Shown: positions 1 to 64,000 of the stretch, piece after piece
How the letters are laid out: every line of letters starts with the position of its first letter
Numbering within the stretch: position 1 is the first letter of the stretch
IMG/VR virus record: IMGVR_UViG_3300027782_000043
Strand: one strand, 5' to 3'
Origin: an uncultured virus (IMG/VR IMGVR_UViG_3300027782_000043)
Taxonomy: Duplodnaviria; Heunggongvirae; Uroviricota; Caudoviricetes
Length of the DNA: 64,000 nucleotides
Translations under genes and position numbers: made by a program
Notes under the pieces: model-generated
Databases searched by the model: none
The model's input: the letters and a program-made list of their open reading frames with translations, nothing else
What the model was told of the DNA's origin: nothing

Positions 1-763
1 TTGTTATAAAATCAAACAGTTCATTTGAATCCAATAAATTAATTTGTTTAGTGTTTTTATACGTGATTCTTTCACTAGCACTCAACTCTCTTGTATAAAC
101 TTGAAATCCATAATGACAAGGTGGTAATACTTGATGTGGTAAATCTGCGGGATTCCACGCTGAGACAATTAATCGTCTTGAATCTGGATTTGTTTTAAGG
201 TCGTTAATTAGATTTTGGATTTGGTCTATTTGTTTTGTATAAACACCAGGGTCAACTATTTTCTCATCACGAGTTGCATTTCGGTTCCAACTTCTCCATT
301 GCTTTCCATACACAGGTCCAAGGTCACCCCACTTCTTAGCAAACTCATCATCGGTTTTGATTTTGTTGATGAACTCTTCCATAGTCATCACCCTTGTGCA
401 ATTTTCGTCTGGGTCGTCAACATGGATTTCATAATCGGGTTCTTCTACAGAATTTGCAATCTTACAATAGTTCTTATAAGCATCACCATCCCAAATATGA
501 CAATTATTATCCACAAGGAACTTGATGTTTGTATCACCACGCAAGAACCACATTAGTTCTGTGGTGATTGTTTTGAACGGCATTTTCTTTGTAGTAAGTA
601 ATGGAAACCCCTCACTCATTTTATGTCTAATCTGTCTACCAAATACACTTATTGTACCAGTTCCTGTTCTATCTTTTTTTGATACACCATTATCAAGGAT
701 GTCTTGTAAGAGTGATTGGTATTGTTTATCTAAGGTATTATTTTTTATATCTATATTTTTCAT
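1..763 (-). CDS. thyA: Thymidylate synthase ThyA, 3' end runs off the window; alternative in-frame ATG at 820
   Basis: Absent from the ORF track. Manual translation gives [55 protein letters not shown] and the catalytic LPPCH. Confidence 0.96.
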
Positions 764-803
764 TAGTTTTTTACGTTTTTCAGGATGTCTCCACTTACCA
801 TAG

Positions 804-1127
804 TTAGACCATTTGTTCATAACTTTCCAATTGATTTTCGTTGAAGATGTGTAATAGTCCATATTCATCCATTTCGCCTATCACCCGTATTTCACCACCG
901 ATTGTTTCAAATACACCTACGATTGTACAAGGAAATTTATATCCTTTTGGTTTGTGTACCTTATCACCAACCTTAAATTTTGGTTCTGTTTGATTAATAA
1001 TACCGTTTAGTCGTTTAATCTCAGAGATCACATCATCTCCCAATTCAATCTTGGACATCATTGTTAGATCCACCACTTGATTCGTAAGGACATTGATTAA
1101 CTCGTCTTTTGCTTGTTCTCTATTCAT
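804..1127 (-). CDS. Protein with C-terminal SH3-like domain resembling type II (R67/DfrB) dihydrofolate reductase
   Basis: [32 protein letters not shown] parallels R67 FGMGDRVRKKSG..IVGWYCT..E..GSVQIYPVAALE; directly upstream of thyA. Confidence 0.5.
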
Positions 1128-1133
1128 AATTTT

Positions 1134-1583
1134 TTATTTACCAATAATAAATTTAAGTGCTGATGAGCTTCCGGCCATATTAAAGGTAAAAACTTCAGAT
1201 GAACAAGTTATATCGTTTACCCTAATTTTTAATACACTACATAGTTTAAAGTCATTAAGTATATTACTTTCCATTAGATTACTAACGATCCATATAATTT
1301 TTTTATCTTCAGAAACTTCCATAGGTTCAGAATATTTTACATAGGAACCGTTAACTAAAAAAGACAAGTCTACCGTGGGGTTTTCATCACACGTATACCC
1401 ACCCTGCAGATAAAAAAATATTGATCCATCTACATTTTCTAACTTTAAAACTGATTTATTATTTTCGGCAGTATAACATATTCGATAAGGATCGTCAAAC
1501 CCATTATTAACATTTTTGTTTATCCATTGTGCATTAACATTTAAAGTTAACATTAACGCAATACTAATCATTAATTTTTTCAT
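1134..1583 (-). CDS. Exported hypothetical protein
   Basis: Sec-type signal peptide MKKLMISIALMLTLNVNA|QW. Confidence 0.7.
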   Translation of the reverse strand: MKKLMISIALMLTLNVNAQWINKNVNNGFDDPYRICYTAENNKSVLKLENVDGSIFFYLQGGYTCDENPTVDLSFLVNGSYVKYSEPMEVSEDKKIIWIVSNLMESNILNDFKLCSVLKIRVNDITCSSEVFTFNMAGSSSALKFIIGK

Positions 1584-1594
1584 ATTTTTTATTT

Positions 1595-1849
1595 TTAATT
1601 CAATTCTATATTTTTATTATTTTCAAATTCAACCAATAAAGCAACAACAGTTTCATCAACCAAACTAACATGTAATTCTTTTGCTGTTTTATAATCGGAA
1701 ACATTAATTTTTGATTTTATTTTTTTTTCTCCATCTGTAATGGTAATTTTAATCTCAAACTTTTTTTCCAATTTTATTTTTTTATCTACCGGTGGTTTGT
1801 AACCAAATTCTTTTTCTTGTCTTATTTCATTAAGTGTTCTTTTTTTCAT
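1595..1849 (-). CDS. Hypothetical protein
   Basis: ORF packed in the minus-strand run. Confidence 0.6.
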   Translation of the reverse strand: MKKRTLNEIRQEKEFGYKPPVDKKIKLEKKFEIKITITDGEKKIKSKINVSDYKTAKELHVSLVDETVVALLVEFENNKNIELN

Positions 1850-1875
1850 TTTTTATGTTTTTAGTAATTTATTTA

Positions 1876-2211
1876 TTATTTGATACCATCTTCTAATTCT
1901 TTCTCCGCAAGAACACTACCTAAAAATTGGTTTTCATTTTCTAAGAAAATAATATATTCTTTCAACGCCTTATTTCTATCCCTTTGAGATTGAATTTTTT
2001 TTAATTGTTTTCCTATTTGAACCTTTATGGAGTCTTCAGGTAATGATAACCATAGAGTGTCTACATGGGGATTTTTTTTAAGACTGTCGATTATTCTTTC
2101 TTTATCTTTTATTAATCTACTAAATTTGGTATTTGCTCTATTATTGATAATGGCAGCAAATATTCCAGTAAAAATTAATGTGATAATAATGATGGTTGAA
2201 ATTTTTTTCAT
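1876..2211 (-). CDS. Membrane-anchored coiled-coil hypothetical protein
   Basis: N-terminal hydrophobic helix followed by a charged helix. Confidence 0.6.
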   Translation of the reverse strand: MKKISTIIIITLIFTGIFAAIINNRANTKFSRLIKDKERIIDSLKKNPHVDTLWLSLPEDSIKVQIGKQLKKIQSQRDRNKALKEYIIFLENENQFLGSVLAEKELEDGIK

Positions 2212-2250
2212 AATTTGTTTAATTTATCGTCTATTTTTATACTCACAGTA

Positions 2251-2282
2251 CAAATATAATATTTTTTTATCGTAATGTCAAC
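2251..2282 (-). promoter_or_regulatory. Bacteroidetes-type housekeeping promoter
   Basis: Minus strand GTTG-N20-TATATTTG upstream of the 2211 start. Confidence 0.6.
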
Positions 2283-2314
2283 TCCATCACACATATGTAT
2301 ACCACTAAATCCTG

Positions 2315-2725
2315 TTATTTTTTAACTGCTCTTGCGAAAAGATTACCTGTTTTTAATGTTACTCCAACAAATCTATGTGTAAATCCTATAACCCAAACAT
2401 AATCGGATCCGTAAGAACTACCACTCCAATAATAAACATTATTATCAACAAAAAACTCAGAGTTGTCTGATACATATATTGGAGAAATAAAACCACCTAA
2501 CATATCTTTATTTTCGTATATTTTTTCCATTTCTTCTTTTGTTGGTAATCTCCATCCATCACCTAATTTTGAACACGCTTTTACCGCCTCATCGTATGTC
2601 ATTGGATCTGAAAAATCAAACTGAGCAATTTCTAAACCGTTTAGATTATATGTTTTTCCAATAACTGACTTTTGTGAAAACACAAAAAAAGGAAGTATAA
2701 ATAATAAAGTTAATAATGTTTTCAT
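2315..2725 (-). CDS. Exported DUF1566/Lcl-like (C-type lectin/FGE fold) protein
   Basis: Signal peptide; MTYDEAVKAC..GWRLPTKEEM..YYWSGS..W...F..ARAV pattern. Confidence 0.7.
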   Translation of the reverse strand: MKTLLTLLFILPFFVFSQKSVIGKTYNLNGLEIAQFDFSDPMTYDEAVKACSKLGDGWRLPTKEEMEKIYENKDMLGGFISPIYVSDNSEFFVDNNVYYWSGSSYGSDYVWVIGFTHRFVGVTLKTGNLFARAVKK

Positions 2726-2737
2726 TTGTCCTGTTCT

Positions 2738-3085
2738 TTAATCGTTTAAATTTAAACCATAACCTTCAAGAGTCTCTCTGATTTCTTCTCTTATTTTTTC
2801 ACAAATATCTATTTCCTCACTTGATGCTTCTTCGTTGGAATAAAACTTAATTCCGTGTTTGGTTGTTGATCTTAACTTTTGGTCAAGATCCCACATTGAC
2901 ATCTTCCACTTCATAGCATCAAGTGCCACTCTTGCATCTTGTGATTCTTCTACCGAATCAAATTCTATTGTTATTTTTCCCATTTCTTTTGCTTTTGCTT
3001 GTTCGTACTTCTTAACTTGTGGTTTTACTACAGTGTCTATAATATGTTGTGCCTTGCGATTGAACTCTTCTTGATCTATCTTCAT
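2738..3085 (-). CDS. Hypothetical protein
   Basis: ORF with overlapping start/stop coupling to neighbours. Confidence 0.6.
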   Translation of the reverse strand: MKIDQEEFNRKAQHIIDTVVKPQVKKYEQAKAKEMGKITIEFDSVEESQDARVALDAMKWKMSMWDLDQKLRSTTKHGIKFYSNEEASSEEIDICEKIREEIRETLEGYGLNLND

Positions 3086-3264
3086 TGTTCTTGTTGTTTA
3101 AAATCTAATTCTCGTTCATAAAAATAAGGACAACACCATTTTCTAACATCACAATTAAGTTTAATCATTGTTCCGTTATAACAACCTGTTTTTATTACTG
3201 TTGCCCAACCACTAAGTTTGGTTTTAACTCTATCCCCCACCATTAATTCACTAAATGTCATCAT
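3082..3264 (-). CDS. Small hypothetical protein (SH3/KOW-like start VGDRVK)
   Basis: Coupled ORF. Confidence 0.5.
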   Translation of the reverse strand: MMTFSELMVGDRVKTKLSGWATVIKTGCYNGTMIKLNCDVRKWCCPYFYERELDFKQQEQ

Positions 3265-3484
3265 CTTCTTCCCTATATGTTAAAAATTCATCATATCTTT
3301 CTTCCATATGTTTCTTATCTCTATACTTACCACAAGCTAAATCATCTGCTATATCATACCCAAAATCTATTATTTGTTCTCTCTCCATTTCTTTGGCTTG
3401 TTTAAGTATAGCATACCAAGTAAACTTATCCTTGTCTGTATTCCATAACTTTTCAAATAACCATTCTGCTGCTGTTTGTTTCAT
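3251..3484 (-). CDS. Phage hypothetical protein (KQTAxEWL...QAKEME type)
   Basis: Recurrent small-protein pattern of Bacteroidetes phages, recognised by eye. Confidence 0.6.
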   Translation of the reverse strand: MKQTAAEWLFEKLWNTDKDKFTWYAILKQAKEMEREQIIDFGYDIADDLACGKYRDKKHMEERYDEFLTYREEDDDI

Positions 3485-3581
3485 ATCATTTCTATTTAAT
3501 TAATGTGGTAACTTTTACCACTTATCCTTTATCAAACTGTCCCATATATTATCTAAATTTGGGACAAATAGTTGTTAATAG

Positions 3582-3968
3582 CTAACATGTGAATCCTTTT
3601 CCATTTTTTATCATGTTTAATATTTCTAATTTCTCTTCATCTGTTATTTTAACAGGTAGCTCATACTCTTTTGTATTGTCTAACCTGCACTGCTCTACCT
3701 CTTCCCATAATGACTTAATATCATAACAAATAGGTTTTCCGTCATTAGTTGCTTGGTCAATTGTTCCAAGAGGGTCTCTCTCCCATAGATACCAACCAAT
3801 CCAATCTGCTCCATCCTTACCATAGTACACCTCTAATAAAATGTTTATCACTGAGGTATAATTATCTGAGAAATTAATAGTGTCTATATCTAATACATAC
3901 AATGCATGTTCCTTGTCTGATTGCTTCCTAAGTCTATTTAGGATTTCTGTAAATACTTCTAGTTTCAT
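3582..3968 (-). CDS. Hypothetical protein
   Basis: ORF in operon-like run. Confidence 0.65.
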   Translation of the reverse strand: MKLEVFTEILNRLRKQSDKEHALYVLDIDTINFSDNYTSVINILLEVYYGKDGADWIGWYLWERDPLGTIDQATNDGKPICYDIKSLWEEVEQCRLDNTKEYELPVKITDEEKLEILNMIKNGKGFTC

Positions 3969-3969
3969 A

Positions 3970-4323
3970 TTATTTTTTTAGTTTCCATAACTCGTAATTA
4001 CTATTTTTTGTCTTAAATTTAATATAGTCATCTTGCTCCTCAACAATTTCTGTTATTGGAGTTGTTTGCCATGTAAAAAATTGGCTAAATGGTGACATAA
4101 GTAGTGAACGACCAACAGCTGGTTTATCATGTTTTGATTTAAACCTACCTTCCTCATTAAATTCCAACCACATTACTTCTTTAGATTGGTTAGTTAATCC
4201 ATCATGTTCACGAATCATTTTCCAATTGAATTCATTTTCAATTACTCCCTGATCAACAGCAATCTTTAAAACATTATCTTCCGTTAATGTCATTGGTATT
4301 TTAGTTTGTTTAATCTTGCTCAT
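3970..4323 (-). CDS. Hypothetical protein
   Basis: ORF in operon-like run. Confidence 0.65.
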   Translation of the reverse strand: MSKIKQTKIPMTLTEDNVLKIAVDQGVIENEFNWKMIREHDGLTNQSKEVMWLEFNEEGRFKSKHDKPAVGRSLLMSPFSQFFTWQTTPITEIVEEQDDYIKFKTKNSNYELWKLKK

Positions 4324-4621
4324 TTTTAATTATATTATATGTAAAATCACTAAATTTTAAACCCCATTGTAGTGAGGCCCACATCATTTCTTTTTCAGCG
4401 CTTTTTGCGTTCATTCGTAGGTTTTTTATTAGGTATTTTTTACCCCATAACTTCCATTGATCATTTTGTTCTGTAGTCATAGTCCATTCCTGAAACCAAT
4501 TGTCTTTACGATCTTTAATGTCCTCAAAGGTTACCGTATGACCCGCAATTTCAAACATCTTGTTAACTAAATCAATGATTATCTGTTCTTTTTTTTCTTG
4601 TTTACTTAATCTTTTATTCAT
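4310..4621 (-). CDS. Hypothetical Trp-rich protein
   Basis: ORF in operon-like run. Confidence 0.65.
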   Translation of the reverse strand: MNKRLSKQEKKEQIIIDLVNKMFEIAGHTVTFEDIKDRKDNWFQEWTMTTEQNDQWKLWGKKYLIKNLRMNAKSAEKEMMWASLQWGLKFSDFTYNIIKNEQD

Positions 4622-4636
4622 TTTATTTTAGTTTGT

Positions 4637-5248
4637 TTAATCTTGATTGTTTTCTAACTCATTTAATTGTTCTTCTAATCTTTTGACGCTACCCCAAATA
4701 ATTCTAGCAGCTGGATCTATCGCTTTAATCTGTTCAACTAATTCGTTTTGCCTGCCTCTGCTGTAAAATCCACGTTCAATATCATCAGCCAAGTTTTGGA
4801 TGTGTTCTGGTGCGTGTATAGAAATACGGAGGTCATAAGATTCCCATTTAGTTTTCCAATCAATAAAAGCAATACCTTTAGTTAATTTTTTATGTAGATT
4901 GTGTAGGGTCCAATTACGAACTCTAACAATTGATCGGTCACTACCAAATACATGTAAGAACCGTAGAAACAATCTTGGACACCATTTTGGTTTTGCTTCA
5001 TAGTCCATTGCCAATACCAGTGGATAAAGAGCTTTGTAGTAGACGCTGTCTTCTTTATAGAAAGTTATTCCAAGATATCCCCACTTTTCTAGTTTCTTTG
5101 GAAAAAAGATATACCGTAAGTCATCCAAGTTGATGTTACGAGTGTGTATAATACCTTTTTTACGTCCTCTCCAAAATATCAGACTTTGTGCAAAAGATTT
5201 TGCCTTTGTTGCTATAGACCGATTGTCTTTGTAGTCAAATTTACTCAT
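4637..5248 (-). CDS. Hypothetical protein
   Basis: 203-aa ORF directly downstream of a consensus promoter. Confidence 0.7.
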   Translation of the reverse strand: MSKFDYKDNRSIATKAKSFAQSLIFWRGRKKGIIHTRNINLDDLRYIFFPKKLEKWGYLGITFYKEDSVYYKALYPLVLAMDYEAKPKWCPRLFLRFLHVFGSDRSIVRVRNWTLHNLHKKLTKGIAFIDWKTKWESYDLRISIHAPEHIQNLADDIERGFYSRGRQNELVEQIKAIDPAARIIWGSVKRLEEQLNELENNQD

Positions 5249-5266
5249 AATTATTGTTTTATTTTA

Positions 5267-5298
5267 CAAATGTACGAAAAAATTTTTACTTTACCAAA
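5267..5298 (-). promoter_or_regulatory. Bacteroidetes-type housekeeping promoter
   Basis: Minus strand TTTG-N20-TACATTTG, an exact match to the -33/-7 consensus. Confidence 0.75.
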
Positions 5299-5303
5299 TT
5301 TAA

Positions 5304-6005
5304 TTATAACCATTTTATTTCATTTGTTATTGAATCCCATTCAACGCTAACAGGTAGGTTAGTGTAATTATATCTCTCATCTAATACTGAAGCATTAATA
5401 AAGTGTGTGTGTCCATTATAATAATATCCTGAACTTCCATGTATGTGTCCAAACACATGAATCTTTGGTTTAATTTCATCTACTCGATGACGTAACATTT
5501 CACAACCTACTCTTACACTTTGTCCTCCTGGAATATCTAAATGTCCAAATGGTGGTCCGTGTGTAATCAGTATGTCCGTATTGTCAGGTATATCATCCCA
5601 CTTTGCTTTCATTACTTCCCCATTTCGAGGTAAATTAAAAGCCCAATTAAAGAACTCTGGTTGCCAAGGTGACCCATAGATTTTTAAACTACGATCTTCA
5701 TCCATATCATAAAGACCAAACATCTCATCTTGAAGATAAATTAGATTTGTATAATCTTTGATGGTTAATAAACTCCAAGTAGGTTCATTTTCTAAAATAC
5801 GGTCGTGATTTCCTGCAATAAAAATTTTCTTATCGTATCCTTTTATTGTACTAAACCAATCAAGGAATTCAATTACCTCTATTTTAGAGTATCCACCGTT
5901 CATAAAATCTCCAGCGTGTATTAGTATATCACCACCTGGTAAATCATTTTCACAATACCGGTGTTTAGTATGTGTATCACTAATAAATGTTATTGTTTTT
6001 TTCAT
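5304..6005 (-). CDS. Calcineurin-like metallophosphoesterase (MPPED/239FB-like)
   Basis: SDTH, HAGDF, IAGNHD, THGPP and HVFGHIH motifs. Confidence 0.92.
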   Translation of the reverse strand: MKKTITFISDTHTKHRYCENDLPGGDILIHAGDFMNGGYSKIEVIEFLDWFSTIKGYDKKIFIAGNHDRILENEPTWSLLTIKDYTNLIYLQDEMFGLYDMDEDRSLKIYGSPWQPEFFNWAFNLPRNGEVMKAKWDDIPDNTDILITHGPPFGHLDIPGGQSVRVGCEMLRHRVDEIKPKIHVFGHIHGSSGYYYNGHTHFINASVLDERYNYTNLPVSVEWDSITNEIKWL

Positions 6006-6066
6006 GTTACAAATATAATAAAAATAATTTAAAATTTAAAATAAAAGTACAAGAGTTTTTAACGGA

Positions 6067-6447
6067 TTATTTAACTATTTCTTTTTTTCCTATAATGGAA
6101 CCTTGTAATACTACTTTATCAATTCTTGAATCAATGTATGATTTTGTTTGATCAATTTCTCTATGAATTTGATCTTCTATTTTGTGATGATTTTCATCCA
6201 CATGTCTAACTTGATTCATTAATGTTTGTTCAACCATATTAATATCACGATGGGTAGATTGAAGTAATTGTTCAGTATGTCTTCTTTCGTGATCAATTGA
6301 TTGATATACTTCGTCAATCATTTTTTTAATTGTTATTGTTTGTTTTTCTAATTTTTTTATCTTAACTACACCTAAAACTAAAGCAATTAATAATAATATT
6401 GCCGCAATCGTAAGCATACCTAAAACATATGATGTTATTTCTATCAT
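6067..6447 (-). CDS. Membrane-anchored coiled-coil protein
   Basis: N-terminal TM helix followed by a long heptad-like helix. Confidence 0.7.
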   Translation of the reverse strand: MIEITSYVLGMLTIAAILLLIALVLGVVKIKKLEKQTITIKKMIDEVYQSIDHERRHTEQLLQSTHRDINMVEQTLMNQVRHVDENHHKIEDQIHREIDQTKSYIDSRIDKVVLQGSIIGKKEIVK

Positions 6448-6529
6448 GTTTTCTAAATTTTATTTATTTTTATGTCAAAGAACTCCTGTACTGTTCCCAT
6501 GTAGAATTTCAAATCTATATGGGTTTTAA

Positions 6530-6838
6530 TTATTTAATTATTTCTAATTCTATTCTATATTTTTTAATTTTTTCTCTAGTTTTTTGGTACTCATCTTGAT
6601 CGTTAGCCTTGTGACCATTTAGAACTGCTCTTGTTATTATTAATTCATTTTTTAAAATAAAAGACAATTTTTCTTGATTGGTTAACTCATAAGGAACAAC
6701 TTCCGTCCTAATAAACTCTCTAATCATTCCTCTAATATTTTCAATGTGTTCTTTTGGATTTTGTTTTGTCCCATGTACCATAACAGATGTCTGGTATATT
6801 GTTCTACTTAAATCTAATATTTTTTTATCAAAACCCAT
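6530..6838 (-). CDS. Hypothetical protein
   Basis: ORF. Confidence 0.6.
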   Translation of the reverse strand: MGFDKKILDLSRTIYQTSVMVHGTKQNPKEHIENIRGMIREFIRTEVVPYELTNQEKLSFILKNELIITRAVLNGHKANDQDEYQKTREKIKKYRIELEIIK

Positions 6839-6851
6839 TTAATTTTTTTGT

Positions 6852-7064
6852 TTAAAGGATTTCTTTTCTTTTTTTATTTAAATAAACCTCAAGTGGATTA
6901 ATAATAGTATATTGATATTCTCTCCAATACTCCACAACATTTTTATTTTTTAATTGATTATCAAAATTATTAATTAATTTATTTGCCGTAGTTATTTGTT
7001 CTTGAGTTTTACAAGAATTAATAACTTTTTTAATCCATGTCTCTATTTCTGTGTAATTTTTCAT
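6852..7064 (-). CDS. Hypothetical protein
   Basis: ORF. Confidence 0.6.
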   Translation of the reverse strand: MKNYTEIETWIKKVINSCKTQEQITTANKLINNFDNQLKNKNVVEYWREYQYTIINPLEVYLNKKRKEIL

Positions 7065-7069
7065 TTTTT

Positions 7070-7297
7070 TTATTGATTATCAATTAATACATAAGGAGGA
7101 TTAATTCTTACCTCAGACCCATCACTATTAAAGTAATATGCCGTATCCTCATCAAAACTAATGGTGTCTGTATACCAAATAGCAGGATGAGGACCTTTAT
7201 TGGTAATAACAGTACCTTTTATTTTATATCTATATTTTTTTTGGTTACACGAAAATATTATAAGTCCGAGTAAAATGATAAGAATTAATTTTTTCAT
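7070..7297 (-). CDS. Small lipoprotein
   Basis: Signal peptide with lipobox IFSC. Confidence 0.65.
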   Translation of the reverse strand: MKKLILIILLGLIIFSCNQKKYRYKIKGTVITNKGPHPAIWYTDTISFDEDTAYYFNSDGSEVRINPPYVLIDNQ

Positions 7298-7319
7298 AAT
7301 TTAGTTAATTTGTATAAAA

Positions 7320-7351
7320 CAAATATAATTATTTTTTTTTAATAAATCAAA
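7320..7351 (-). promoter_or_regulatory. Bacteroidetes-type housekeeping promoter
   Basis: Minus strand TTTG-N20-TATATTTG. Confidence 0.7.
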
Positions 7352-7354
7352 TTT

Positions 7355-7909
7355 TTAGTAAAATTCATTTTCTCTAATCCAAATAACCGCAATATATTTA
7401 AAACCATTTGTTACTGGTAAACCAGCGTGGATACTATCATAATCTAAAGAACCGTCATCTTTTATGTTATCCCATAATACAAGTTTTCCTTTTTTGGGGA
7501 CTATTTTAATATTTAGGTTTGGAAATGATGTTTCCCCTCCTTCAAAATTATCATTTAAATAAACTAAACCTGTTTTTAATCTTTGTCCCCCTCTTTTTAT
7601 TTCATCATCATAATAATTTTCGTTAGGATGAAAAAAATCATGATGATCTTTATATTCTCCTCCAATATCATATTTTAAAACATTAATACTTTCCATGTTA
7701 ATTGTGGGTATTTGTGTTATTTCTGAAATAAGTTTTCTATATTTAATAACAACTTCACCATCTTCTTCCTCTAACCAAGTTCCTTTTGCTACTCTATATC
7801 CATCAATATTTTCACCAAGTACCTCAACATTATCAAAACTATCTGAAGATAAATTTATTAATTCATTACATTCTTCATCAGATAAAAAATTATTAATTTC
7901 TTTTACCAT
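7355..7909 (-). CDS. Prolyl 4-hydroxylase-like 2OG-Fe(II) oxygenase
   Basis: NFLSDEEC, YKDHHDFF (HxD), GGQRxxTxLVYLN..GGETSFP, SIHAGLPV..GFKYIAVIWIR (distal His and 2OG-binding Lys). Confidence 0.9.
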   Translation of the reverse strand: MVKEINNFLSDEECNELINLSSDSFDNVEVLGENIDGYRVAKGTWLEEEDGEVVIKYRKLISEITQIPTINMESINVLKYDIGGEYKDHHDFFHPNENYYDDEIKRGGQRLKTGLVYLNDNFEGGETSFPNLNIKIVPKKGKLVLWDNIKDDGSLDYDSIHAGLPVTNGFKYIAVIWIRENEFY

Positions 7910-7918
7910 TTTATTATT

Positions 7919-8218
7919 TTATATATTATCAAATTTAAGTTCAGATCCATCAACTGATACATCACATATACCCCCATTTTCAAAAATTAAATCTATTCTT
8001 GATTCGGGTATATTAACTTTATCTGGTCCACTAACAATTTTATAACTTTGTGTTAGTGTTAATTTTGGATTTTTGATTAACGATAAAACAGTTTCGTTTT
8101 CGCAAATCATTTTTGACGGGTATTGACCTCCAACAGTTACAATAACTTCATCACCAATTTGTATTTCTTCATTAGAAACCAAATAAGGTTTTTTTCCAAT
8201 TAATATTATTTTGTTCAT
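7919..8218 (-). CDS. Hypothetical protein
   Basis: ORF. Confidence 0.6.
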   Translation of the reverse strand: MNKIILIGKKPYLVSNEEIQIGDEVIVTVGGQYPSKMICENETVLSLIKNPKLTLTQSYKIVSGPDKVNIPESRIDLIFENGGICDVSVDGSELKFDNI

Positions 8219-8300
8219 TGTTTTTATTTATTTTTTAATAAATTATTTTATATCATGAACCCCCACGGATTAGGTGAGGGTTTTATGTTTAACTTAAAAA

Positions 8301-10157
8301 TTAGATTACCTCTTCAAACTCAACATCAGATGGTTTATTATTTTCTTCTTCTGTTGTTGTTTGTTCGTACAATAATTGACTAATAGTTTGAAATTTAGTA
8401 TTAAGATCATTGATATCATTTTCAATCTTCTCAATATCTTTTTTACCGTAAGATTCTTTTAAACTTTCAAGTGCCGTATTAAGTTCGGTTTTTTGATCTT
8501 CGGTTAATTTTTCATCCAAATCTTTGATTGATTTTTCAGTTTGAAAAATCGTACTGTCGGCTCTGTTTATAACTTCGGCATCTTCTCTTAATTTTTTATC
8601 TTGTTCGGAATTTAACTCAGCCTCTTGTTTCATTTTCTCAATCTCTTCTTTTGATAACCCAGAAGATGCCTCAATACGAATTGTTTGTTGTTTGTTTGTT
8701 CCTTTATCTATCGCTGACACATTGATAATTCCATTTGCGTCAATATCAAACGTAACTTCAATTTGTGGAACACCTCTCATTGCCGGTGGGAGACCATCTA
8801 AGTTGAATTTACCAATAGTTTTATTGTCGGTTGCCATTGCTCGTTCTCCCTGAAGTACGTGGATCTCAACTGTTGGTTGATTATCCGCTGCCGTTGAGAA
8901 CACCTGAGATTTTTTAGTCGGGATTGTGGTGTTAGACTCAATCAATTTAGTCATAACTCCACCCATAGTTTCAATACCTAAAGATAATGGGGTTACATCT
9001 AATAATAAGACATCTTTAACATCACCAGCTAACACACCTCCTTGGATTGCCGCACCTAACGCAACTACCTCATCAGGGTTAACACCTTTAGAAGGTTCCT
9101 TACCAAAGAATTGTTTAACCGCATCTTGTATTGCTGGAATTCTTGTTGTACCACCAACCAAGATAATTTCATCAACATCAGAAACCTTCATCTTAGCATT
9201 TTTTAATGCCTTCTTACAAGGTTCAATTGTTCTTTTAACCAAAGAATCAACTAATTGTTCAAATTTTGATTTTGATAATGTTCTTACCAAATGTTTTGGA
9301 ATACCGTCCACAGGCATAATATATGGTAGATTAATTTCAGTTGATGAGGTTGAGGATAATTCAACTTTTGCTTTCTCAGCCCCCTCTCTTAATCTTTGTA
9401 ATGCCATTGGATCCTGAGTTAAATCAATACCATTTTCTTCTTTGAATTCACTTACTAACCAATCGATAATTACCTGATCAAAGTCATCTCCACCTAAATG
9501 AGTATCCCCATCAGTTGATAATACTTCAAACACTCCGTCACCTAATTCAAGAATGGACACATCGTGAGTACCACCACCACAGTCAAATACCACCACTACC
9601 ATATCTTTAGACATTTTATCTAAACCATAAGCCAATGCCGCCGCGGTAGGTTCGTTAATAATACGTTTTACTTCTAAACCCGCAATTTCACCCGCTTCTT
9701 TAGTTGCTTGTCTTTGAGCATCGTTAAAATATGCCGGTACGGTAATAACCGCCTGAGTCACAGTTTCACCCAAATAATCCTCAGCAGTTTGTTTCATCTT
9801 TTGAAGTACCATTGCCGATATTTCTTGTGGAGAATATTGTCGTTTATCTATTTCAACCCTTGGGGATCCTCCATCACCTTTCACAATCTTATATGGCACT
9901 TTTTTAATCTCTTTTTTAGATTCCTCAAAACTTGTACCCATAAAACGTTTAATTGAGCTAATAGTTTTATCCGGATTGGTCACAGCTTGTCGTTTAGCCG
10001 GATCACCAATTTTTCTTTCTCCATCTGTAATAAATCCAATAACGGATGGTGTTGTTCGTTTACCTTCACTATTTGTTATAACTACAGGTTCGTTTCCTTC
10101 CATAACGGCAACACACGAATTTGTTGTTCCTAAATCAATTCCAATAATTTTTCCCAT
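8301..10157 (-). CDS. dnaK: Hsp70 chaperone DnaK
   Basis: [61 protein letters not shown]. Confidence 0.99.
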
Positions 10158-10245
10158 TTTTAATTTTAATTTTAATTTTTATTTTTATTTATTATGACTT
10201 TAAAGTCGTACTATTTTTCCCAAAAAACATTCCATTCATAAAATA

Positions 10246-10260
10246 CTGACATTTTGTCAG
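10246..10260. promoter_or_regulatory. Palindromic operator candidate upstream of dnaK
   Basis: Perfect CTGACA-TTT-TGTCAG inverted repeat in the intergenic region. Confidence 0.45.
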
Positions 10261-10261
10261 G

Positions 10262-10582
10262 TTACCAACTATCAACGTCTGTTAAATCTAATTCTATGTC
10301 AGCTAATTCACTATATACTACGACAATTTGTCCTATACCACTACTTGAGAATGTATATTCGTAGTTTCCATAACTTCCATAGATAGCCTTTATATGACTC
10401 TGCCATTCCTCCAACTTTTTAACTTGATCTTCATCAAGAGTAAAAGTTTTAGTTTTACCTTTTTTTGGTGGAGGTAGTAACATTTCACGATCTTTAGGTG
10501 GGGGTGGCGACATCTCATGATCATTTGGTTCACTGTTTATTCTCAAATACATTTTTTTTATACGTTCTTGATTCTCATCCAT
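10262..10582 (-). CDS. Hypothetical protein with Pro-rich linker
   Basis: SPPPPK / LPPPKK repeats. Confidence 0.65.
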   Translation of the reverse strand: MDENQERIKKMYLRINSEPNDHEMSPPPPKDREMLLPPPKKGKTKTFTLDEDQVKKLEEWQSHIKAIYGSYGNYEYTFSSSGIGQIVVVYSELADIELDLTDVDSW

Positions 10583-10588
10583 ACCCTA

Positions 10589-10792
10589 TTATTTTTCAAT
10601 GATCATATTTGTATTAGCAATTGGAGCTCTAAATTCTGGAATTTTTTTACCATCAAAATCTTCAACATAAACTTCATAATGTTGGTCCATCACTTTTACT
10701 GTTGGGACGTTTTTTTGAAAGTAAATTATATCTCCTTGTGAATTAATCAAAATTACTTCTTTTTTTGTTGTGTTAAATGTTAATGTTTGCAT
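10589..10792 (-). CDS. Hypothetical protein
   Basis: ORF. Confidence 0.6.
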   Translation of the reverse strand: MQTLTFNTTKKEVILINSQGDIIYFQKNVPTVKVMDQHYEVYVEDFDGKKIPEFRAPIANTNMIIEK

Positions 10793-10876
10793 CTTTTTTA
10801 TTTTTTTTATTATGTTCTTTTATCAATTCATTCCAATTATTTTTTTTTGTCTCAAATCTTACAAATATTTTATGTT

Positions 10877-11833
10877 TCATACTCGTCTAAGTCTTGGCAT
10901 AAGTCTTGGAGTATATTGATCAACGTCATTAAGAAATTCATTTTCCATGTGAACTAATGGATAAGTGTTTTCCGGTTCATCAGGTGGAAGTACATCAGGG
11001 ATTTCCGTTTGTTCTGTTTCTAATTCCATTTCTATTTGTTTTTCTATTAAAAATGTATTACAATTTTTTAATTCATTCTCAGAAAATAATGTTTTATTAA
11101 CACTATTTTTTTTATCTAAAAAACCCATTAATTTAGATACGTGATCATACGAGATACCTAAATTAAAAGAATCAATTTGAGAATCAGTCTCATTATAAAT
11201 TGAAATTTGGTCATCAAATTTATCAGAATAACTTCCAAATTTTCTACCGGTTTTTTTATTTATAATATAAATTAAAATTCCATTTCTTGAGTATCTATAA
11301 AAATATTCGGGTTCGCTTTTCATCGCAGTACACCACTTTGTTCCTGACCCATATTTTAACGATGATTCAAAAGTTAATGGTTTAAACATCATAACCTCAT
11401 CATCTTCATAGATAACTAAAATCTCTTTTCTTGCATTTTTTAATAACTCTTTTGTTTTAGCAATTGAAATTTGATTAATAATGTCATCCATAGAATTATA
11501 GGTAGATATATCTTTATTTTCAATTAAATTTTTATCTAAAAGATTTATAAATTCCGGCAACATTTCAATATTATCTGAACCAAGTTGATCAATAACAGAT
11601 ATTAAAAATTGTCTTTCAAATATATTTGTATTCAATAAAATATTCTTAACGGTTTTTTTCCGACTACCATAATAATTATCCACATCTTTGTACGCAGACT
11701 CCATCTTTTTTTTAAAGATTTTTAATAAAAATGGTGTTAGTTTTTTAGTTTTACTAACATCAAGTTTAGAGATCAATTTTACTAAATTAAATCCCATGTC
11801 AGGATTTTGTTGAATTAAATGTTTTATTCCCAT
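10877..11833 (-). CDS. Phage protein with 'YED...WCT...YF.Y' domain (PcfJ-like?)
   Basis: IYEDDEVMMFKPLTFESSLKYGSGTKWCTA..YFYRY..LIYIINK; paralogous to part of 26497..28446. Confidence 0.65.
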   Translation of the reverse strand: MGIKHLIQQNPDMGFNLVKLISKLDVSKTKKLTPFLLKIFKKKMESAYKDVDNYYGSRKKTVKNILLNTNIFERQFLISVIDQLGSDNIEMLPEFINLLDKNLIENKDISTYNSMDDIINQISIAKTKELLKNARKEILVIYEDDEVMMFKPLTFESSLKYGSGTKWCTAMKSEPEYFYRYSRNGILIYIINKKTGRKFGSYSDKFDDQISIYNETDSQIDSFNLGISYDHVSKLMGFLDKKNSVNKTLFSENELKNCNTFLIEKQIEMELETEQTEIPDVLPPDEPENTYPLVHMENEFLNDVDQYTPRLMPRLRRV

Positions 11834-11878
11834 TATATATTTTTTATAAATTTAAAGCAAAAAAATAACATTATCAAG

Positions 11879-12997
11879 TTAATGTGAGTCACTTACATTA
11901 TTTTTTTCACAGAATATACTATAATCAGGGTTGATTACCTTACCAACTTTATGTCTATCACCGGTAACGGATTTAACAACCACACCTTCGTGAGGAACTT
12001 TGGTTCCCTCTATATTGTTATTGAATACGTATTTATCTTGTTTTTCTTTGGACCAAGTCCCCAAATAAAGAACCTCAACTCTTGGTAATCCCAACGATTC
12101 AAAGACATTCTTTTCGTCATGATAAGGTCGGTAATCACCATTTAATTCAACATCAAAACCAGCAAACTTAACATCGGTTAAACCATAATCATAATTTTTT
12201 TGTATACCATGACCATATATCTCACCATAGATGATTAACCCATCACCCAAATAGTCAGGACTACCAAATGTCTTAACATAATCCCATAGTTTATTTTTTA
12301 TTTTGTAATTATCTGCGATCGTTCTCCAAACATCGGTAGAGTAAAAACCTTGTGAATCAGAACCTTTCTCCACATTGTGTGATCCATAAACATATTCGTA
12401 ATTAACCCATTTGTTTCCAAATAACTTTTTGACTCTATCAAAGAATGAAAGTCTTTTCTTTCTTACAATACCATAACGAGCATTTGTTCCGTGAAGTTTA
12501 CGAGTAACAGTAACTATGTCTTCCTCGTTAAACATTTCAGGTGCATTCTTCAAGTTAGGAAACTTGTGGTAGATATGGAAGTTAGGGTTTTGGTAGTATT
12601 TGAATTTTCTACCCCCACTTAACTGAACCATCCTAACTGGCGGTTCGTATTTAAATACTTCAAGTAACTCCATGCAGTCAGAACCATCGTATCTATATTT
12701 TTCCGTAACAAACCCTATTGGTATTATTAAACATTCAGAGTAAACCTTACGAAGTTTTATAGTTTTTACTCTCTGACCTTTACGAAGATAACTTGTAACA
12801 CCTAAGTCATCAGAAAGTTTTTGTGGTATAACCGCATCGGTAGTTGCAATAACAACCATATCACCAACTTCGTATTCACCTTTCTTGGTGATGGCTTGCC
12901 AACCACCAACCAATGCAAGTTCAATATTATCCGCACCTTCTATTGGTATAATCTCACCGATCAAACCAACATAACATACACTATTTAAATTTTCCAT
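11879..12997 (-). CDS. ATP-dependent RNA ligase, DRB0094/Rnl5-like
   Basis: N-terminal OB domain (PIEGADNIE), motif I KLHGTN, YGEIYG, FDVEL, HEGVVVK, KVIN. Confidence 0.88.
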   Translation of the reverse strand: MENLNSVCYVGLIGEIIPIEGADNIELALVGGWQAITKKGEYEVGDMVVIATTDAVIPQKLSDDLGVTSYLRKGQRVKTIKLRKVYSECLIIPIGFVTEKYRYDGSDCMELLEVFKYEPPVRMVQLSGGRKFKYYQNPNFHIYHKFPNLKNAPEMFNEEDIVTVTRKLHGTNARYGIVRKKRLSFFDRVKKLFGNKWVNYEYVYGSHNVEKGSDSQGFYSTDVWRTIADNYKIKNKLWDYVKTFGSPDYLGDGLIIYGEIYGHGIQKNYDYGLTDVKFAGFDVELNGDYRPYHDEKNVFESLGLPRVEVLYLGTWSKEKQDKYVFNNNIEGTKVPHEGVVVKSVTGDRHKVGKVINPDYSIFCEKNNVSDSH

Positions 12998-13000
12998 TTC

Positions 13001-13261
13001 TTATAATTTTTCAAATTCTTCTTTAACTAACTTTATTTCTTCATCCAACTTTTCAAGTACTTTGGATATCATTTCTTTTATAATCTCTTTATCATATAAT
13101 CCCACTTCACCTGGCGTTCGGAATTGACCTCCATACGTATACTTAATTGTAACACCCAAACTACAAGATTTAAGTGCGGATTCCAATTTATGTTTCTGTG
13201 TTTTCAACCTTTCAAGGGTTTCTTTTACTTTTTTTGCTTGTTCAAATTTTTCTAATTCCAT
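13001..13261 (-). CDS. Hypothetical protein
   Basis: ORF. Confidence 0.6.
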   Translation of the reverse strand: MELEKFEQAKKVKETLERLKTQKHKLESALKSCSLGVTIKYTYGGQFRTPGEVGLYDKEIIKEMISKVLEKLDEEIKLVKEEFEKL

Positions 13262-13305
13262 AATTTTTATTTATTAATAAACACCGTATTGGTTATAAGA
13301 TGTTT

Positions 13306-13527
13306 TCATCTTAATACATAACCATGAATTACTACTACCAATTTTCCATTAAATAATGCTCGGTCTGTTTGAATGTCAATATCCATCATACCCAAGTCTT
13401 CCTTGAGTCTATTAGCTTGGACCTCAACTTCGTGTTCCGCATCTTTCTCATTTTTAAAGAATCCAAAATAAGAATCACACCCACCTGTTTTATCACATAC
13501 TCCGTAAATCATCTCTCTTTGATCCAT
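13306..13527 (-). CDS. Hypothetical protein
   Basis: ORF. Confidence 0.55.
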   Translation of the reverse strand: MDQREMIYGVCDKTGGCDSYFGFFKNEKDAEHEVEVQANRLKEDLGMMDIDIQTDRALFNGKLVVVIHGYVLR

Positions 13528-13684
13528 AACATTCTAATTTTATATTTTTAACATTCCACAAATCTTTAACCCCTTCGGTCATATGACAATTATGTTTCTT
13601 ACCTGTCCTATTTCCAAATTCAACAATCATATCATTATGACGATTCTTAATAAAGTGAGGACATTCTTTACACGGTTTTTCCAT
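13493..13684 (-). CDS. Small Cys/His-rich (Zn-binding?) protein
   Basis: PCKECP..HNCH..C. Confidence 0.55.
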   Translation of the reverse strand: MEKPCKECPHFIKNRHNDMIVEFGNRTGKKHNCHMTEGVKDLWNVKNIKLECYGSKRDDLRSM

Positions 13685-13688
13685 AAAA

Positions 13689-13727
13689 CAAAGATAGTTG
13701 TTTTTTTTTAAATAAACAACTATTTAT
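13689..13727. promoter_or_regulatory. Back-to-back divergent promoters
   Basis: Minus GTTG-N20-TATCTTTG (13689-13720) abuts plus TATTTAT (13721-13727), 4 nt before the ECF sigma ATG. Confidence 0.6.
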
Positions 13728-13731
13728 TGGT

Positions 13732-14292
13732 ATGAAAATTATTTTAACTGAATCACAATATTCATCATTATTAAATGAAGTAGCTGATTTTAATTTACTA
13801 TATAAATCTTTATACCCAAAAATGTATAGACAAGTTTGTATGAAGTATTCTAACGGAGATAGAGAAAAAGCGGATGATTTTTGTCAACTAGGGTTCATTA
13901 AATTACATCAAAAATTTAGTACGTACGATGGATCAGGACCTATTGAAGCTTGGGCCAACCGTATAATTGTGAACACAATTCTTGATGAACTTAGAAAAGA
14001 AAAAAGAAGTCCATACAAAAACCCTGTTGACTTTGAACGAACAAATTTAGAAGTAATTGACGACACACCAGAAGAAAGTTTATATTCATCAAAAGAGATT
14101 AAAGATGCGGTTGAAACTTTATATCCTTCACAAAAAAAAGTATTTGAGATGTTCTTTTTTAAAAATATGCCACATCAAGAAATTGCCGAAGAATTAGGGA
14201 TTAGTGAAGGCACATCAAAATCTAATTTATTTAAAGCAAAGGCAAAAGTAAAACAATACCTAATTAATTTAAACAAAAAAAGGGAAGACTAA
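13732..14292 (+). CDS. ECF-type RNA polymerase sigma factor
   Basis: Region 2 (ADDFCQLGFIKL..WANRIIVNTILDELRK) and region 4 (HQEIAEELGISEGTSKSNLFKAK). Confidence 0.93.
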   Translation: MKIILTESQYSSLLNEVADFNLLYKSLYPKMYRQVCMKYSNGDREKADDFCQLGFIKLHQKFSTYDGSGPIEAWANRIIVNTILDELRKEKRSPYKNPVDFERTNLEVIDDTPEESLYSSKEIKDAVETLYPSQKKVFEMFFFKNMPHQEIAEELGISEGTSKSNLFKAKAKVKQYLINLNKKRED

Positions 14293-14303
14293 TCTTCCCT
14301 TTT
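14278..14303. terminator. Bidirectional intrinsic terminator
   Basis: AAAAGGGAAGA-CTAA-TCTTCCCTTTT between convergent genes. Confidence 0.75.
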
Positions 14304-14359
14304 AAAGGTCGACAACGAATTGTCCGACTCCACCAACTTGTTTTACTAAACAAGGAAAA

Positions 14360-14860
14360 TTAACAAAAGTCTATTGAATCAGATATTCTTAACCCATCCA
14401 CATAACGTTCAGGTTTACTCCAAGAATTTCTACTTTCAGGATATTCCAAATAATATGATTCCGAATCAAAACCATCTTCCTGTCCCCACGAAAAAGACAT
14501 TTCAATAAATTCATCCTGGCTCAATTCATCCCCATATTCATCTAAGATACGACCTGATTTAATAAATTCAAGTAATGATTCTTTATCTTTAAAGAACTTA
14601 TCTTCATTGAAATTCCAAAGAAACTTCCACCCCATACTACGTTTACCCAAATGAACTTTTACATTATCAGTAAACTCATCCCAAGGTGACAAATTTTGAA
14701 ATTGATCAGTACCATCTATTCTAAAATTGTTATTAACTGATTCCACATTTAATTCCATTTGTCTAATTCTAGACATAAGACGATTTTTCCTTGTCTCCAA
14801 TTCATTTAAAGTTGGAGATCTATAATAATTTGTTCCCATGTTTATATTTTTTCCATCCAA
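14360..14860 (-). CDS. Hypothetical phage protein (likely start MGTNYY)
   Basis: MGTNYY...HLGKRSMGWKFLWN...DEYG pattern. Confidence 0.65.
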   Translation of the reverse strand: MDGKNINMGTNYYRSPTLNELETRKNRLMSRIRQMELNVESVNNNFRIDGTDQFQNLSPWDEFTDNVKVHLGKRSMGWKFLWNFNEDKFFKDKESLLEFIKSGRILDEYGDELSQDEFIEMSFSWGQEDGFDSESYYLEYPESRNSWSKPERYVDGLRISDSIDFC

Positions 14861-15291
14861 AGGTAGTAGTTTGGGGGATTAACCACACCTATTGAAATAT
14901 CCGTAAACTTACCCCCAATTATAACTCCCATTTCTAAATTAACTTTATTTACATTACCAGTTAAATAACCAAATATTGTATAATTCAATGTTAAAGAATA
15001 TACACTACCAACAGAATAAAACCCGTAATTTTGGGTACTCATTGAGTTATATGTGTATTTATTATTTGTAATAAATTTAATTGTATCAACTGGCATCATA
15101 TCCATTGGTAAACCCATCTCACCAATTCTATATTGTTTAATAACCCAAGTTTGTCCAACCAAAGAGTATACACTATCTTGTGGTGTTGGATTTGGGGTTA
15201 CATATGGTTGATATTCACCAGGTTCAATAACTTGTTTCTCACAAGATAATAACCCAACTAATACTAATGTTAAAAAAATTATTTTTTTCAT
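14842..15291 (-). CDS. Lipoprotein
   Basis: Lipobox LLSC followed by a Pro-rich tether. Confidence 0.7.
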   Translation of the reverse strand: MKKIIFLTLVLVGLLSCEKQVIEPGEYQPYVTPNPTPQDSVYSLVGQTWVIKQYRIGEMGLPMDMMPVDTIKFITNNKYTYNSMSTQNYGFYSVGSVYSLTLNYTIFGYLTGNVNKVNLEMGVIIGGKFTDISIGVVNPPNYYLWMEKI

Positions 15292-15294
15292 ATC

Positions 15295-15579
15295 TTATTT
15301 TGTTACTAATGATTCAATTTTACTTTTAACTTGATCACTTATAGAAATATCTTCCACATTACTAATAATTACGGAATTAATTAAAATTTTATTTGGTATA
15401 TGTACTAAGAATGCATCTCCATTGTAAAAACTCAAATTATTTCCCAATTCAATTGACCCATGGATCATTTTTAAAAATAATTTAAATTGAATCTGATCCA
15501 TAAATGTCTCATCAATTAACACACCCATACTTTCATTAATAACTTTTAGTGTGTATCCTGTAATTGTTTGTTTTAACAT
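15295..15579 (-). CDS. Hypothetical protein
   Basis: ORF. Confidence 0.6.
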   Translation of the reverse strand: MLKQTITGYTLKVINESMGVLIDETFMDQIQFKLFLKMIHGSIELGNNLSFYNGDAFLVHIPNKILINSVIISNVEDISISDQVKSKIESLVTK

Positions 15580-15608
15580 AATCTATAATTTTTTATAAAG
15601 GTAATACA

Positions 15609-15941
15609 TTATTTTATAATAACAAATTTTTTACCAACTTTTTTTAGTGTGCCAACAAAATCATTTTTATGATCAATACCACCCCAAAAACCACTTCCGT
15701 CCGACCAAACTCCTTTTTTATTATTTTTATATACTGATTCATCTTCAAAAATAATGTAATCAGGTTGGTCATCTTTAGACAAAGCATATGCTCTTGTCAT
15801 TTCTCTATGCTCAGATGGTGAGTAATTACCCAACCAATCTTGTCGACATAAAAATGTTGCCTGTCCAACAATAACTTCTTGTCCATCAAGAATAACTTTT
15901 TTGTTGAATTTTTTTTTAAATGTGTGAATGTAAGTTCCCAT
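15609..15941 (-). CDS. Hypothetical protein
   Basis: ORF. Confidence 0.6.
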   Translation of the reverse strand: MGTYIHTFKKKFNKKVILDGQEVIVGQATFLCRQDWLGNYSPSEHREMTRAYALSKDDQPDYIIFEDESVYKNNKKGVWSDGSGFWGGIDHKNDFVGTLKKVGKKFVIIK

Positions 15942-15982
15942 TTTTTAAATTTTAGACGTTTGAATTAATATTAATAAATTTA

Positions 15983-16252
15983 TTATAAAGATTGTACTTG
16001 TTCCATAATGTCAGTAACCTCATCAGGACTCAAGTACCCAATAACATCATTTGTTACAGGAGTATCATAAGTTAAGTCACCATCTTTACCTAAAACGGCA
16101 ATTTCAAACAAACCTTTTGATCCACCATATGAATGTGTGTGAGAAACAACAGATACACCGTATCCATTTTCAAACACCATTCGACACTTCACACCAATTT
16201 GGTACGGAGCGTCTTCAATTTTTTCAAATTTTAAATCTTCAAATTTTTTCAT
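15983..16252 (-). CDS. Hypothetical phage protein
   Basis: FENGYGVSVV..SYGG..GLFEIAVL..DVIGYL pattern common in phages. Confidence 0.7.
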   Translation of the reverse strand: MKKFEDLKFEKIEDAPYQIGVKCRMVFENGYGVSVVSHTHSYGGSKGLFEIAVLGKDGDLTYDTPVTNDVIGYLSPDEVTDIMEQVQSL

Positions 16253-16281
16253 AATATATTTTTTAATTTTTAATTATACAA

Positions 16282-16312
16282 CAAAGGTAATACTTTTTTT
16301 TAAACTACCAAA
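16282..16312 (-). promoter_or_regulatory. Bacteroidetes-type housekeeping promoter
   Basis: TTTG-N19-TACCTTTG. Confidence 0.7.
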
Positions 16313-16320
16313 CAAAAAAT

Positions 16321-16356
16321 AAAAAATCCCATAATTTTTTTAAAAAATTATGGGAC
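16321..16356 (-). terminator. Intrinsic terminator
   Basis: TCCCATAATTTTT/AAAAATTATGGGA stem followed by a T run on the minus strand. Confidence 0.7.
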
Positions 16357-16450
16357 TGTCTTTTTGATTAACCACTAAATAACTAAGAAAGAGGATTTTG
16401 GTTGTTATTATGTACGATATAAATATGCTATAATTTATTAAAAGTTAACT

Positions 16451-16870
16451 TTATTGTAAATTTTTAACAATTATTTTATAAAATTCATCTGTTTTGTTTG
16501 TAATTGGTAATTCATCAATACTATAATACCCACACTCACTATGTTCTCCACCATCTTTTGCGTTATCTAGATCTGGATATATTTTATCTTCAACCTCAAG
16601 ACCATAGACATACATAAAACCTTTTAGGAAGGTACCATCTTTGTTAAATCTATCAACAAACCCAACCAAATTTAATTTATCGTTGATCTTAATATTTGTT
16701 TCCTCAAAAAACTCTCTACGAGCAGCCTCTTCAGGTGTTTCACCATCTTCTATCCCCCCACCAGGGATTGACCATTGATTTGGCATTGTGTTGTCACTAC
16801 TTCTTTTACACAACAATACCTTGTCATTACATTTAACTAATATTCCGGAAAATCTTTTGTTTTTTTTCAT
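16451..16870 (-). CDS. NUDIX hydrolase
   Basis: Nudix box GGGIEDGETPEEAARREFFEETNI. Confidence 0.93.
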   Translation of the reverse strand: MKKNKRFSGILVKCNDKVLLCKRSSDNTMPNQWSIPGGGIEDGETPEEAARREFFEETNIKINDKLNLVGFVDRFNKDGTFLKGFMYVYGLEVEDKIYPDLDNAKDGGEHSECGYYSIDELPITNKTDEFYKIIVKNLQ

Positions 16871-16891
16871 ACCTTACATATTTATATATAT

Positions 16892-17248
16892 ATGGAAGTA
16901 ATAATAAACAATAATCTTTTTAATGTCAAATCTGCAATTACCGATAAAGACATTCAAGACGGAATGAAAGGTAAAAAATTTGATAACGAATTTAACGGTA
17001 TGTTATTTGTAATGAGTGAAGGTACTCATTCATTTTGGATGAAGGATTGTATTACTCCTTTAGATATTATTTTTATATCAGATGAATCAATAATAAAAAT
17101 TTACTCGGATTGTCCACCTTGTCGGGAACAAGACGATATGAATTGTCCCCGATATGATGGTGTTGGTGATATGATCTTAGAGATCAATGGTGGTGACTGT
17201 ATTAAATACGATATCACCGAGGGTGATTCAATTTTGATTAAAGAGTGA
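16892..17248 (+). CDS. DUF192 family protein
   Basis: GM..GMLFV...FWMKDCITPLDIIFI...LEINGG...I.EGD. Confidence 0.85.
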   Translation: MEVIINNNLFNVKSAITDKDIQDGMKGKKFDNEFNGMLFVMSEGTHSFWMKDCITPLDIIFISDESIIKIYSDCPPCREQDDMNCPRYDGVGDMILEINGGDCIKYDITEGDSILIKE

Positions 17249-18085
17249 TTTCTGAATTCTAAAAGGTTCAACTCTATCTTTCGCAATTTTTGCGTAATTT
17301 GGAGATAACTCAATTCCAACCCAACGTCTTCCCAATATTTCAGCAGCAACCAAACTAGTTCCACTACCAGCAAATGGATCTAAAACAATATCATTCTTAT
17401 ACGATAAAATTTTAATTGCCTTTGTTGGGATGTCCATTGAGAATGTTGCCTTAGTCATTGACTTAGTGTCTGCAAAATAATTCCATTGACCAAAAACAAG
17501 TTCCATGAACTCTTTCTTATCATTTTCTTCATAAACAGTTTTCTTTTTGGTGGTCCCGTCTTCTTGTCCAACATCAGTTGGAACACCTGTCCATTCAGGT
17601 TGACCTTTTACTTTTTTAATGTGTTGTTTTTTATACGCTAAAATTACACACTCTTTTGGGTTATAAATGTATGGACTAGAAGGACTCATCCAAGAACCCC
17701 AAGCGGTTGTTTTACTTCTATGTGGAGAGTCTTCTTCAAGATCCACAACACCAAAGAAACCATAACCAATTTCTTTCATAATTTGCCACATTTCTGAAAG
17801 AAATAAAATTCTACCTCCCTTAGTTTGTCTATTGATCTCATAAGGAATGTTCAAGGCAATTCGACCGTCATCCTTTAAAACTTTGTAAGCCTCTGTTAAC
17901 CAATCTTTGGCGAACTCAATATACTCCTCAAACGCAACATCATCGTCATGTACATCATAATCGATTCCAACACCATAGGGTGGGGATGTTACAATTAAAT
18001 CCACACAACCTTCAGGAAATGTTTTCATTACATCAATACAACTACCATTAATAATTTTACCAGTAATGTCTTCTAAATTCTTCAT
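17228..18085 (-). CDS. DNA methyltransferase, N4-C/N6-A, beta class
   Basis: VTSPPY catalytic motif precedes the VLDPFAGSGTS SAM-binding motif. Confidence 0.93.
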   Translation of the reverse strand: MKNLEDITGKIINGSCIDVMKTFPEGCVDLIVTSPPYGVGIDYDVHDDDVAFEEYIEFAKDWLTEAYKVLKDDGRIALNIPYEINRQTKGGRILFLSEMWQIMKEIGYGFFGVVDLEEDSPHRSKTTAWGSWMSPSSPYIYNPKECVILAYKKQHIKKVKGQPEWTGVPTDVGQEDGTTKKKTVYEENDKKEFMELVFGQWNYFADTKSMTKATFSMDIPTKAIKILSYKNDIVLDPFAGSGTSLVAAEILGRRWVGIELSPNYAKIAKDRVEPFRIQKSLFNQN

Positions 18086-18154
18086 ACTTTTTTTTTAATT
18101 AATTAAACAATTTTAATAAACCTAACTATAATTTTTTTTATTGTCAAATTTTTA

Positions 18155-18550
18155 TTAAACTATTTCTGTAATTATTTGTGCTAATTTATATCCTGCAAAT
18201 GCTCCCGCAGCGGCTGAACCAGGAAGAACTATAAACTTACCTAAAATTGTGTCATATTTTTTTCTGTTGACAATATACGAAATTAAAACGTAATACAGAA
18301 CATAATTTATTAAAACTAAAAAGTCCAATTCTTTTGCAACAAACACAACAATAGAATTACCTAAAAACCCCCACATAAAATTTATGAAAGTTTCCCGTAG
18401 TAATTCACTTGGTGTTGTGATTGCGTCTAAAACTGAAATTTCTTTACTAAATCCTGTTTTATTTTTCGATGTTTTCAATGTGGTGTTGGATGTACCATAG
18501 GGCTTTTCTGAGGTCTTCAAGTTCTGTATCTTTTCTTTTTTTTCCTGCAC
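18155..18550 (-). CDS. Membrane protein (true start probably further downstream)
   Basis: Three hydrophobic segments; the N-terminus overlaps the DUF3310 gene. Confidence 0.55.
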   Translation of the reverse strand: MQEKKEKIQNLKTSEKPYGTSNTTLKTSKNKTGFSKEISVLDAITTPSELLRETFINFMWGFLGNSIVVFVAKELDFLVLINYVLYYVLISYIVNRKKYDTILGKFIVLPGSAAAGAFAGYKLAQIITEIV

Positions 18551-18728
18551 GGCTAATATATTTTATTGCATTTCCTAAACTAAACCCCAAATCCCAAGCA
18601 TCAATAACTTTTATTGCTTCGTATTCGTTATTTTTTCCCCCATAATGTTGAGGATGATTTACTTGTTCTATTTTTATCGGTGGACACTGACAAAGTCCGG
18701 TTCCACCACATACACATTCTTTATCCAT
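18459..18728 (-). CDS. DUF3310 family protein
   Basis: VNHPQHYG..EAIKVI..GFSLGNAIKYISRAGKK..EDLRKALWY. Confidence 0.85.
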   Translation of the reverse strand: MDKECVCGGTGLCQCPPIKIEQVNHPQHYGGKNNEYEAIKVIDAWDLGFSLGNAIKYISRAGKKRKDTELEDLRKALWYIQHHIENIEK

Positions 18729-19852
18729 TATTCTTCTTTATATTCGTTTAATAATTCATCATTAGAAATTGTACCATATTTACCACTAAGATTATTTGTG
18801 TCAATATTTTTAGTCATCATGGTTTTTATATGGTATATTTGTTTTGTTTCGTGGAGTGATTTAACAATCTCAAAAATAATTTTATATGGGTCTGCGTTTG
18901 ATCCTGGTCTTCTGTCTTCAAGATATCCTTTCCATTCCTCTGCGGTTTCTTTTGGAACTCTAATTGATGCTCCTCTATCAGAGACACCCCAACTAAACTT
19001 ATCTATTGATTGTGTTTCGTATTCACCAGTAAGTCTTAAATTATTGTTTGAACCGTAAGATTTAATGTGTTGACGATGTCTTGATTCAAATGCGTTAAAC
19101 AATGACATAAAATATTCTTTATTTCCATCATTTCTCATAATATCTGTTGAAAAATTTGTATGAAGACCAGACCCATTCCATTTACCATGTGTAATTGGTT
19201 TTGGGTGTAAATCAATGTGGTATGAATATTTCTCTGAGGTTTTAAAAAGAAAATATCTTGTCATCCAAAGATCATCTCCACTTTTTAATTTTTCTTTAGA
19301 TAATACTTGGTATTCCCATTGTCCTAACGCAACCTCAGCATTAACTCCTGTAATATCAATTCCATAATTTAAACACATATTTAAATGTTTATCAACAAAA
19401 TCTCTTCCAACAACATATTGACCAACTCCACAATAATATTTACCTTGTGGTTCCAAGTTGTTTTGATCATGACCTAAAACGCATTTGTTTTTTTTGTCGT
19501 ATATAAAGTATTCTTGTTCAAAACCAAACCAAAGATCTTCAAAACCTTCACCAATACTTGATCTTTTATTTGACTCGTGTGGTGACCCATCAGAATTTAA
19601 TACCTCACATAAGACATATACGGTTGATTCCATATCTTTAAAATAATGTCTAACAGGTTTTAAAATACAATCTGAACTTCCTGTTTCAGCCTGTAATGTT
19701 GAAGACCCATCAAAGTTCCAAATTGGGAAATTTCCATCAAGAAACGCTTCCTTAATAGATTGATAGTCAACTATTTTTACCTTACTTCTAAGATTTGGTT
19801 CTGGTTTATATCCATCTAACCACACATATTCTAATTTAACTTTCATATACAA
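18728..19852 (-). CDS. glnII: Glutamine synthetase type II
   Basis: LEYVWLDG, WNFDGSST, GFEQEY, NAEVALGQWEYQ, HPKP..WNGSGLHTNFS, RGASIRVP, GYLEDRRP. Confidence 0.93.
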   Translation of the reverse strand: MYMKVKLEYVWLDGYKPEPNLRSKVKIVDYQSIKEAFLDGNFPIWNFDGSSTLQAETGSSDCILKPVRHYFKDMESTVYVLCEVLNSDGSPHESNKRSSIGEGFEDLWFGFEQEYFIYDKKNKCVLGHDQNNLEPQGKYYCGVGQYVVGRDFVDKHLNMCLNYGIDITGVNAEVALGQWEYQVLSKEKLKSGDDLWMTRYFLFKTSEKYSYHIDLHPKPITHGKWNGSGLHTNFSTDIMRNDGNKEYFMSLFNAFESRHRQHIKSYGSNNNLRLTGEYETQSIDKFSWGVSDRGASIRVPKETAEEWKGYLEDRRPGSNADPYKIIFEIVKSLHETKQIYHIKTMMTKNIDTNNLSGKYGTISNDELLNEYKEE

Positions 19853-19854
19853 TT

Positions 19855-20637
19855 TTAAAAATTTAATTCTTCTTTGTTTTTTTTATAATTTTCAATCATT
19901 TGAGTTTGATTAATGTAGGTAATCAATTTTCTTTTAAACAATGGAAGAAGCGTTTCATTTATTGGGAAATTCGCTTCACATAACATTTCATACAAAGGTA
20001 ATTTTGATATATTATCTTGATTCCATTGACTAAATGTATTTATAATTTTTGTAATTGTCAAATTATTTTTTTTTTCAGAATAAATTAAATTTACTAATGT
20101 TTTACTTTCAGGTGATTTTTTATTTACTTGTTTAACATTAAATTCCCAAACATAAAACAAATTATCTTTTGAGTCTAAATAATAAAAATATCCTTTTTTT
20201 TGTAAAACCTCATTTTTGTTTTTTTTTATTCTTAAAATTACACTATCAAACACTATTTCCCAAACAGATTTAGCAATGTTAAAATATTCTAACATTCTTG
20301 GAGCACTATATGTTAATATTTTGTTAAATTCTTCTTTTTCCTCATTGTTTAATATCGGGATGTCTTTTATTTTTAAATCTTTTACTAATAATTCATCGTC
20401 TATTGTTGTAAATTTTTTATTAGTATACATTATTTTTTTATCTCTGATTAAATTTTGAAGATTTGCCACGTGTAACGACAACTCAATGAATCCAGGATAG
20501 AGTTCCATATTATCTAATTTTTCTCCCATTTTTTGAAAGTAAGATAATAATTTATACTCTTTGTGTTCTTGATCAATGGGTTTTTCAAACATCCATTCAG
20601 TGTTCATTAAAAATTCTATTTTTTTCTTTTTTTCCAT
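19855..20637 (-). CDS. Hypothetical protein
   Basis: 260-aa ORF. Confidence 0.7.
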   Translation of the reverse strand: MEKKKKIEFLMNTEWMFEKPIDQEHKEYKLLSYFQKMGEKLDNMELYPGFIELSLHVANLQNLIRDKKIMYTNKKFTTIDDELLVKDLKIKDIPILNNEEKEEFNKILTYSAPRMLEYFNIAKSVWEIVFDSVILRIKKNKNEVLQKKGYFYYLDSKDNLFYVWEFNVKQVNKKSPESKTLVNLIYSEKKNNLTITKIINTFSQWNQDNISKLPLYEMLCEANFPINETLLPLFKRKLITYINQTQMIENYKKNKEELNF

Positions 20638-20678
20638 TACACATAAAGATAATAATATTATTTCATTCTGTAAAGGTA

Positions 20679-22211
20679 TTAGTCAGTTCTAAATACAATA
20701 TAGGTATTTGAATTTATATTAACTTCTTGGTAATCCCCATCATAATGACTTATTACGCTATAGTCAGATTCATCAATTAAGTCACGTAGTAAATTTCTTG
20801 TATTAACAAAATTATCATAGTCCATACCATATTCATCTAACCAAGATATTGGGTCAGACTCTATCTCATCTCTTTTTTCTTCCATAACTCGTTCAATATC
20901 ATCATCACTTAAATCTCCATTAGGATTCTCTTCAATTTCTTCAATTTCAGAATCTATTTCTTCCGACCTATTCTCAATTTCTTCAATCCTTGATTCATTA
21001 TCCGATTCATGTTCTCCATCCTCATCTTCATCTTCATAAGTTACTGACTCAACCTTTTTATTGTTTTGGTAAATTTGCCATTTATCGTCAGACCATTCAA
21101 CAACTAATAAATTGTTCATATAATCTTTAAATTTAAAGTATTTCATACTTTCTATTCCTTCTTCAATAAGAGGAGATCTAGCCCCATTTGAAATTAAATA
21201 ATTTTCTATTTCAAGAGATTTTTTTTCATTTTTAAGATTTATTATTTCTCGATCTTGTTCTTTACTAGTTTCTTTAGAAATATCATAATCTTCAGGATTA
21301 TCATAAATCCCATCACGAATCGAATCTTCAAAATACTCATACACATCTTCACCATCAATGTGATAACTTAGTGTGCTTTTATCAAAATTACTTAAATCAT
21401 TTACCATATCTTCATAATATTCTTCAATGGAGTCATCCACCTCACTTTCAGTACCAACAGCATAAGTATTTCCATATGTATCACTATGAATTGATTTAAA
21501 TACTGTCATTTTATAGTAAGAATGCCGATCTTCGGGAACTAAACCATATTGATCATTATCTTTTTCCTTTAAGGCGTCAATATTTTCTTCTAACTCATCT
21601 CTTTCAACATATAAATCATCTAAAATTTCATCATCTTCCTCATTATCAATTTTTTCTTCAAGTTCCACCATTTGTATTTCAAAATTTTTCAGATCCTCAC
21701 GTTCTGAATCATCTAATATGTATAAATCACCAGTTTCGTACATATGTTCAAATACAGCATTTGCCATCTCACTTATTGCATCTGTATTTTTTATATTCCA
21801 TTCGTCATTTATTCTTCTTTCATTAGCGTCTTCCCTTTCTTGTTTTAATCTTTTTTTCTCAATTTCATCAGCATATGGTGTCATATGATACGAACCAAGT
21901 TTTTCAAATTTTACCCCGTCTAAGTTTTTTATTCCGGTATAAGGAATATCTAATTGTCCACTTACCGTTAAATCACCTAAACTAGTAATTTGTTTTAAAC
22001 CATTTAACGATAAATTACCATTAACTCTTATTTTTTTACCTTTAAACATTGGTAATCTTGAAATAACTTTTGCATTAAAATTAACAGATGCCAACAATTT
22101 ATGATATTGTTCCGGAGTAATTTCAAAGTAATCATTTTCAGATTCTTCAACAATAATATTTTTTATTAAAGTTATTAATTTGTTTTCTGTAATTTTTATA
22201 ATTTTTTTCAT
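20679..22211 (-). CDS. Highly acidic protein with N-terminal leader, putative virion-associated
   Basis: MKKIIKITENKLITLIKNIIVEE leader; short LRR-like stretch; D/E-rich; TATTTAT upstream. Confidence 0.7.
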   Translation of the reverse strand: MKKIIKITENKLITLIKNIIVEESENDYFEITPEQYHKLLASVNFNAKVISRLPMFKGKKIRVNGNLSLNGLKQITSLGDLTVSGQLDIPYTGIKNLDGVKFEKLGSYHMTPYADEIEKKRLKQEREDANERRINDEWNIKNTDAISEMANAVFEHMYETGDLYILDDSEREDLKNFEIQMVELEEKIDNEEDDEILDDLYVERDELEENIDALKEKDNDQYGLVPEDRHSYYKMTVFKSIHSDTYGNTYAVGTESEVDDSIEEYYEDMVNDLSNFDKSTLSYHIDGEDVYEYFEDSIRDGIYDNPEDYDISKETSKEQDREIINLKNEKKSLEIENYLISNGARSPLIEEGIESMKYFKFKDYMNNLLVVEWSDDKWQIYQNNKKVESVTYEDEDEDGEHESDNESRIEEIENRSEEIDSEIEEIEENPNGDLSDDDIERVMEEKRDEIESDPISWLDEYGMDYDNFVNTRNLLRDLIDESDYSVISHYDGDYQEVNINSNTYIVFRTD

Positions 22212-22294
22212 TCAATAATAAATATTATATTATTTACAAATTTAATAATATTATAATATTTATATATAAATAAACTATATAAAATTAAATTATT

Positions 22295-22435
22295 ATGGGA
22301 TGCGGATGTAAAAAAAATCAGTCTGAAGCGGCTCCTCAGCCACAAACACCAGTTCAACCTCAACCACAAGCACAAAATGTTACGGTTCAGGAATCTGTTA
22401 AAAAAATTGTTGAGAAATATTATAAAAATAAATAA
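22295..22435 (+). CDS. Small MGCGCK-type protein (46 aa)
   Basis: Absent from the track. MGCGCKKNQSEAAPQPQTPVQPQPQAQNVTVQESVKKIVEKYYKNK, with TATTTATA upstream (22257) and a hairpin downstream (~22459-22481). Confidence 0.7.
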   Translation: MGCGCKKNQSEAAPQPQTPVQPQPQAQNVTVQESVKKIVEKYYKNK

Positions 22436-22505
22436 TAGTCGTTTATAATATTTACTTGAGTGGGAAATTAGTTTTCTCACTTTTTTTATATTTATTAATA
22501 AAAAT

Positions 22506-23627
22506 ATGACGGTAAACAATATTATAGAAGAATTTAATGATGGTAATTGGGATAAAATATCTTCTATTTTTAATGGAAGAATTTTAACTTTTTTTAGATT
22601 TATAAAAGGAAAAAATTTATTAAATAAAATAGATATAAATAATATTCCTTCTGATGATTTTAGTAATGAAGTGTTTGATTATTTGGTTGAAAGTGATATA
22701 ATATCTAATTTAGAATATGATTCTGTTCCTGAATCGTTTATAAACAATTATTTACTACATGGTTTAGAACATAACTACGATAATACTATTAAGTATATTA
22801 CAAGCAACCTTTTAACTGATGTTGAAATTAGACCTGATGGGTTCTATTTATATTTAGGTAAGGATAGAGATGAGTTGGCTTCTTTTTTCTGTGGTTCCTC
22901 CCGTCGTGACATTTCTCCTGAAGATGTTGCAAAACAAATATTTGACGGAGATGGTTTAAGTGACGATTGGTATTTTGATGTTGACACAAAACCATCTGAA
23001 GTTATTGACGATTTAGACGAAAAAAATACCGCCCATTTAAAAGATGTTATTTTTAAAGAAATTGGTAATGTTGAATTATCTTTAGAAGATTATGATTCTG
23101 ATTTTTTTGAAGTCTTATCAGAAGATCAGGGAACTGAAGGTTATTTTAAAATTGGACCTGAAGATTTAAATGAATTAATTAAAGATTCCGAGGCAATAAA
23201 TGAACTATGTAAAAATGATTTGAGTGAGTTAGGTCAAGAATTACAAAGTGTTTATTGGAACGCATATAATTCTGCATATCAAAATGAAATATATGAATTA
23301 GTATATAATGGTTTAGATGAATACTTTGAAGGTAAAGTTGATGAATTCCCAAAAGAATATACCATGTCAGATGGTAAAAAACACTCCATATATGTAAATT
23401 ATATTAAAATTAGAAATTTTGTTGGTGACATTACTTTATTTTTAGAAAACAATAGAGGTCAATCATATTCAGATTCATATTTAGATTATTTTGGTAGTTA
23501 TACGACTTTGATGAAACAACTAATCTACGATGGTGATTTTGAATGTATAGATTTTAGAACTCCTGATTATCCAGATTGGTCTGATATTAAAAAAAATATA
23601 AACGAAAACTTTGGTGATTATATTTAA
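22506..23627 (+). CDS. Acidic hypothetical protein
   Basis: 373-aa ORF with TATTTAT at 22489. Confidence 0.7.
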   Translation: MTVNNIIEEFNDGNWDKISSIFNGRILTFFRFIKGKNLLNKIDINNIPSDDFSNEVFDYLVESDIISNLEYDSVPESFINNYLLHGLEHNYDNTIKYITSNLLTDVEIRPDGFYLYLGKDRDELASFFCGSSRRDISPEDVAKQIFDGDGLSDDWYFDVDTKPSEVIDDLDEKNTAHLKDVIFKEIGNVELSLEDYDSDFFEVLSEDQGTEGYFKIGPEDLNELIKDSEAINELCKNDLSELGQELQSVYWNAYNSAYQNEIYELVYNGLDEYFEGKVDEFPKEYTMSDGKKHSIYVNYIKIRNFVGDITLFLENNRGQSYSDSYLDYFGSYTTLMKQLIYDGDFECIDFRTPDYPDWSDIKKNINENFGDYI

Positions 23628-23696
23628 ATAAACTTTATATTTAAATAAACTATTTATTTATTCATTTATAATCCATATCAATTGTAAAAAAAAGAT

Positions 23697-24392
23697 ATGA
23701 GATTAATTAATAAAAATTCAAAAAGAGGCATTGTTAATTTATTTGCCGAATTTATTTTATCTAAAATTGATAAAAATAAAGATTCAATAATACAAGTTTC
23801 TGATGTGGGATCTTTTTATGTTGTAAACGGTATAACCACAAGTGAAATTTTTTTAGATATAAATTTAATAAGAGATGAATTTGCAGAAAAATTTAAAGAA
23901 ATATTAATTGAGTTAAATATTAAATTACTTAATGTTGTTGACGTTATAAACTATAACCAAAAAATAAGTAACATTGAAACAGGTTGGGTTAAAGTTAATA
24001 AAATTCCATTTACACAGGAATATGAACCTTTAAGTGAAATTTCAATTAATTCTGAGTTTCCATATGGTCATAGTTTAAATTGTGGTAGATTAATGGTTTA
24101 TTATACTCATTATATGTTTAACCAAGTTTACAGTACAATTATGACCGATGAGGTACATTTCTTTTTCACAAAAGAATTAAATGACGATGAAGATTTTAAC
24201 ATTAAAATTGTACCTAAATCAGGTTTAGATAAAACCATTATCAAATCTTTAATATTAGACTTATTTAACTTTGATTTAAAAGACTTTAAAACTAAAGTGG
24301 AGGGTTATGACCTTATTCAGGACATATTAGACCCTACGGGAGAAAAACCTTATTTAATTCAAGATAGATTGGAAGATGTTATTATCTTCTAA
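23697..24392 (+). CDS. Hypothetical protein (weak resemblance to MetK N-terminal domain)
   Basis: 231-aa ORF; VVNGITTSEIFLDI recalls MetK LVGGEITTSAWVDI. Confidence 0.6.
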   Translation: MRLINKNSKRGIVNLFAEFILSKIDKNKDSIIQVSDVGSFYVVNGITTSEIFLDINLIRDEFAEKFKEILIELNIKLLNVVDVINYNQKISNIETGWVKVNKIPFTQEYEPLSEISINSEFPYGHSLNCGRLMVYYTHYMFNQVYSTIMTDEVHFFFTKELNDDEDFNIKIVPKSGLDKTIIKSLILDLFNFDLKDFKTKVEGYDLIQDILDPTGEKPYLIQDRLEDVIIF

Positions 24393-24677
24393 TTACCCAT
24401 TAATAAATTCTTTAATAATTTTTACTCCTTCATTAATATCTTCAAAATCTCTATCAGGAGCAAATAATCCAGTAATTGGATCATCATCGGGTGACTCTAT
24501 TAACATAAATGATGGAACATACTCATTGTTAGTTACCTCAACAAATAAATTATATTCCTCCTCATATTCATGTATATCACGATCAACATACTCAACATTT
24601 TCTTTATCCAACATTTCTTTTAACATATGACAAAACGGACATTGTTTCATCGTAAATAATACTACAACTTTATCCAT
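24393..24677 (-). CDS. Glutaredoxin/NrdH-like
   Basis: CPFC active site and the YVP cis-Pro motif. Confidence 0.85.
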   Translation of the reverse strand: MDKVVVLFTMKQCPFCHMLKEMLDKENVEYVDRDIHEYEEEYNLFVEVTNNEYVPSFMLIESPDDDPITGLFAPDRDFEDINEGVKIIKEFING

Positions 24678-24984
24678 TGATTAATTCTGTTAACATACCT
24701 TTTAGATCTTTTTCATTCAACATTCCCACTTTTGTTTCAATAACGTTCCCCCCATTTATTACTTTAATAGTAGGAATACTTCTAATACCTAATGATGCTC
24801 CAACCTCACGATTTAAATCTACGTTCATTGTAAACATTTGAACATCGGAAGTATTTTCTTTTGATATCATTTCAAAAATAGGTTTCATCATTCGACAAGG
24901 TCCACACCATTCCGCCCAAAATTCAATAATTAATTTTTCACCTTTATTGATTTTTTCTTGTAATTCTACACTTGTAATTTCCAT
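24670..24984 (-). CDS. trxA: Thioredoxin
   Basis: FWAEWCGPCRMM; GIRSIPT. Confidence 0.93.
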   Translation of the reverse strand: MEITSVELQEKINKGEKLIIEFWAEWCGPCRMMKPIFEMISKENTSDVQMFTMNVDLNREVGASLGIRSIPTIKVINGGNVIETKVGMLNEKDLKGMLTELING

Positions 24985-25010
24985 TTGTTTTATTATTTTA
25001 ATATTTATTA

Positions 25011-25355
25011 TTAATCAGTTTCTTTTAGTTTTGATAAATTTTTTATAAAAAACTTAACTTCTTCTAATTGACTTACGTCGTAATAAACTTTTATTTTAAA
25101 ATTTATCTCAGATAATGTAATCTTTGATAAATATAAATAGAATCCTGATCTATTTTTAAATATCCCATCGGAGTGTTTAATTTCTCCATTATATTCAAAA
25201 CTATTAAGATATTCAACTTCAAAGTTTTTTTTTATTAAGAGTTCAGGTTCTATTGATAAAACACTGTTAACGTTAATTATTGCATATAATTTTTGATGTC
25301 TTTCTTTTAGAATATCTAAAAAATTTTTTTCTTTTGTAAAATATTGTTCTTCCAT
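25011..25355 (-). CDS. Hypothetical protein
   Basis: ORF. Confidence 0.6.
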   Translation of the reverse strand: MEEQYFTKEKNFLDILKERHQKLYAIINVNSVLSIEPELLIKKNFEVEYLNSFEYNGEIKHSDGIFKNRSGFYLYLSKITLSEINFKIKVYYDVSQLEEVKFFIKNLSKLKETD

Positions 25356-25361
25356 TATAAA

Positions 25362-26117
25362 TTATAACATTAATTCGGCTGTCTCCCAAAGTTTTGTGTT
25401 TAATGTATTTAAAGTAATAATATTTTTTAATCCTCTCAATCCTGTTTTACGTCCGGATTGTGATTTATATTCAATTCCACCACGGACAAATTTCTCTTGT
25501 ACTACATTAAATACTCTCCATAGGTCATCTCCTTCATCTTCATTACGATTAGGTGTTAACAAGTCAACTAAATCAAGTGTTGAGGGTACTGATCCTGCTG
25601 TCCACCTAAGTTTAGATGCTTTTTGAACAAAATCTATTTTTTCGGACATAGTAAGTTGACGTTCCATCATTCTTCCAACAGACTGTTGAATTATTGGTAA
25701 TTTTTTTGCAAAACTTTCAGTTAAACTTTTAACATCGTCAAGTTCAAAATTTTTGTGTCTAAGTTTAAACTGATCAGCCACTGATGTTGGAACTGTTAAC
25801 CCATTACTACATACTAATCTGTGGAGCCCAGAACTCATTGAGAATGCACACATACCATTGTGAGAGTTTCTAATAATCGCCTCAACTAAAGTGTCTCCAA
25901 CCGATGGAAGTTGTTGATTACGAAACTTTACTTCATGTACTGAGTGTATATCCTTACCATTTTGGTTAACTGATGAAATTTCCCACCCTTCTCTTTCAAA
26001 ATATTCCATAATTTTGTCGGTAGGAACAAATTGGTACTTGTTTGTCATTTTTGACGATGGGGATGTTGCAAAAATAGACGGTGCCATTGTTTGAATTAAT
26101 TCTGTTGTATAGTTCAT
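25362..26117 (-). CDS. DUF932/DUF945 family protein
   Basis: APSIFA..YQFVPT..NSHNG...RLVCSNGL..RH..DLWRVFNVVQE. Confidence 0.88.
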   Translation of the reverse strand: MNYTTELIQTMAPSIFATSPSSKMTNKYQFVPTDKIMEYFEREGWEISSVNQNGKDIHSVHEVKFRNQQLPSVGDTLVEAIIRNSHNGMCAFSMSSGLHRLVCSNGLTVPTSVADQFKLRHKNFELDDVKSLTESFAKKLPIIQQSVGRMMERQLTMSEKIDFVQKASKLRWTAGSVPSTLDLVDLLTPNRNEDEGDDLWRVFNVVQEKFVRGGIEYKSQSGRKTGLRGLKNIITLNTLNTKLWETAELML

Positions 26118-26189
26118 ATTTTTAAATTTTAATTATACAACAAAGATAGTCTTTTTTTTTTAATCAACAATACTTTTTTTAAAAAAATT

Positions 26190-26486
26190 TTAATTTAAAA
26201 ATATATTACCAAATTTTGTTTTTAATATAATATTTTCAATATTTTTAATATCGTCTTTTTTTTCATTTAAATTGGGGTGTTGAAGTTCAATAACAATATC
26301 AATCATTTGTTCTTTAGTTAATATCAAATCTTTTTCTTCTTTTACGTTTTTTAAAGATCTCTCCTTCATTTTATTGTAAAAAATTTCTTTTTGTATGTTA
26401 CCAACTAAGTCTATAAAATCTTTTGGGTTTTTTTCAAAAAAAGTTATCATTTGACTAATGTAAATTTCAACATCTATATTTTTCAT
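26190..26486 (-). CDS. Hypothetical protein
   Basis: ORF. Confidence 0.6.
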   Translation of the reverse strand: MKNIDVEIYISQMITFFEKNPKDFIDLVGNIQKEIFYNKMKERSLKNVKEEKDLILTKEQMIDIVIELQHPNLNEKKDDIKNIENIILKTKFGNIFLN

Positions 26487-26496
26487 AAACTATAAG

Positions 26497-28446
26497 TTAA
26501 ATTGATGTGATTCCTTTGCAATGTTGTTTCATATTATCGGGGAATTCTACTAAGAAAAAATCTTCATCTATTGTCATATATTTTCGTAAAACTTCCGGAA
26601 TTATAATATCTGGATTAGATCCCTCAATTGAAACAAATTCTAAACAGGTTAAATTTACCATTGATTTGGGTAACCTTTCTAACTCAATGTTATTAGTTAA
26701 ATTTAAAAATGTTAAATTTTTACATTCACCAATACTTTCAGGTATACTTTTGATCATATTATCAAGAACCAAAGTATCTAAATTTTTAAATTTACCAATT
26801 GATTCTGGTAAATCTAACAGTATTGGGGATGATCCTTTATTTTCAATATTAATGAATTCAATATTTTCTGATAGGGATTCAAAAAATTCTTCAAATCCAA
26901 ACATCACAATAAATTTAGATGGGTCATCTTTAGGGTACTGTAATATTACTTTGTTATCCGCAAAAATTGTGTTTAGTTCATTTTTATATTTTCGTTTTAA
27001 ATCTCTAAAATATGGTCTCATTTCTTGAGATAATATTACTGCAATATCGTTTTCTGTTACTTCTTTTAAAGTTTTTGTTAGTATTTTTTCTTTTTTCTTA
27101 GAAACATAATATGTCATTGCTGCAGGGGCTAACCTCTTAACCATATTACCATCTAATTCATTTCCAAGACCAATATATTTTTTTTGTAATTCTTCAGGTA
27201 AATTACCAAATATTTCATCACCATTAGTAATATTTTTAAAATCAGGACCTCTTAATTCCATCCATAATTCAACCTCATCTACTGATCCTAATTCTTTAAC
27301 AGGATCAGAGGTTGTAAGATTAAGACTTTTATATTTGGTTAGTTTTTTTGTGTCTTCATCAGTAAATGGTTTTGGTACAAGATAATCTTCCTTACCTTCA
27401 AGACTAGGAACTTTTTGAGTTATTTCTCTCCAAGATATTTCTTCTCCTCCCGCAAATCGACCGGAATTTGATCTATCCGCTAATTTCATTCTTCCGTACT
27501 TATCAACAAGTATAACAACCGCATAATTTAAATCAGATTCTTCAAGGTTTTTACTAATAACATAATACAATGTTAAGTTTTGATTTAATCTATAATTGTA
27601 ATAATAATTACTTGATCCTTCCCATGATGTACACCATCTTCTATCTGGAGCATATTTTTTTCTAATATTAATACACTTATGTTTTTGATCAGGAGCAAAA
27701 ATTAATATGTTATCATCTTCATATGCAATGTCCACGTCACTCACATCAATTTCAGGCATACTATATTCATCTTCTCCAGCCGGAGTATAACCATCAACAA
27801 TGTGTTCAAATTCATCAAAAGACATAAATGAACTTAATTTTGTGTTTAATGGTATTAATAAAAAATTAGTGACAAATCTTTTAACTCTTGGTAGTATAAC
27901 TGTAAGTGGATCCTCATCAGGAATTTCTTTTGCGAATTTCTCAGTCATTCTTTTTGTTAATGCATTTTCTCCGTTCTCATTAAATCTATCAAAATATTTT
28001 CTAACAAGACTATCAAGTTGTGATGGGTTTAAATCTGTAACCGGATTTTTAAACGCTTTATCTTCAGGAAACAATGTTTTCAACTCAAAATATTTTTTAA
28101 TATTTTGTTTTGTTAGTAGTAAATCCGTTCCTTCGTATTTTGTAACAAATTCTTGAGCAAAACTATCAAGATCTTTTTTAGTTTGTTGTTTTGTGGATTT
28201 ATCCTTAATTAACTGTTTTAACTTAATATAAGTGTGTCTAAAAATATCCTTATCTTCGTTAGCAAAACCACTTTTAAATCTTTCAAAGTCAGAAATAACT
28301 TTTTTTATATCATCCTCACTATCGTCTGTTTCTAATGAAAATTTATCAACTAATCGTTTAATTGTTGATTCAGGATATTCTAATAATATTTTTTGTATAT
28401 TTAAATTTTCATTAATTATCTTTGACAAAATTTTTACTAATTCCAT
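26497..28446 (-). CDS. WCT-domain protein with C-terminal leucine-rich repeats
   Basis: LRRs LPESIGKFKNLDTLVL / IPESIGECKNLTFLNL / LPKSMVNLTCLEFVSI; central AYEDDN..WCTS..YYYNY domain. Confidence 0.8.
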   Translation of the reverse strand: MELVKILSKIINENLNIQKILLEYPESTIKRLVDKFSLETDDSEDDIKKVISDFERFKSGFANEDKDIFRHTYIKLKQLIKDKSTKQQTKKDLDSFAQEFVTKYEGTDLLLTKQNIKKYFELKTLFPEDKAFKNPVTDLNPSQLDSLVRKYFDRFNENGENALTKRMTEKFAKEIPDEDPLTVILPRVKRFVTNFLLIPLNTKLSSFMSFDEFEHIVDGYTPAGEDEYSMPEIDVSDVDIAYEDDNILIFAPDQKHKCINIRKKYAPDRRWCTSWEGSSNYYYNYRLNQNLTLYYVISKNLEESDLNYAVVILVDKYGRMKLADRSNSGRFAGGEEISWREITQKVPSLEGKEDYLVPKPFTDEDTKKLTKYKSLNLTTSDPVKELGSVDEVELWMELRGPDFKNITNGDEIFGNLPEELQKKYIGLGNELDGNMVKRLAPAAMTYYVSKKKEKILTKTLKEVTENDIAVILSQEMRPYFRDLKRKYKNELNTIFADNKVILQYPKDDPSKFIVMFGFEEFFESLSENIEFINIENKGSSPILLDLPESIGKFKNLDTLVLDNMIKSIPESIGECKNLTFLNLTNNIELERLPKSMVNLTCLEFVSIEGSNPDIIIPEVLRKYMTIDEDFFLVEFPDNMKQHCKGITSI

Positions 28447-28491
28447 AATATTTTTTTACTATAAATATCATTTAAATAAAAAAAAAACAAA

Positions 28492-29400
28492 TTATACATA
28501 AATATGCTTAAACATATCCAATTGTTCTCCAACTTTTATTTTTTTAACTTTATTTTCACCGTAATTCATAATTAACAATTCTTCCCCCATATTTTGTTTC
28601 ACCCCACTTTTAGCTGATGCGGCTTTAGCAAATTCTTTCATCTCCCACGAGTATTCATCTACTGGAAACCATTTTCTTAAAATTGGAAAATCATAATAAC
28701 TAAGTGAAAATTTTCCTTTAATTTGTTTTAAAGAATTTGCCAATCTTTCATGGTCATTTCTATCAAAATCATGGTTTGAATAATAGTTCTCTGTTTTCCA
28801 ATAGGGTGGGTCAACATAAAAATATGTATTTGGTGAATCATACATTTCAATTAATATTTGAAAATCTAAATTTTCAACAAATGTTATCTTATCAAAATGA
28901 TCTCTAAATTCTTTATTTTTTAATTTATCCATAAATATTAAAATTTTACATCTGTATTTACCTTTATAATCGGTATATTTTGATGTTTCAGGTTTAGATC
29001 CAGAAAATACCTGAGTTAATACATACACATATTTTGCTGCAACCTCAAATCTATTATTTTCAGTTATATCAATTCCACTATGAAAAACTTCTTGTTGGAA
29101 CTGATTAAACATTTCTTCGTATTCTGGAGGTGTATTTTCAACCCCTACCTGTTGACAAGGGTATTTATTTAGTTCGTCCCAAAGTCTGTCATAATCTTTA
29201 GAACATCTAAATAAATTGGCATTTAATCCATTAAAATCATTATAAACAACAGTTTTAAGGTTTGGGTACTCATTTAACTTTGTTTTAAAAAAAACCCAAT
29301 ACATACCACCAAATGGTTCAACATAAGTTTCAATGTTTTTTGGAATAAATGGTACAATCCATTTACCAATTCGAGCTTTTCCTCCGATGTAAGATATCAT
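28492..29400 (-). CDS. dam: DNA adenine methyltransferase (D12/Dam class)
   Basis: YIGGKA, YVEPFGG, YNDFN, YVDPPY, EELLIMNY. Confidence 0.92.
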   Translation of the reverse strand: MISYIGGKARIGKWIVPFIPKNIETYVEPFGGMYWVFFKTKLNEYPNLKTVVYNDFNGLNANLFRCSKDYDRLWDELNKYPCQQVGVENTPPEYEEMFNQFQQEVFHSGIDITENNRFEVAAKYVYVLTQVFSGSKPETSKYTDYKGKYRCKILIFMDKLKNKEFRDHFDKITFVENLDFQILIEMYDSPNTYFYVDPPYWKTENYYSNHDFDRNDHERLANSLKQIKGKFSLSYYDFPILRKWFPVDEYSWEMKEFAKAASAKSGVKQNMGEELLIMNYGENKVKKIKVGEQLDMFKHIYV

Positions 29401-29480
29401 ATATATATGTTTTATATAAAAATAATAATTTTATATTTATTTGTCAAATATGTAACACTATATTTATTAAAAAAGAAAGT

Positions 29481-29636
29481 ATGAAAACTGAAGCAACACA
29501 AGTAACCGGATGTAAAAAATGTGACCAATCGTCAAGTAAAACACAAAAATTTGTTTTTATTACTGGGGCAATAATGTTTTTATTGACAATATATGGTTTA
29601 GTTTCTTTAATATATGATATTAAATCACTATTTTAA
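29481..29636 (+). CDS. Small membrane protein with CxxC
   Basis: Probable start MKTEAT after TATTTAT (29461); GCKKC and a C-terminal TM helix. Confidence 0.55.
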   Translation: MKTEATQVTGCKKCDQSSSKTQKFVFITGAIMFLLTIYGLVSLIYDIKSLF

Positions 29637-30559
29637 CTTCTATTGTATTTAATATATTGATTTATTAATAAATCGCCATTATGTTGGCTTTTATACCCTT
29701 TTCCTTTAACTCTTAATGGTGTTGATGTATCAACATTATTTGGGAATTTAACATTTATCTTTCCATCTGGATGTGGGACATCAAATGATCCTCTTTTTAA
29801 ATCCTCAAGATTTAAAAAAGCACTATATATAAGATTTGTTCCTAATTTTTCAAAGTTACCCTCATTAGTTGTTTTAACTCTAATAACTAAATTACCATAT
29901 CCCCCGTTTCTATAATCACCAAGTCCTTGTAATCTTAAAAACTGACCATCATCAATTCCATGTGGTAGTTGGATCTCGATTGTTTTAATCTCATTTTTTG
30001 TTCCTTGTCCCCCACAAGCATAACAAGCTGCTGTTGTTATTTTACCAACACCATTACAAGTATTACATGCTACTTGGACTATCTGTATAAACATTCCTGA
30101 ACCCATTTGTTTTACAACAAATCCTTTTCCATTACAAACATTACATGGTTTTTTCTCTCCCCCATTTCCATTACATGGAGGACATTTATCTTTTCTGTTA
30201 TATGTTATACTTTTTTTACCCGCTAAGTATGATTCCAATACACCAATATTTATATCAATTATGGTGTCGTGAACTCTATTTTGTGAATTACGACCACCAA
30301 ACATATTATTCATAATGTCATTCATTGATTGACCCCCAAAACCGTTCATGTTAGAAAATGGGTTATTTCGTTGGTTGTTGTATTGTGATCTTTTATTTTC
30401 GTCTCCAATAGTATCATATGCAGTTGAGATTTTTTTAAACTTTTCCTCATCTCCACCTTTATCTGGGTGATTTTCTTTAACTAAATTCCTATAAGCTTTT
30501 TTAATTTCGTCTTGAGTTGCACTTTCTGTAACTCCTAACACATTATAATAATCTTCCAT
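29633..30559 (-). CDS. dnaJ: Co-chaperone DnaJ
   Basis: J domain with HPD, four CxxCxGxG repeats, C-terminal domain. Confidence 0.96.
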   Translation of the reverse strand: MEDYYNVLGVTESATQDEIKKAYRNLVKENHPDKGGDEEKFKKISTAYDTIGDENKRSQYNNQRNNPFSNMNGFGGQSMNDIMNNMFGGRNSQNRVHDTIIDINIGVLESYLAGKKSITYNRKDKCPPCNGNGGEKKPCNVCNGKGFVVKQMGSGMFIQIVQVACNTCNGVGKITTAACYACGGQGTKNEIKTIEIQLPHGIDDGQFLRLQGLGDYRNGGYGNLVIRVKTTNEGNFEKLGTNLIYSAFLNLEDLKRGSFDVPHPDGKINVKFPNNVDTSTPLRVKGKGYKSQHNGDLLINQYIKYNRS

Positions 30560-30609
30560 ATTTATTTTTACTAATTTATAATTATACTTAACAAATATAT
30601 CATAACCAA

Positions 30610-31248
30610 ATGAGTAACTTTATAATTGTTTTATTTAAAAATAAGATAAAAAAGAAAATAATAAAGAAATTTAAAACTTATAATAACGCAAAAAAATTTT
30701 ATGATAAAATTTTAAGTGAAAGTAATACAGTTATTTTTAATATGGAGACAGAAAATGGTAAGTATTGTGAATATGAACTTGGGTTTTTAGAAAGAGGTGT
30801 TGCTCACAGACCTTATTTTGTTCGAGATAAATACGGAAGACAAATAAGGGTTGATCTTGAGGATCCTGATTTTAATTTAAAAATACTTAATGGCTATAAA
30901 AAAGAAGAATTATTATTTGATATAACAAAATCTAAAAGAATTACAGTTTTAACAATGATAAAAGAATATCTTCCAAAAGTAGGAATAAAAATGATTTCTA
31001 AACTGAATAATAAAATTATTATTCAAAATAACGAAAAAATACATTTGTTTTCATTAAAGACTGAAGAGGATTCAAATAGACTAATAGACACTCTATCAGA
31101 ATACATGATTAACCAACAAAGGATTGATTGTATATTAATTAAAGATGGGTCAAAAGAACAAAAAAAGTACATGTATGATCTTTTAAATAAGAATGGTTAT
31201 GATAAATCAATTCTTTACCGTAAGTTTACCACTTATAAAAGATTTTAA
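30610..31248 (+). CDS. Basic hypothetical protein
   Basis: 212-aa ORF. Confidence 0.65.
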   Translation: MSNFIIVLFKNKIKKKIIKKFKTYNNAKKFYDKILSESNTVIFNMETENGKYCEYELGFLERGVAHRPYFVRDKYGRQIRVDLEDPDFNLKILNGYKKEELLFDITKSKRITVLTMIKEYLPKVGIKMISKLNNKIIIQNNEKIHLFSLKTEEDSNRLIDTLSEYMINQQRIDCILIKDGSKEQKKYMYDLLNKNGYDKSILYRKFTTYKRF

Positions 31249-31515
31249 TTTACCAAAAATACTAATTTTTATAGGTTCTTCTATTTTAATTGTGTTTTCT
31301 AAAATAAAAACAACTTCAATTCCCGATAAATCAATTTTAAACTGATTAAATCCACTATCTATATGTCTAAAATTAGATTGTACTTTTTTAAAATCTTCAT
31401 AATTTAATTCAAAAACAATAAACGATTTTCCATTTGGGAATAATGTTTGAATTCCATCGGTTATCAATGCCAATTTTTCTATTACCCCATCAACACTTTT
31501 TTGATTTTTTCCCAT
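31207..31515 (-). CDS. Hypothetical protein
   Basis: ORF. Confidence 0.55.
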   Translation of the reverse strand: MGKNQKSVDGVIEKLALITDGIQTLFPNGKSFIVFELNYEDFKKVQSNFRHIDSGFNQFKIDLSGIEVVFILENTIKIEEPIKISIFGKLKSFISGKLTVKN

Positions 31516-31688
31516 AATGTTAATTTTATTTCTTTTTGGTTTAAGACAATATCTTCTTTTTTTATTTTTTTAATCTGTTCAATAAACCGATTTTTTTCAT
31601 GTTTTAAATTAAGAATATCTTTTTCAATTTCATTATTTAACCACTGTTGGGTTTTCTCCGGATGGCTTAATAGTTTCTTCTTTGTCAT
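31482..31688 (-). CDS. Hypothetical protein
   Basis: ORF. Confidence 0.5.
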   Translation of the reverse strand: MTKKKLLSHPEKTQQWLNNEIEKDILNLKHEKNRFIEQIKKIKKEDIVLNQKEIKLTLWEKIKKVLMG

Positions 31689-32070
31689 CTAATTCAATTT
31701 TATTTTCAGTAATTTCAAATTTTAATGCTTGTAAATTATTTAAATTTTCTTTTTCAAACATTTTTTTTAACTCATCAACTTTTATTTGGAATAATCTTTC
31801 TTTTTCTTCTCTTTCTTTATTATATGCAATAATATTTTTTATGTTAAAGATTGTTTCATCCACTAACTTTTCACTAAACTCAGAAACAAATGAAAAGGAT
31901 CTATGTCCTGTGTTTGATTTCTGATTTTCAATTACTTTTTCTTCGTTAACAAATTTTTTGGGTAATTTCCATGTATCAGGAAACTCAATATCAAAAGATA
32001 AATATGATTTTAGTTTCCTAACTGATTGTAGATACGGAAAAAGTATTGTAAATTCTTTATATATGCTCAT
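31633..32070 (-). CDS. Hypothetical protein
   Basis: ORF. Confidence 0.6.
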   Translation of the reverse strand: MSIYKEFTILFPYLQSVRKLKSYLSFDIEFPDTWKLPKKFVNEEKVIENQKSNTGHRSFSFVSEFSEKLVDETIFNIKNIIAYNKEREEKERLFQIKVDELKKMFEKENLNNLQALKFEITENKIELDDKEETIKPSGENPTVVK

Positions 32071-32259
32071 TTATACTTGTATTAAATACGTTATTAAATA
32101 ACTTAATGATAAACCATTGAATAAAATTTCCCTATTACTTAAAACCATTTTTTCTGGTTTTGTTTGTAATAGGGAAATAATAAATTTTAATGCTGTTCTC
32201 ACCAATAAAATTGTTGAGAATATAAAAACAAATAAATATATTGTTTCTATATTAGTCAT
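32071..32259 (-). CDS. Small two-TM membrane protein
   Basis: Two hydrophobic helices. Confidence 0.6.
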   Translation of the reverse strand: MTNIETIYLFVFIFSTILLVRTALKFIISLLQTKPEKMVLSNREILFNGLSLSYLITYLIQV

Positions 32260-32425
32260 TTTTTTTTGTCTCTAAAATTTCTCCTCGAAGAATTTGTAAT
32301 AACGCTTTTAATTCTTGTGATGTTTTTCTAGCTCTTGTTCCAGCGCTTTTATTTCCACCAAAAAATTTAGTTACATTAAGATTTAGTTCTTCAGTTAGAG
32401 AATTGATTTTTTCTAAAGTTTTCAT
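32252..32425 (-). CDS. Hc1/histone H1-like nucleoid protein (57 aa)
   Basis: Absent from the track. MKTLEKINSLTEELNLNVTKFFGGNKSAGTRARKTSQELKALLQILRGEILETKKND contains the GNKxAGTRARK signature. Confidence 0.8.
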   Translation of the reverse strand: MKTLEKINSLTEELNLNVTKFFGGNKSAGTRARKTSQELKALLQILRGEILETKKND

Positions 32426-32492
32426 TTTTTAAATTAATAATAGTTTATTTTTATATATTTAAGTTTAATAAAAAAAATGTTGTTTGTAAATA

Positions 32493-32960
32493 CTACAGGA
32501 CCATATTTTTATCTAATGACTTATAAATGTTTAATATTATATCTAAATCAGATTTGGTAAACGATTTTTTTCTATTAAATACATCATTAAAAAATGTTTC
32601 AATTGTTTTTCTCATTTTATCTTCTTTTTGATTATAAAACGTGTCTATAAAAAATTGATTAAAATAAACATAATGTTCTCCTTTATCTTTGAAGACTATG
32701 TTTTCTTTATTGAAATTATTAATGGTTTTACCCCAACACCAATCAAAGTGTTTTTGTTTGTCTTCATTTGACATAACAATTTTAGTTTCATTTATATTAT
32801 CATCTTCCCCCAAATAAGTTTCAAGTATTAAATAATATAAAGAAAATGAAAAGTCATAATATAATTCCATTTTTTCAGAAATTATATTATTTATCCTGAA
32901 CCAGATGTCTACATCTTCAGGTTTAATTGGTTGGGTTATGTAGTTAAAAAAATTGTCCAT
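32493..32960 (-). CDS. Hypothetical protein
   Basis: ORF. Confidence 0.65.
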   Translation of the reverse strand: MDNFFNYITQPIKPEDVDIWFRINNIISEKMELYYDFSFSLYYLILETYLGEDDNINETKIVMSNEDKQKHFDWCWGKTINNFNKENIVFKDKGEHYVYFNQFFIDTFYNQKEDKMRKTIETFFNDVFNRKKSFTKSDLDIILNIYKSLDKNMVL

Positions 32961-33008
32961 AGATTAATACCTATGGACAAATAATAATATAGATTATTTA
33001 TATGTAAA

Positions 33009-34223
33009 TTATTGAGTCTTTTCTTTGTATCCCATTAACGATTTCATTCTGTCAAACTCCTCTTTCAATTTACTTTTACCACCTTTTTTATTTGTTAATG
33101 GTATTTCATCATATACTGGAGAAGGTACTCTTCCGTATGATTCATCTTTCCATTTTGCCAATTGGTCATCTTCAAAATATTTTGAAAATTTATCGTTAAC
33201 TCCAGTATTTTCAGCATTTGCCCATTCTTGGTTGTTACCATTAGTAGAACTTCCTTTTATTTGTTTTTCAATTGTTTCTTTTTTAGGTGGTTTTCCGTCG
33301 TAATCAGGAATATTCTGTCCCGCAACTTCCACATTAAAGTCAGTTCCTTCATCATCAATTTCATAAGCCATTTTATCCATTTTAGCCAATTGACCGTTAC
33401 CTTTTGGAAAATGTTTTGGCTTGGTATTAAATTTCTCTTTAGATCCACTTTTAGTATAATCTAACATTTTTTTAGAAAATTCTTTCATGTAATTTTCATT
33501 TTCTTTACCAGATCCTTTATGTGCTTTTTCATAAGCTTCCAAACCTGCTGGTGTTTTTCCTTTTTTTATATTACTTTTTTCTTTTTCTTCAATAATAATA
33601 TTTTCTATCAGATTAATAATCTCGTTCTCTGTAAACAATTCAGACCCATGACCAGAATTTAACCTATATAAAACATTATTATTTTCTTCCAAGGAAGAAT
33701 TATCCGTATATTCTTTATTACCAAGTTTGAATTTTCCACCTTTTGGTGTTTGTCTTAATTTATTCGTGAATGAATTTCCTTCCGCAGTTTCATCTTCTTC
33801 CATGTAAGATTTATCACCACACTCCATACATTCACCTTTATTCTCTTTTGTCTCTCTTTTCTTTCTTAAGAGTGTAAAATCTTCTTTATCAATTCTATTG
33901 TTTTTATTTTTATCTATATTTTTTTGTTTACCAAATAATCTTTCGGTTATTTCTTCAATATCAGAATCACTTAATTTATTATTATTTCTATAACTCTTAC
34001 GAGTTTCTAAAACCTCACCATTTTCTTTATAACCACATGATTCACACGCTTCTCCTTCTCTCATTTCTCCACCACATGATTCACACATTTCTCCTTCAAC
34101 ATAGTCAAATGAAGTTCCAGGTTTATTAAATTTTAATTTTTCCATTACTTCTTTTGCTTTATCCTCTAAAGTTTCATTAAGAATTTTTTTTAATAAAACA
34201 TTATAATAATTGTTATTTTTCAT
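33009..34223 (-). CDS. Charged low-complexity protein, putative virion/head-associated
   Basis: LLKKILNE leader, three CxxCG motifs, EF-hand-like DKNKNNRIDKED; TATTTATA upstream. Confidence 0.65.
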   Translation of the reverse strand: MKNNNYYNVLLKKILNETLEDKAKEVMEKLKFNKPGTSFDYVEGEMCESCGGEMREGEACESCGYKENGEVLETRKSYRNNNKLSDSDIEEITERLFGKQKNIDKNKNNRIDKEDFTLLRKKRETKENKGECMECGDKSYMEEDETAEGNSFTNKLRQTPKGGKFKLGNKEYTDNSSLEENNNVLYRLNSGHGSELFTENEIINLIENIIIEEKEKSNIKKGKTPAGLEAYEKAHKGSGKENENYMKEFSKKMLDYTKSGSKEKFNTKPKHFPKGNGQLAKMDKMAYEIDDEGTDFNVEVAGQNIPDYDGKPPKKETIEKQIKGSSTNGNNQEWANAENTGVNDKFSKYFEDDQLAKWKDESYGRVPSPVYDEIPLTNKKGGKSKLKEEFDRMKSLMGYKEKTQ

Positions 34224-34244
34224 TTTCTTGTTTATATATAAATA

Positions 34245-35012
34245 TCAATGTTTATTCAATTTTTCCATTTCTAAATAAATTATATTTCTAACATAGTTTT
34301 CTGTTATTCCATAAGACTCACTTATATTTGTTATAACTCTTTTTAATCCTTTGTTTTCAAAAATTTTAAGTGCGTTAATATCCCCTTGATTACAATAAGG
34401 AAACTTTTTACATTTTTTCTTAACTTGGACAAATTTACCACCAGGAATTTGAGTGTTACGGCTTGGTCCCCAATCTTTTTTGTTGGTTGACTTTGCCCAT
34501 ATCGAGGGCCCTGAGTATTGACCTGATGATACGGTACTTGCACCTTCTTTTGTTTCAAACTTTTTAGGTCTATTACAAGTACAATCTTTTTCTATGTTTT
34601 TACATTTTTCACAATATTTCTTTTCTTTAATTTCTTGAGATGAAAAAAGTGCTCCACCTGAATATGCTCCGGCAGATACCGATCCAGTTTCTTTAGTTTC
34701 TTCTTTTTTACTTTTAGTTATTTCTAATAATGAATGTAGAAAATCGTTAATATCTTCAGGATTTTCTAACATTTTTTTTAATTCGGATCTTGTTTTACTT
34801 ACTGACATTTTGTTTTTAACTAATGTTAGTATGTCATTTAAATTAGTTTTTTTATCTTTTAAATAATCTTGTGGTTTTGTTTTTTTCTTTTTTTCTTTTT
34901 CTTCTTCCATTGGTTGGAAATTTTTTCTTTGTTTGGACAAGTCAATCCCATTTACCCCCAATCCGTTTGCGGCATTATTATATTCTTTATTAAACATGTT
35001 AATCATATCCAT
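34245..35012 (-). CDS. Hypothetical protein, putative virion-associated
   Basis: Internal repeat ETKETGSVSAGAYSG / ETKEGASTVSSGQYSG. Confidence 0.65.
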   Translation of the reverse strand: MDMINMFNKEYNNAANGLGVNGIDLSKQRKNFQPMEEEKEKKKKTKPQDYLKDKKTNLNDILTLVKNKMSVSKTRSELKKMLENPEDINDFLHSLLEITKSKKEETKETGSVSAGAYSGGALFSSQEIKEKKYCEKCKNIEKDCTCNRPKKFETKEGASTVSSGQYSGPSIWAKSTNKKDWGPSRNTQIPGGKFVQVKKKCKKFPYCNQGDINALKIFENKGLKRVITNISESYGITENYVRNIIYLEMEKLNKH

Positions 35013-35257
35013 TATGAACTTTTAAATTTAGATTCCCAAAAATTTCTTTGTTGGTACATTATAGTATAAAACTCTCTAAACGATTTAATTATTAATTCTT
35101 TAACATCTTTCTCTAATTTACCTCGTTTCATCTCTTTAGAAATTCTTTCTAATAATTTATCTTCAAATTGTTTAGCTGTTGCCGACCCTAAAAAGTCTTT
35201 TATTTCTTTTTTTATTAATGATTCAATTTCTCTTTTATCCGATTGTGTTAGTGCCAT
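35012..35257 (-). CDS. Hypothetical protein
   Basis: ORF. Confidence 0.65.
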   Translation of the reverse strand: MALTQSDKREIESLIKKEIKDFLGSATAKQFEDKLLERISKEMKRGKLEKDVKELIIKSFREFYTIMYQQRNFWESKFKSS

Positions 35258-35258
35258 T

Positions 35259-35672
35259 TTATTTTACTATTATCCCATATGTTAATCCTCCTATAATAGC
35301 TGAGGAAATAATCTGAATTATTGTATTTTTTCTTTTTAATTTTCTATTGTCTGATGTAAGATCTTTATTAATATTATCAACAATTTGAAATTTATCATTT
35401 GTTTTTTGAATAATTATTTCACTTGTTTTAAACTTTTCTTCCATTGTTATAATAATAGATTGTTGTACCTCAATTTTTTTATTTAACTCAACAACCTCAT
35501 CTTTGGTTAATTTTAAAATTGCGGAAGTAGAATCCAATTTATTTAGATCCATCATGATCTGTTTTCCTACTTTATAAGGAATACATATTTCGGTAGTATC
35601 TTCTTTTTTTGTTGTTTGGGATAAAATAGAAACCCCAAAAGACAAAAATAATATTAGTATTATATTTTTCAT
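35259..35672 (-). CDS. Signal peptide + coiled coil + C-terminal TM protein (spanin-like)
   Basis: Topology by eye; near the amidase-fold gene. Confidence 0.5.
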   Translation of the reverse strand: MKNIILILFLSFGVSILSQTTKKEDTTEICIPYKVGKQIMMDLNKLDSTSAILKLTKDEVVELNKKIEVQQSIIITMEEKFKTSEIIIQKTNDKFQIVDNINKDLTSDNRKLKRKNTIIQIISSAIIGGLTYGIIVK

Positions 35673-35675
35673 GTT

Positions 35676-36029
35676 TTAAAAATTATATCTTAATTGTAAT
35701 AAACTATCAATTTGTTTAGAGTTTGAGTTTTTAATTTCATTACCTTTTTGTTGGTAATAGTTATTAACGACTTCTTTTTTAATTTTAATATTAGATATTG
35801 TTGAATCAATTTTATGTATCTCTTCATTATATTTTGTTATTTTTTCATCTAATTTTTTTTGATATTCAATCATACTATTAATATCTTTATCAAGTTGTTC
35901 AATTTGTTTTTTATCTTCTTTTGACATTCCATTATCAACTTTTGTCATATCGTAAATAATTAAACCAATTAATATAATAACAACTGTTAATATAATGTAT
36001 TTGAAGTTTTCATTTAAAAAATTTTTCAT
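35676..36029 (-). CDS. N-terminal TM + coiled-coil protein (i-spanin-like)
   Basis: Type II membrane topology. Confidence 0.5.
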   Translation of the reverse strand: MKNFLNENFKYIILTVVIILIGLIIYDMTKVDNGMSKEDKKQIEQLDKDINSMIEYQKKLDEKITKYNEEIHKIDSTISNIKIKKEVVNNYYQQKGNEIKNSNSKQIDSLLQLRYNF

Positions 36030-36655
36030 ATCTCACTTGTTTTTTTTCTTGATGAAACAATTTTAGACCATTTGGTTTTAAATTTTTCATAATATGTTTT
36101 TAATTTTATCGATATTTCACTAAATTCATCATCAAGTTTGGTCATAGTTCCATTTATATATACCCCATTCGTTTCTCCAATTGAAAAGAAAAAATCTAAA
36201 TCTAATTCAGTTATTTTTCCTGACCATTCAACATTTGTTGGATATAAATTTAATTTATTAAAGTCAACGATTTCGGTAACATCTTGTTTAAACTCATCCA
36301 TACTTTCTTGAAACGCGGACTTATCATCAGTTGTTAATTGTAAATCTGTTGTGTTTTTACTATGAATAACTAAAATCCCCCCCGATATTCTATATGCCTT
36401 TTTTTTATCTGATTTAACTTTATCAAATTCTTTATATTCATCTTCATCTTTTTCCGCAGTTTCATACTTATCGTTTTGTATTTTATCCTCAATATCTGTC
36501 ATTACATCTATTTTATTGTCAGGATCTTCAACAGGTTGTTCAATTAATAAACCATAATTTTTTTTAATACTCTTAATATCCTCAGTTAATTGGTTACCCC
36601 CAAGTAATTTTCTTGATGCTGATAATAATTTTTTTATTTCTTCGTAATTAGTCAT
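36026..36655 (-). CDS. Hypothetical protein
   Basis: 209-aa ORF. Confidence 0.65.
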   Translation of the reverse strand: MTNYEEIKKLLSASRKLLGGNQLTEDIKSIKKNYGLLIEQPVEDPDNKIDVMTDIEDKIQNDKYETAEKDEDEYKEFDKVKSDKKKAYRISGGILVIHSKNTTDLQLTTDDKSAFQESMDEFKQDVTEIVDFNKLNLYPTNVEWSGKITELDLDFFFSIGETNGVYINGTMTKLDDEFSEISIKLKTYYEKFKTKWSKIVSSRKKTSEI

Positions 36656-37247
36656 TTTTTAAATATTTATTAAAAATTTCAAAATTAAAGGCCGGACTAA
36701 CATCAGTAAAATCACTATCAAAATTACTTTTAGTTACAATACCTTCAAATTTTTCTATACCGTTTATTTTTGTATTATGTTCCACACTTTTTAATGGGAT
36801 ATTAGTTTCTTTGGTTAACTTAACACACAATTTTGAGGTTAAAATAATTTGTTCCTCAGGATATGGTTGCCAAAAAAAATAATCTCTCCATGTTTTATTA
36901 AAAACCTTTTGTTTATAAATATCACCAATCCAATTAATGTGATAATTTTTTAATGGTTCTTTTTCTAACCAACCTAAATTTTCCAAACAAACAATTACAG
37001 AGTTTCTGTTTATAGATGATGTTGTGTTATAATTAGTATATTCATCATTGTCCAATAACTGAAGAACTTTACCATCTCTTGTTACAATATAGTTAGGAAT
37101 TTTATCATATTTACCATTATGTCTATATTTTAATGATTGTAAAAAATCATTTATGTTTCTAGACGTATTAGTGAGTATAATTTGTGTTTTGTTTTTATTT
37201 TTTTTCTCTGATCTAAAATTTCCGTATTTTATTATTTCATCAATCAT
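36648..37247 (-). CDS. N-acetylmuramoyl-L-alanine amidase (Amidase_2) fold, Zn ligands apparently lost
   Basis: QIILTNTS, PNYIVTRDGKVLQL, NRNSVIVCLEN, YPEEQI, TDVSPAF. Confidence 0.65.
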   Translation of the reverse strand: MIDEIIKYGNFRSEKKNKNKTQIILTNTSRNINDFLQSLKYRHNGKYDKIPNYIVTRDGKVLQLLDNDEYTNYNTTSSINRNSVIVCLENLGWLEKEPLKNYHINWIGDIYKQKVFNKTWRDYFFWQPYPEEQIILTSKLCVKLTKETNIPLKSVEHNTKINGIEKFEGIVTKSNFDSDFTDVSPAFNFEIFNKYLKND

Positions 37248-38349
37248 TTGTTTTAGTATATCTTAAAACTTTATTTTGTGTGGTTGTATTTACGGTGGTT
37301 AGTCCTGTACTACCATATTCTATATTTGATAATTCAATAATTTCAGGTTCGACTTGGGGGGTGACTTGGGGGGTGACTTGGGGGGTATAATGCGTGGTAT
37401 GATGTGTTAAATAACTTTCAGGAATCTCAATCTCATCATGTATGGTATCATGTATGGTATCTTCTTTGTGAGGGACACCAGTGTCCCCCTCTAAATTTTC
37501 TGTGGATTTTAACAGAGGGACATCCGTGTCCCCCTGTGAATCTTCGTCTTTTCTTTTTCCTTTAAATGCTTGGTTTGTTGCAATAACTAACGTAATTGCT
37601 AATGGATCAAAAACAAAGATCAAAATTAAAATAAAAAGATTTGCGGTTCGTTTAATATCCCAATCAAGTAGTTCACTAACATACTTTAAAGCTCCCAACT
37701 CACTTCCCGAAATTTCTTTTGATTCCATGTTTAAGATATTAATATCAAGTTGGGTGATACTATCATTCATACTATCAATTCTTTTTGCTATTGTGTCTCT
37801 CCTTACTTGTGCTTGTGATAGTTGAGATTCAAATAATTTTCTATTACCGTCGTTGGCTCTTGTAATTACCTGTCCAGTTCTTCTATCCACAGATTGTGTT
37901 GTTGTATTATTAGATACCCCGTCTCTTAACTTAGTAATGTCTCCGTCTAAAATGTTTTTTTCTTTTGTTAATTCGTCTTTAACTTCTTCAAACCTTTTCT
38001 TTTTTACCTCAATATTTTTGACTTGTTTTTCGTTAATTTCAAGTTTTGCAATATTCCCTTGAAATCCTGTACTTAAAAGTCCGTATATTCCAAGTGAAGT
38101 TATTAAAGAAAGGGTCACAAGAGCAATGGTCATATAAATTTTTAAAATTCCATATGTTTCTTTCCATTTGTCGTGAAGATATGTTGCAATTGCAATTTTA
38201 GATATCTCAAGAAATGATCCCATAATAATAACGGGTAATGCCACACCAACAAATACGATTGATAAACCAACAACACTATAATATGCTGCGGTTCCTGACA
38301 AACCCAAAGCACAAAATAATAAAAACCAAGGTAAAAATTTTTCTTTCAT
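37240..38349 (-). CDS. Multi-TM membrane protein with coiled coil and repetitive tail
   Basis: Three N-terminal TMs, a coiled coil, LIFVFDPLAI TM, then repeats. Confidence 0.75.
   Translation of the reverse strand: MKEKFLPWFLLFCALGLSGTAAYYSVVGLSIVFVGVALPVIIMGSFLEISKIAIATYLHDKWKETYGILKIYMTIALVTLSLITSLGIYGLLSTGFQGNIAKLEINEKQVKNIEVKKKRFEEVKDELTKEKNILDGDITKLRDGVSNNTTTQSVDRRTGQVITRANDGNRKLFESQLSQAQVRRDTIAKRIDSMNDSITQLDINILNMESKEISGSELGALKYVSELLDWDIKRTANLFILILIFVFDPLAITLVIATNQAFKGKRKDEDSQGDTDVPLLKSTENLEGDTGVPHKEDTIHDTIHDEIEIPESYLTHHTTHYTPQVTPQVTPQVEPEIIELSNIEYGSTGLTTVNTTTQNKVLRYTKTND
37351..37386. repeat. Tandem 12-bp repeat (GACTTGGGGGGT)x3 encoding TPQV
   Basis: Read directly; nearby HDTI x2 and GDT(D/G)VP x2 repeats. 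Confidence 0.85.
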
Positions 38350-38398
38350 AATAATTCTAATATATTTATAAATACTAATATAAGGTATTTATATAATT

Positions 38399-38818
38399 AT
38401 GTCACTACTTAGAGAAACAATACGTAAAGTTTTAATCTTAGAAAAGAAGATTGCTGAGATCCAAGCAAAACTTACTGTTACCATGAATTTAAGATACCAA
38501 CAGGTAAATGTGCCTGGAATGAAGACCCACGCTGAAATACGAAAAAAAAGAGATTTTTCAAAAAGTGGTGATATAATTAGAGATTATGATATCTTAAATT
38601 CAGTAAAAAAAGTAAAGGATGATATAGTACAATATATTGTCATTGGTGAGTTATATGATGGTGTTGAGTTTGTAATTAAAGATGAATCAAGCTTACTTAG
38701 TATTGCAATTAGAATAGAAGAAGTTAATCCTTACGAATTTAATCTTTTTATTAAAACCGTTATGAGGGATGCTAATTTTTATGTTGGTAGAAATCAACTA
38801 GTTATTACCGCAAAATAA
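38399..38818 (+). CDS. Hypothetical protein with N-terminal leader
   Basis: MSLLRETIRKVLILE; TATTTATA at 38386. Confidence 0.7.
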   Translation: MSLLRETIRKVLILEKKIAEIQAKLTVTMNLRYQQVNVPGMKTHAEIRKKRDFSKSGDIIRDYDILNSVKKVKDDIVQYIVIGELYDGVEFVIKDESSLLSIAIRIEEVNPYEFNLFIKTVMRDANFYVGRNQLVITAK

Positions 38819-38819
38819 A

Positions 38820-38944
38820 CCCCCACTGGTACCAATGGGGGAGTGTAATTTCATCTTACATCACGAGTAAGATTGAGGATTTTCACCTAGAGAACATCGT
38901 GTCTCATTCCGCCGAGTTGTAAGGGTAATCTCGGTTCAACCCTT
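38820..38944. ncRNA. Candidate structured RNA (pseudoknot plus four hairpins)
   Basis: GC-enriched intergenic region in which almost all bases fall in stems; see findings. Confidence 0.5.
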
Positions 38945-38951
38945 TTTGTAA

Positions 38952-39398
38952 TTAACGATCCTCTATTGTAAATCCTTGAGAATCAACCTCAGGTCCATTA
39001 TCAATTAACATTTCAACTTTGATTTCTCCATCAACAAATCTTGACACAGAACAGAATTCAATTTCAACATCCTCATTAAGATTCAATTTAAACTCGTTAT
39101 ACTGTTCCTCAGTTTCAAATGACCCAACTTGACTTGCCGGTGATTGGTAAACTTTTAGACGATACGAACCAAATGGATTTTTAAGTTCAGAAACTTCCAT
39201 AATAAGATTATCAAACTTATAATTATCAGTACCATCTTCGGTTACAAATTTCCCATCCTTATCCCTTTTTAATGTTTGAGAATAATGGTACCCACAATTA
39301 CCACAATTTATATAATCTTCACCTGTTTTGTAATAGAAATCGCTAAACGCTTCTTGTTTACAATTTGGACATTCAATATAATCAATTACACTTCCCAT
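38952..39398 (-). CDS. Zn-ribbon hypothetical protein
   Basis: CPNC..CGNCG; promoter TTTG-N20-TATCTTTG at 39414-39445. Confidence 0.7.
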   Translation of the reverse strand: MGSVIDYIECPNCKQEAFSDFYYKTGEDYINCGNCGYHYSQTLKRDKDGKFVTEDGTDNYKFDNLIMEVSELKNPFGSYRLKVYQSPASQVGSFETEEQYNEFKLNLNEDVEIEFCSVSRFVDGEIKVEMLIDNGPEVDSQGFTIEDR

Positions 39399-39451
39399 TT
39401 TTTTATTTTTTTACAAAGATATATAACTTATTTTAATTTGCCAAATTTTTA

Positions 39452-40252
39452 TTATAAATAGTCAAATAATTCTGAACTATCGTTTCTTAATCTTCTTAAC
39501 GCCTTTTCTTTTATTTGTCTAACTCTTTCTTTTGTTAATCCAAAATCACTCCCAATATCTTCCAAAGTTCTTGGTGTTCCTGTGATCCCAAAATAATCAC
39601 CAATAATTGATTTTTCACGATCATCTAAATTATTTAATAACTTTAACATTTTTTCTTTTAAAATATCGTTTGTATTAAAAATAGCGTCAGGAGCTTCAGC
39701 CTCTTGATTAACAATCATATCAATAAGTGTATCCCCTTCTTCATTTATTTTCATGTCTAAATCAACAATAGATGGTAATCCAGTAAACTTATCTTCCATT
39801 TTTTTTCCAGATTGTTCAACTTCTTTTTTCGCTCTATGTAAATCTTGTACAACATTAACTGGTAATCTTATTGTTCTCGAATTATCGTTTAATGATTGTA
39901 AAATTGATTGTTTAACCCACCATACTGCGTATGAAATAAATCTAAGATCTTTATTCCAATCAAAATTTTTAATTGCTTTCAGTAAACCATGATTACCCTC
40001 AGCAATTAGATCTTGTAAATCTAATCCTTGGTTTTGATATTGTTTCGCTACTGTTATAACAAACCTTAAGTTACCCACAAGTAATTCTTCTTCAATTTGT
40101 TTTTTTTCAATTTCAGAAATATTATCTGATTTCATTTTTATCGCCAAAGTTTTTTCTCTTTCTGGTGACATAACTTTAATTTTTCTAATATCTTTAAGAT
40201 AGTAGTATACTTCTTCTTGATTAATTGTCATTCCTAAATTTTTACTTTTCAT
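39452..40252 (-). CDS. Sigma-70 factor, Bacteroidetes primary (RpoD/SigA-like) type
   Basis: NLRFVITVAKQYQNQG..DLIAEGN.GL..RFISYAVWW..RTIRLP; TLEDIG..LTKERVRQIKEKALRRLR; no region 1.1. Confidence 0.95.
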   Translation of the reverse strand: MKSKNLGMTINQEEVYYYLKDIRKIKVMSPEREKTLAIKMKSDNISEIEKKQIEEELLVGNLRFVITVAKQYQNQGLDLQDLIAEGNHGLLKAIKNFDWNKDLRFISYAVWWVKQSILQSLNDNSRTIRLPVNVVQDLHRAKKEVEQSGKKMEDKFTGLPSIVDLDMKINEEGDTLIDMIVNQEAEAPDAIFNTNDILKEKMLKLLNNLDDREKSIIGDYFGITGTPRTLEDIGSDFGLTKERVRQIKEKALRRLRNDSSELFDYL

Positions 40253-40257
40253 TTTTT

Positions 40258-40755
40258 TTAATTTGATTGTGAATATTCGTCTAATTTTTGTTTTTCTAAA
40301 TCTGTTAAAGATGCTAAACCACTATCTCCAATTTTATCCAACAATTCATCTAATGTTAGATTACAACGTTGATTAAAGTTCTTAATTAAATTAAGAAAAT
40401 CAAATGGGTCATTGTCAAAAAAATTAAGTTCTTTTTTTTGTTTTGGTTTTCTTGTTTTTTTCAAAGATAAAAGATAATCAAGATGCTCTTTTGGTATATT
40501 AGAAGAGGTTTTATTTGGTTTTGGTATTAAAAAATATTGTGGACTATCCAAGTCATTAAAAATAACATTAACCCATTCTGACACATATTCAATGTGTAAG
40601 TCTGATGAAAAATGAATAATTGCATGTTTTCCACCAGAAATTAATTTGGCTTCGTTTGATGTCATTTCTTTTGATACTTCAAATGCTATCTCTTGTGTTT
40701 TTTCTTCTGTGTTTTCTGTGGTTTCCTCGTAGAAAATAAAAAGTAAGTAATTCAT
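40258..40755 (-). CDS. Hypothetical protein with C-terminal DUF6576-like helix
   Basis: LDELLDKIGDSGLASLTDLEKQKL. Start moved to MNYLLF because a TATATTTG element lies at 40779-40786. Confidence 0.6.
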   Translation of the reverse strand: MNYLLFIFYEETTENTEEKTQEIAFEVSKEMTSNEAKLISGGKHAIIHFSSDLHIEYVSEWVNVIFNDLDSPQYFLIPKPNKTSSNIPKEHLDYLLSLKKTRKPKQKKELNFFDNDPFDFLNLIKNFNQRCNLTLDELLDKIGDSGLASLTDLEKQKLDEYSQSN

Positions 40756-40805
40756 ATGTGTGTTTTTAATTGTTTTTACAAATATAGGAATAAAATTATA
40801 ATAAA

Positions 40806-43178
40806 TCACAAAACTTTTGAAAAATTATTTTCTTTTTTAATTTTAACAACATGATCCCCCCATGTGCCCACAATACTATTGTGAGTAATAACAAAAATCT
40901 TTTCAAAGTAATCCTTGATCTTTGTAAAGAACTCATATACCATCTCTAAGTTGTCATTGGCAATTTTTCCAAACACCTCATCTAAAACCACAAGATTTGG
41001 TTTTGGTAAACTTGAGATCTTGGTAAGAACAGATCTTAAGGCTAAAGATGAAATTGTCTTTTCAAATCCTGAACCTGAAGTCATTAATTTTTCAATACCC
41101 GTTTCATTATCGGTCATAATAAACTCGACTTCGTTTTTATCATTGATTCGAACTTCCAATTTAAAGTAACAAGAATCTTCCATCAATCTTTGTAGTTCAG
41201 AGTTTATTAGTGGCATCATGGTTTTCATAATCATTTTAGATATACCATTCTTACCATAAATTTCTAAGTAAATCTTATATATTTTATCTTTTTTCTCTTC
41301 TTCTTTTATTGTTTCAATTTTATTTTTATTAAGATCAATTTTTTCTTCAAGTGATTTAATTGATGATTCACTTGTAGTAATTGAATTACTAATTGTTCTT
41401 CTTTGGATTTCCAAATCATCTAATCTAATGTCAGCTTTTATTAATAATGAATCAATCTTTTGGTTTTCTTGAATTTTATCTTGTATCTCTTCCCAACGTT
41501 TAATCTTATCGTTTAATGATTCAATTTTTAAATTACAACTTTCAATACTTAATTCATACTTTTCTTTAATGAGTTTGTTTTTTTCATACTCATCAAATTC
41601 TTTTTTAAGTTGTACAAAACTTTGTTCTTTGCTTGATAAAACATGCATAAGTGTCGTTTTTGTGTTTTTTTGCACAATTAACCCATCAAGTTCTGTAATT
41701 TTTGCGTTGGTGATCGATGCGTTCATTAACTCAATTCCACAATGAGAACATTTAATTCCTCCCTCTACTTCTGATTTTAATTTAGTTATTGATTCAATTT
41801 CAGTATCAAGTTTAATTGTCTCTTTATAAACTTCATTATATTGTTCTTTAACCTCGTCATGTTTATTTTCATAATAAAACTCAGATGGTTCAACAACTTT
41901 GATTTCGGATTTTTTTAATAAAAAACCATTCTTATCTCTTTCAATTTCTTGTATCTCAACTCTTGTTTTATCAGGTTTTAACAAACTTAACTCATGATTA
42001 ATATTTGTATGTTTTTTCTTTAACATATCATCACGATATGATTTACCCTTTGTAATCGCATCATTAACATTAAACAAACTTTGTTCATTATTTTTAATTT
42101 GAACATTTAATTCTAAAATTGATTCTTGATGTGTTTCAATCTCACTTTTTAATTGTTCTGACGAATAAATGTTTGATATCTTTTGTTTTGAGAAATCCCC
42201 ATATATTTCTTTGGCAACTTCTTCTTTTCTTTTTAAAAATTCAAGACCCATAAATCTTGACAATACTTGTCCTCTTGATGTTGGTTTTGCCTCTAACAAA
42301 TCTTCAAGATTTGATCCTGTTGTTAGAATTGTAGTTAAAAAATCTTCTTTTGTTCCAATTGAGTTTTTAATAAAAGATTCAGTTTCTCTTCTTTGTTCTC
42401 CAGTAAAGTTTAATAATGTTCCATCTGATAATTTTTTAAAAAAATCCAACTCTGTTTTAACATTCCATTCATTTTTTTTGGATATTTTTCTTTCAATGTT
42501 TCTAACAATAACATAATCCTCACCGTCAATTGTAATTTCACCTTTAACATGAACCTTGTCTTTGTTTGAATACCTGTTAAATATTTCTTCGGCTTTTGTG
42601 GTCTTGGTTGTTTCATTAAAAAATAAGAACATTAATAAATCTACAGTAAGAACTGTTTTACCACCAAAATTTGGTGGATCAGACTCAACAACCACAATAC
42701 CATTTAATTTATCAAAATCTAATTTTTGATTTTCACCATATGATAAAAAGTTTGAAAATTCAATGTTTCTAATATACCACTTTTTAAATTGAGATTGATT
42801 TTCTTCATCTCCAGACATTTTGTTTTCAACCATATTATTGATTGATAACACATCTTCTGTCATATGATTATAATCTTTTGAAACAAGAAAGTTTTTTATA
42901 AGATCCAACTGATAGTTTTTGTCACTAATATTAACGGAAACGTCAATACTTTGTGTTGTATCAGTTTCAACTATTTTTGATTTAGTCAGGACATTAACAT
43001 TAGTTGTGTTATATTTTTTTTGAAAGTAATATTTAACACTTTTGATCTTGTCTTGTGTAAAGTTTTCTGGTAAATCCTCCCAAACAACTTGAACTGTTGG
43101 ATTTTCAAATACAGAAAAGTCTAAATTTTTTATCATTATATTATAATTAAATAATTTTGGGGGATTAAATAAATCCAC
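40806..43178 (-). CDS. SbcC/Rad50 (gp46-like) recombination ATPase
   Basis: IEFSNFLSYG, NFGGKT Walker A, CSHC zinc hook, SGSGFEK signature, VVLDEVFG Walker B, ITH. Confidence 0.93.
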   Translation of the reverse strand: MDLFNPPKLFNYNIMIKNLDFSVFENPTVQVVWEDLPENFTQDKIKSVKYYFQKKYNTTNVNVLTKSKIVETDTTQSIDVSVNISDKNYQLDLIKNFLVSKDYNHMTEDVLSINNMVENKMSGDEENQSQFKKWYIRNIEFSNFLSYGENQKLDFDKLNGIVVVESDPPNFGGKTVLTVDLLMFLFFNETTKTTKAEEIFNRYSNKDKVHVKGEITIDGEDYVIVRNIERKISKKNEWNVKTELDFFKKLSDGTLLNFTGEQRRETESFIKNSIGTKEDFLTTILTTGSNLEDLLEAKPTSRGQVLSRFMGLEFLKRKEEVAKEIYGDFSKQKISNIYSSEQLKSEIETHQESILELNVQIKNNEQSLFNVNDAITKGKSYRDDMLKKKHTNINHELSLLKPDKTRVEIQEIERDKNGFLLKKSEIKVVEPSEFYYENKHDEVKEQYNEVYKETIKLDTEIESITKLKSEVEGGIKCSHCGIELMNASITNAKITELDGLIVQKNTKTTLMHVLSSKEQSFVQLKKEFDEYEKNKLIKEKYELSIESCNLKIESLNDKIKRWEEIQDKIQENQKIDSLLIKADIRLDDLEIQRRTISNSITTSESSIKSLEEKIDLNKNKIETIKEEEKKDKIYKIYLEIYGKNGISKMIMKTMMPLINSELQRLMEDSCYFKLEVRINDKNEVEFIMTDNETGIEKLMTSGSGFEKTISSLALRSVLTKISSLPKPNLVVLDEVFGKIANDNLEMVYEFFTKIKDYFEKIFVITHNSIVGTWGDHVVKIKKENNFSKVL

Positions 43179-43182
43179 TTTT

Positions 43183-43419
43183 TTATTTTTCTATGTTAAT
43201 ATTTTTTTCGTCTATAACTATATTATTTTTTACCTCTTCAACAACTTCAAAACCTAAATCTTGACCATTCAATTCAACATTTAAGTTTTCAGTTTCTGAC
43301 ATCATTTTTTGAGCCTCAAACATTTTTTCAATTGCTTTTTTCATTGCGTATTTTTCTACTGTAATTTTTTGGTTTCTTTTTTCTACTTTTGCTCTATGAG
43401 CTTTTGACGACTTTCCCAT
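43183..43419 (-). CDS. Hypothetical protein
   Basis: ORF. Confidence 0.6.
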   Translation of the reverse strand: MGKSSKAHRAKVEKRNQKITVEKYAMKKAIEKMFEAQKMMSETENLNVELNGQDLGFEVVEEVKNNIVIDEKNINIEK

Positions 43420-43442
43420 TTTTATTTATTTTATTTTATTTA

Positions 43443-43805
43443 TTACTCTTCAATGTTGGTGTTTGGTCTATTTTCTTCAAACCATTCAATTATTGCGTTA
43501 ATCCCCCAAACTGATCCAGCGGATAACATTCCATCAAAAAATACGGAATAATATTGATTAAGTCCAATAAAATGTGAAATTGGTGAAAAAAAACATAAGG
43601 ATAAGAAAAAACCAACCCATGTGCTTGTACACAACATACATTTTATTAAATCAGACACAAAAGAAAACACAGGTGTAAATAAAACCCACCCAATGTTTGG
43701 TTGTGCGTTTTTGTGTATCCAATTTCTCAACCCATTAAAGATTGACCCGTAAACAAGTATTGTTGTCAAACCATATGCAACAATCATAAAAATTAAAACT
43801 TCCAT
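43443..43805 (-). CDS. DUF1360-like membrane protein
   Basis: TM helices with LIKCMLCTSTWVG. Confidence 0.6.
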   Translation of the reverse strand: MEVLIFMIVAYGLTTILVYGSIFNGLRNWIHKNAQPNIGWVLFTPVFSFVSDLIKCMLCTSTWVGFFLSLCFFSPISHFIGLNQYYSVFFDGMLSAGSVWGINAIIEWFEENRPNTNIEE

Positions 43806-44350
43806 TATATTCTATTATTTAAATTTGATCCCCTAAGAAAAACAGCCCCTTTATTTGAACTGAGATTCTCAAGATCTCGGTTTATTTTTTCTAATTCTTT
43901 TATTCTTTCGTTTTTTGTTTGAAGTTCTTTCCTGAGAGATATTAATGTTTCTTGTAACATTTCCACCCTATCATTTGGTTTCTCAACTTCTTTGATGACT
44001 TCAACTATTTTTTCCACCTCTTTGATTATTTCAACCGGTGGTTCGTCTAAAGAAATGTCTAAATTATATCTAAGTTCGTCTAATTTTTCATCCTTTTTAG
44101 ACATTTCTTCTTCCAACTGTTTGATTTTTAATAACAGTTCATTTTCACCTGTTTTTAAGTCTTTTTCTCCTTCATTAAGTGTTTCTCCCAAAAGACCAAA
44201 CTTCTTAATGTCAAAACCTTGTTTGAAACAAAGGTAGATAAAATTGTCTTTATCCTCAATATTGTTTGCGTCACAAAATGAAGACACCGACAGCATTATT
44301 GTTTTATTAAATATTTTGGAGTCTTTCTGTTCCATTCTCAATATCTTCAA
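43805..44350 (-). CDS. Coiled-coil protein with (V/I)EIIKEV repeats
   Basis: VEIIKEVEKIVEVIKEVEK. Confidence 0.65.
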   Translation of the reverse strand: MKILRMEQKDSKIFNKTIMLSVSSFCDANNIEDKDNFIYLCFKQGFDIKKFGLLGETLNEGEKDLKTGENELLLKIKQLEEEMSKKDEKLDELRYNLDISLDEPPVEIIKEVEKIVEVIKEVEKPNDRVEMLQETLISLRKELQTKNERIKELEKINRDLENLSSNKGAVFLRGSNLNNRI

Positions 44351-45086
44351 ATGATTTTATGGTGAACTTTAAAAATGGTTTTGGATTTGGTAGATCAACA
44401 TAATCATAACCTTTTGTCACAACATCGTATATACCATATCCGTGTTTACCAATACTTTCACCAATATTTTGTTGTATTGGACTTCCAATCATATAACCTT
44501 TACCCGTCTTAAACTTAAATTCTTGTCTTTTATGAATGTCCCCACATAATACGGATTCAAGTCCATTAAACTTTTCTACGTCATAAGCCTCCTCACCAAA
44601 ATCAAATCCAAGATCCGTTTTCATTCCTTGAATTGGACCGTGAAACAACCCAATTCTTTTTCCTTTAGCATCTGTTAAATCAGGAGGAATATTTCCTTGA
44701 TACTGTGAATACACACACCAACTAATGTTTTCATCTTCGTAAACACCTCTATCTTTATAGTAAACAATATTATTACTATTTAAAGAATTTATAATCGGAG
44801 ATAGTGCGTCTAACCTTTCTGTATTATTTACTAAAAAATCATGATTTCCAGGAATTATAATTATTTTACAAATGTTAGAACATTCAGTTAATAACCATGA
44901 AACAATATCTATTAGTTCCGGTGTAAGTTGATTTTTAGAATGAACAAGGTCTCCCGTAAATATAATCCTATCAGGTTTTAATTCTTTCCATTGATCAATC
45001 GCCGTTTCTAATATTGATCGATACAAATCGTGGTCTTTGAAAAGACGGATGTGTAAGTCAGAAAAGTGTACTAAAGTTTTAATCAT
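44307..45086 (-). CDS. SbcD/Mre11 (gp47-like) nuclease
   Basis: SDLH, TGDLVH, PGNHD, FHG, CGDIH, GSPIQQN; start taken at MIKTLVHF. Confidence 0.9.
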   Translation of the reverse strand: MIKTLVHFSDLHIRLFKDHDLYRSILETAIDQWKELKPDRIIFTGDLVHSKNQLTPELIDIVSWLLTECSNICKIIIIPGNHDFLVNNTERLDALSPIINSLNSNNIVYYKDRGVYEDENISWCVYSQYQGNIPPDLTDAKGKRIGLFHGPIQGMKTDLGFDFGEEAYDVEKFNGLESVLCGDIHKRQEFKFKTGKGYMIGSPIQQNIGESIGKHGYGIYDVVTKGYDYVDLPNPKPFLKFTIKSFEDIENGTERLQNI

Positions 45087-45261
45087 TTTTACTTCTATTA
45101 AATGGTTCTTTCTTAAAAAAATATCCAGAGATATCAACATACCTTAATAGTTCAATATTACCTTCAACAGTTGTTGTTCCTTTTGATGATTTAAGCATTG
45201 CAATTTTGTACCCAAAACGGTTCGATAACCATTTAATGAATAATGCGGGGTATCTTTTCAT
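45079..45261 (-). CDS. Hypothetical protein
   Basis: Coupled ORF. Confidence 0.5.
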   Translation of the reverse strand: MKRYPALFIKWLSNRFGYKIAMLKSSKGTTTVEGNIELLRYVDISGYFFKKEPFNRSKND

Positions 45262-45373
45262 ATTTTATATTGTTTTATTTTTATATCTTCAACACACAAA
45301 AAAAATTTTGGTTATCTAAGTTTTTTTAAAATATATTTTAAAAATTTGTATCTTAATTTATATATCATATTAT

Positions 45374-45823
45374 TTAATTGTTCGGTTTAACCGTTATTGT
45401 ATATTTTCTAGTATAACTAGAATCCTCATTTTTTACTAACACACCTAACACAGGTGTAAACCCATTTGGGTCATACATAACTGGCGTAATAACAACATTT
45501 ATGTTAGAGTTTTCTAATTGGGTTTTAATTTGTTGAGTTATTGACAACTCATTAATTTCTGTAATTAAATATTTATCCTTTAACGGTGGTTTGTAACCAT
45601 ATTCCGTTTCTTGTTTCCGCTTCAACCAATTGTTTGCGGTCAAGTATAAACTTTTATAATTAGTATTCTTTTTAAAATTTTCGATGTTATTTAGAATGTC
45701 GTCAATTTGTTGTTTAGAATATTCCAACCTTAATTTATTAAATTCATCGACGCTTAAACTTAAATGTGCGAATGCCCTATATGTATTTTCTTTATTATTC
45801 TTGTTTGTTGTTATTTTTTTCAT
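45374..45823 (-). CDS. Hypothetical protein; N-terminal half resembles the C-terminal domain of phage replication initiators
   Basis: [19 protein letters not shown]...[14 protein letters not shown]. Confidence 0.55.
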
Positions 45824-45841
45824 TTTTAATTATTTGTTTGT

Positions 45842-46174
45842 TTATTCTATTATTTTTTCAACATAAGTTGATGTCTCACCTTCAGTAAATCCTTTTTCAA
45901 TTAATAATGGTAATGAACCTGGTTTACACCAAGCATATACTGTATACCCACTATAACGAGTTTTAACATATTCCCATCTAGTATCCCATAACTTTCTAAA
46001 AATACCTTTTAGTCTATGTTCCTCATGTACCCAAGCATCTAAGAATTTTATTTTATTACTCTCTTCTCGTTCCATATATATGTGTCCCACAATCTCACCA
46101 TTTAACATGGCAATCCATGTTTCAAGTTGTTGAGCATTACTCTTAAGATGAATAATTTTAATATCTTCAATCAT
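45842..46174 (-). CDS. GNAT acetyltransferase
   Basis: AWVHEEHRLKGIFRKL motif A; LIEKGF. Confidence 0.8.
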   Translation of the reverse strand: MIEDIKIIHLKSNAQQLETWIAMLNGEIVGHIYMEREESNKIKFLDAWVHEEHRLKGIFRKLWDTRWEYVKTRYSGYTVYAWCKPGSLPLLIEKGFTEGETSTYVEKIIE

Positions 46175-46176
46175 AA

Positions 46177-46395
46177 CTACATTACTATTTTTGGTGGATA
46201 TCCCAAATCATTATCTATTGGGAATGGATTAATAGGTATTGGTATTGACCTATATGGTTCCGCAATACCAAATTTACTTTCTTCTTTTACTTGACCCATT
46301 TTTTCAACAATAGGTAAAATTTCTATGTGTTTGTTTTCAAGTTTACCATAAAGATAACCTTCTAACCAAATATAAAATTCTTTGTGTGTTAACAT
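46177..46395 (-). CDS. Hypothetical protein
   Basis: ORF. Confidence 0.55.
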   Translation of the reverse strand: MLTHKEFYIWLEGYLYGKLENKHIEILPIVEKMGQVKEESKFGIAEPYRSIPIPINPFPIDNDLGYPPKIVM

Positions 46396-46534
46396 AATTC
46401 TCTACTATAAAGATTTACTAAAATAATTCTTGCAAACTTAAAATCTTTTGCTCTGTTTAATTTTAAACCATACGCCAACGCCACACTATTAAGGTGTGGA
46501 TATGCTTCAGTTAATGTCATTTTACCAATTTCCA

Positions 46535-46753
46535 TTATTCAAAAATTAAAAATTCTTCATTTACAAATCCACAACTATTACACATATATGTAGGAAACGG
46601 AACAATTGTATCTTCGTGACTTCCTGTTAATAATTTAGGTACTTTTTTTAACATACTTACTTCTTTAAAAAACTTTGAACCACACTCTTCACAGATTATA
46701 GTTGGTTGTATTCTAAGATCAATTTTAGGTTTTATACTGTTATCTTCTCCCAT
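46535..46753 (-). CDS. Small Zn-ribbon protein
   Basis: CEECG...CNSCG. Confidence 0.7.
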   Translation of the reverse strand: MGEDNSIKPKIDLRIQPTIICEECGSKFFKEVSMLKKVPKLLTGSHEDTIVPFPTYMCNSCGFVNEEFLIFE

Positions 46754-46861
46754 TTTATAATATAATTTATATTTATTTTAATTGTTGTATTGTCCCAACT
46801 TGTGTTGGTGAACCAAACTGGTGTAATTATAGTTTTCATACTCAATAATAGTTTATTTTTA

Positions 46862-47716
46862 TTATTTTGTCAAATACTTTTTCATATCCATTTCAAGAAT
46901 TGTGTTAATCGTTTTCTTTAAGACTCTATGTTCAACATATTCTCTTTCTTCCGTTAATAAAACAACAATACAACCCATCAATTTAATGTTCTCATATTTC
47001 GTACCCTCTAACATCTTCAATAATAACTTACCGTAAAATGGTAATTGAGTGTTGTAGTGACCAAGAGCGTTATCAGGTAAATCTTCAAATGGTTTCTTCA
47101 TTGGTTTTGTAAACATATTCTTTTCAAAGTTTTTAGGTTTGTTTGTTTTCCAATCCGTAATTAAAATACCAAGATCACCATTTGTACCAATAATTAACCA
47201 TACCTTATCGGGTTGTCCTGTATAACCCAATTCAGGGTGACCCAAAACCATTTCCGTATCAAGTAAAATACAATTACGTTCTTTAAGTAAATCAATGTAT
47301 TGTTTACCCGCAACAACCATAGTATCTCCTTTTACAATCTGTTCGGCATCACATTCATAAATTGGTTGTCTAACTTCTTTACTAATACCAAATTCTTCTA
47401 AGGTATGTTTTTCTAATAAGAAGTGAACACGAGAACCCATGTTTGTGGAATATGTTCCAGCGGCAGCCCATTCCTCCAATAATCGTTGTTGTTCATAAGG
47501 ATCACCATTTGCCTTTCTAAATGAAATTCCTTCAGAATCAAATTCCGTATAGAAATATTTCATTAATTTAGAAACAGAAGGGAAATCATCCCTTAATTTA
47601 CCACTAACATCCAACATTGTGTACTTGTGAGCATCCTCCTCAAATGTTAATTGAAACTCTTTTTGTTTTTCTGATATGATTTCTCTGATCTCTTCAGATA
47701 TTTTTTTTAAATCCAT
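46862..47716 (-). CDS. PD-(D/E)XK nuclease (phage exonuclease-like)
   Basis: PSVS, GSRVH, E..GQPD..ITDWKT, YNTQLPFY. Confidence 0.85.
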   Translation of the reverse strand: MDLKKISEEIREIISEKQKEFQLTFEEDAHKYTMLDVSGKLRDDFPSVSKLMKYFYTEFDSEGISFRKANGDPYEQQRLLEEWAAAGTYSTNMGSRVHFLLEKHTLEEFGISKEVRQPIYECDAEQIVKGDTMVVAGKQYIDLLKERNCILLDTEMVLGHPELGYTGQPDKVWLIIGTNGDLGILITDWKTNKPKNFEKNMFTKPMKKPFEDLPDNALGHYNTQLPFYGKLLLKMLEGTKYENIKLMGCIVVLLTEEREYVEHRVLKKTINTILEMDMKKYLTK

Positions 47717-47758
47717 GTTTTTTTTGTTTTATTTTACAAAGATAATACTTTTTTTTTA

Positions 47759-48658
47759 TTAATCCCTAATTTTTACAAAAAAATCTTCAATGTTTCCTTT
47801 TAAGTCACAAACATCTTGATCCATAGGTAATCTAACAATTTTTATTCTATCATATAGTTCACCCCCATTTAACTCTCGATATAATTTAACCGCATTATTA
47901 AAAGCGTCACCATCAAGGGATATAATTATATCTCTTTTAGCGTTATTATATATTTTTTCAAATAAAAGTTCTGACATATGTTTACCTAACATTGGAATTG
48001 AGTTGTCCAAGAAAAACCCATCAAAAACCCCTTCGACTAAGTAAATGTCTTTTTCCCAATCTATTAATCTTTCGTTAAATATAATCTTATCTTTTTCTTC
48101 CTCAGGGTTTTTATATTTAAATTTACTTTTTGTGTCCCAACTGCGAGCGACATAGTAATTTAATTCCCCATTAATATTATATGATGGGACCACAATACGT
48201 CCTATATGACTACCACGATCACAAAAACCAATATTATATTTGGCAATGATCTCATCCGTTATTCCCCTACTTTTTAAATAATTATACGCTTGTCTTCTTA
48301 CTGGGTATACCGGACTTGACTCGGTAAATAACGTGAATCCTTCAGGAAGTGTTAATTTTTTTGTTCGTTTTTGTCTTGGTTGTACCGTCTCAGGTTTTAA
48401 AATATTATATAATTTCTTTAATTTTTTGTTTCCGTACTTATCAAAAAGTTTTCCCAAAGATCCGTGAGTTCCATTAGTGTCCCCACAAGACCAACATTTG
48501 TAGACATTATTTATATAGTTAATTTCTAAATTGTGTTTATTTTTATCGTCATCACAAACCGGACAATTAAATGAAATTTGACCACGATTATGGTAATGTA
48601 ATCCGTGATCCCCTAAAAGTCCCTCTAATAATTCAACAATTGCATCACTTTCTTCCAT
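47759..48658 (-). CDS. DNA primase (DnaG-like)
   Basis: CPVC/CWSC zinc finger, YLKSRGI, LVEGVFD and LDGDA TOPRIM motifs; start taken at MEESD. Confidence 0.9.
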   Translation of the reverse strand: MEESDAIVELLEGLLGDHGLHYHNRGQISFNCPVCDDDKNKHNLEINYINNVYKCWSCGDTNGTHGSLGKLFDKYGNKKLKKLYNILKPETVQPRQKRTKKLTLPEGFTLFTESSPVYPVRRQAYNYLKSRGITDEIIAKYNIGFCDRGSHIGRIVVPSYNINGELNYYVARSWDTKSKFKYKNPEEEKDKIIFNERLIDWEKDIYLVEGVFDGFFLDNSIPMLGKHMSELLFEKIYNNAKRDIIISLDGDAFNNAVKLYRELNGGELYDRIKIVRLPMDQDVCDLKGNIEDFFVKIRD

Positions 48659-48733
48659 TGTTATAAAAATATAAACAAAATAAAAGAACATATCAACTAC
48701 ACAAGTTTTTAATAAGTTCTATATTTATAAGAT

Positions 48734-48955
48734 ATGCCAACAAATATAACAATTAATAACGTTACGGGAGCACAACCATTTGATATTTATGTTTGTGATT
48801 CACCAATTACTACTTGTATTTATGTCGCAACCATTAATACGGTTGACATTCCATATAGTTTTGATATTCCTTTAGTTTATTCTAGTTTAACCGAATTTAT
48901 TGTTAAGGTGGTTGATAATAATGATTGTGTCGTTACAGATACGTTAAATATATAA
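48734..48955 (+). CDS. Small beta-rich Cys protein, probable structural accessory
   Basis: TATTTATA at 48722; single Ig/SprB-like unit (PFDIYVC..VKVVDNNDC). Confidence 0.65.
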   Translation: MPTNITINNVTGAQPFDIYVCDSPITTCIYVATINTVDIPYSFDIPLVYSSLTEFIVKVVDNNDCVVTDTLNI

Positions 48956-48956
48956 T

Positions 48957-50222
48957 ATGAGTTGTAGTATAGATATTTGTATAAGTAATACGGGGATATA
49001 CGATGATACGTATACAATAGATGGTTTATATAATAGTTTAGATTATTATACGGGAGCCACTAATGGTTATTACATTTTTTATTCAACAACAGAAAGTAGA
49101 TGGTGTTTAGCTGCAAACTTGGGAGATCCTTGTATTTTATTTGGTCCAACAAATTCCGTTAATCCATGTCCTGATTTTTATTCTGGAATTCTTGTTGACG
49201 GTTTATGCCCAACCCCAACTCCAACCCCAACCCTAGCTTGTGATATTGATTTTGATGCACTATTTGATTGTGACGTATTTGTAACTCCTACCCCAACACC
49301 AACCTCAACACCAACCTCAACTTTAACTCCGACACCAACACCAACTAATGTTTGTGGGGGAGTATCTTTAGATGTTACCGCAAACACATATTCTCCAACA
49401 CCAACTCCAACACCAACATTAACCCCCACACCTTCATCACCAATTGATAGACCATGTAATTTTGATGGTATTGCCAAATTTAATAGTGTTGATGGGTTTA
49501 TTGTATGTGCAACTAGTAAGAAATTTGAGGATTGTTTTACAGGTATAGAATACTATACAACACAAACATTATTTGATTCTTTTGGTAATTTATTAGTTGT
49601 TGGTGACGTTTATGGTGGAACAATAAACGGAATATCTTCATGTTTTATTTTTCAAACAATTGTAGATAACATAAGTGGTGGAGACAAAGTTGTTATTACT
49701 ACAGAATATGGTCCTTCTAGTGAAGGTAGTTGTTTAAATTGTTTCCCAATTAGTAATACTCCCACATTAACACCTACTATAACACCAACCCCGACAACAC
49801 CTTGTTTATGTTTGTCATATAGAATTTCAAACTTTAGTGTTTTAACCACAACAATTAGTTTTTTAGATTGTGATGGTAAAAACATTATGTTAAGACCTGG
49901 ATCTATGCGTTGGAATAATTGGTTAAATCATGAGGTAATTATTTGTTCTAAAACTATACCTACAATTGGTGTTGGGTCTGCAACTATTATAAATATTGGT
50001 GATTGTTGTAATGGTATTTGTGTACAATACTTATTAAGTAATCTTTCAACATCACCCGAAACTTATGTTTATACAAATTTATTAGGTGTTATTATATCTC
50101 AAACATTAAATGTGTCTCAAAGTATTATAGTTAATTCATTTTCAACACCATATTCTTTGAGTGGATCAATATCTGTAACAAATACAGGAATTGATTGTTT
50201 TCCAACACCAACACCAAATTAA
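48957..50222 (+). CDS. Cys-rich, (Thr-Pro)n repeat protein, putative tail/fibre component
   Basis: Multiple PTPTPT tracts between Cys-rich domains. Confidence 0.75.
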   Translation: MSCSIDICISNTGIYDDTYTIDGLYNSLDYYTGATNGYYIFYSTTESRWCLAANLGDPCILFGPTNSVNPCPDFYSGILVDGLCPTPTPTPTLACDIDFDALFDCDVFVTPTPTPTSTPTSTLTPTPTPTNVCGGVSLDVTANTYSPTPTPTPTLTPTPSSPIDRPCNFDGIAKFNSVDGFIVCATSKKFEDCFTGIEYYTTQTLFDSFGNLLVVGDVYGGTINGISSCFIFQTIVDNISGGDKVVITTEYGPSSEGSCLNCFPISNTPTLTPTITPTPTTPCLCLSYRISNFSVLTTTISFLDCDGKNIMLRPGSMRWNNWLNHEVIICSKTIPTIGVGSATIINIGDCCNGICVQYLLSNLSTSPETYVYTNLLGVIISQTLNVSQSIIVNSFSTPYSLSGSISVTNTGIDCFPTPTPN

Positions 50223-50237
50223 AAATATAAAACAAAA

Positions 50238-50289
50238 AAATATCGTCTAAAAAGACGATATTTCAAATTATCGTTAAATTAAACGATAT
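50238..50289. terminator. Bidirectional double-hairpin terminator
   Basis: AAATATCGTCT-AAA-AGACGATATTT followed by a related TATCGTT..AACGATA stem, between convergent genes. Confidence 0.7.
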
Positions 50290-50897
50290 TAATCCCAAAT
50301 TTTTTTACTTTTCATATAGCCTAAAACACACGCATAAGCATCTGTTTGGTCAAAATTTTCTTTCTTTAAAGTATTGTTTTTAGTGTAATGCCATTGTATT
50401 TGGGGTTCTTTTTTTGCAACTAAATCCCAAATAATCATTTTTTTGTCTATATCTTTAGGAAGTCCTCCAAATAAAACATGTTTTTTTTTATCGTTTTCTT
50501 TTACTAATTCAGGAAACGCAAATTTTCTTGAGTTATATGTAGATATGAATTCAGGAACAATACCTATCATATCATAAATTGTTTTACATATTAATGTATT
50601 AAATCTTAGTAAAGTTTGAATAGTATAAACATTGTTTGAGTTTAATAATGGTTCTTCAATTATAACACTAACAATCCCTAAATTTTTATATCCTTCCAAT
50701 TTAGTTTTAAATACTTCAGATTTTAATATTAATTCTAACATTTTATTTTCTTCCGTATCTTTATTTTTTGGTCTCGGGGATACATGAGTTAATTCTAGTA
50801 ATTCTTGTGATTTAATATCAAAAAGTGCCCAACCTATTGTTTTAGTGGAAATGTCTAACCCTAAGACTTTAGGTGAATTTTTAATTGATGTTCGCAT
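50289..50897 (-). CDS. RuvC-like Holliday junction resolvase
   Basis: VLGLDISTKTIGWA, IIEEP, FDQTDAYA. Confidence 0.8.
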   Translation of the reverse strand: MRTSIKNSPKVLGLDISTKTIGWALFDIKSQELLELTHVSPRPKNKDTEENKMLELILKSEVFKTKLEGYKNLGIVSVIIEEPLLNSNNVYTIQTLLRFNTLICKTIYDMIGIVPEFISTYNSRKFAFPELVKENDKKKHVLFGGLPKDIDKKMIIWDLVAKKEPQIQWHYTKNNTLKKENFDQTDAYACVLGYMKSKKIWD

Positions 50898-50950
50898 AAA
50901 CTTATTTTTAATTATAATATAACTATATCGTTGTAAAACTAAAGTTTTTG

Positions 50951-53485
50951 TTATAAATCAAACTTAACTAAGAATTGTTGAATTCCTTGTCTTAAAACAG
51001 GAGATTGTAACTTTGAGACAACTAATACGTCTTTTTTATCATCTAACAACGCTATTTCAGTAATATAAGAATTAGTTCCTGATTTCCAAGTTGGATTTGA
51101 TGTTTTTTGAAATTCAGTATAATTTAAATTAATCTTATACATCATTTCATATATTGTTGCTTGTATATCAGTTTCAATACCTCCGTAGAAATAATACTCA
51201 TCTCCAAAATTTAATTTTGGTCCAACATTACCAATAGGGGTTAAATTAATATATTGATTTAAATCATAGAATGGTGCCGAATTATATAACGATTCAGTAA
51301 CAATAAATGTAGTTCCTGTTAATGCATCTTCAGTAAGATAACCATTAATTGTTTGTCCACTTATAGTATTAGTAAAATCAATTAATTTCCATTTTGAAGA
51401 ATCTGGTCTTGTCCCTGTAGGTACTTTTTGTGCCAATACTTCAAATTTAGTACCATAAAATCCATTTGGAATATCACATGTAGGACATATTGTTGTAGTT
51501 GTCGTAACAATAGGATTAAGTGTTGTAGTTGTTGTTATAGGTCCAAATGTAGTTGTTGTTGTTGTTGGATTATATCCAGGAACAACCAAACATCCAAATT
51601 CTCCCCCAAATCTTATTGCAACATTTTTAGATGTGTCAGGAAAACAATCATTATTATTACCCACAATTTTAACATAATAATTAGAATGTAATGAATTTGT
51701 AAAACCATAATCATTACTAATTCTATATGTAATATACATAGTTTCATTGTTTCCTGTTAATATACCATTAATTTCTCCCGAGGTAGTATCACAAATATTT
51801 GGAGTTATTAAAGAAACTTGTGGTGCAGGTAATGTCCAATTTCTATTTGATTTATAAGATAACGCAGCAACAATTTCTTCATCATCAATAATAATTGTTT
51901 GACTATCTGGAAATACTTTACCAATTCGACTTGGCAATCCATTATTGTTTGGGTGTGTATCCCATAAGTGATAATATCTTAATCCAGGATTATTCATATC
52001 ATTATTTTGATTTGATTCCATATAATGAACTTCAAATAAGTTTTTATCTTCAAAATCAGGCGGATCAACCCAAAAAGTAGATCCAAAACAACATTGTGGA
52101 TTTTTATGCCACATAATCCATGGTATATATAATTTAAAATTTCTAGCTTGACCTGTTGTATCATTAGGATTAGATGTATCATATGGTTCTAACGCAAATT
52201 TTTCACCATAAAAGAAATCAATCGTTTGGTTTGTATAATGAATAATTGCAATTGTTTTTTGTTCTTCAGGTTCAACTTTAATAACCTCATCAAATGAATT
52301 ATAATAATAAGTGTCAGTAGTTTCAGCACTTAATACTGAATTTACGTAAAATGTCTGTCCTAAGTTTGAATTATACCCAAAATACTCTTTACTACCAATA
52401 TAATTAACAGATCCAAAATAAGTATAATCTTCATGTTGTGTTGGTAATAATCCGGCAGGATTTTCGGTCCAAGGAATATTCATGTTCCAAATTTTAACGT
52501 CAAAATTATCAACATCACATAATGTTTCGTAATTAATAACGTCATCACCCCAATGTGGACTTGGAGTTATACTATCATATAAATCTGTCATACTTTTAGG
52601 GTAAACTAAAGCTCTAAAACAACATTCGTCACTTATTAATCCAAAATCTGGTGTTGTTCTATCTAATGTTACTTTATTTTCACAAATTGCAATAATTCTA
52701 TAAGTTAAAATTGGATAACAACTATATAATGACATCAAACAAACGGGGTCAGGTGGTGCGGGACATTGTCTACTTGGTGTTGGTGTCAAACATTCTGTTT
52801 TTGTAAGGGTGGGTGTTGGGGTTGGACTTTCACAATTAATGTAACCACTACTTACTGATGGTGTTGGAGTAGGTGTGGGTGTGGACCCTTGTGATGCCGT
52901 TGGTGTTGGTGTTGGTAAATTGGTACATGAACAATTTTCACATCCTAAACCATCAAAATAAATAGTAATAAAATCACCAACCTCGTAACCTCCAAATGAA
53001 GATGTGTTACATCCCGAATAAATTAAAGTTATTTCATTAGTACCATTTAATGATAATGGATTTACCAAATAATTAGAAGTTTTAACATAATTATTACTTG
53101 TTAACGCACTCCAATTAATTGTACTTGCGGTTGTGTTACCACTAAAAAACCCCCTTAAAGGAGCTCGATTAAACACAGACTCAACAGTTGAGTCCATGTA
53201 TGGAATTCCGTATGTATTTCCCCCAATATTATCCACATAATATGGGTATTTAACATTTTGTTTATTTGATTGTGGTATTCCGTCACTATTTTGACTTCCA
53301 AACGGTGGAGTTAAGACAAAACTATTAACTTGATTATAACTAACAGAAACTTTATCATAAGAAACTTCACTATCCCCTACCTGAAAATAACTTACATTAA
53401 AATTTCCTTGTGACATCTTTAACCTGCCAGTATCCGTTATTCTGGTGTTAACAAGTCCTGATGTATTTTTTATTATATATGACAT
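50951..53485 (-). CDS. Virion structural protein with TP/T-rich inserts
   Basis: N-terminal RITDTGR..FQVGDSEVSY and C-terminal YITEIALLD..VVSKL..P, typical of tail-associated proteins; TATTTATA upstream. Confidence 0.7.
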   Translation of the reverse strand: MSYIIKNTSGLVNTRITDTGRLKMSQGNFNVSYFQVGDSEVSYDKVSVSYNQVNSFVLTPPFGSQNSDGIPQSNKQNVKYPYYVDNIGGNTYGIPYMDSTVESVFNRAPLRGFFSGNTTASTINWSALTSNNYVKTSNYLVNPLSLNGTNEITLIYSGCNTSSFGGYEVGDFITIYFDGLGCENCSCTNLPTPTPTASQGSTPTPTPTPSVSSGYINCESPTPTPTLTKTECLTPTPSRQCPAPPDPVCLMSLYSCYPILTYRIIAICENKVTLDRTTPDFGLISDECCFRALVYPKSMTDLYDSITPSPHWGDDVINYETLCDVDNFDVKIWNMNIPWTENPAGLLPTQHEDYTYFGSVNYIGSKEYFGYNSNLGQTFYVNSVLSAETTDTYYYNSFDEVIKVEPEEQKTIAIIHYTNQTIDFFYGEKFALEPYDTSNPNDTTGQARNFKLYIPWIMWHKNPQCCFGSTFWVDPPDFEDKNLFEVHYMESNQNNDMNNPGLRYYHLWDTHPNNNGLPSRIGKVFPDSQTIIIDDEEIVAALSYKSNRNWTLPAPQVSLITPNICDTTSGEINGILTGNNETMYITYRISNDYGFTNSLHSNYYVKIVGNNNDCFPDTSKNVAIRFGGEFGCLVVPGYNPTTTTTTFGPITTTTTLNPIVTTTTTICPTCDIPNGFYGTKFEVLAQKVPTGTRPDSSKWKLIDFTNTISGQTINGYLTEDALTGTTFIVTESLYNSAPFYDLNQYINLTPIGNVGPKLNFGDEYYFYGGIETDIQATIYEMMYKINLNYTEFQKTSNPTWKSGTNSYITEIALLDDKKDVLVVSKLQSPVLRQGIQQFLVKFDL

Positions 53486-53508
53486 TTTATGTATAAATAT
53501 TTATTTAT

Positions 53509-55569
53509 TTATTTTTTTATCCCCACACCTAAAGGATTAACTACTCTTACCGTATCGCAATTATTATTTATTTTTACATTATTTAAATAAATGTGGTAGT
53601 ATCTGTTTGCAATAAAACAATTTGGTGTTGGTAAAACGGGAGATATTGTATCAGTATAAGAACCGTTTATAATAGTTCCTGATGTCATAGATAAATTAAT
53701 CCAATTATATTGTCTTGTTGTGGAATATTTAAAAGATGCTTGACAAGGAAATGTTTGTGGAAGTGGTAAGAATGGAGTTATTGATTGATTAGTGGCGGTG
53801 ACGGGTGATCCATTAACATTTAATGTTGCTATGTTGTTATAAGTGGCAGCTGCCGCTGATGGTCCAACGGTAAATGTGTTAGTATGAATTACATCAAAAG
53901 TAATCGTTACACCAATTGGTAATAAAGGAGAAACATTTACATTAAACACATTAGTACCAAATATAGTAGAAGCGTAAGACATAGTAACAATATAGTTTAT
54001 ACTTGAAGTTGGGGGAGGTAAAACAACCGTTTGAGTACTTGTAAATCCTGAAGAATCTCTGACATAAACAATATATGATCCTTGACATAAGTTATTATAT
54101 ATTGTTGTAGGTTGATACGTTGATCCTCCGTTGATTGAATACTCATATGGTGGTGTTCCCCCAAAAGGAGTTAATAATATACTTCCATCACAACCACATT
54201 CGGGTCTATTAACTCTTATTGTTAAGTTGGGAGTACTAAGTTTAGTACATAATCCTAAATTTGCGGTTATTGATAATATTTGATTAGGTAATGATGTTCC
54301 AACCGAATTCCACCCAAATAATGGTGGGGTAGAACTGTTTATATTAATTATTTGTCCCGCCGTCCAACCCGATACTTGCCATTGATTACCATTAAGATTC
54401 CATACAATATCTAAACTATTTATAGTATCCTCCCAAGTTGGGTAATCATCAATGTACCCATTATATTGAAATTCATAATATTCAACATAAGATTGTTGTT
54501 TATTTCCTCTTATAATTGTAAGACAGATATCTTCGTATATCGGTAAAGGATTAAAAGTTGTTGTACTTGTTGTAATTGGTATTTCAACCCCTAAAACACA
54601 AGTGGTATATGCCGTAAAATCCCCGTAATAATCAGTAACGATTGAATCATATTTTCCAACCCCAAGATTACTTAAAGATTGTGAGATAGATCCGTTTTCC
54701 CAAATAACCTCATAAGGAGGAGTCCCCCCTGTTATACCTAAAGTAATTAACCCGTCAAAAGAACTTGATGTTAATGGGTCAACTGTAAAACATTCAACAC
54801 CGAGAGGAAAAATTGTTATAACATCACATTCGTTTTTAGGTTCAATTGGTGGATTTGGTGGTGCAAAAGTTGTTGTTGTTGTAACAATCGGGTTAGTCGT
54901 AGTTGTTATTGTACAAGGGGTACATTTACCATTGTTAATAATTTGTATATCTCCCGATAAAACTTTTACTCCTGTTGAGCTACATATAGAAATACCTGTT
55001 TGGTAAGGCATATTATATGGTGATTTTTTTCCCTCATCACAACATGGGGTAAATTCAATCTTTGTTTTAACGTTTTGTGAGGATTGATTAGTTACAAAAT
55101 AATTAGTACAACAACTATTATCTACAACACAGGTATCACAATTATTGTACTCATTAACATTAAACTGAACTAAAGTAACACTTTCAGATCCAACTATACT
55201 ACAGTCATATGTGGAGGAAAGACCACGTCCAACTAATTCATAACAACCAGATTTATAATTATTAGGATTTGAAGATAGTAAGGCCTCATTAAAATAAATT
55301 ATAACACCATTTAAATAATTTCCAAAAACTGATGTAGGTGGTCCGTCAAAATAAAAAGAATCATCATTACAACAACTTTGAAAACAATATCTTATTGTTC
55401 CTTTTGTAAGTGAGTTAATATATAAGAGTGGGTTTGTAACACTAATATTACCATTAATATAATAAGAAACCCCAGGTGATAAATCAACCACTTTAATAAC
55501 GTTATTGTCGTCAGTAAACGTAAAGTTATTATAAATTACCGAACCACTATTTATTACTTGATAAACCAT
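53509..55569 (-). CDS. SprB-repeat, Cys/Thr-rich putative tail fibre or adhesin
   Basis: GGTPPYEVIW..NLGVGKY..VTD and GGTPPYEYSI..NLCQGSY.VYVRD. Confidence 0.72.
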   Translation of the reverse strand: MVYQVINSGSVIYNNFTFTDDNNVIKVVDLSPGVSYYINGNISVTNPLLYINSLTKGTIRYCFQSCCNDDSFYFDGPPTSVFGNYLNGVIIYFNEALLSSNPNNYKSGCYELVGRGLSSTYDCSIVGSESVTLVQFNVNEYNNCDTCVVDNSCCTNYFVTNQSSQNVKTKIEFTPCCDEGKKSPYNMPYQTGISICSSTGVKVLSGDIQIINNGKCTPCTITTTTNPIVTTTTTFAPPNPPIEPKNECDVITIFPLGVECFTVDPLTSSSFDGLITLGITGGTPPYEVIWENGSISQSLSNLGVGKYDSIVTDYYGDFTAYTTCVLGVEIPITTSTTTFNPLPIYEDICLTIIRGNKQQSYVEYYEFQYNGYIDDYPTWEDTINSLDIVWNLNGNQWQVSGWTAGQIININSSTPPLFGWNSVGTSLPNQILSITANLGLCTKLSTPNLTIRVNRPECGCDGSILLTPFGGTPPYEYSINGGSTYQPTTIYNNLCQGSYIVYVRDSSGFTSTQTVVLPPPTSSINYIVTMSYASTIFGTNVFNVNVSPLLPIGVTITFDVIHTNTFTVGPSAAAATYNNIATLNVNGSPVTATNQSITPFLPLPQTFPCQASFKYSTTRQYNWINLSMTSGTIINGSYTDTISPVLPTPNCFIANRYYHIYLNNVKINNNCDTVRVVNPLGVGIKK

Positions 55570-55597
55570 TTAAGTTATTTCTTTACTATATAAATAA

Positions 55598-56578
55598 TCA
55601 ATTTATTGTTTTTTGAATAAATGATTTCATTACTTCAATATATTTTATTGTTGTACTATTAATTTCAATATAATCAAAGTGGGATGGGTTTTCTTTAAGT
55701 TTTAAAATAGGGTCAATTGTAATATATTCTCCTTTATAAAATTTATTACTTTTTAAATTATCTGTAACTCCAGCCATATGTAAAATAGGTCTTTCTTCAT
55801 ATACTTTTAAATTATCTGTTGCCCAAGAAAAATTAAGATCATCAACAACTTTAGTATCATAATTTAATAACCATAAATTCCACAATAAAGACCACATTTC
55901 TGCCGTCCAAAATTGGATTTCACCAGGACTTATTGGGTGTCTTTTGTGATAACTATGCATTTGTTTATAAAGAGGATAACAATCCAAATATATTTTTTCC
56001 CAAAGACTATATGTCATATTTTTCAATAAATATTGACCCCCACCTGAGTTTTCTTGGTTATCTTTAATTATGTCAACGTTTATTCCAACAATATTTGCCA
56101 TTTCTTTTAATAATTGACCTTTTTCTGATTTTGGGTGTGCTTTTTCATATCTGTTACAACAATCCATTATATAGTTGTATCCGATATAACCAATTGTATC
56201 CGATAAATAAGAAATATCATCATTCATTAATTTATTAAAATCGGGTAATACTCTAAAAATAATATCCGCATCATGTAAGAAAAAAGTTTTACCATATTCA
56301 GGATATTCAAATAACCATCTTGATATTAAATATGGTTTGATACTTGGGATATAATTTTTACTTATTCTATCATCAATGTAAAAATGTACATTAAACCCGT
56401 AATCACATAGTTCTAACGCTCCCTTAGAAGGTTCTGTTTGTCCATTAGTTAATCCAAAAATAACATGAATTTGACAAGGATTGATTCCCTTTTCAATAAA
56501 GTTATGAGTATAAAGTTTTATTTGCCAATGAAAATAAGGAACATCAGGTTGAGCGGACACAAAAATAATATCTTCCAT
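55598..56578 (-). CDS. GT-A glycosyltransferase resembling HPAT/SGT (GT95/GT96-like) protein O-glycosyltransferases
   Basis: YFHWQ, YIPSIKPYLISRWL, FLHDADIIF (DxD), WTAEMW, ILH. Confidence 0.65.
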   Translation of the reverse strand: MEDIIFVSAQPDVPYFHWQIKLYTHNFIEKGINPCQIHVIFGLTNGQTEPSKGALELCDYGFNVHFYIDDRISKNYIPSIKPYLISRWLFEYPEYGKTFFLHDADIIFRVLPDFNKLMNDDISYLSDTIGYIGYNYIMDCCNRYEKAHPKSEKGQLLKEMANIVGINVDIIKDNQENSGGGQYLLKNMTYSLWEKIYLDCYPLYKQMHSYHKRHPISPGEIQFWTAEMWSLLWNLWLLNYDTKVVDDLNFSWATDNLKVYEERPILHMAGVTDNLKSNKFYKGEYITIDPILKLKENPSHFDYIEINSTTIKYIEVMKSFIQKTIN

Positions 56579-56639
56579 ATAACTAAAATATAGTATATGT
56601 GTAATAAGTCAATATTGTTAATTAATATAAAAACTTATA

Positions 56640-59093
56640 TTACCCACTACATGGATACGATGTTATACACGTTGGACAATCAATAGAAAAAAGAAATGGA
56701 GTTGCGGTACCAACTGCGGTACCATTAGTTGTTGAAACTGTAGTCCAACAATTACTATTGTACACTAATAATTGACCCGCAATAGTCCCTAAAGGTAATA
56801 TTAAAATAATATTTGAAACTAATCCACAACAATCGGAAACTATCCATTTATTTACAAATGTTGGGGTCGGTGTTGGGGTCGGTGTTAAATTTGGGGTATT
56901 TGTTTGGGATGGTGTTGGTGTAGGGACATCACATTCAACACAAGAAATATCATAATTTATTATTAAATTAATTACAACTTTTGCATCAGATAACGTATTA
57001 AATTTAGTTGGTACACAACTTTTATTGATGTCTTCACAATCATTTACAATAGTTATTTTGTTTTTAACAATGTCTATATCAACTTCACCAATATCCGGAT
57101 AAGATAATAACATTAATTTTATTATATTAATCCATTCAATATCTGTTGGGTAATCATAAAGTCCTATTGAGGTATAAAATAAGTTTTGTTTTATCACCCC
57201 ATTTACACTTGTTTCAATAATAAATTCCGCACCATTAATTACACACCCTAAATCATTGTATGTTAAATCAAAAAATCCCTCACTATACATTTGTCCTATT
57301 CCTCTCATACCATCAATTCCAGTATTAACAAAATTAGTGTCACTTATATTGTAAACTTGATAATCACCTAAAAGTATAGTTCCCGATAAAACAATTGATT
57401 TAGTATGTGTACATCCAGAACTATCAACAACTTGTAATGTATATGTTCCCGCACTTAAATTAGTTACTGTTGATCCAGTTTGTGAGTTTACATTTGAACT
57501 CCAATTATAAGTAAAAGGTGGAGAACCACTACTTAAAAAAGAACTTATTTCACCATCATTTCCATTAACAGGTTGTATTGCAAATAAATTAAAAAATACG
57601 GAATTTGATGGTCCAACATATGCTGTTGTTGTTTGTGAACAACCATTTGCATCGGTAACGGTAACATTATAAAACCCAAAAGGTAAATTATTATAAAAAT
57701 TAATTGGAGATATTGCGTATCCAGTAATTTGATAAGTATATGGTAATGTACCCCCACTAGTTGTTAATATCTGTAAGGTACCATTATTTAATCCACATGT
57801 GGTATTAGTTGTAACCGCAGTTATTGTAAACAAATTAACATTTGTAACTGTTGTGGTTCCAGTATAAACACATCCTGAATTATTATCAATCAAAATTGTA
57901 TATGTGTCTGATTGTAAATTATTAAAAGTTGTGTTAGTACCAACAGTTGTTGTATTAACCGTATTTCCGGAAGAATTCAGTAACGTATAGGTAAATGTTC
58001 CCGTAGGGGATCCAGTATTAACAACTATTGTTATTGCCCCATTATTACCACAATTAGAATTTGTTGTGGTAATTGATGAAATAGTAAATCCATTGGGTGT
58101 TGTTAACGAAGTTGATTGAGTATCACTACATAACCCAGCATCTTTAACAGTAACGGTTAAAATACCTGAAGGTAAATTTTGAAATGTGTATGTGTTTGAG
58201 AATGTAACTATTGTATCCCCATTAGATCCAGAAAAAAAGAATGGTGCTGTCCCCCCAGTAACAGTGACTTCAACCACACCATCACTATTAAAACAAGTAC
58301 TTCCTGTTGTTAAAAAAGAAGATATTCCAATTGGCGGAACATTATTAACCGAAATACTATCGGAAACGGAACATCCATTTGAATCTGTTACGGTAACAGT
58401 GTAATATCCAACCGTTAATCCAGTTGCTGTAGACCCTGTTTGTCCATCATTCCAAATATATGTATAAGGACCAACTCCTGTTTGTCCAGTAACAAATATT
58501 TTTCCCGAACCAAAAGCAACATTACAACTTGCATCGTCAACAACATAAAACCCGTAAGAAAAAGTTGTTGATGATAAAATTGGTACGCTCGAACTTACTC
58601 CATTACACCCTGCACCATCATCACCAACAATATAATAAGTTCCTCCCGATAAATTTGAAAAGGTTATTCCACTAGTTGGAGTTGACCCACTATTTATATA
58701 CCCGTTTGTTGTTTCATAAAGCAATGCAGATCCAACCCCATAAAAAGGGTTAAACCCAAATGTTATTTCTCCATCATCATTACCACAAGTTGTATTTATT
58801 ACATTTTCAACACTTATAGATGTTCCCGATGATATTGGTATGTTTAAGTATATTGTATCAAAAGTTGGATTTATACACGAATCTTGGATTGCCAAACTAT
58901 ATGTACCGGCAGACATTCCACTAAAATAATAAGTTGTTGTGGATGCAGATGTTGGTAATAAACCTGTTGAGGAAATTTCATATACAGTGTAGGGTGAAGT
59001 ACCACCAGTTATCTCAATGTAAATTTCTCCAACATTAGTATTAGTACAATCACCAGAGATATAAAGATTATATATTATTTGTCCACAACTCAT
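56640..59093 (-). CDS. Multi-SprB-repeat protein, putative tail fibre or adhesin
   Basis: About seven GGTxPYTY..L..G.Y.VTV.D..GC units; C-terminal TP tract. Confidence 0.8.
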   Translation of the reverse strand: MSCGQIIYNLYISGDCTNTNVGEIYIEITGGTSPYTVYEISSTGLLPTSASTTTYYFSGMSAGTYSLAIQDSCINPTFDTIYLNIPISSGTSISVENVINTTCGNDDGEITFGFNPFYGVGSALLYETTNGYINSGSTPTSGITFSNLSGGTYYIVGDDGAGCNGVSSSVPILSSTTFSYGFYVVDDASCNVAFGSGKIFVTGQTGVGPYTYIWNDGQTGSTATGLTVGYYTVTVTDSNGCSVSDSISVNNVPPIGISSFLTTGSTCFNSDGVVEVTVTGGTAPFFFSGSNGDTIVTFSNTYTFQNLPSGILTVTVKDAGLCSDTQSTSLTTPNGFTISSITTTNSNCGNNGAITIVVNTGSPTGTFTYTLLNSSGNTVNTTTVGTNTTFNNLQSDTYTILIDNNSGCVYTGTTTVTNVNLFTITAVTTNTTCGLNNGTLQILTTSGGTLPYTYQITGYAISPINFYNNLPFGFYNVTVTDANGCSQTTTAYVGPSNSVFFNLFAIQPVNGNDGEISSFLSSGSPPFTYNWSSNVNSQTGSTVTNLSAGTYTLQVVDSSGCTHTKSIVLSGTILLGDYQVYNISDTNFVNTGIDGMRGIGQMYSEGFFDLTYNDLGCVINGAEFIIETSVNGVIKQNLFYTSIGLYDYPTDIEWINIIKLMLLSYPDIGEVDIDIVKNKITIVNDCEDINKSCVPTKFNTLSDAKVVINLIINYDISCVECDVPTPTPSQTNTPNLTPTPTPTPTFVNKWIVSDCCGLVSNIILILPLGTIAGQLLVYNSNCWTTVSTTNGTAVGTATPFLFSIDCPTCITSYPCSG

Positions 59094-62000
59094 GGGTTAC
59101 ATAGGATAGTAAAGTTTATTCCCACATTCAATTCAAAATTTTGGGTGGTATTCAATGGTAAACAGTTATTATTGTATATTGTTATAGTTTGATCATCAGT
59201 ATTAATAGTATAAGATAAACCATAATCAAGTAAATTAGTTAATGAGTCATATAAACTGTCAACCCAATTATTTGCTGTTGGAGTACTTAAAGTTGGGTTT
59301 GAGAATCCAACCCCATTAAAAAATGGGTATATAATTATTGGTGAACCATCAATTCTAATATCGATATACCAATCAGACTCTAATGTATTTAATAAACAAT
59401 CATTATTAATATCCAAATTATTATCATTCCCATATGTGGTTAATGAACTACCCAATAATGCTCCAAATGAAGTTATTGTTGGATTTGTGTCCCAAGGGTA
59501 TAGACCAATAACAGTTTGTTGTATAGGACAATCATATGAAAATATTTGTGTTATTAATTTACAAGGTTTACAAGGTACTGGTATAATTTCACAACCCCTT
59601 TGTCTTCTCCACACAAATTTTTGTCTATGAAAAATTGAGTTTTCATATTTTACTCCCGTATTCCATATTGTAGTTGCTGGTATCATTTGTTCAACTAATC
59701 TTATCCAATAATCTCCCATACCATTAACATAGTCAATCATTGTTTGATAGTTAAAATTATCATTAGGAATATTTATTGCCATTCCAGATTCCAAATATTT
59801 CCAATAAATTGAAGATAGTGTTGGATATCCACTTGTCTTTCCATCGGTATTAAATTGTCTGTTTCTTACATTTATCATATTTTTCCAAAAAGTTTGGGCA
59901 AATTCAAAAAATGTTTTTTCTTTTGGTTTTGGTATAATTTGGGTCCAATCAATACCCCCTCTACTTGGATATTCAACATTTGGGTATGGATTACAATATG
60001 TTGGATCTATATAACTTAACCCTTGTTCTGGAATTGGGTAATTATATTTTCTAGACATTGTCCACACATCATACACCAATCCTTGTGATGGATTCATAAA
60101 TAAATCAACATTTTTAACATTTATAACTAATCTATCGTCAGATACCTTATAATAAGCATTAAAGTTACCATCAAAGTTTTTTCTTAAAAATTTTTCATTA
60201 TTTATCCAACTTTTTTTATTGTCAACCGTTTTTTTAAGATTAAATCCTAAATTCATGTATGGAAAACTACGATATCTTTCTAAATATTCTTGCCCATAAT
60301 TAAATGGTAATAATTTTGTTTGATAATTAGGGTTGGATCCAGTAAATACACTATTTGTTAAATCAACTTTTTCGGGCATTCTGTGTTGTGGTGTTGATTC
60401 AAACCAACCTCCCCCAATTTGAAAGAAATATGTGTCGTTTGGAACTGGCATACTTGGAAAACCGTAACTATCAATAGGGTAATCATTGTTCGTTAAACTA
60501 ATATCTTGAGTGATTGTGGTTGTTGTAAATCCAGTATATTGTACCCCCATAATTGAAAACAAGTCATTTGTGTCCAAAACAGGTAATTCCTGTGAGTATG
60601 TTCCACCAGATATTTGAGCGTACTGAATATCAAATTGTCTCAAATTTATTTTTTGATCGGCAAGGTAAATATATTCGTTAAATTCTGTTAACGCTTCAGG
60701 AGCCCCAACCATTCTTAATAATATTTCAATTGATTTTCTTGTTCCTTTAGATTTAAATAAAAAAGCGGAATTTAAAATTAAATTTCTGAAATATTGATAA
60801 TTTAACTCTTCAGGTGTTTGACCTATTGGTAAACCCGTAAATGAATTACTCCCGTTACTAAAAACTGAACTTAATAATTGATCGTTTGTTATTTGAGAGA
60901 TGTTTGTATTCCACCCAAGTGTTTGTGCCAAATTTTTAAGTAATTGTGATGGAATATCATTTTTAATATTGTAATTAACAGAATTCATGTTAGCAAGAGC
61001 CGTAATAAATTTTCTTGTTTCGTCAAAACTTCTACCGTATATCTGTAATACTTTTTGTATTTTTTGGTCTGAAGTATCAAATTCTTTTATAGCATCAGCA
61101 GTTAAAAATCTTGTTATTAAGTTTGTTTTATATAAATCAATACTTTCCGATAAAGAATTTAATTTTGTTAAATAATTTGTAAATTTGGGGGTTATAATAT
61201 CTAAATTCCACGATCCATTTAACGGAAATATTGCAACTTCTTGTGTATAATAAAATTGTCCGTCATCATTTTCTTTTGGTATGTTAAAATATGAACTATA
61301 TATTGGAACCATATTTCTATTCAACAAAAAGTTTTCAACTTGATCTAAATTTTCATTAAATACTTTATTAACGTATAACTGTTTTGGTCTTATTATAAAA
61401 TTACTATTTGTTGTTGTATTACCAGAAAACGGATCACCATTAACATAAACTTTAAAAACAGTGTCCGTTACTTGTGCGGGAATAAAATCAGATATAGGGT
61501 ATTCAATATCATTTAAAAACAGTGAATATTTTAAATACTGTGTCGTAAAATTTCTTAAATATGAAACAGATATTTCCCTTAATTCAATATTTCTAGTGGC
61601 ATTAACAGTATAATCAATACTAAACGGATTTCTAATAACAGATATTGGTATTTCAAAGTATGTTTCATCTTCAACACTATTATAAATAATGTTTTGTGCG
61701 GTTAAAGATATAACAAAATTAGTTTGTACATTGTTTATGTCTAATGCTGCAGGAAAATAATTAATAATGTTTGTAACTGAAGTTGACATCCTTTTGGTTA
61801 AAGATCCAAACATAGTAAAATTAGTAACTTGACTTAAATCAAAATTGGGATATACTCTAAAATTATCGGCAATTAATTTTTTTGATTCTTCTATATTAGA
61901 TATATTTAACGTATCTAAAGATATTGGTTCAGAAAACGATCCAATTGAAAATGTCCTATCTTGTTTTTCACTAATGCTTGTTGTAAACTCAAAATTTGCC

Positions 62001-62107
62001 TGCGTAAAACCTCCACCGTCAACTAGTTGGAACCCAACTAAGTTGTCTGAAAAGGTACCCTGACCACTGGCAGGTTGAGGGGGACATTTATATTTGTTTG
62101 TCGCCAT
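59090..62107 (-). CDS. Baseplate/tail protein with P2 gpI-like domain
   Basis: LLKNLAQTLGW..FRNLILNSAFLFKSKGTRKSIEILLRMVG. Confidence 0.65.
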   Translation of the reverse strand: MATNKYKCPPQPASGQGTFSDNLVGFQLVDGGGFTQANFEFTTSISEKQDRTFSIGSFSEPISLDTLNISNIEESKKLIADNFRVYPNFDLSQVTNFTMFGSLTKRMSTSVTNIINYFPAALDINNVQTNFVISLTAQNIIYNSVEDETYFEIPISVIRNPFSIDYTVNATRNIELREISVSYLRNFTTQYLKYSLFLNDIEYPISDFIPAQVTDTVFKVYVNGDPFSGNTTTNSNFIIRPKQLYVNKVFNENLDQVENFLLNRNMVPIYSSYFNIPKENDDGQFYYTQEVAIFPLNGSWNLDIITPKFTNYLTKLNSLSESIDLYKTNLITRFLTADAIKEFDTSDQKIQKVLQIYGRSFDETRKFITALANMNSVNYNIKNDIPSQLLKNLAQTLGWNTNISQITNDQLLSSVFSNGSNSFTGLPIGQTPEELNYQYFRNLILNSAFLFKSKGTRKSIEILLRMVGAPEALTEFNEYIYLADQKINLRQFDIQYAQISGGTYSQELPVLDTNDLFSIMGVQYTGFTTTTITQDISLTNNDYPIDSYGFPSMPVPNDTYFFQIGGGWFESTPQHRMPEKVDLTNSVFTGSNPNYQTKLLPFNYGQEYLERYRSFPYMNLGFNLKKTVDNKKSWINNEKFLRKNFDGNFNAYYKVSDDRLVINVKNVDLFMNPSQGLVYDVWTMSRKYNYPIPEQGLSYIDPTYCNPYPNVEYPSRGGIDWTQIIPKPKEKTFFEFAQTFWKNMINVRNRQFNTDGKTSGYPTLSSIYWKYLESGMAINIPNDNFNYQTMIDYVNGMGDYWIRLVEQMIPATTIWNTGVKYENSIFHRQKFVWRRQRGCEIIPVPCKPCKLITQIFSYDCPIQQTVIGLYPWDTNPTITSFGALLGSSLTTYGNDNNLDINNDCLLNTLESDWYIDIRIDGSPIIIYPFFNGVGFSNPTLSTPTANNWVDSLYDSLTNLLDYGLSYTINTDDQTITIYNNNCLPLNTTQNFELNVGINFTILCNP

Positions 62108-63015
62108 TATGAAGTTATATTTGAGAAGTTTTTACTAAAATCAATATTAATACCCCTATCTTGTCTTACCTCATATAATAAGTTATTAAATTGATCTCTA
62201 ATTTCATAAAGATTGTATTGTTTATAAATATTGTTGTTACTGTCATATATGGTATATATACCATCATCCATAGATTTAGTTTGATTACCATATAACGCAA
62301 TTGCTAGTGTTGAAATATCGTGTTCAACAATTTCAATTTCAACTGTTGTTGGATTAAAGTATGTGTTAGATATTATTATATTTTGATCCGGTTGTCCAAT
62401 AAATGGGGTTGCATTTGGTTTATTTGTTGGAGATGACGATGGAGATAAAGTACAAAATATTAAATTTGTTGATGATTCAACATACCTATATCTAATAGAC
62501 TTTTGACTTGTATTCGTTAAATTTTCAACAACAGGTTCACAATAGAATGATGAGGTTATAATTCTAAAAAAATTAGGAATTTTAGTCCCATCAGAATTTA
62601 AATATTCAACCCTAAAACCAACTAAACCTTGATTAATAAATTTATTTTTAAAGTTAGAAGGAACATTATTTATATCAACAACAATACCTTTAACATTGGG
62701 TAAAGCGGACAATATTCCACAATCTAAAATTTTAGTTCTTATTTCTGCTGGTCTTATATATAACGTATATATACCAAGTTGATTGAATTGATCTGTGGGT
62801 AATTTTAAATTATATAATCCCCCAAGTATTTCAACATTATTATTACCACCAGTAGTTCCGTTATGAAAATATGGTCTCAATATCGCACTCGCATTTAATT
62901 TTGTTAATACAAAATTGTCTGTTTCGTCTCTTGATGGTGTATAATTTAAAATTATTTCTACGTCATCAGGGCTTACATCCGAGCTTCTTATTGTTCCGTA
63001 ATTACCTGTAGCCAC
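62107..63015 (-). CDS. Putative structural protein
   Basis: GTG start; TATTTATA at 63051-63058; within the structural module. Confidence 0.65.
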   Translation of the reverse strand: MATGNYGTIRSSDVSPDDVEIILNYTPSRDETDNFVLTKLNASAILRPYFHNGTTGGNNNVEILGGLYNLKLPTDQFNQLGIYTLYIRPAEIRTKILDCGILSALPNVKGIVVDINNVPSNFKNKFINQGLVGFRVEYLNSDGTKIPNFFRIITSSFYCEPVVENLTNTSQKSIRYRYVESSTNLIFCTLSPSSSPTNKPNATPFIGQPDQNIIISNTYFNPTTVEIEIVEHDISTLAIALYGNQTKSMDDGIYTIYDSNNNIYKQYNLYEIRDQFNNLLYEVRQDRGINIDFSKNFSNITS

Positions 63016-63065
63016 AATTATTAGTTTTTAAAATTTGTTTATTGTTTAAATATAAATACTTAAAA

Positions 63066-64000
63066 TCATTGTTTTTCAACATTAAAAAATCCATATCCAT
63101 ATTTTTCTAAATCTCCCACATTATCAACTTCTCCAAGTCTTTCAATACTTTCTAATCCCGAATTTTTACCTCTCTCAATATAGACATCAGTTTGTATTTC
63201 TGGTTGGTCAATTACATTAAGTAACGCTTCATTTTTTGTTATTGCAGATAAAATTAAATCGTTTTGTGTAAATCCTGATGAATCAATAATGTATAATGTG
63301 GTACCATCATTATAATCATAGTAAAGAATATCATTAATTGTATATGCAGTATATGTGTTTGTCGGATCCGGACCCCAATAAGTTCCAACAGATTCTGATG
63401 TTCCGGTAACTTGTATCCCTATTTTAAATTTACCTCCGTATAAATTATATGTTGGACCATATGATGTTAAATCATTTACATTTGATTGTGTATATCCTGT
63501 TATAATAAATGGTACAGTGGTGTAGTTTGAACTTATGTAATCATTTATGTTAGTATTTGAATCGCCAGTAAAAATATAATCATAATTAAATGATGTATTT
63601 GCCCAACTACCTCCCGCAGGGGTGAATGTTGCAACTCCATTAGGATTAAAAATAATCACATTAGTAAATGGAACGGTAACAGTTTTTGTTATGATTGATA
63701 TTCCCCATGGTGATATAGATTTAAGGGTAATTGTGTATGTTTGATTAACAACAGGATAAACATGGGTATATTGAATTGGTGAAGTTACTGTTTGAATTGG
63801 GGATCCATCCCCCCAATCAACAGTATAAGTTGATACGGATAAAAACTTTTTGAATTCAGTGTCTGAAGTATTATAGAAGTAAAAAGTATATGGATTACCT
63901 GTTGTTGCGGAAAATAAAAAGTTAGTAATAACTTCTTTTTGTATTATTGCTCCGTCAAATATAGAGTAATAACCAATATCTGTAGCCACTTCTGTTAATA
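63066..64000 (-). CDS. PKD-like domain structural protein, 5' end probably outside the window
   Basis: YTVDWGDGSPIQ..THVY..YTITL; frame stays open to the window edge. Confidence 0.7.
   Translation of the reverse strand, partial: LTEVATDIGYYSIFDGAIIQKEVITNFLFSATTGNPYTFYFYNTSDTEFKKFLSVSTYTVDWGDGSPIQTVTSPIQYTHVYPVVNQTYTITLKSISPWGISIITKTVTVPFTNVIIFNPNGVATFTPAGGSWANTSFNYDYIFTGDSNTNINDYISSNYTTVPFIITGYTQSNVNDLTSYGPTYNLYGGKFKIGIQVTGTSESVGTYWGPDPTNTYTAYTINDILYYDYNDGTTLYIIDSSGFTQNDLILSAITKNEALLNVIDQPEIQTDVYIERGKNSGLESIERLGEVDNVGDLEKYGYGFFNVEKQ

Follow-up and report, generated by a model that had tools for sequence, protein, structure and literature searches.

The window (the whole stretch of 64,000 nucleotides analysed here) is part of the genome of an AT-rich jumbo phage, the GT-bearing relatives of which measure 274-291 kb at 93-99% estimated completeness, and its source is predicted to be an aquatic-type jumbo myophage of ~290 kb. 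The gene under study, hereafter GT, encodes a putative glycosyltransferase. Its open reading frame begins with ATG, has no internal stop and lies in a run of co-oriented minus-strand genes going from 63989 to 50289. The coordinates of the main features are given in Table 1. Two further regions of the window, 26497-28446 and 20679-23627, were noticed by eye; they hold a protein of 649 aa whose C-terminus resembles leucine-rich repeats, and two acidic ORFs (510 and 373 aa) in convergent/divergent arrangement, for which no family was recognised. The DnaK gene is absent from the five relatives searched.

Table 1. Coordinates of the features discussed, in the window unless a contig is named.
Feature	Coordinates	Strand	Remark
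GT-A glycosyltransferase, 326 aa	55598..56578	(-)	PHROG 4417, HPAT/SGT-related (predicted)
DxD motif, D103-A-D105	56264..56272	(-)	predicted metal/nucleotide-sugar site
W224-T-A-E227-M-W229 motif (with Q222)	55892..55909	(-)	predicted acceptor-side motif
H267 of HxAG	55778..55780	(-)	predicted third metal ligand; 59/59 aligned relatives
Insertion of ~11-12 aa	56126..56161	(-)	common only to GT, L096 and the bacterial sister clade
817-aa Cys-rich SprB-repeat protein	56640..59093	(-)	directly upstream of GT; candidate acceptor
686-aa SprB-repeat protein, Thr-rich linkers	53509..55569	(-)	directly downstream of GT; candidate acceptor
844-aa protein, with a TP tract around residue 202 and poly-Thr in three runs (641-665)	50951..53485	(-)	
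421-aa Cys-rich protein, several TP tracts	48957..50222	(+)	
P4H-type 2OG-Fe(II) oxygenase, 184 aa, intact	7355..7909	(-)	PF13640, 54.8 bits
DnaK-, DnaJ- and glutamine-synthetase-like ORFs	8301-10157, 29633-30559, 18728-19852		recognised by eye
Big_2 Ig-like ORFs	L087 6107-6286; L089 1843-2103; L329 2877-3071		GT-negative relatives

Plant hydroxyproline arabinosyltransferases (HPAT) and serine galactosyltransferases (SGT) carry the motifs N(K/R)P....WL, DxD and W..EM(Y). The three stretches of the GT in which the original prediction had seen an echo of these motifs were all located, SIKPYLISRWL at residue 79, HDADIIF at residue 102 and WTAEMW at residue 224. The DxD, placed after the strand 98-101, is conserved in the aligned relatives (D103 in 58/59, D105 in 59/59). 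Residues Q222, W224 and W229 are present in 59/59 relatives with D or E at position 227 in 51/59, and this motif aligned to the WESDM of a bacterial HPAT-like family. By comparison with GT8 enzymes, the conserved H267 is predicted to be the third ligand of the metal. Considering that the maximal 19-residue hydropathy is 0.61 and that the first strand starts from residue 5, the protein presents no membrane segment and is predicted to be soluble rather than membrane-anchored.

The PHROG 4417 profile matched the GT over its full length (residues 6-319, E 2.5e-66, 224.7 bits). This family is listed as of unknown function under the name 'prophage pi2 protein 34', and its relatives include bIL285 Orf45 and LP65 Orf49; Pfam, NCBIfam and PDB sequence searches gave no name for the GT. 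The family is large, with 1178 of the 1673 candidates passing E <= 0.001 and 815 representatives in a clustering at 50%.

The AlphaFold2 model built from the 59-sequence alignment reached a pLDDT of 97 and predicts a GT-A, Rossmann-like fold. Its best Foldseek matches are UGGT, WbbM, LARGE1 and glycogenin. Superposition with VIA-align ranked glycogenin highest (Z 15.2, rmsd 3.6 over 231 residues), then the Skp1 galactosyltransferase and LgtC, and these three together with UGGT and WbbM are the nearest solved folds, with Z of 13.8-15.2 at an identity of 6-10%. GT-A enzymes of the GT8/GT24/GT6 families (glycogenin, LgtC, UGGT, Skp1 galactosyltransferase) gave the best solved-structure matches at Z 12-15, but with an identity of just 6-12%, rmsd of 3.3-4.5 and a TM of ~0.44. 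Model, Foldseek and superposition bear out the glycosyltransferase identity proposed originally, and this likeness between folds cannot by itself tell protein from glycan acceptors.

The relation to HPAT was examined by profile comparison. Neither the GT nor its relatives matched the Pfam GT8 model (PF01501), and the hhalign probability of the GT family against an 8-sequence GT8 profile, used as control, was 4.5%. Against a bacterial HPAT-like profile, made of one protein passing the PF23452 cut-off and 40 of its 74 relatives, it was 88.5% (E 2.7e-6, 261 columns), with the motifs Y..WQ, P...WL, DxD, W..(D/E)M and I.H in register. The PF23452 model itself (gathering score 23.9 bits) gave no match with the GT and a score of 12.6 bits (E 0.09) with 1/59 relatives. 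In the ESM Atlas, HPAT is named in 10% and 58% of the members of the named neighbours at 0.96-0.97. Since the bacterial HPAT profile aligns while the PF23452 cut-off failed, the GT is assigned as HPAT/SGT-related but outside GT95/PF23452, an assignment set by bacterial profiles. The HPAT/SGT likeness claimed initially therefore stands as a relationship closer than that to GT8, and not as membership of the family. With plant HPAT (GT95, PF23452) and SGT1 (GT96) the GT would share a remote homology, the catalytic motifs being aligned via the bacterial relatives. The plant enzymes are described in passages of PMC8012813 as Golgi type II membrane proteins, whereas the phage GT is predicted to be soluble; the plant acceptor is Ser-Hyp4, and the partner tracts of the phage GT are Thr runs. 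For HPAT the acceptor is hydroxyproline and the donor UDP-Araf.

The GT had been placed between two SprB-repeat structural genes, and both flanking products indeed match PF13573 above the 28-bit cut-off (37.9 bits for 53509-55569 and 76.4 bits for 56640-59093). Tracts were scored by a single rule (T5+, [PT]8+ or (T[PS])4+), which was positive in 4 of the 10 genes past 48.9 kb versus 0 of the 81 before (Fisher p 8e-5). The positives are exactly the four genes for which the original prediction had claimed long tracts in at least four neighbours. The word long is, however, too strong for 53509 and 56640, because residue shuffles reached the observed tracts 36 and 126 times out of 2000, a modest excess over chance, compared to 0/2000 for both 48957 and 50951.

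In the 56640..59093 product, which matches the virion structural protein phrog_26672 (E 1e-7), the TP tract is C-proximal (residues ~728-746). Of the 80 related viral loci, 79 have the orthologue of 53509..55569 next after GT, and the remaining one stops at GT. The tract of 50951..53485 is retained in 74 of 77 orthologous ORFs, and this protein is the strongest candidate acceptor of the GT. The 48957-50222 gene, on the opposite strand, is separated from the run by a RuvC-like gene (PHROG 159/827) and has a primase on its other side. Its orthologues, from ~300 to 1170 aa long, present TP tracts (31), poly-T tracts (11), both (18) or none (5), and such an interchange of TP and poly-T is seen among the orthologues of the GT neighbours of the window. 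In G011, a near-complete relative, the same run comes after genes for the tail sheath, the tail tube and the baseplate hub and two for baseplate wedges, of which the last lies ~20 kb upstream of GT. As this run comes after tail and baseplate genes, the neighbours of GT in the window are plausibly baseplate or fibre proteins, a virion location that draws on position and on weak PHROG matches.

Among cultured phages, the GT family was found in 77 records (tblastn, E 0.01), with hosts that include Lactobacillus, Enterococcus, Staphylococcus, Lactococcus, Clostridium and Chryseobacterium. Twelve carrier phages were inspected, and in 11 of them the gene directly upstream of GT encodes a Thr tract; the exception, bIL285, has its tag on the tail protein five genes on from GT. 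The upstream partners are capsid, tail-tube, small decoration or fibre-like proteins, with the tract mostly as a C-terminal tail. The LP65 tracts are of the TTTETQ type, without a T5 run.

Carriers were then compared with matched controls picked by capsid or tail similarity and not by tails, a GT-negative control being scored as having no T5 run in the stretch examined. In three groups, 5/5 phages with GT and 0/9 without GT had poly-Thr tails on a capsid or tail-tube protein. In the Lacticaseibacillus group, whose capsid proteins are 96-98% identical, PLE3 and R9.1 have GT as well as tails on both the capsid and the tail-tube protein, and CL1, iLp1308, R24.2 and JNU_P10 (judged on its capsid protein only) have neither; CL2 and R26.9 were left out. 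In the same way, R3.3 has GT and tails while Bassarid, phiJL-1 and Javan47 lack both, and SA2 and PMBT8 have GT and tails while 6ec and SEP9 lack both. The corresponding Fisher p of 5e-4 is an overstatement, because 14 phages in three groups are not independent events. Between the capsid and tail tags of one phage, 25-32 of 36 nt are the same in four phages and 19 of 36 in phiFL2A; near-identical tag DNA within a phage is as expected of a copied tag.

The three GT-negative phages tested present a Big_2 Ig-like ORF directly after the capsid gene, and the Thr tag with GT and the Ig-like ORF at the same site look like two alternative capsid decorations. In the phiFL2A (L081 9001-9858) and phiFL1C records, GT reads in two pieces, from either a sequencing error or a recent loss, with the Thr tails of phiFL2A intact. 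In Staphylococcus phage SA2 (L332 10126-10939), the reading frame of the tail protein closes with a Thr run at CCC TAA, and a frame overlapping it encodes a further mucin-like Thr extension of 60 residues; the two are likely joined by a +1 frameshift, at what we take to be a motif of the kind used by other phages. In a single query, no tail protein with such a tag was found among solved structures.

A pattern scan of 2.9 million contigs gave 212 stretches with GT. Tracts were found in 77/80 IMG/VR loci of relatives, many of them near-duplicates; together with the matched cultured phages, this agrees with the link between GT and tract genes that the original prediction draws. In GTDB, a tract gene is in the locus of 35/45 stand-alone GTs and directly upstream in 31/45. 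The stand-alone loci contain 132 tracts, of which 106 are T only and none alternating TP. For the long-form GTs the count of 3/35 with a tract is too low, because the tract rule is blind to PTT-type repeats and, where loci are GC-rich, gene calling took shadow ORFs. An exception to the pairing is L144 (1-10966), a contig from a T4-like prophage or phage, which has a stand-alone GT after tail genes and no Thr tract within 16.9 kb.

In the reverse direction, GT was present in 8 of 80 loci chosen only for (ACN)10, i.e. ten Thr codons, which is far above its frequency in the collection. The other 72 loci lacked it, as did all 26 further poly-Thr contigs (mostly fragments, some not phage). The link between GT and tag thus runs one way, poly-Thr ORFs also occurring without GT. 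A second reverse pattern, T9-S-K-stop, returned 12 loci, none with GT, mostly outside ORFs of >=50 aa and so uninformative. Near GT-less poly-Thr genes, 35 ORFs with a DxD were scanned against Pfam; three other GT-type matches came up (L209, L215, L263) but no consistent substitute for GT.

In GT-domain trees, nine bacterial proteins form the sister group of the window GT and that of contig L096 (SH 0.979 with 90 sequences; UFBoot 96 in a 29-sequence subset). The insertion of 11-12 residues occurs in 11/90 sequences, exactly these eleven, and carries much of the weight of the grouping since the bacterial branch is long. Eight of the nine bacterial proteins are fused to a GT60-like domain, and 6/9 loci contain a Pro/Thr-repeat ORF; the two such ORFs scanned have an N-terminus that is PqqD-like, just under the cut-off. 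A 2OG oxygenase and a PF23452 gene lie beside GT in 5/9 loci, the other four having short flanks on that side. The gene order of L106 is P4H, HPAT-PqqD, GT. Its P4H is 35% identical to that of the window, which is no proof of a common transfer because the solved Bacillus P4H shows a similar level of identity. These sequences indicate that the P4H-plus-HPAT context is real one branch from the window GT, and in these clusters the Hyp step could also fall to the PF23452 gene or the GT60 domain. Clusters of this kind (L106 1-5200; L116 5214-13021; L107, L134, L135, L121) were noted in Myxococcales and Acidimicrobiia MAGs; their PqqD-like Pro/Thr-repeat precursor, 2OG/P4H oxygenase, HPAT-like protein and GT make a candidate extensin-like bacterial glycopeptide pathway.

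A separate Bacteroidota clade groups 28 GT sequences (SH 0.96), and a C39-peptidase ABC transporter and/or a LanC-like gene was found in 27/80 GTDB loci. The adjacency of this clade to peptidase-containing transporters and LanC-like genes points to peptide acceptors, and its loci are candidate glycosylated RiPP clusters. In loci of this clade (L108 7217-12824, L146 10001-12488) GT is often fused to a GT7C-like domain, and L146 encodes a double-glycine-type leader peptide at the GT locus.

An intact P4H-type oxygenase had been claimed at the other end of the window, 48 kb from GT. The protein aligns with a solved bacterial P4H (E 3e-32) and has the HxD...H triad (H89-x-D91, H161) and the 2OG-binding K171, in agreement with that claim. 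Its distribution is different from that of GT. It was found in 1/28 GT-bearing viral records (mostly fragments), so that the co-occurrence of P4H and GT expected by the original prediction did not hold. It was absent from the 3 near-complete GT-bearing relatives (93-99% complete), and no PF13640 match was found in 12 cultured GT carriers, which speaks against an extensin-type P4H step as the general mechanism. Using a 99-aa neighbour gene as anchor, we found in G010 and G011 that the genes flanking the P4H are 400 bases apart, i.e. an empty site, in genomes that still have TP tracts. Close relatives of the P4H in IMG/VR amount to 8 loci plus G006, compared to 212 stretches for GT. Given this rarity and its absence from cultured carriers and near-complete relatives, the P4H is a genuine but accessory gene of a subclade, with a putative tie to GT.

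The comparative data on tracts and P4H point to threonine, not hydroxyproline, as the acceptor. The inference of the original prediction, that the phage glycosylates the TP linkers of its tail or fibre proteins, is upheld in that GT is tightly tied to Thr-rich tracts of structural proteins; its hydroxyproline step is not, most tracts elsewhere being pure Thr and TP and poly-T being swapped among orthologues. As GT and Thr tags are gained and lost together in unrelated phages, the carrier phages probably sugar-coat their own particles, and we give a probability of roughly 0.68 to the reading that the GT O-glycosylates threonines of the structural proteins of its own phage, where both catalysis and acceptor are deduced from comparison. 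The protein would act late in infection as a cytoplasmic, metal-dependent (Mn) GT-A initiating protein O-glycosyltransferase, with a host nucleotide sugar as donor, probably UDP-hexose or UDP-HexNAc, and a probably retaining mechanism. Metal use and retention are features of the GT8-type neighbours and of GT95/GT96 enzymes. The sugar would be placed on the threonine hydroxyls of Thr-run and Thr-Pro tracts, before or during assembly. In the window the acceptors would be the neighbouring Cys-rich SprB-repeat fibre-like proteins and, elsewhere, short C-terminal poly-Thr tags of the major capsid, tail-tube or small decoration protein. The outcome may be a mucin-like surface, stiffened, protease-resistant or masked, or an adhesion function replacing the Ig-like domain. 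GT and tag would move together as one cassette, proline hydroxylation being unnecessary.

The data were also weighed against a two-step scheme as in extensins, in which a phage or host P4H hydroxylates (Thr-Pro)n and the GT glycosylates Hyp or the adjacent threonine. An intact P4H conserved in close relatives, true (TP)n tracts in the jumbo-phage lineage when the GTDB loci have none alternating, and the sister clade with its 2OG oxygenase, HPAT-like gene and Pro/Thr-repeat precursor all speak for it, and to this extent the extensin analogy keeps some basis. But the P4H is missing from most carriers and lies far from GT, G010 and G011 keep TP tracts without it, TP and poly-T interchange, and the bacterial clusters have other candidates for the Hyp step, so that we regard this scheme as rather unlikely. 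Restricted to the jumbo subclade, with its own P4H hydroxylating the (Thr-Pro)n virion linkers and the HPAT-related GT glycosylating them, it is a doubtful proposal; if true, plant-style hydroxyproline glycoprotein chemistry would be present in bacteria and recruited to phage particles. Threonine would likewise not be the direct acceptor if the GT only extended a glycan primed by a host or other phage enzyme, or were a non-catalytic tag-binding assembly factor. The closest folds do include extenders (glycogenin, LARGE1, xyloside xylosyltransferase, Skp1 galactosyltransferase), and several GTs are reported in related jumbo phages in passages of PMC12619734. Yet by profile the GT stands nearest to the initiating enzymes of the HPAT type, its catalytic motifs do not vary and a cassette of one GT plus tags moves among different host phyla, which makes either role improbable.

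Two other readings place the acceptor outside the virion proteins. The GT could alter host LPS, capsule or teichoic acid, leading to superinfection exclusion or serotype conversion, the tracts being linkers or modified by the host. The LPS enzymes LgtC and WbbM among the structural neighbours and the poly-Thr ORFs found without GT would fit; however, the family is shared by phages whose hosts, Gram-positive or Bacteroidota, differ in their envelopes, GT lies inside head-tail operons, has no membrane segment and hardly matches the GT8 profile, and it tracks terminal tags that link nothing. A role of this kind is quite improbable. Finally, the GT could hypermodify DNA and shield the genome from restriction, as phage GTs often glycosylate DNA (according to passages of PMC12619734) and the window encodes a 2OG oxygenase. 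This is highly improbable considering that GT is in structural modules and co-varies with protein tags, and that the oxygenase is P4H-like and missing from most GT carriers.

To our knowledge, phage particles are generally taken as unglycosylated. The exception cited in passages of PMC12619734, PMC11256854, PMC10877033 and PMC12691614 is that of the mycobacteriophages, with the virion O-glycosylation of Che8 and relatives (Freeman et al. 2023). As described in these passages, the mycobacteriophage system shares with the present one phage-encoded GTs, glycans at the C-termini of capsid or tail-tube subunits and a proposed shielding; in both, a phage GT is linked to capsid or tail subunits with hydroxy-amino-acid C-terminal extensions, as predicted for the window. 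Here, the predicted acceptor is a portable tag of poly-Thr, in phages of Firmicutes and Bacteroidota, and the glycan is putative, whereas glycosylation of the mycobacteriophage capsid and tail tube is established. As no Mycobacterium phage is among the 77 GT-family records (tblastn, E 0.01), the GT may be of a different family from the mycobacteriophage enzymes. By description, the window phage is alike in gene content to the moraphages of PMC12619734 (DnaK-, DnaJ- and glutamine-synthetase-like ORFs), for which passages of that paper report four core putative GTs with their target given as unknown; in these passages no GT is tied to Thr tracts, and the word threonine has 0 occurrences. In the literature covered, in which subscription journals are mostly not included, neither PHROG 4417 nor a poly-Thr tag is described in connection with virion glycosylation; one paper, on Elizabethkingia genomes, contains the phrase 'pi2 protein 34'.

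The comparative case for a widespread, previously unannotated cassette of putative virion O-glycosylation is real and well supported, while its chemistry is what we infer from it. If true, PHROG 4417 would make virion O-glycosylation a trait of dairy, gut, staphylococcal and aquatic phages, readable from sequence via a short portable Thr tag, and this would matter for how stable phages are, how they adsorb and how the immune system recognises them. The GT would also be a soluble enzyme that initiates O-glycosylation on a simple tag, placing HPAT/SGT-type peptidyl glycosylation in phages and bacteria.
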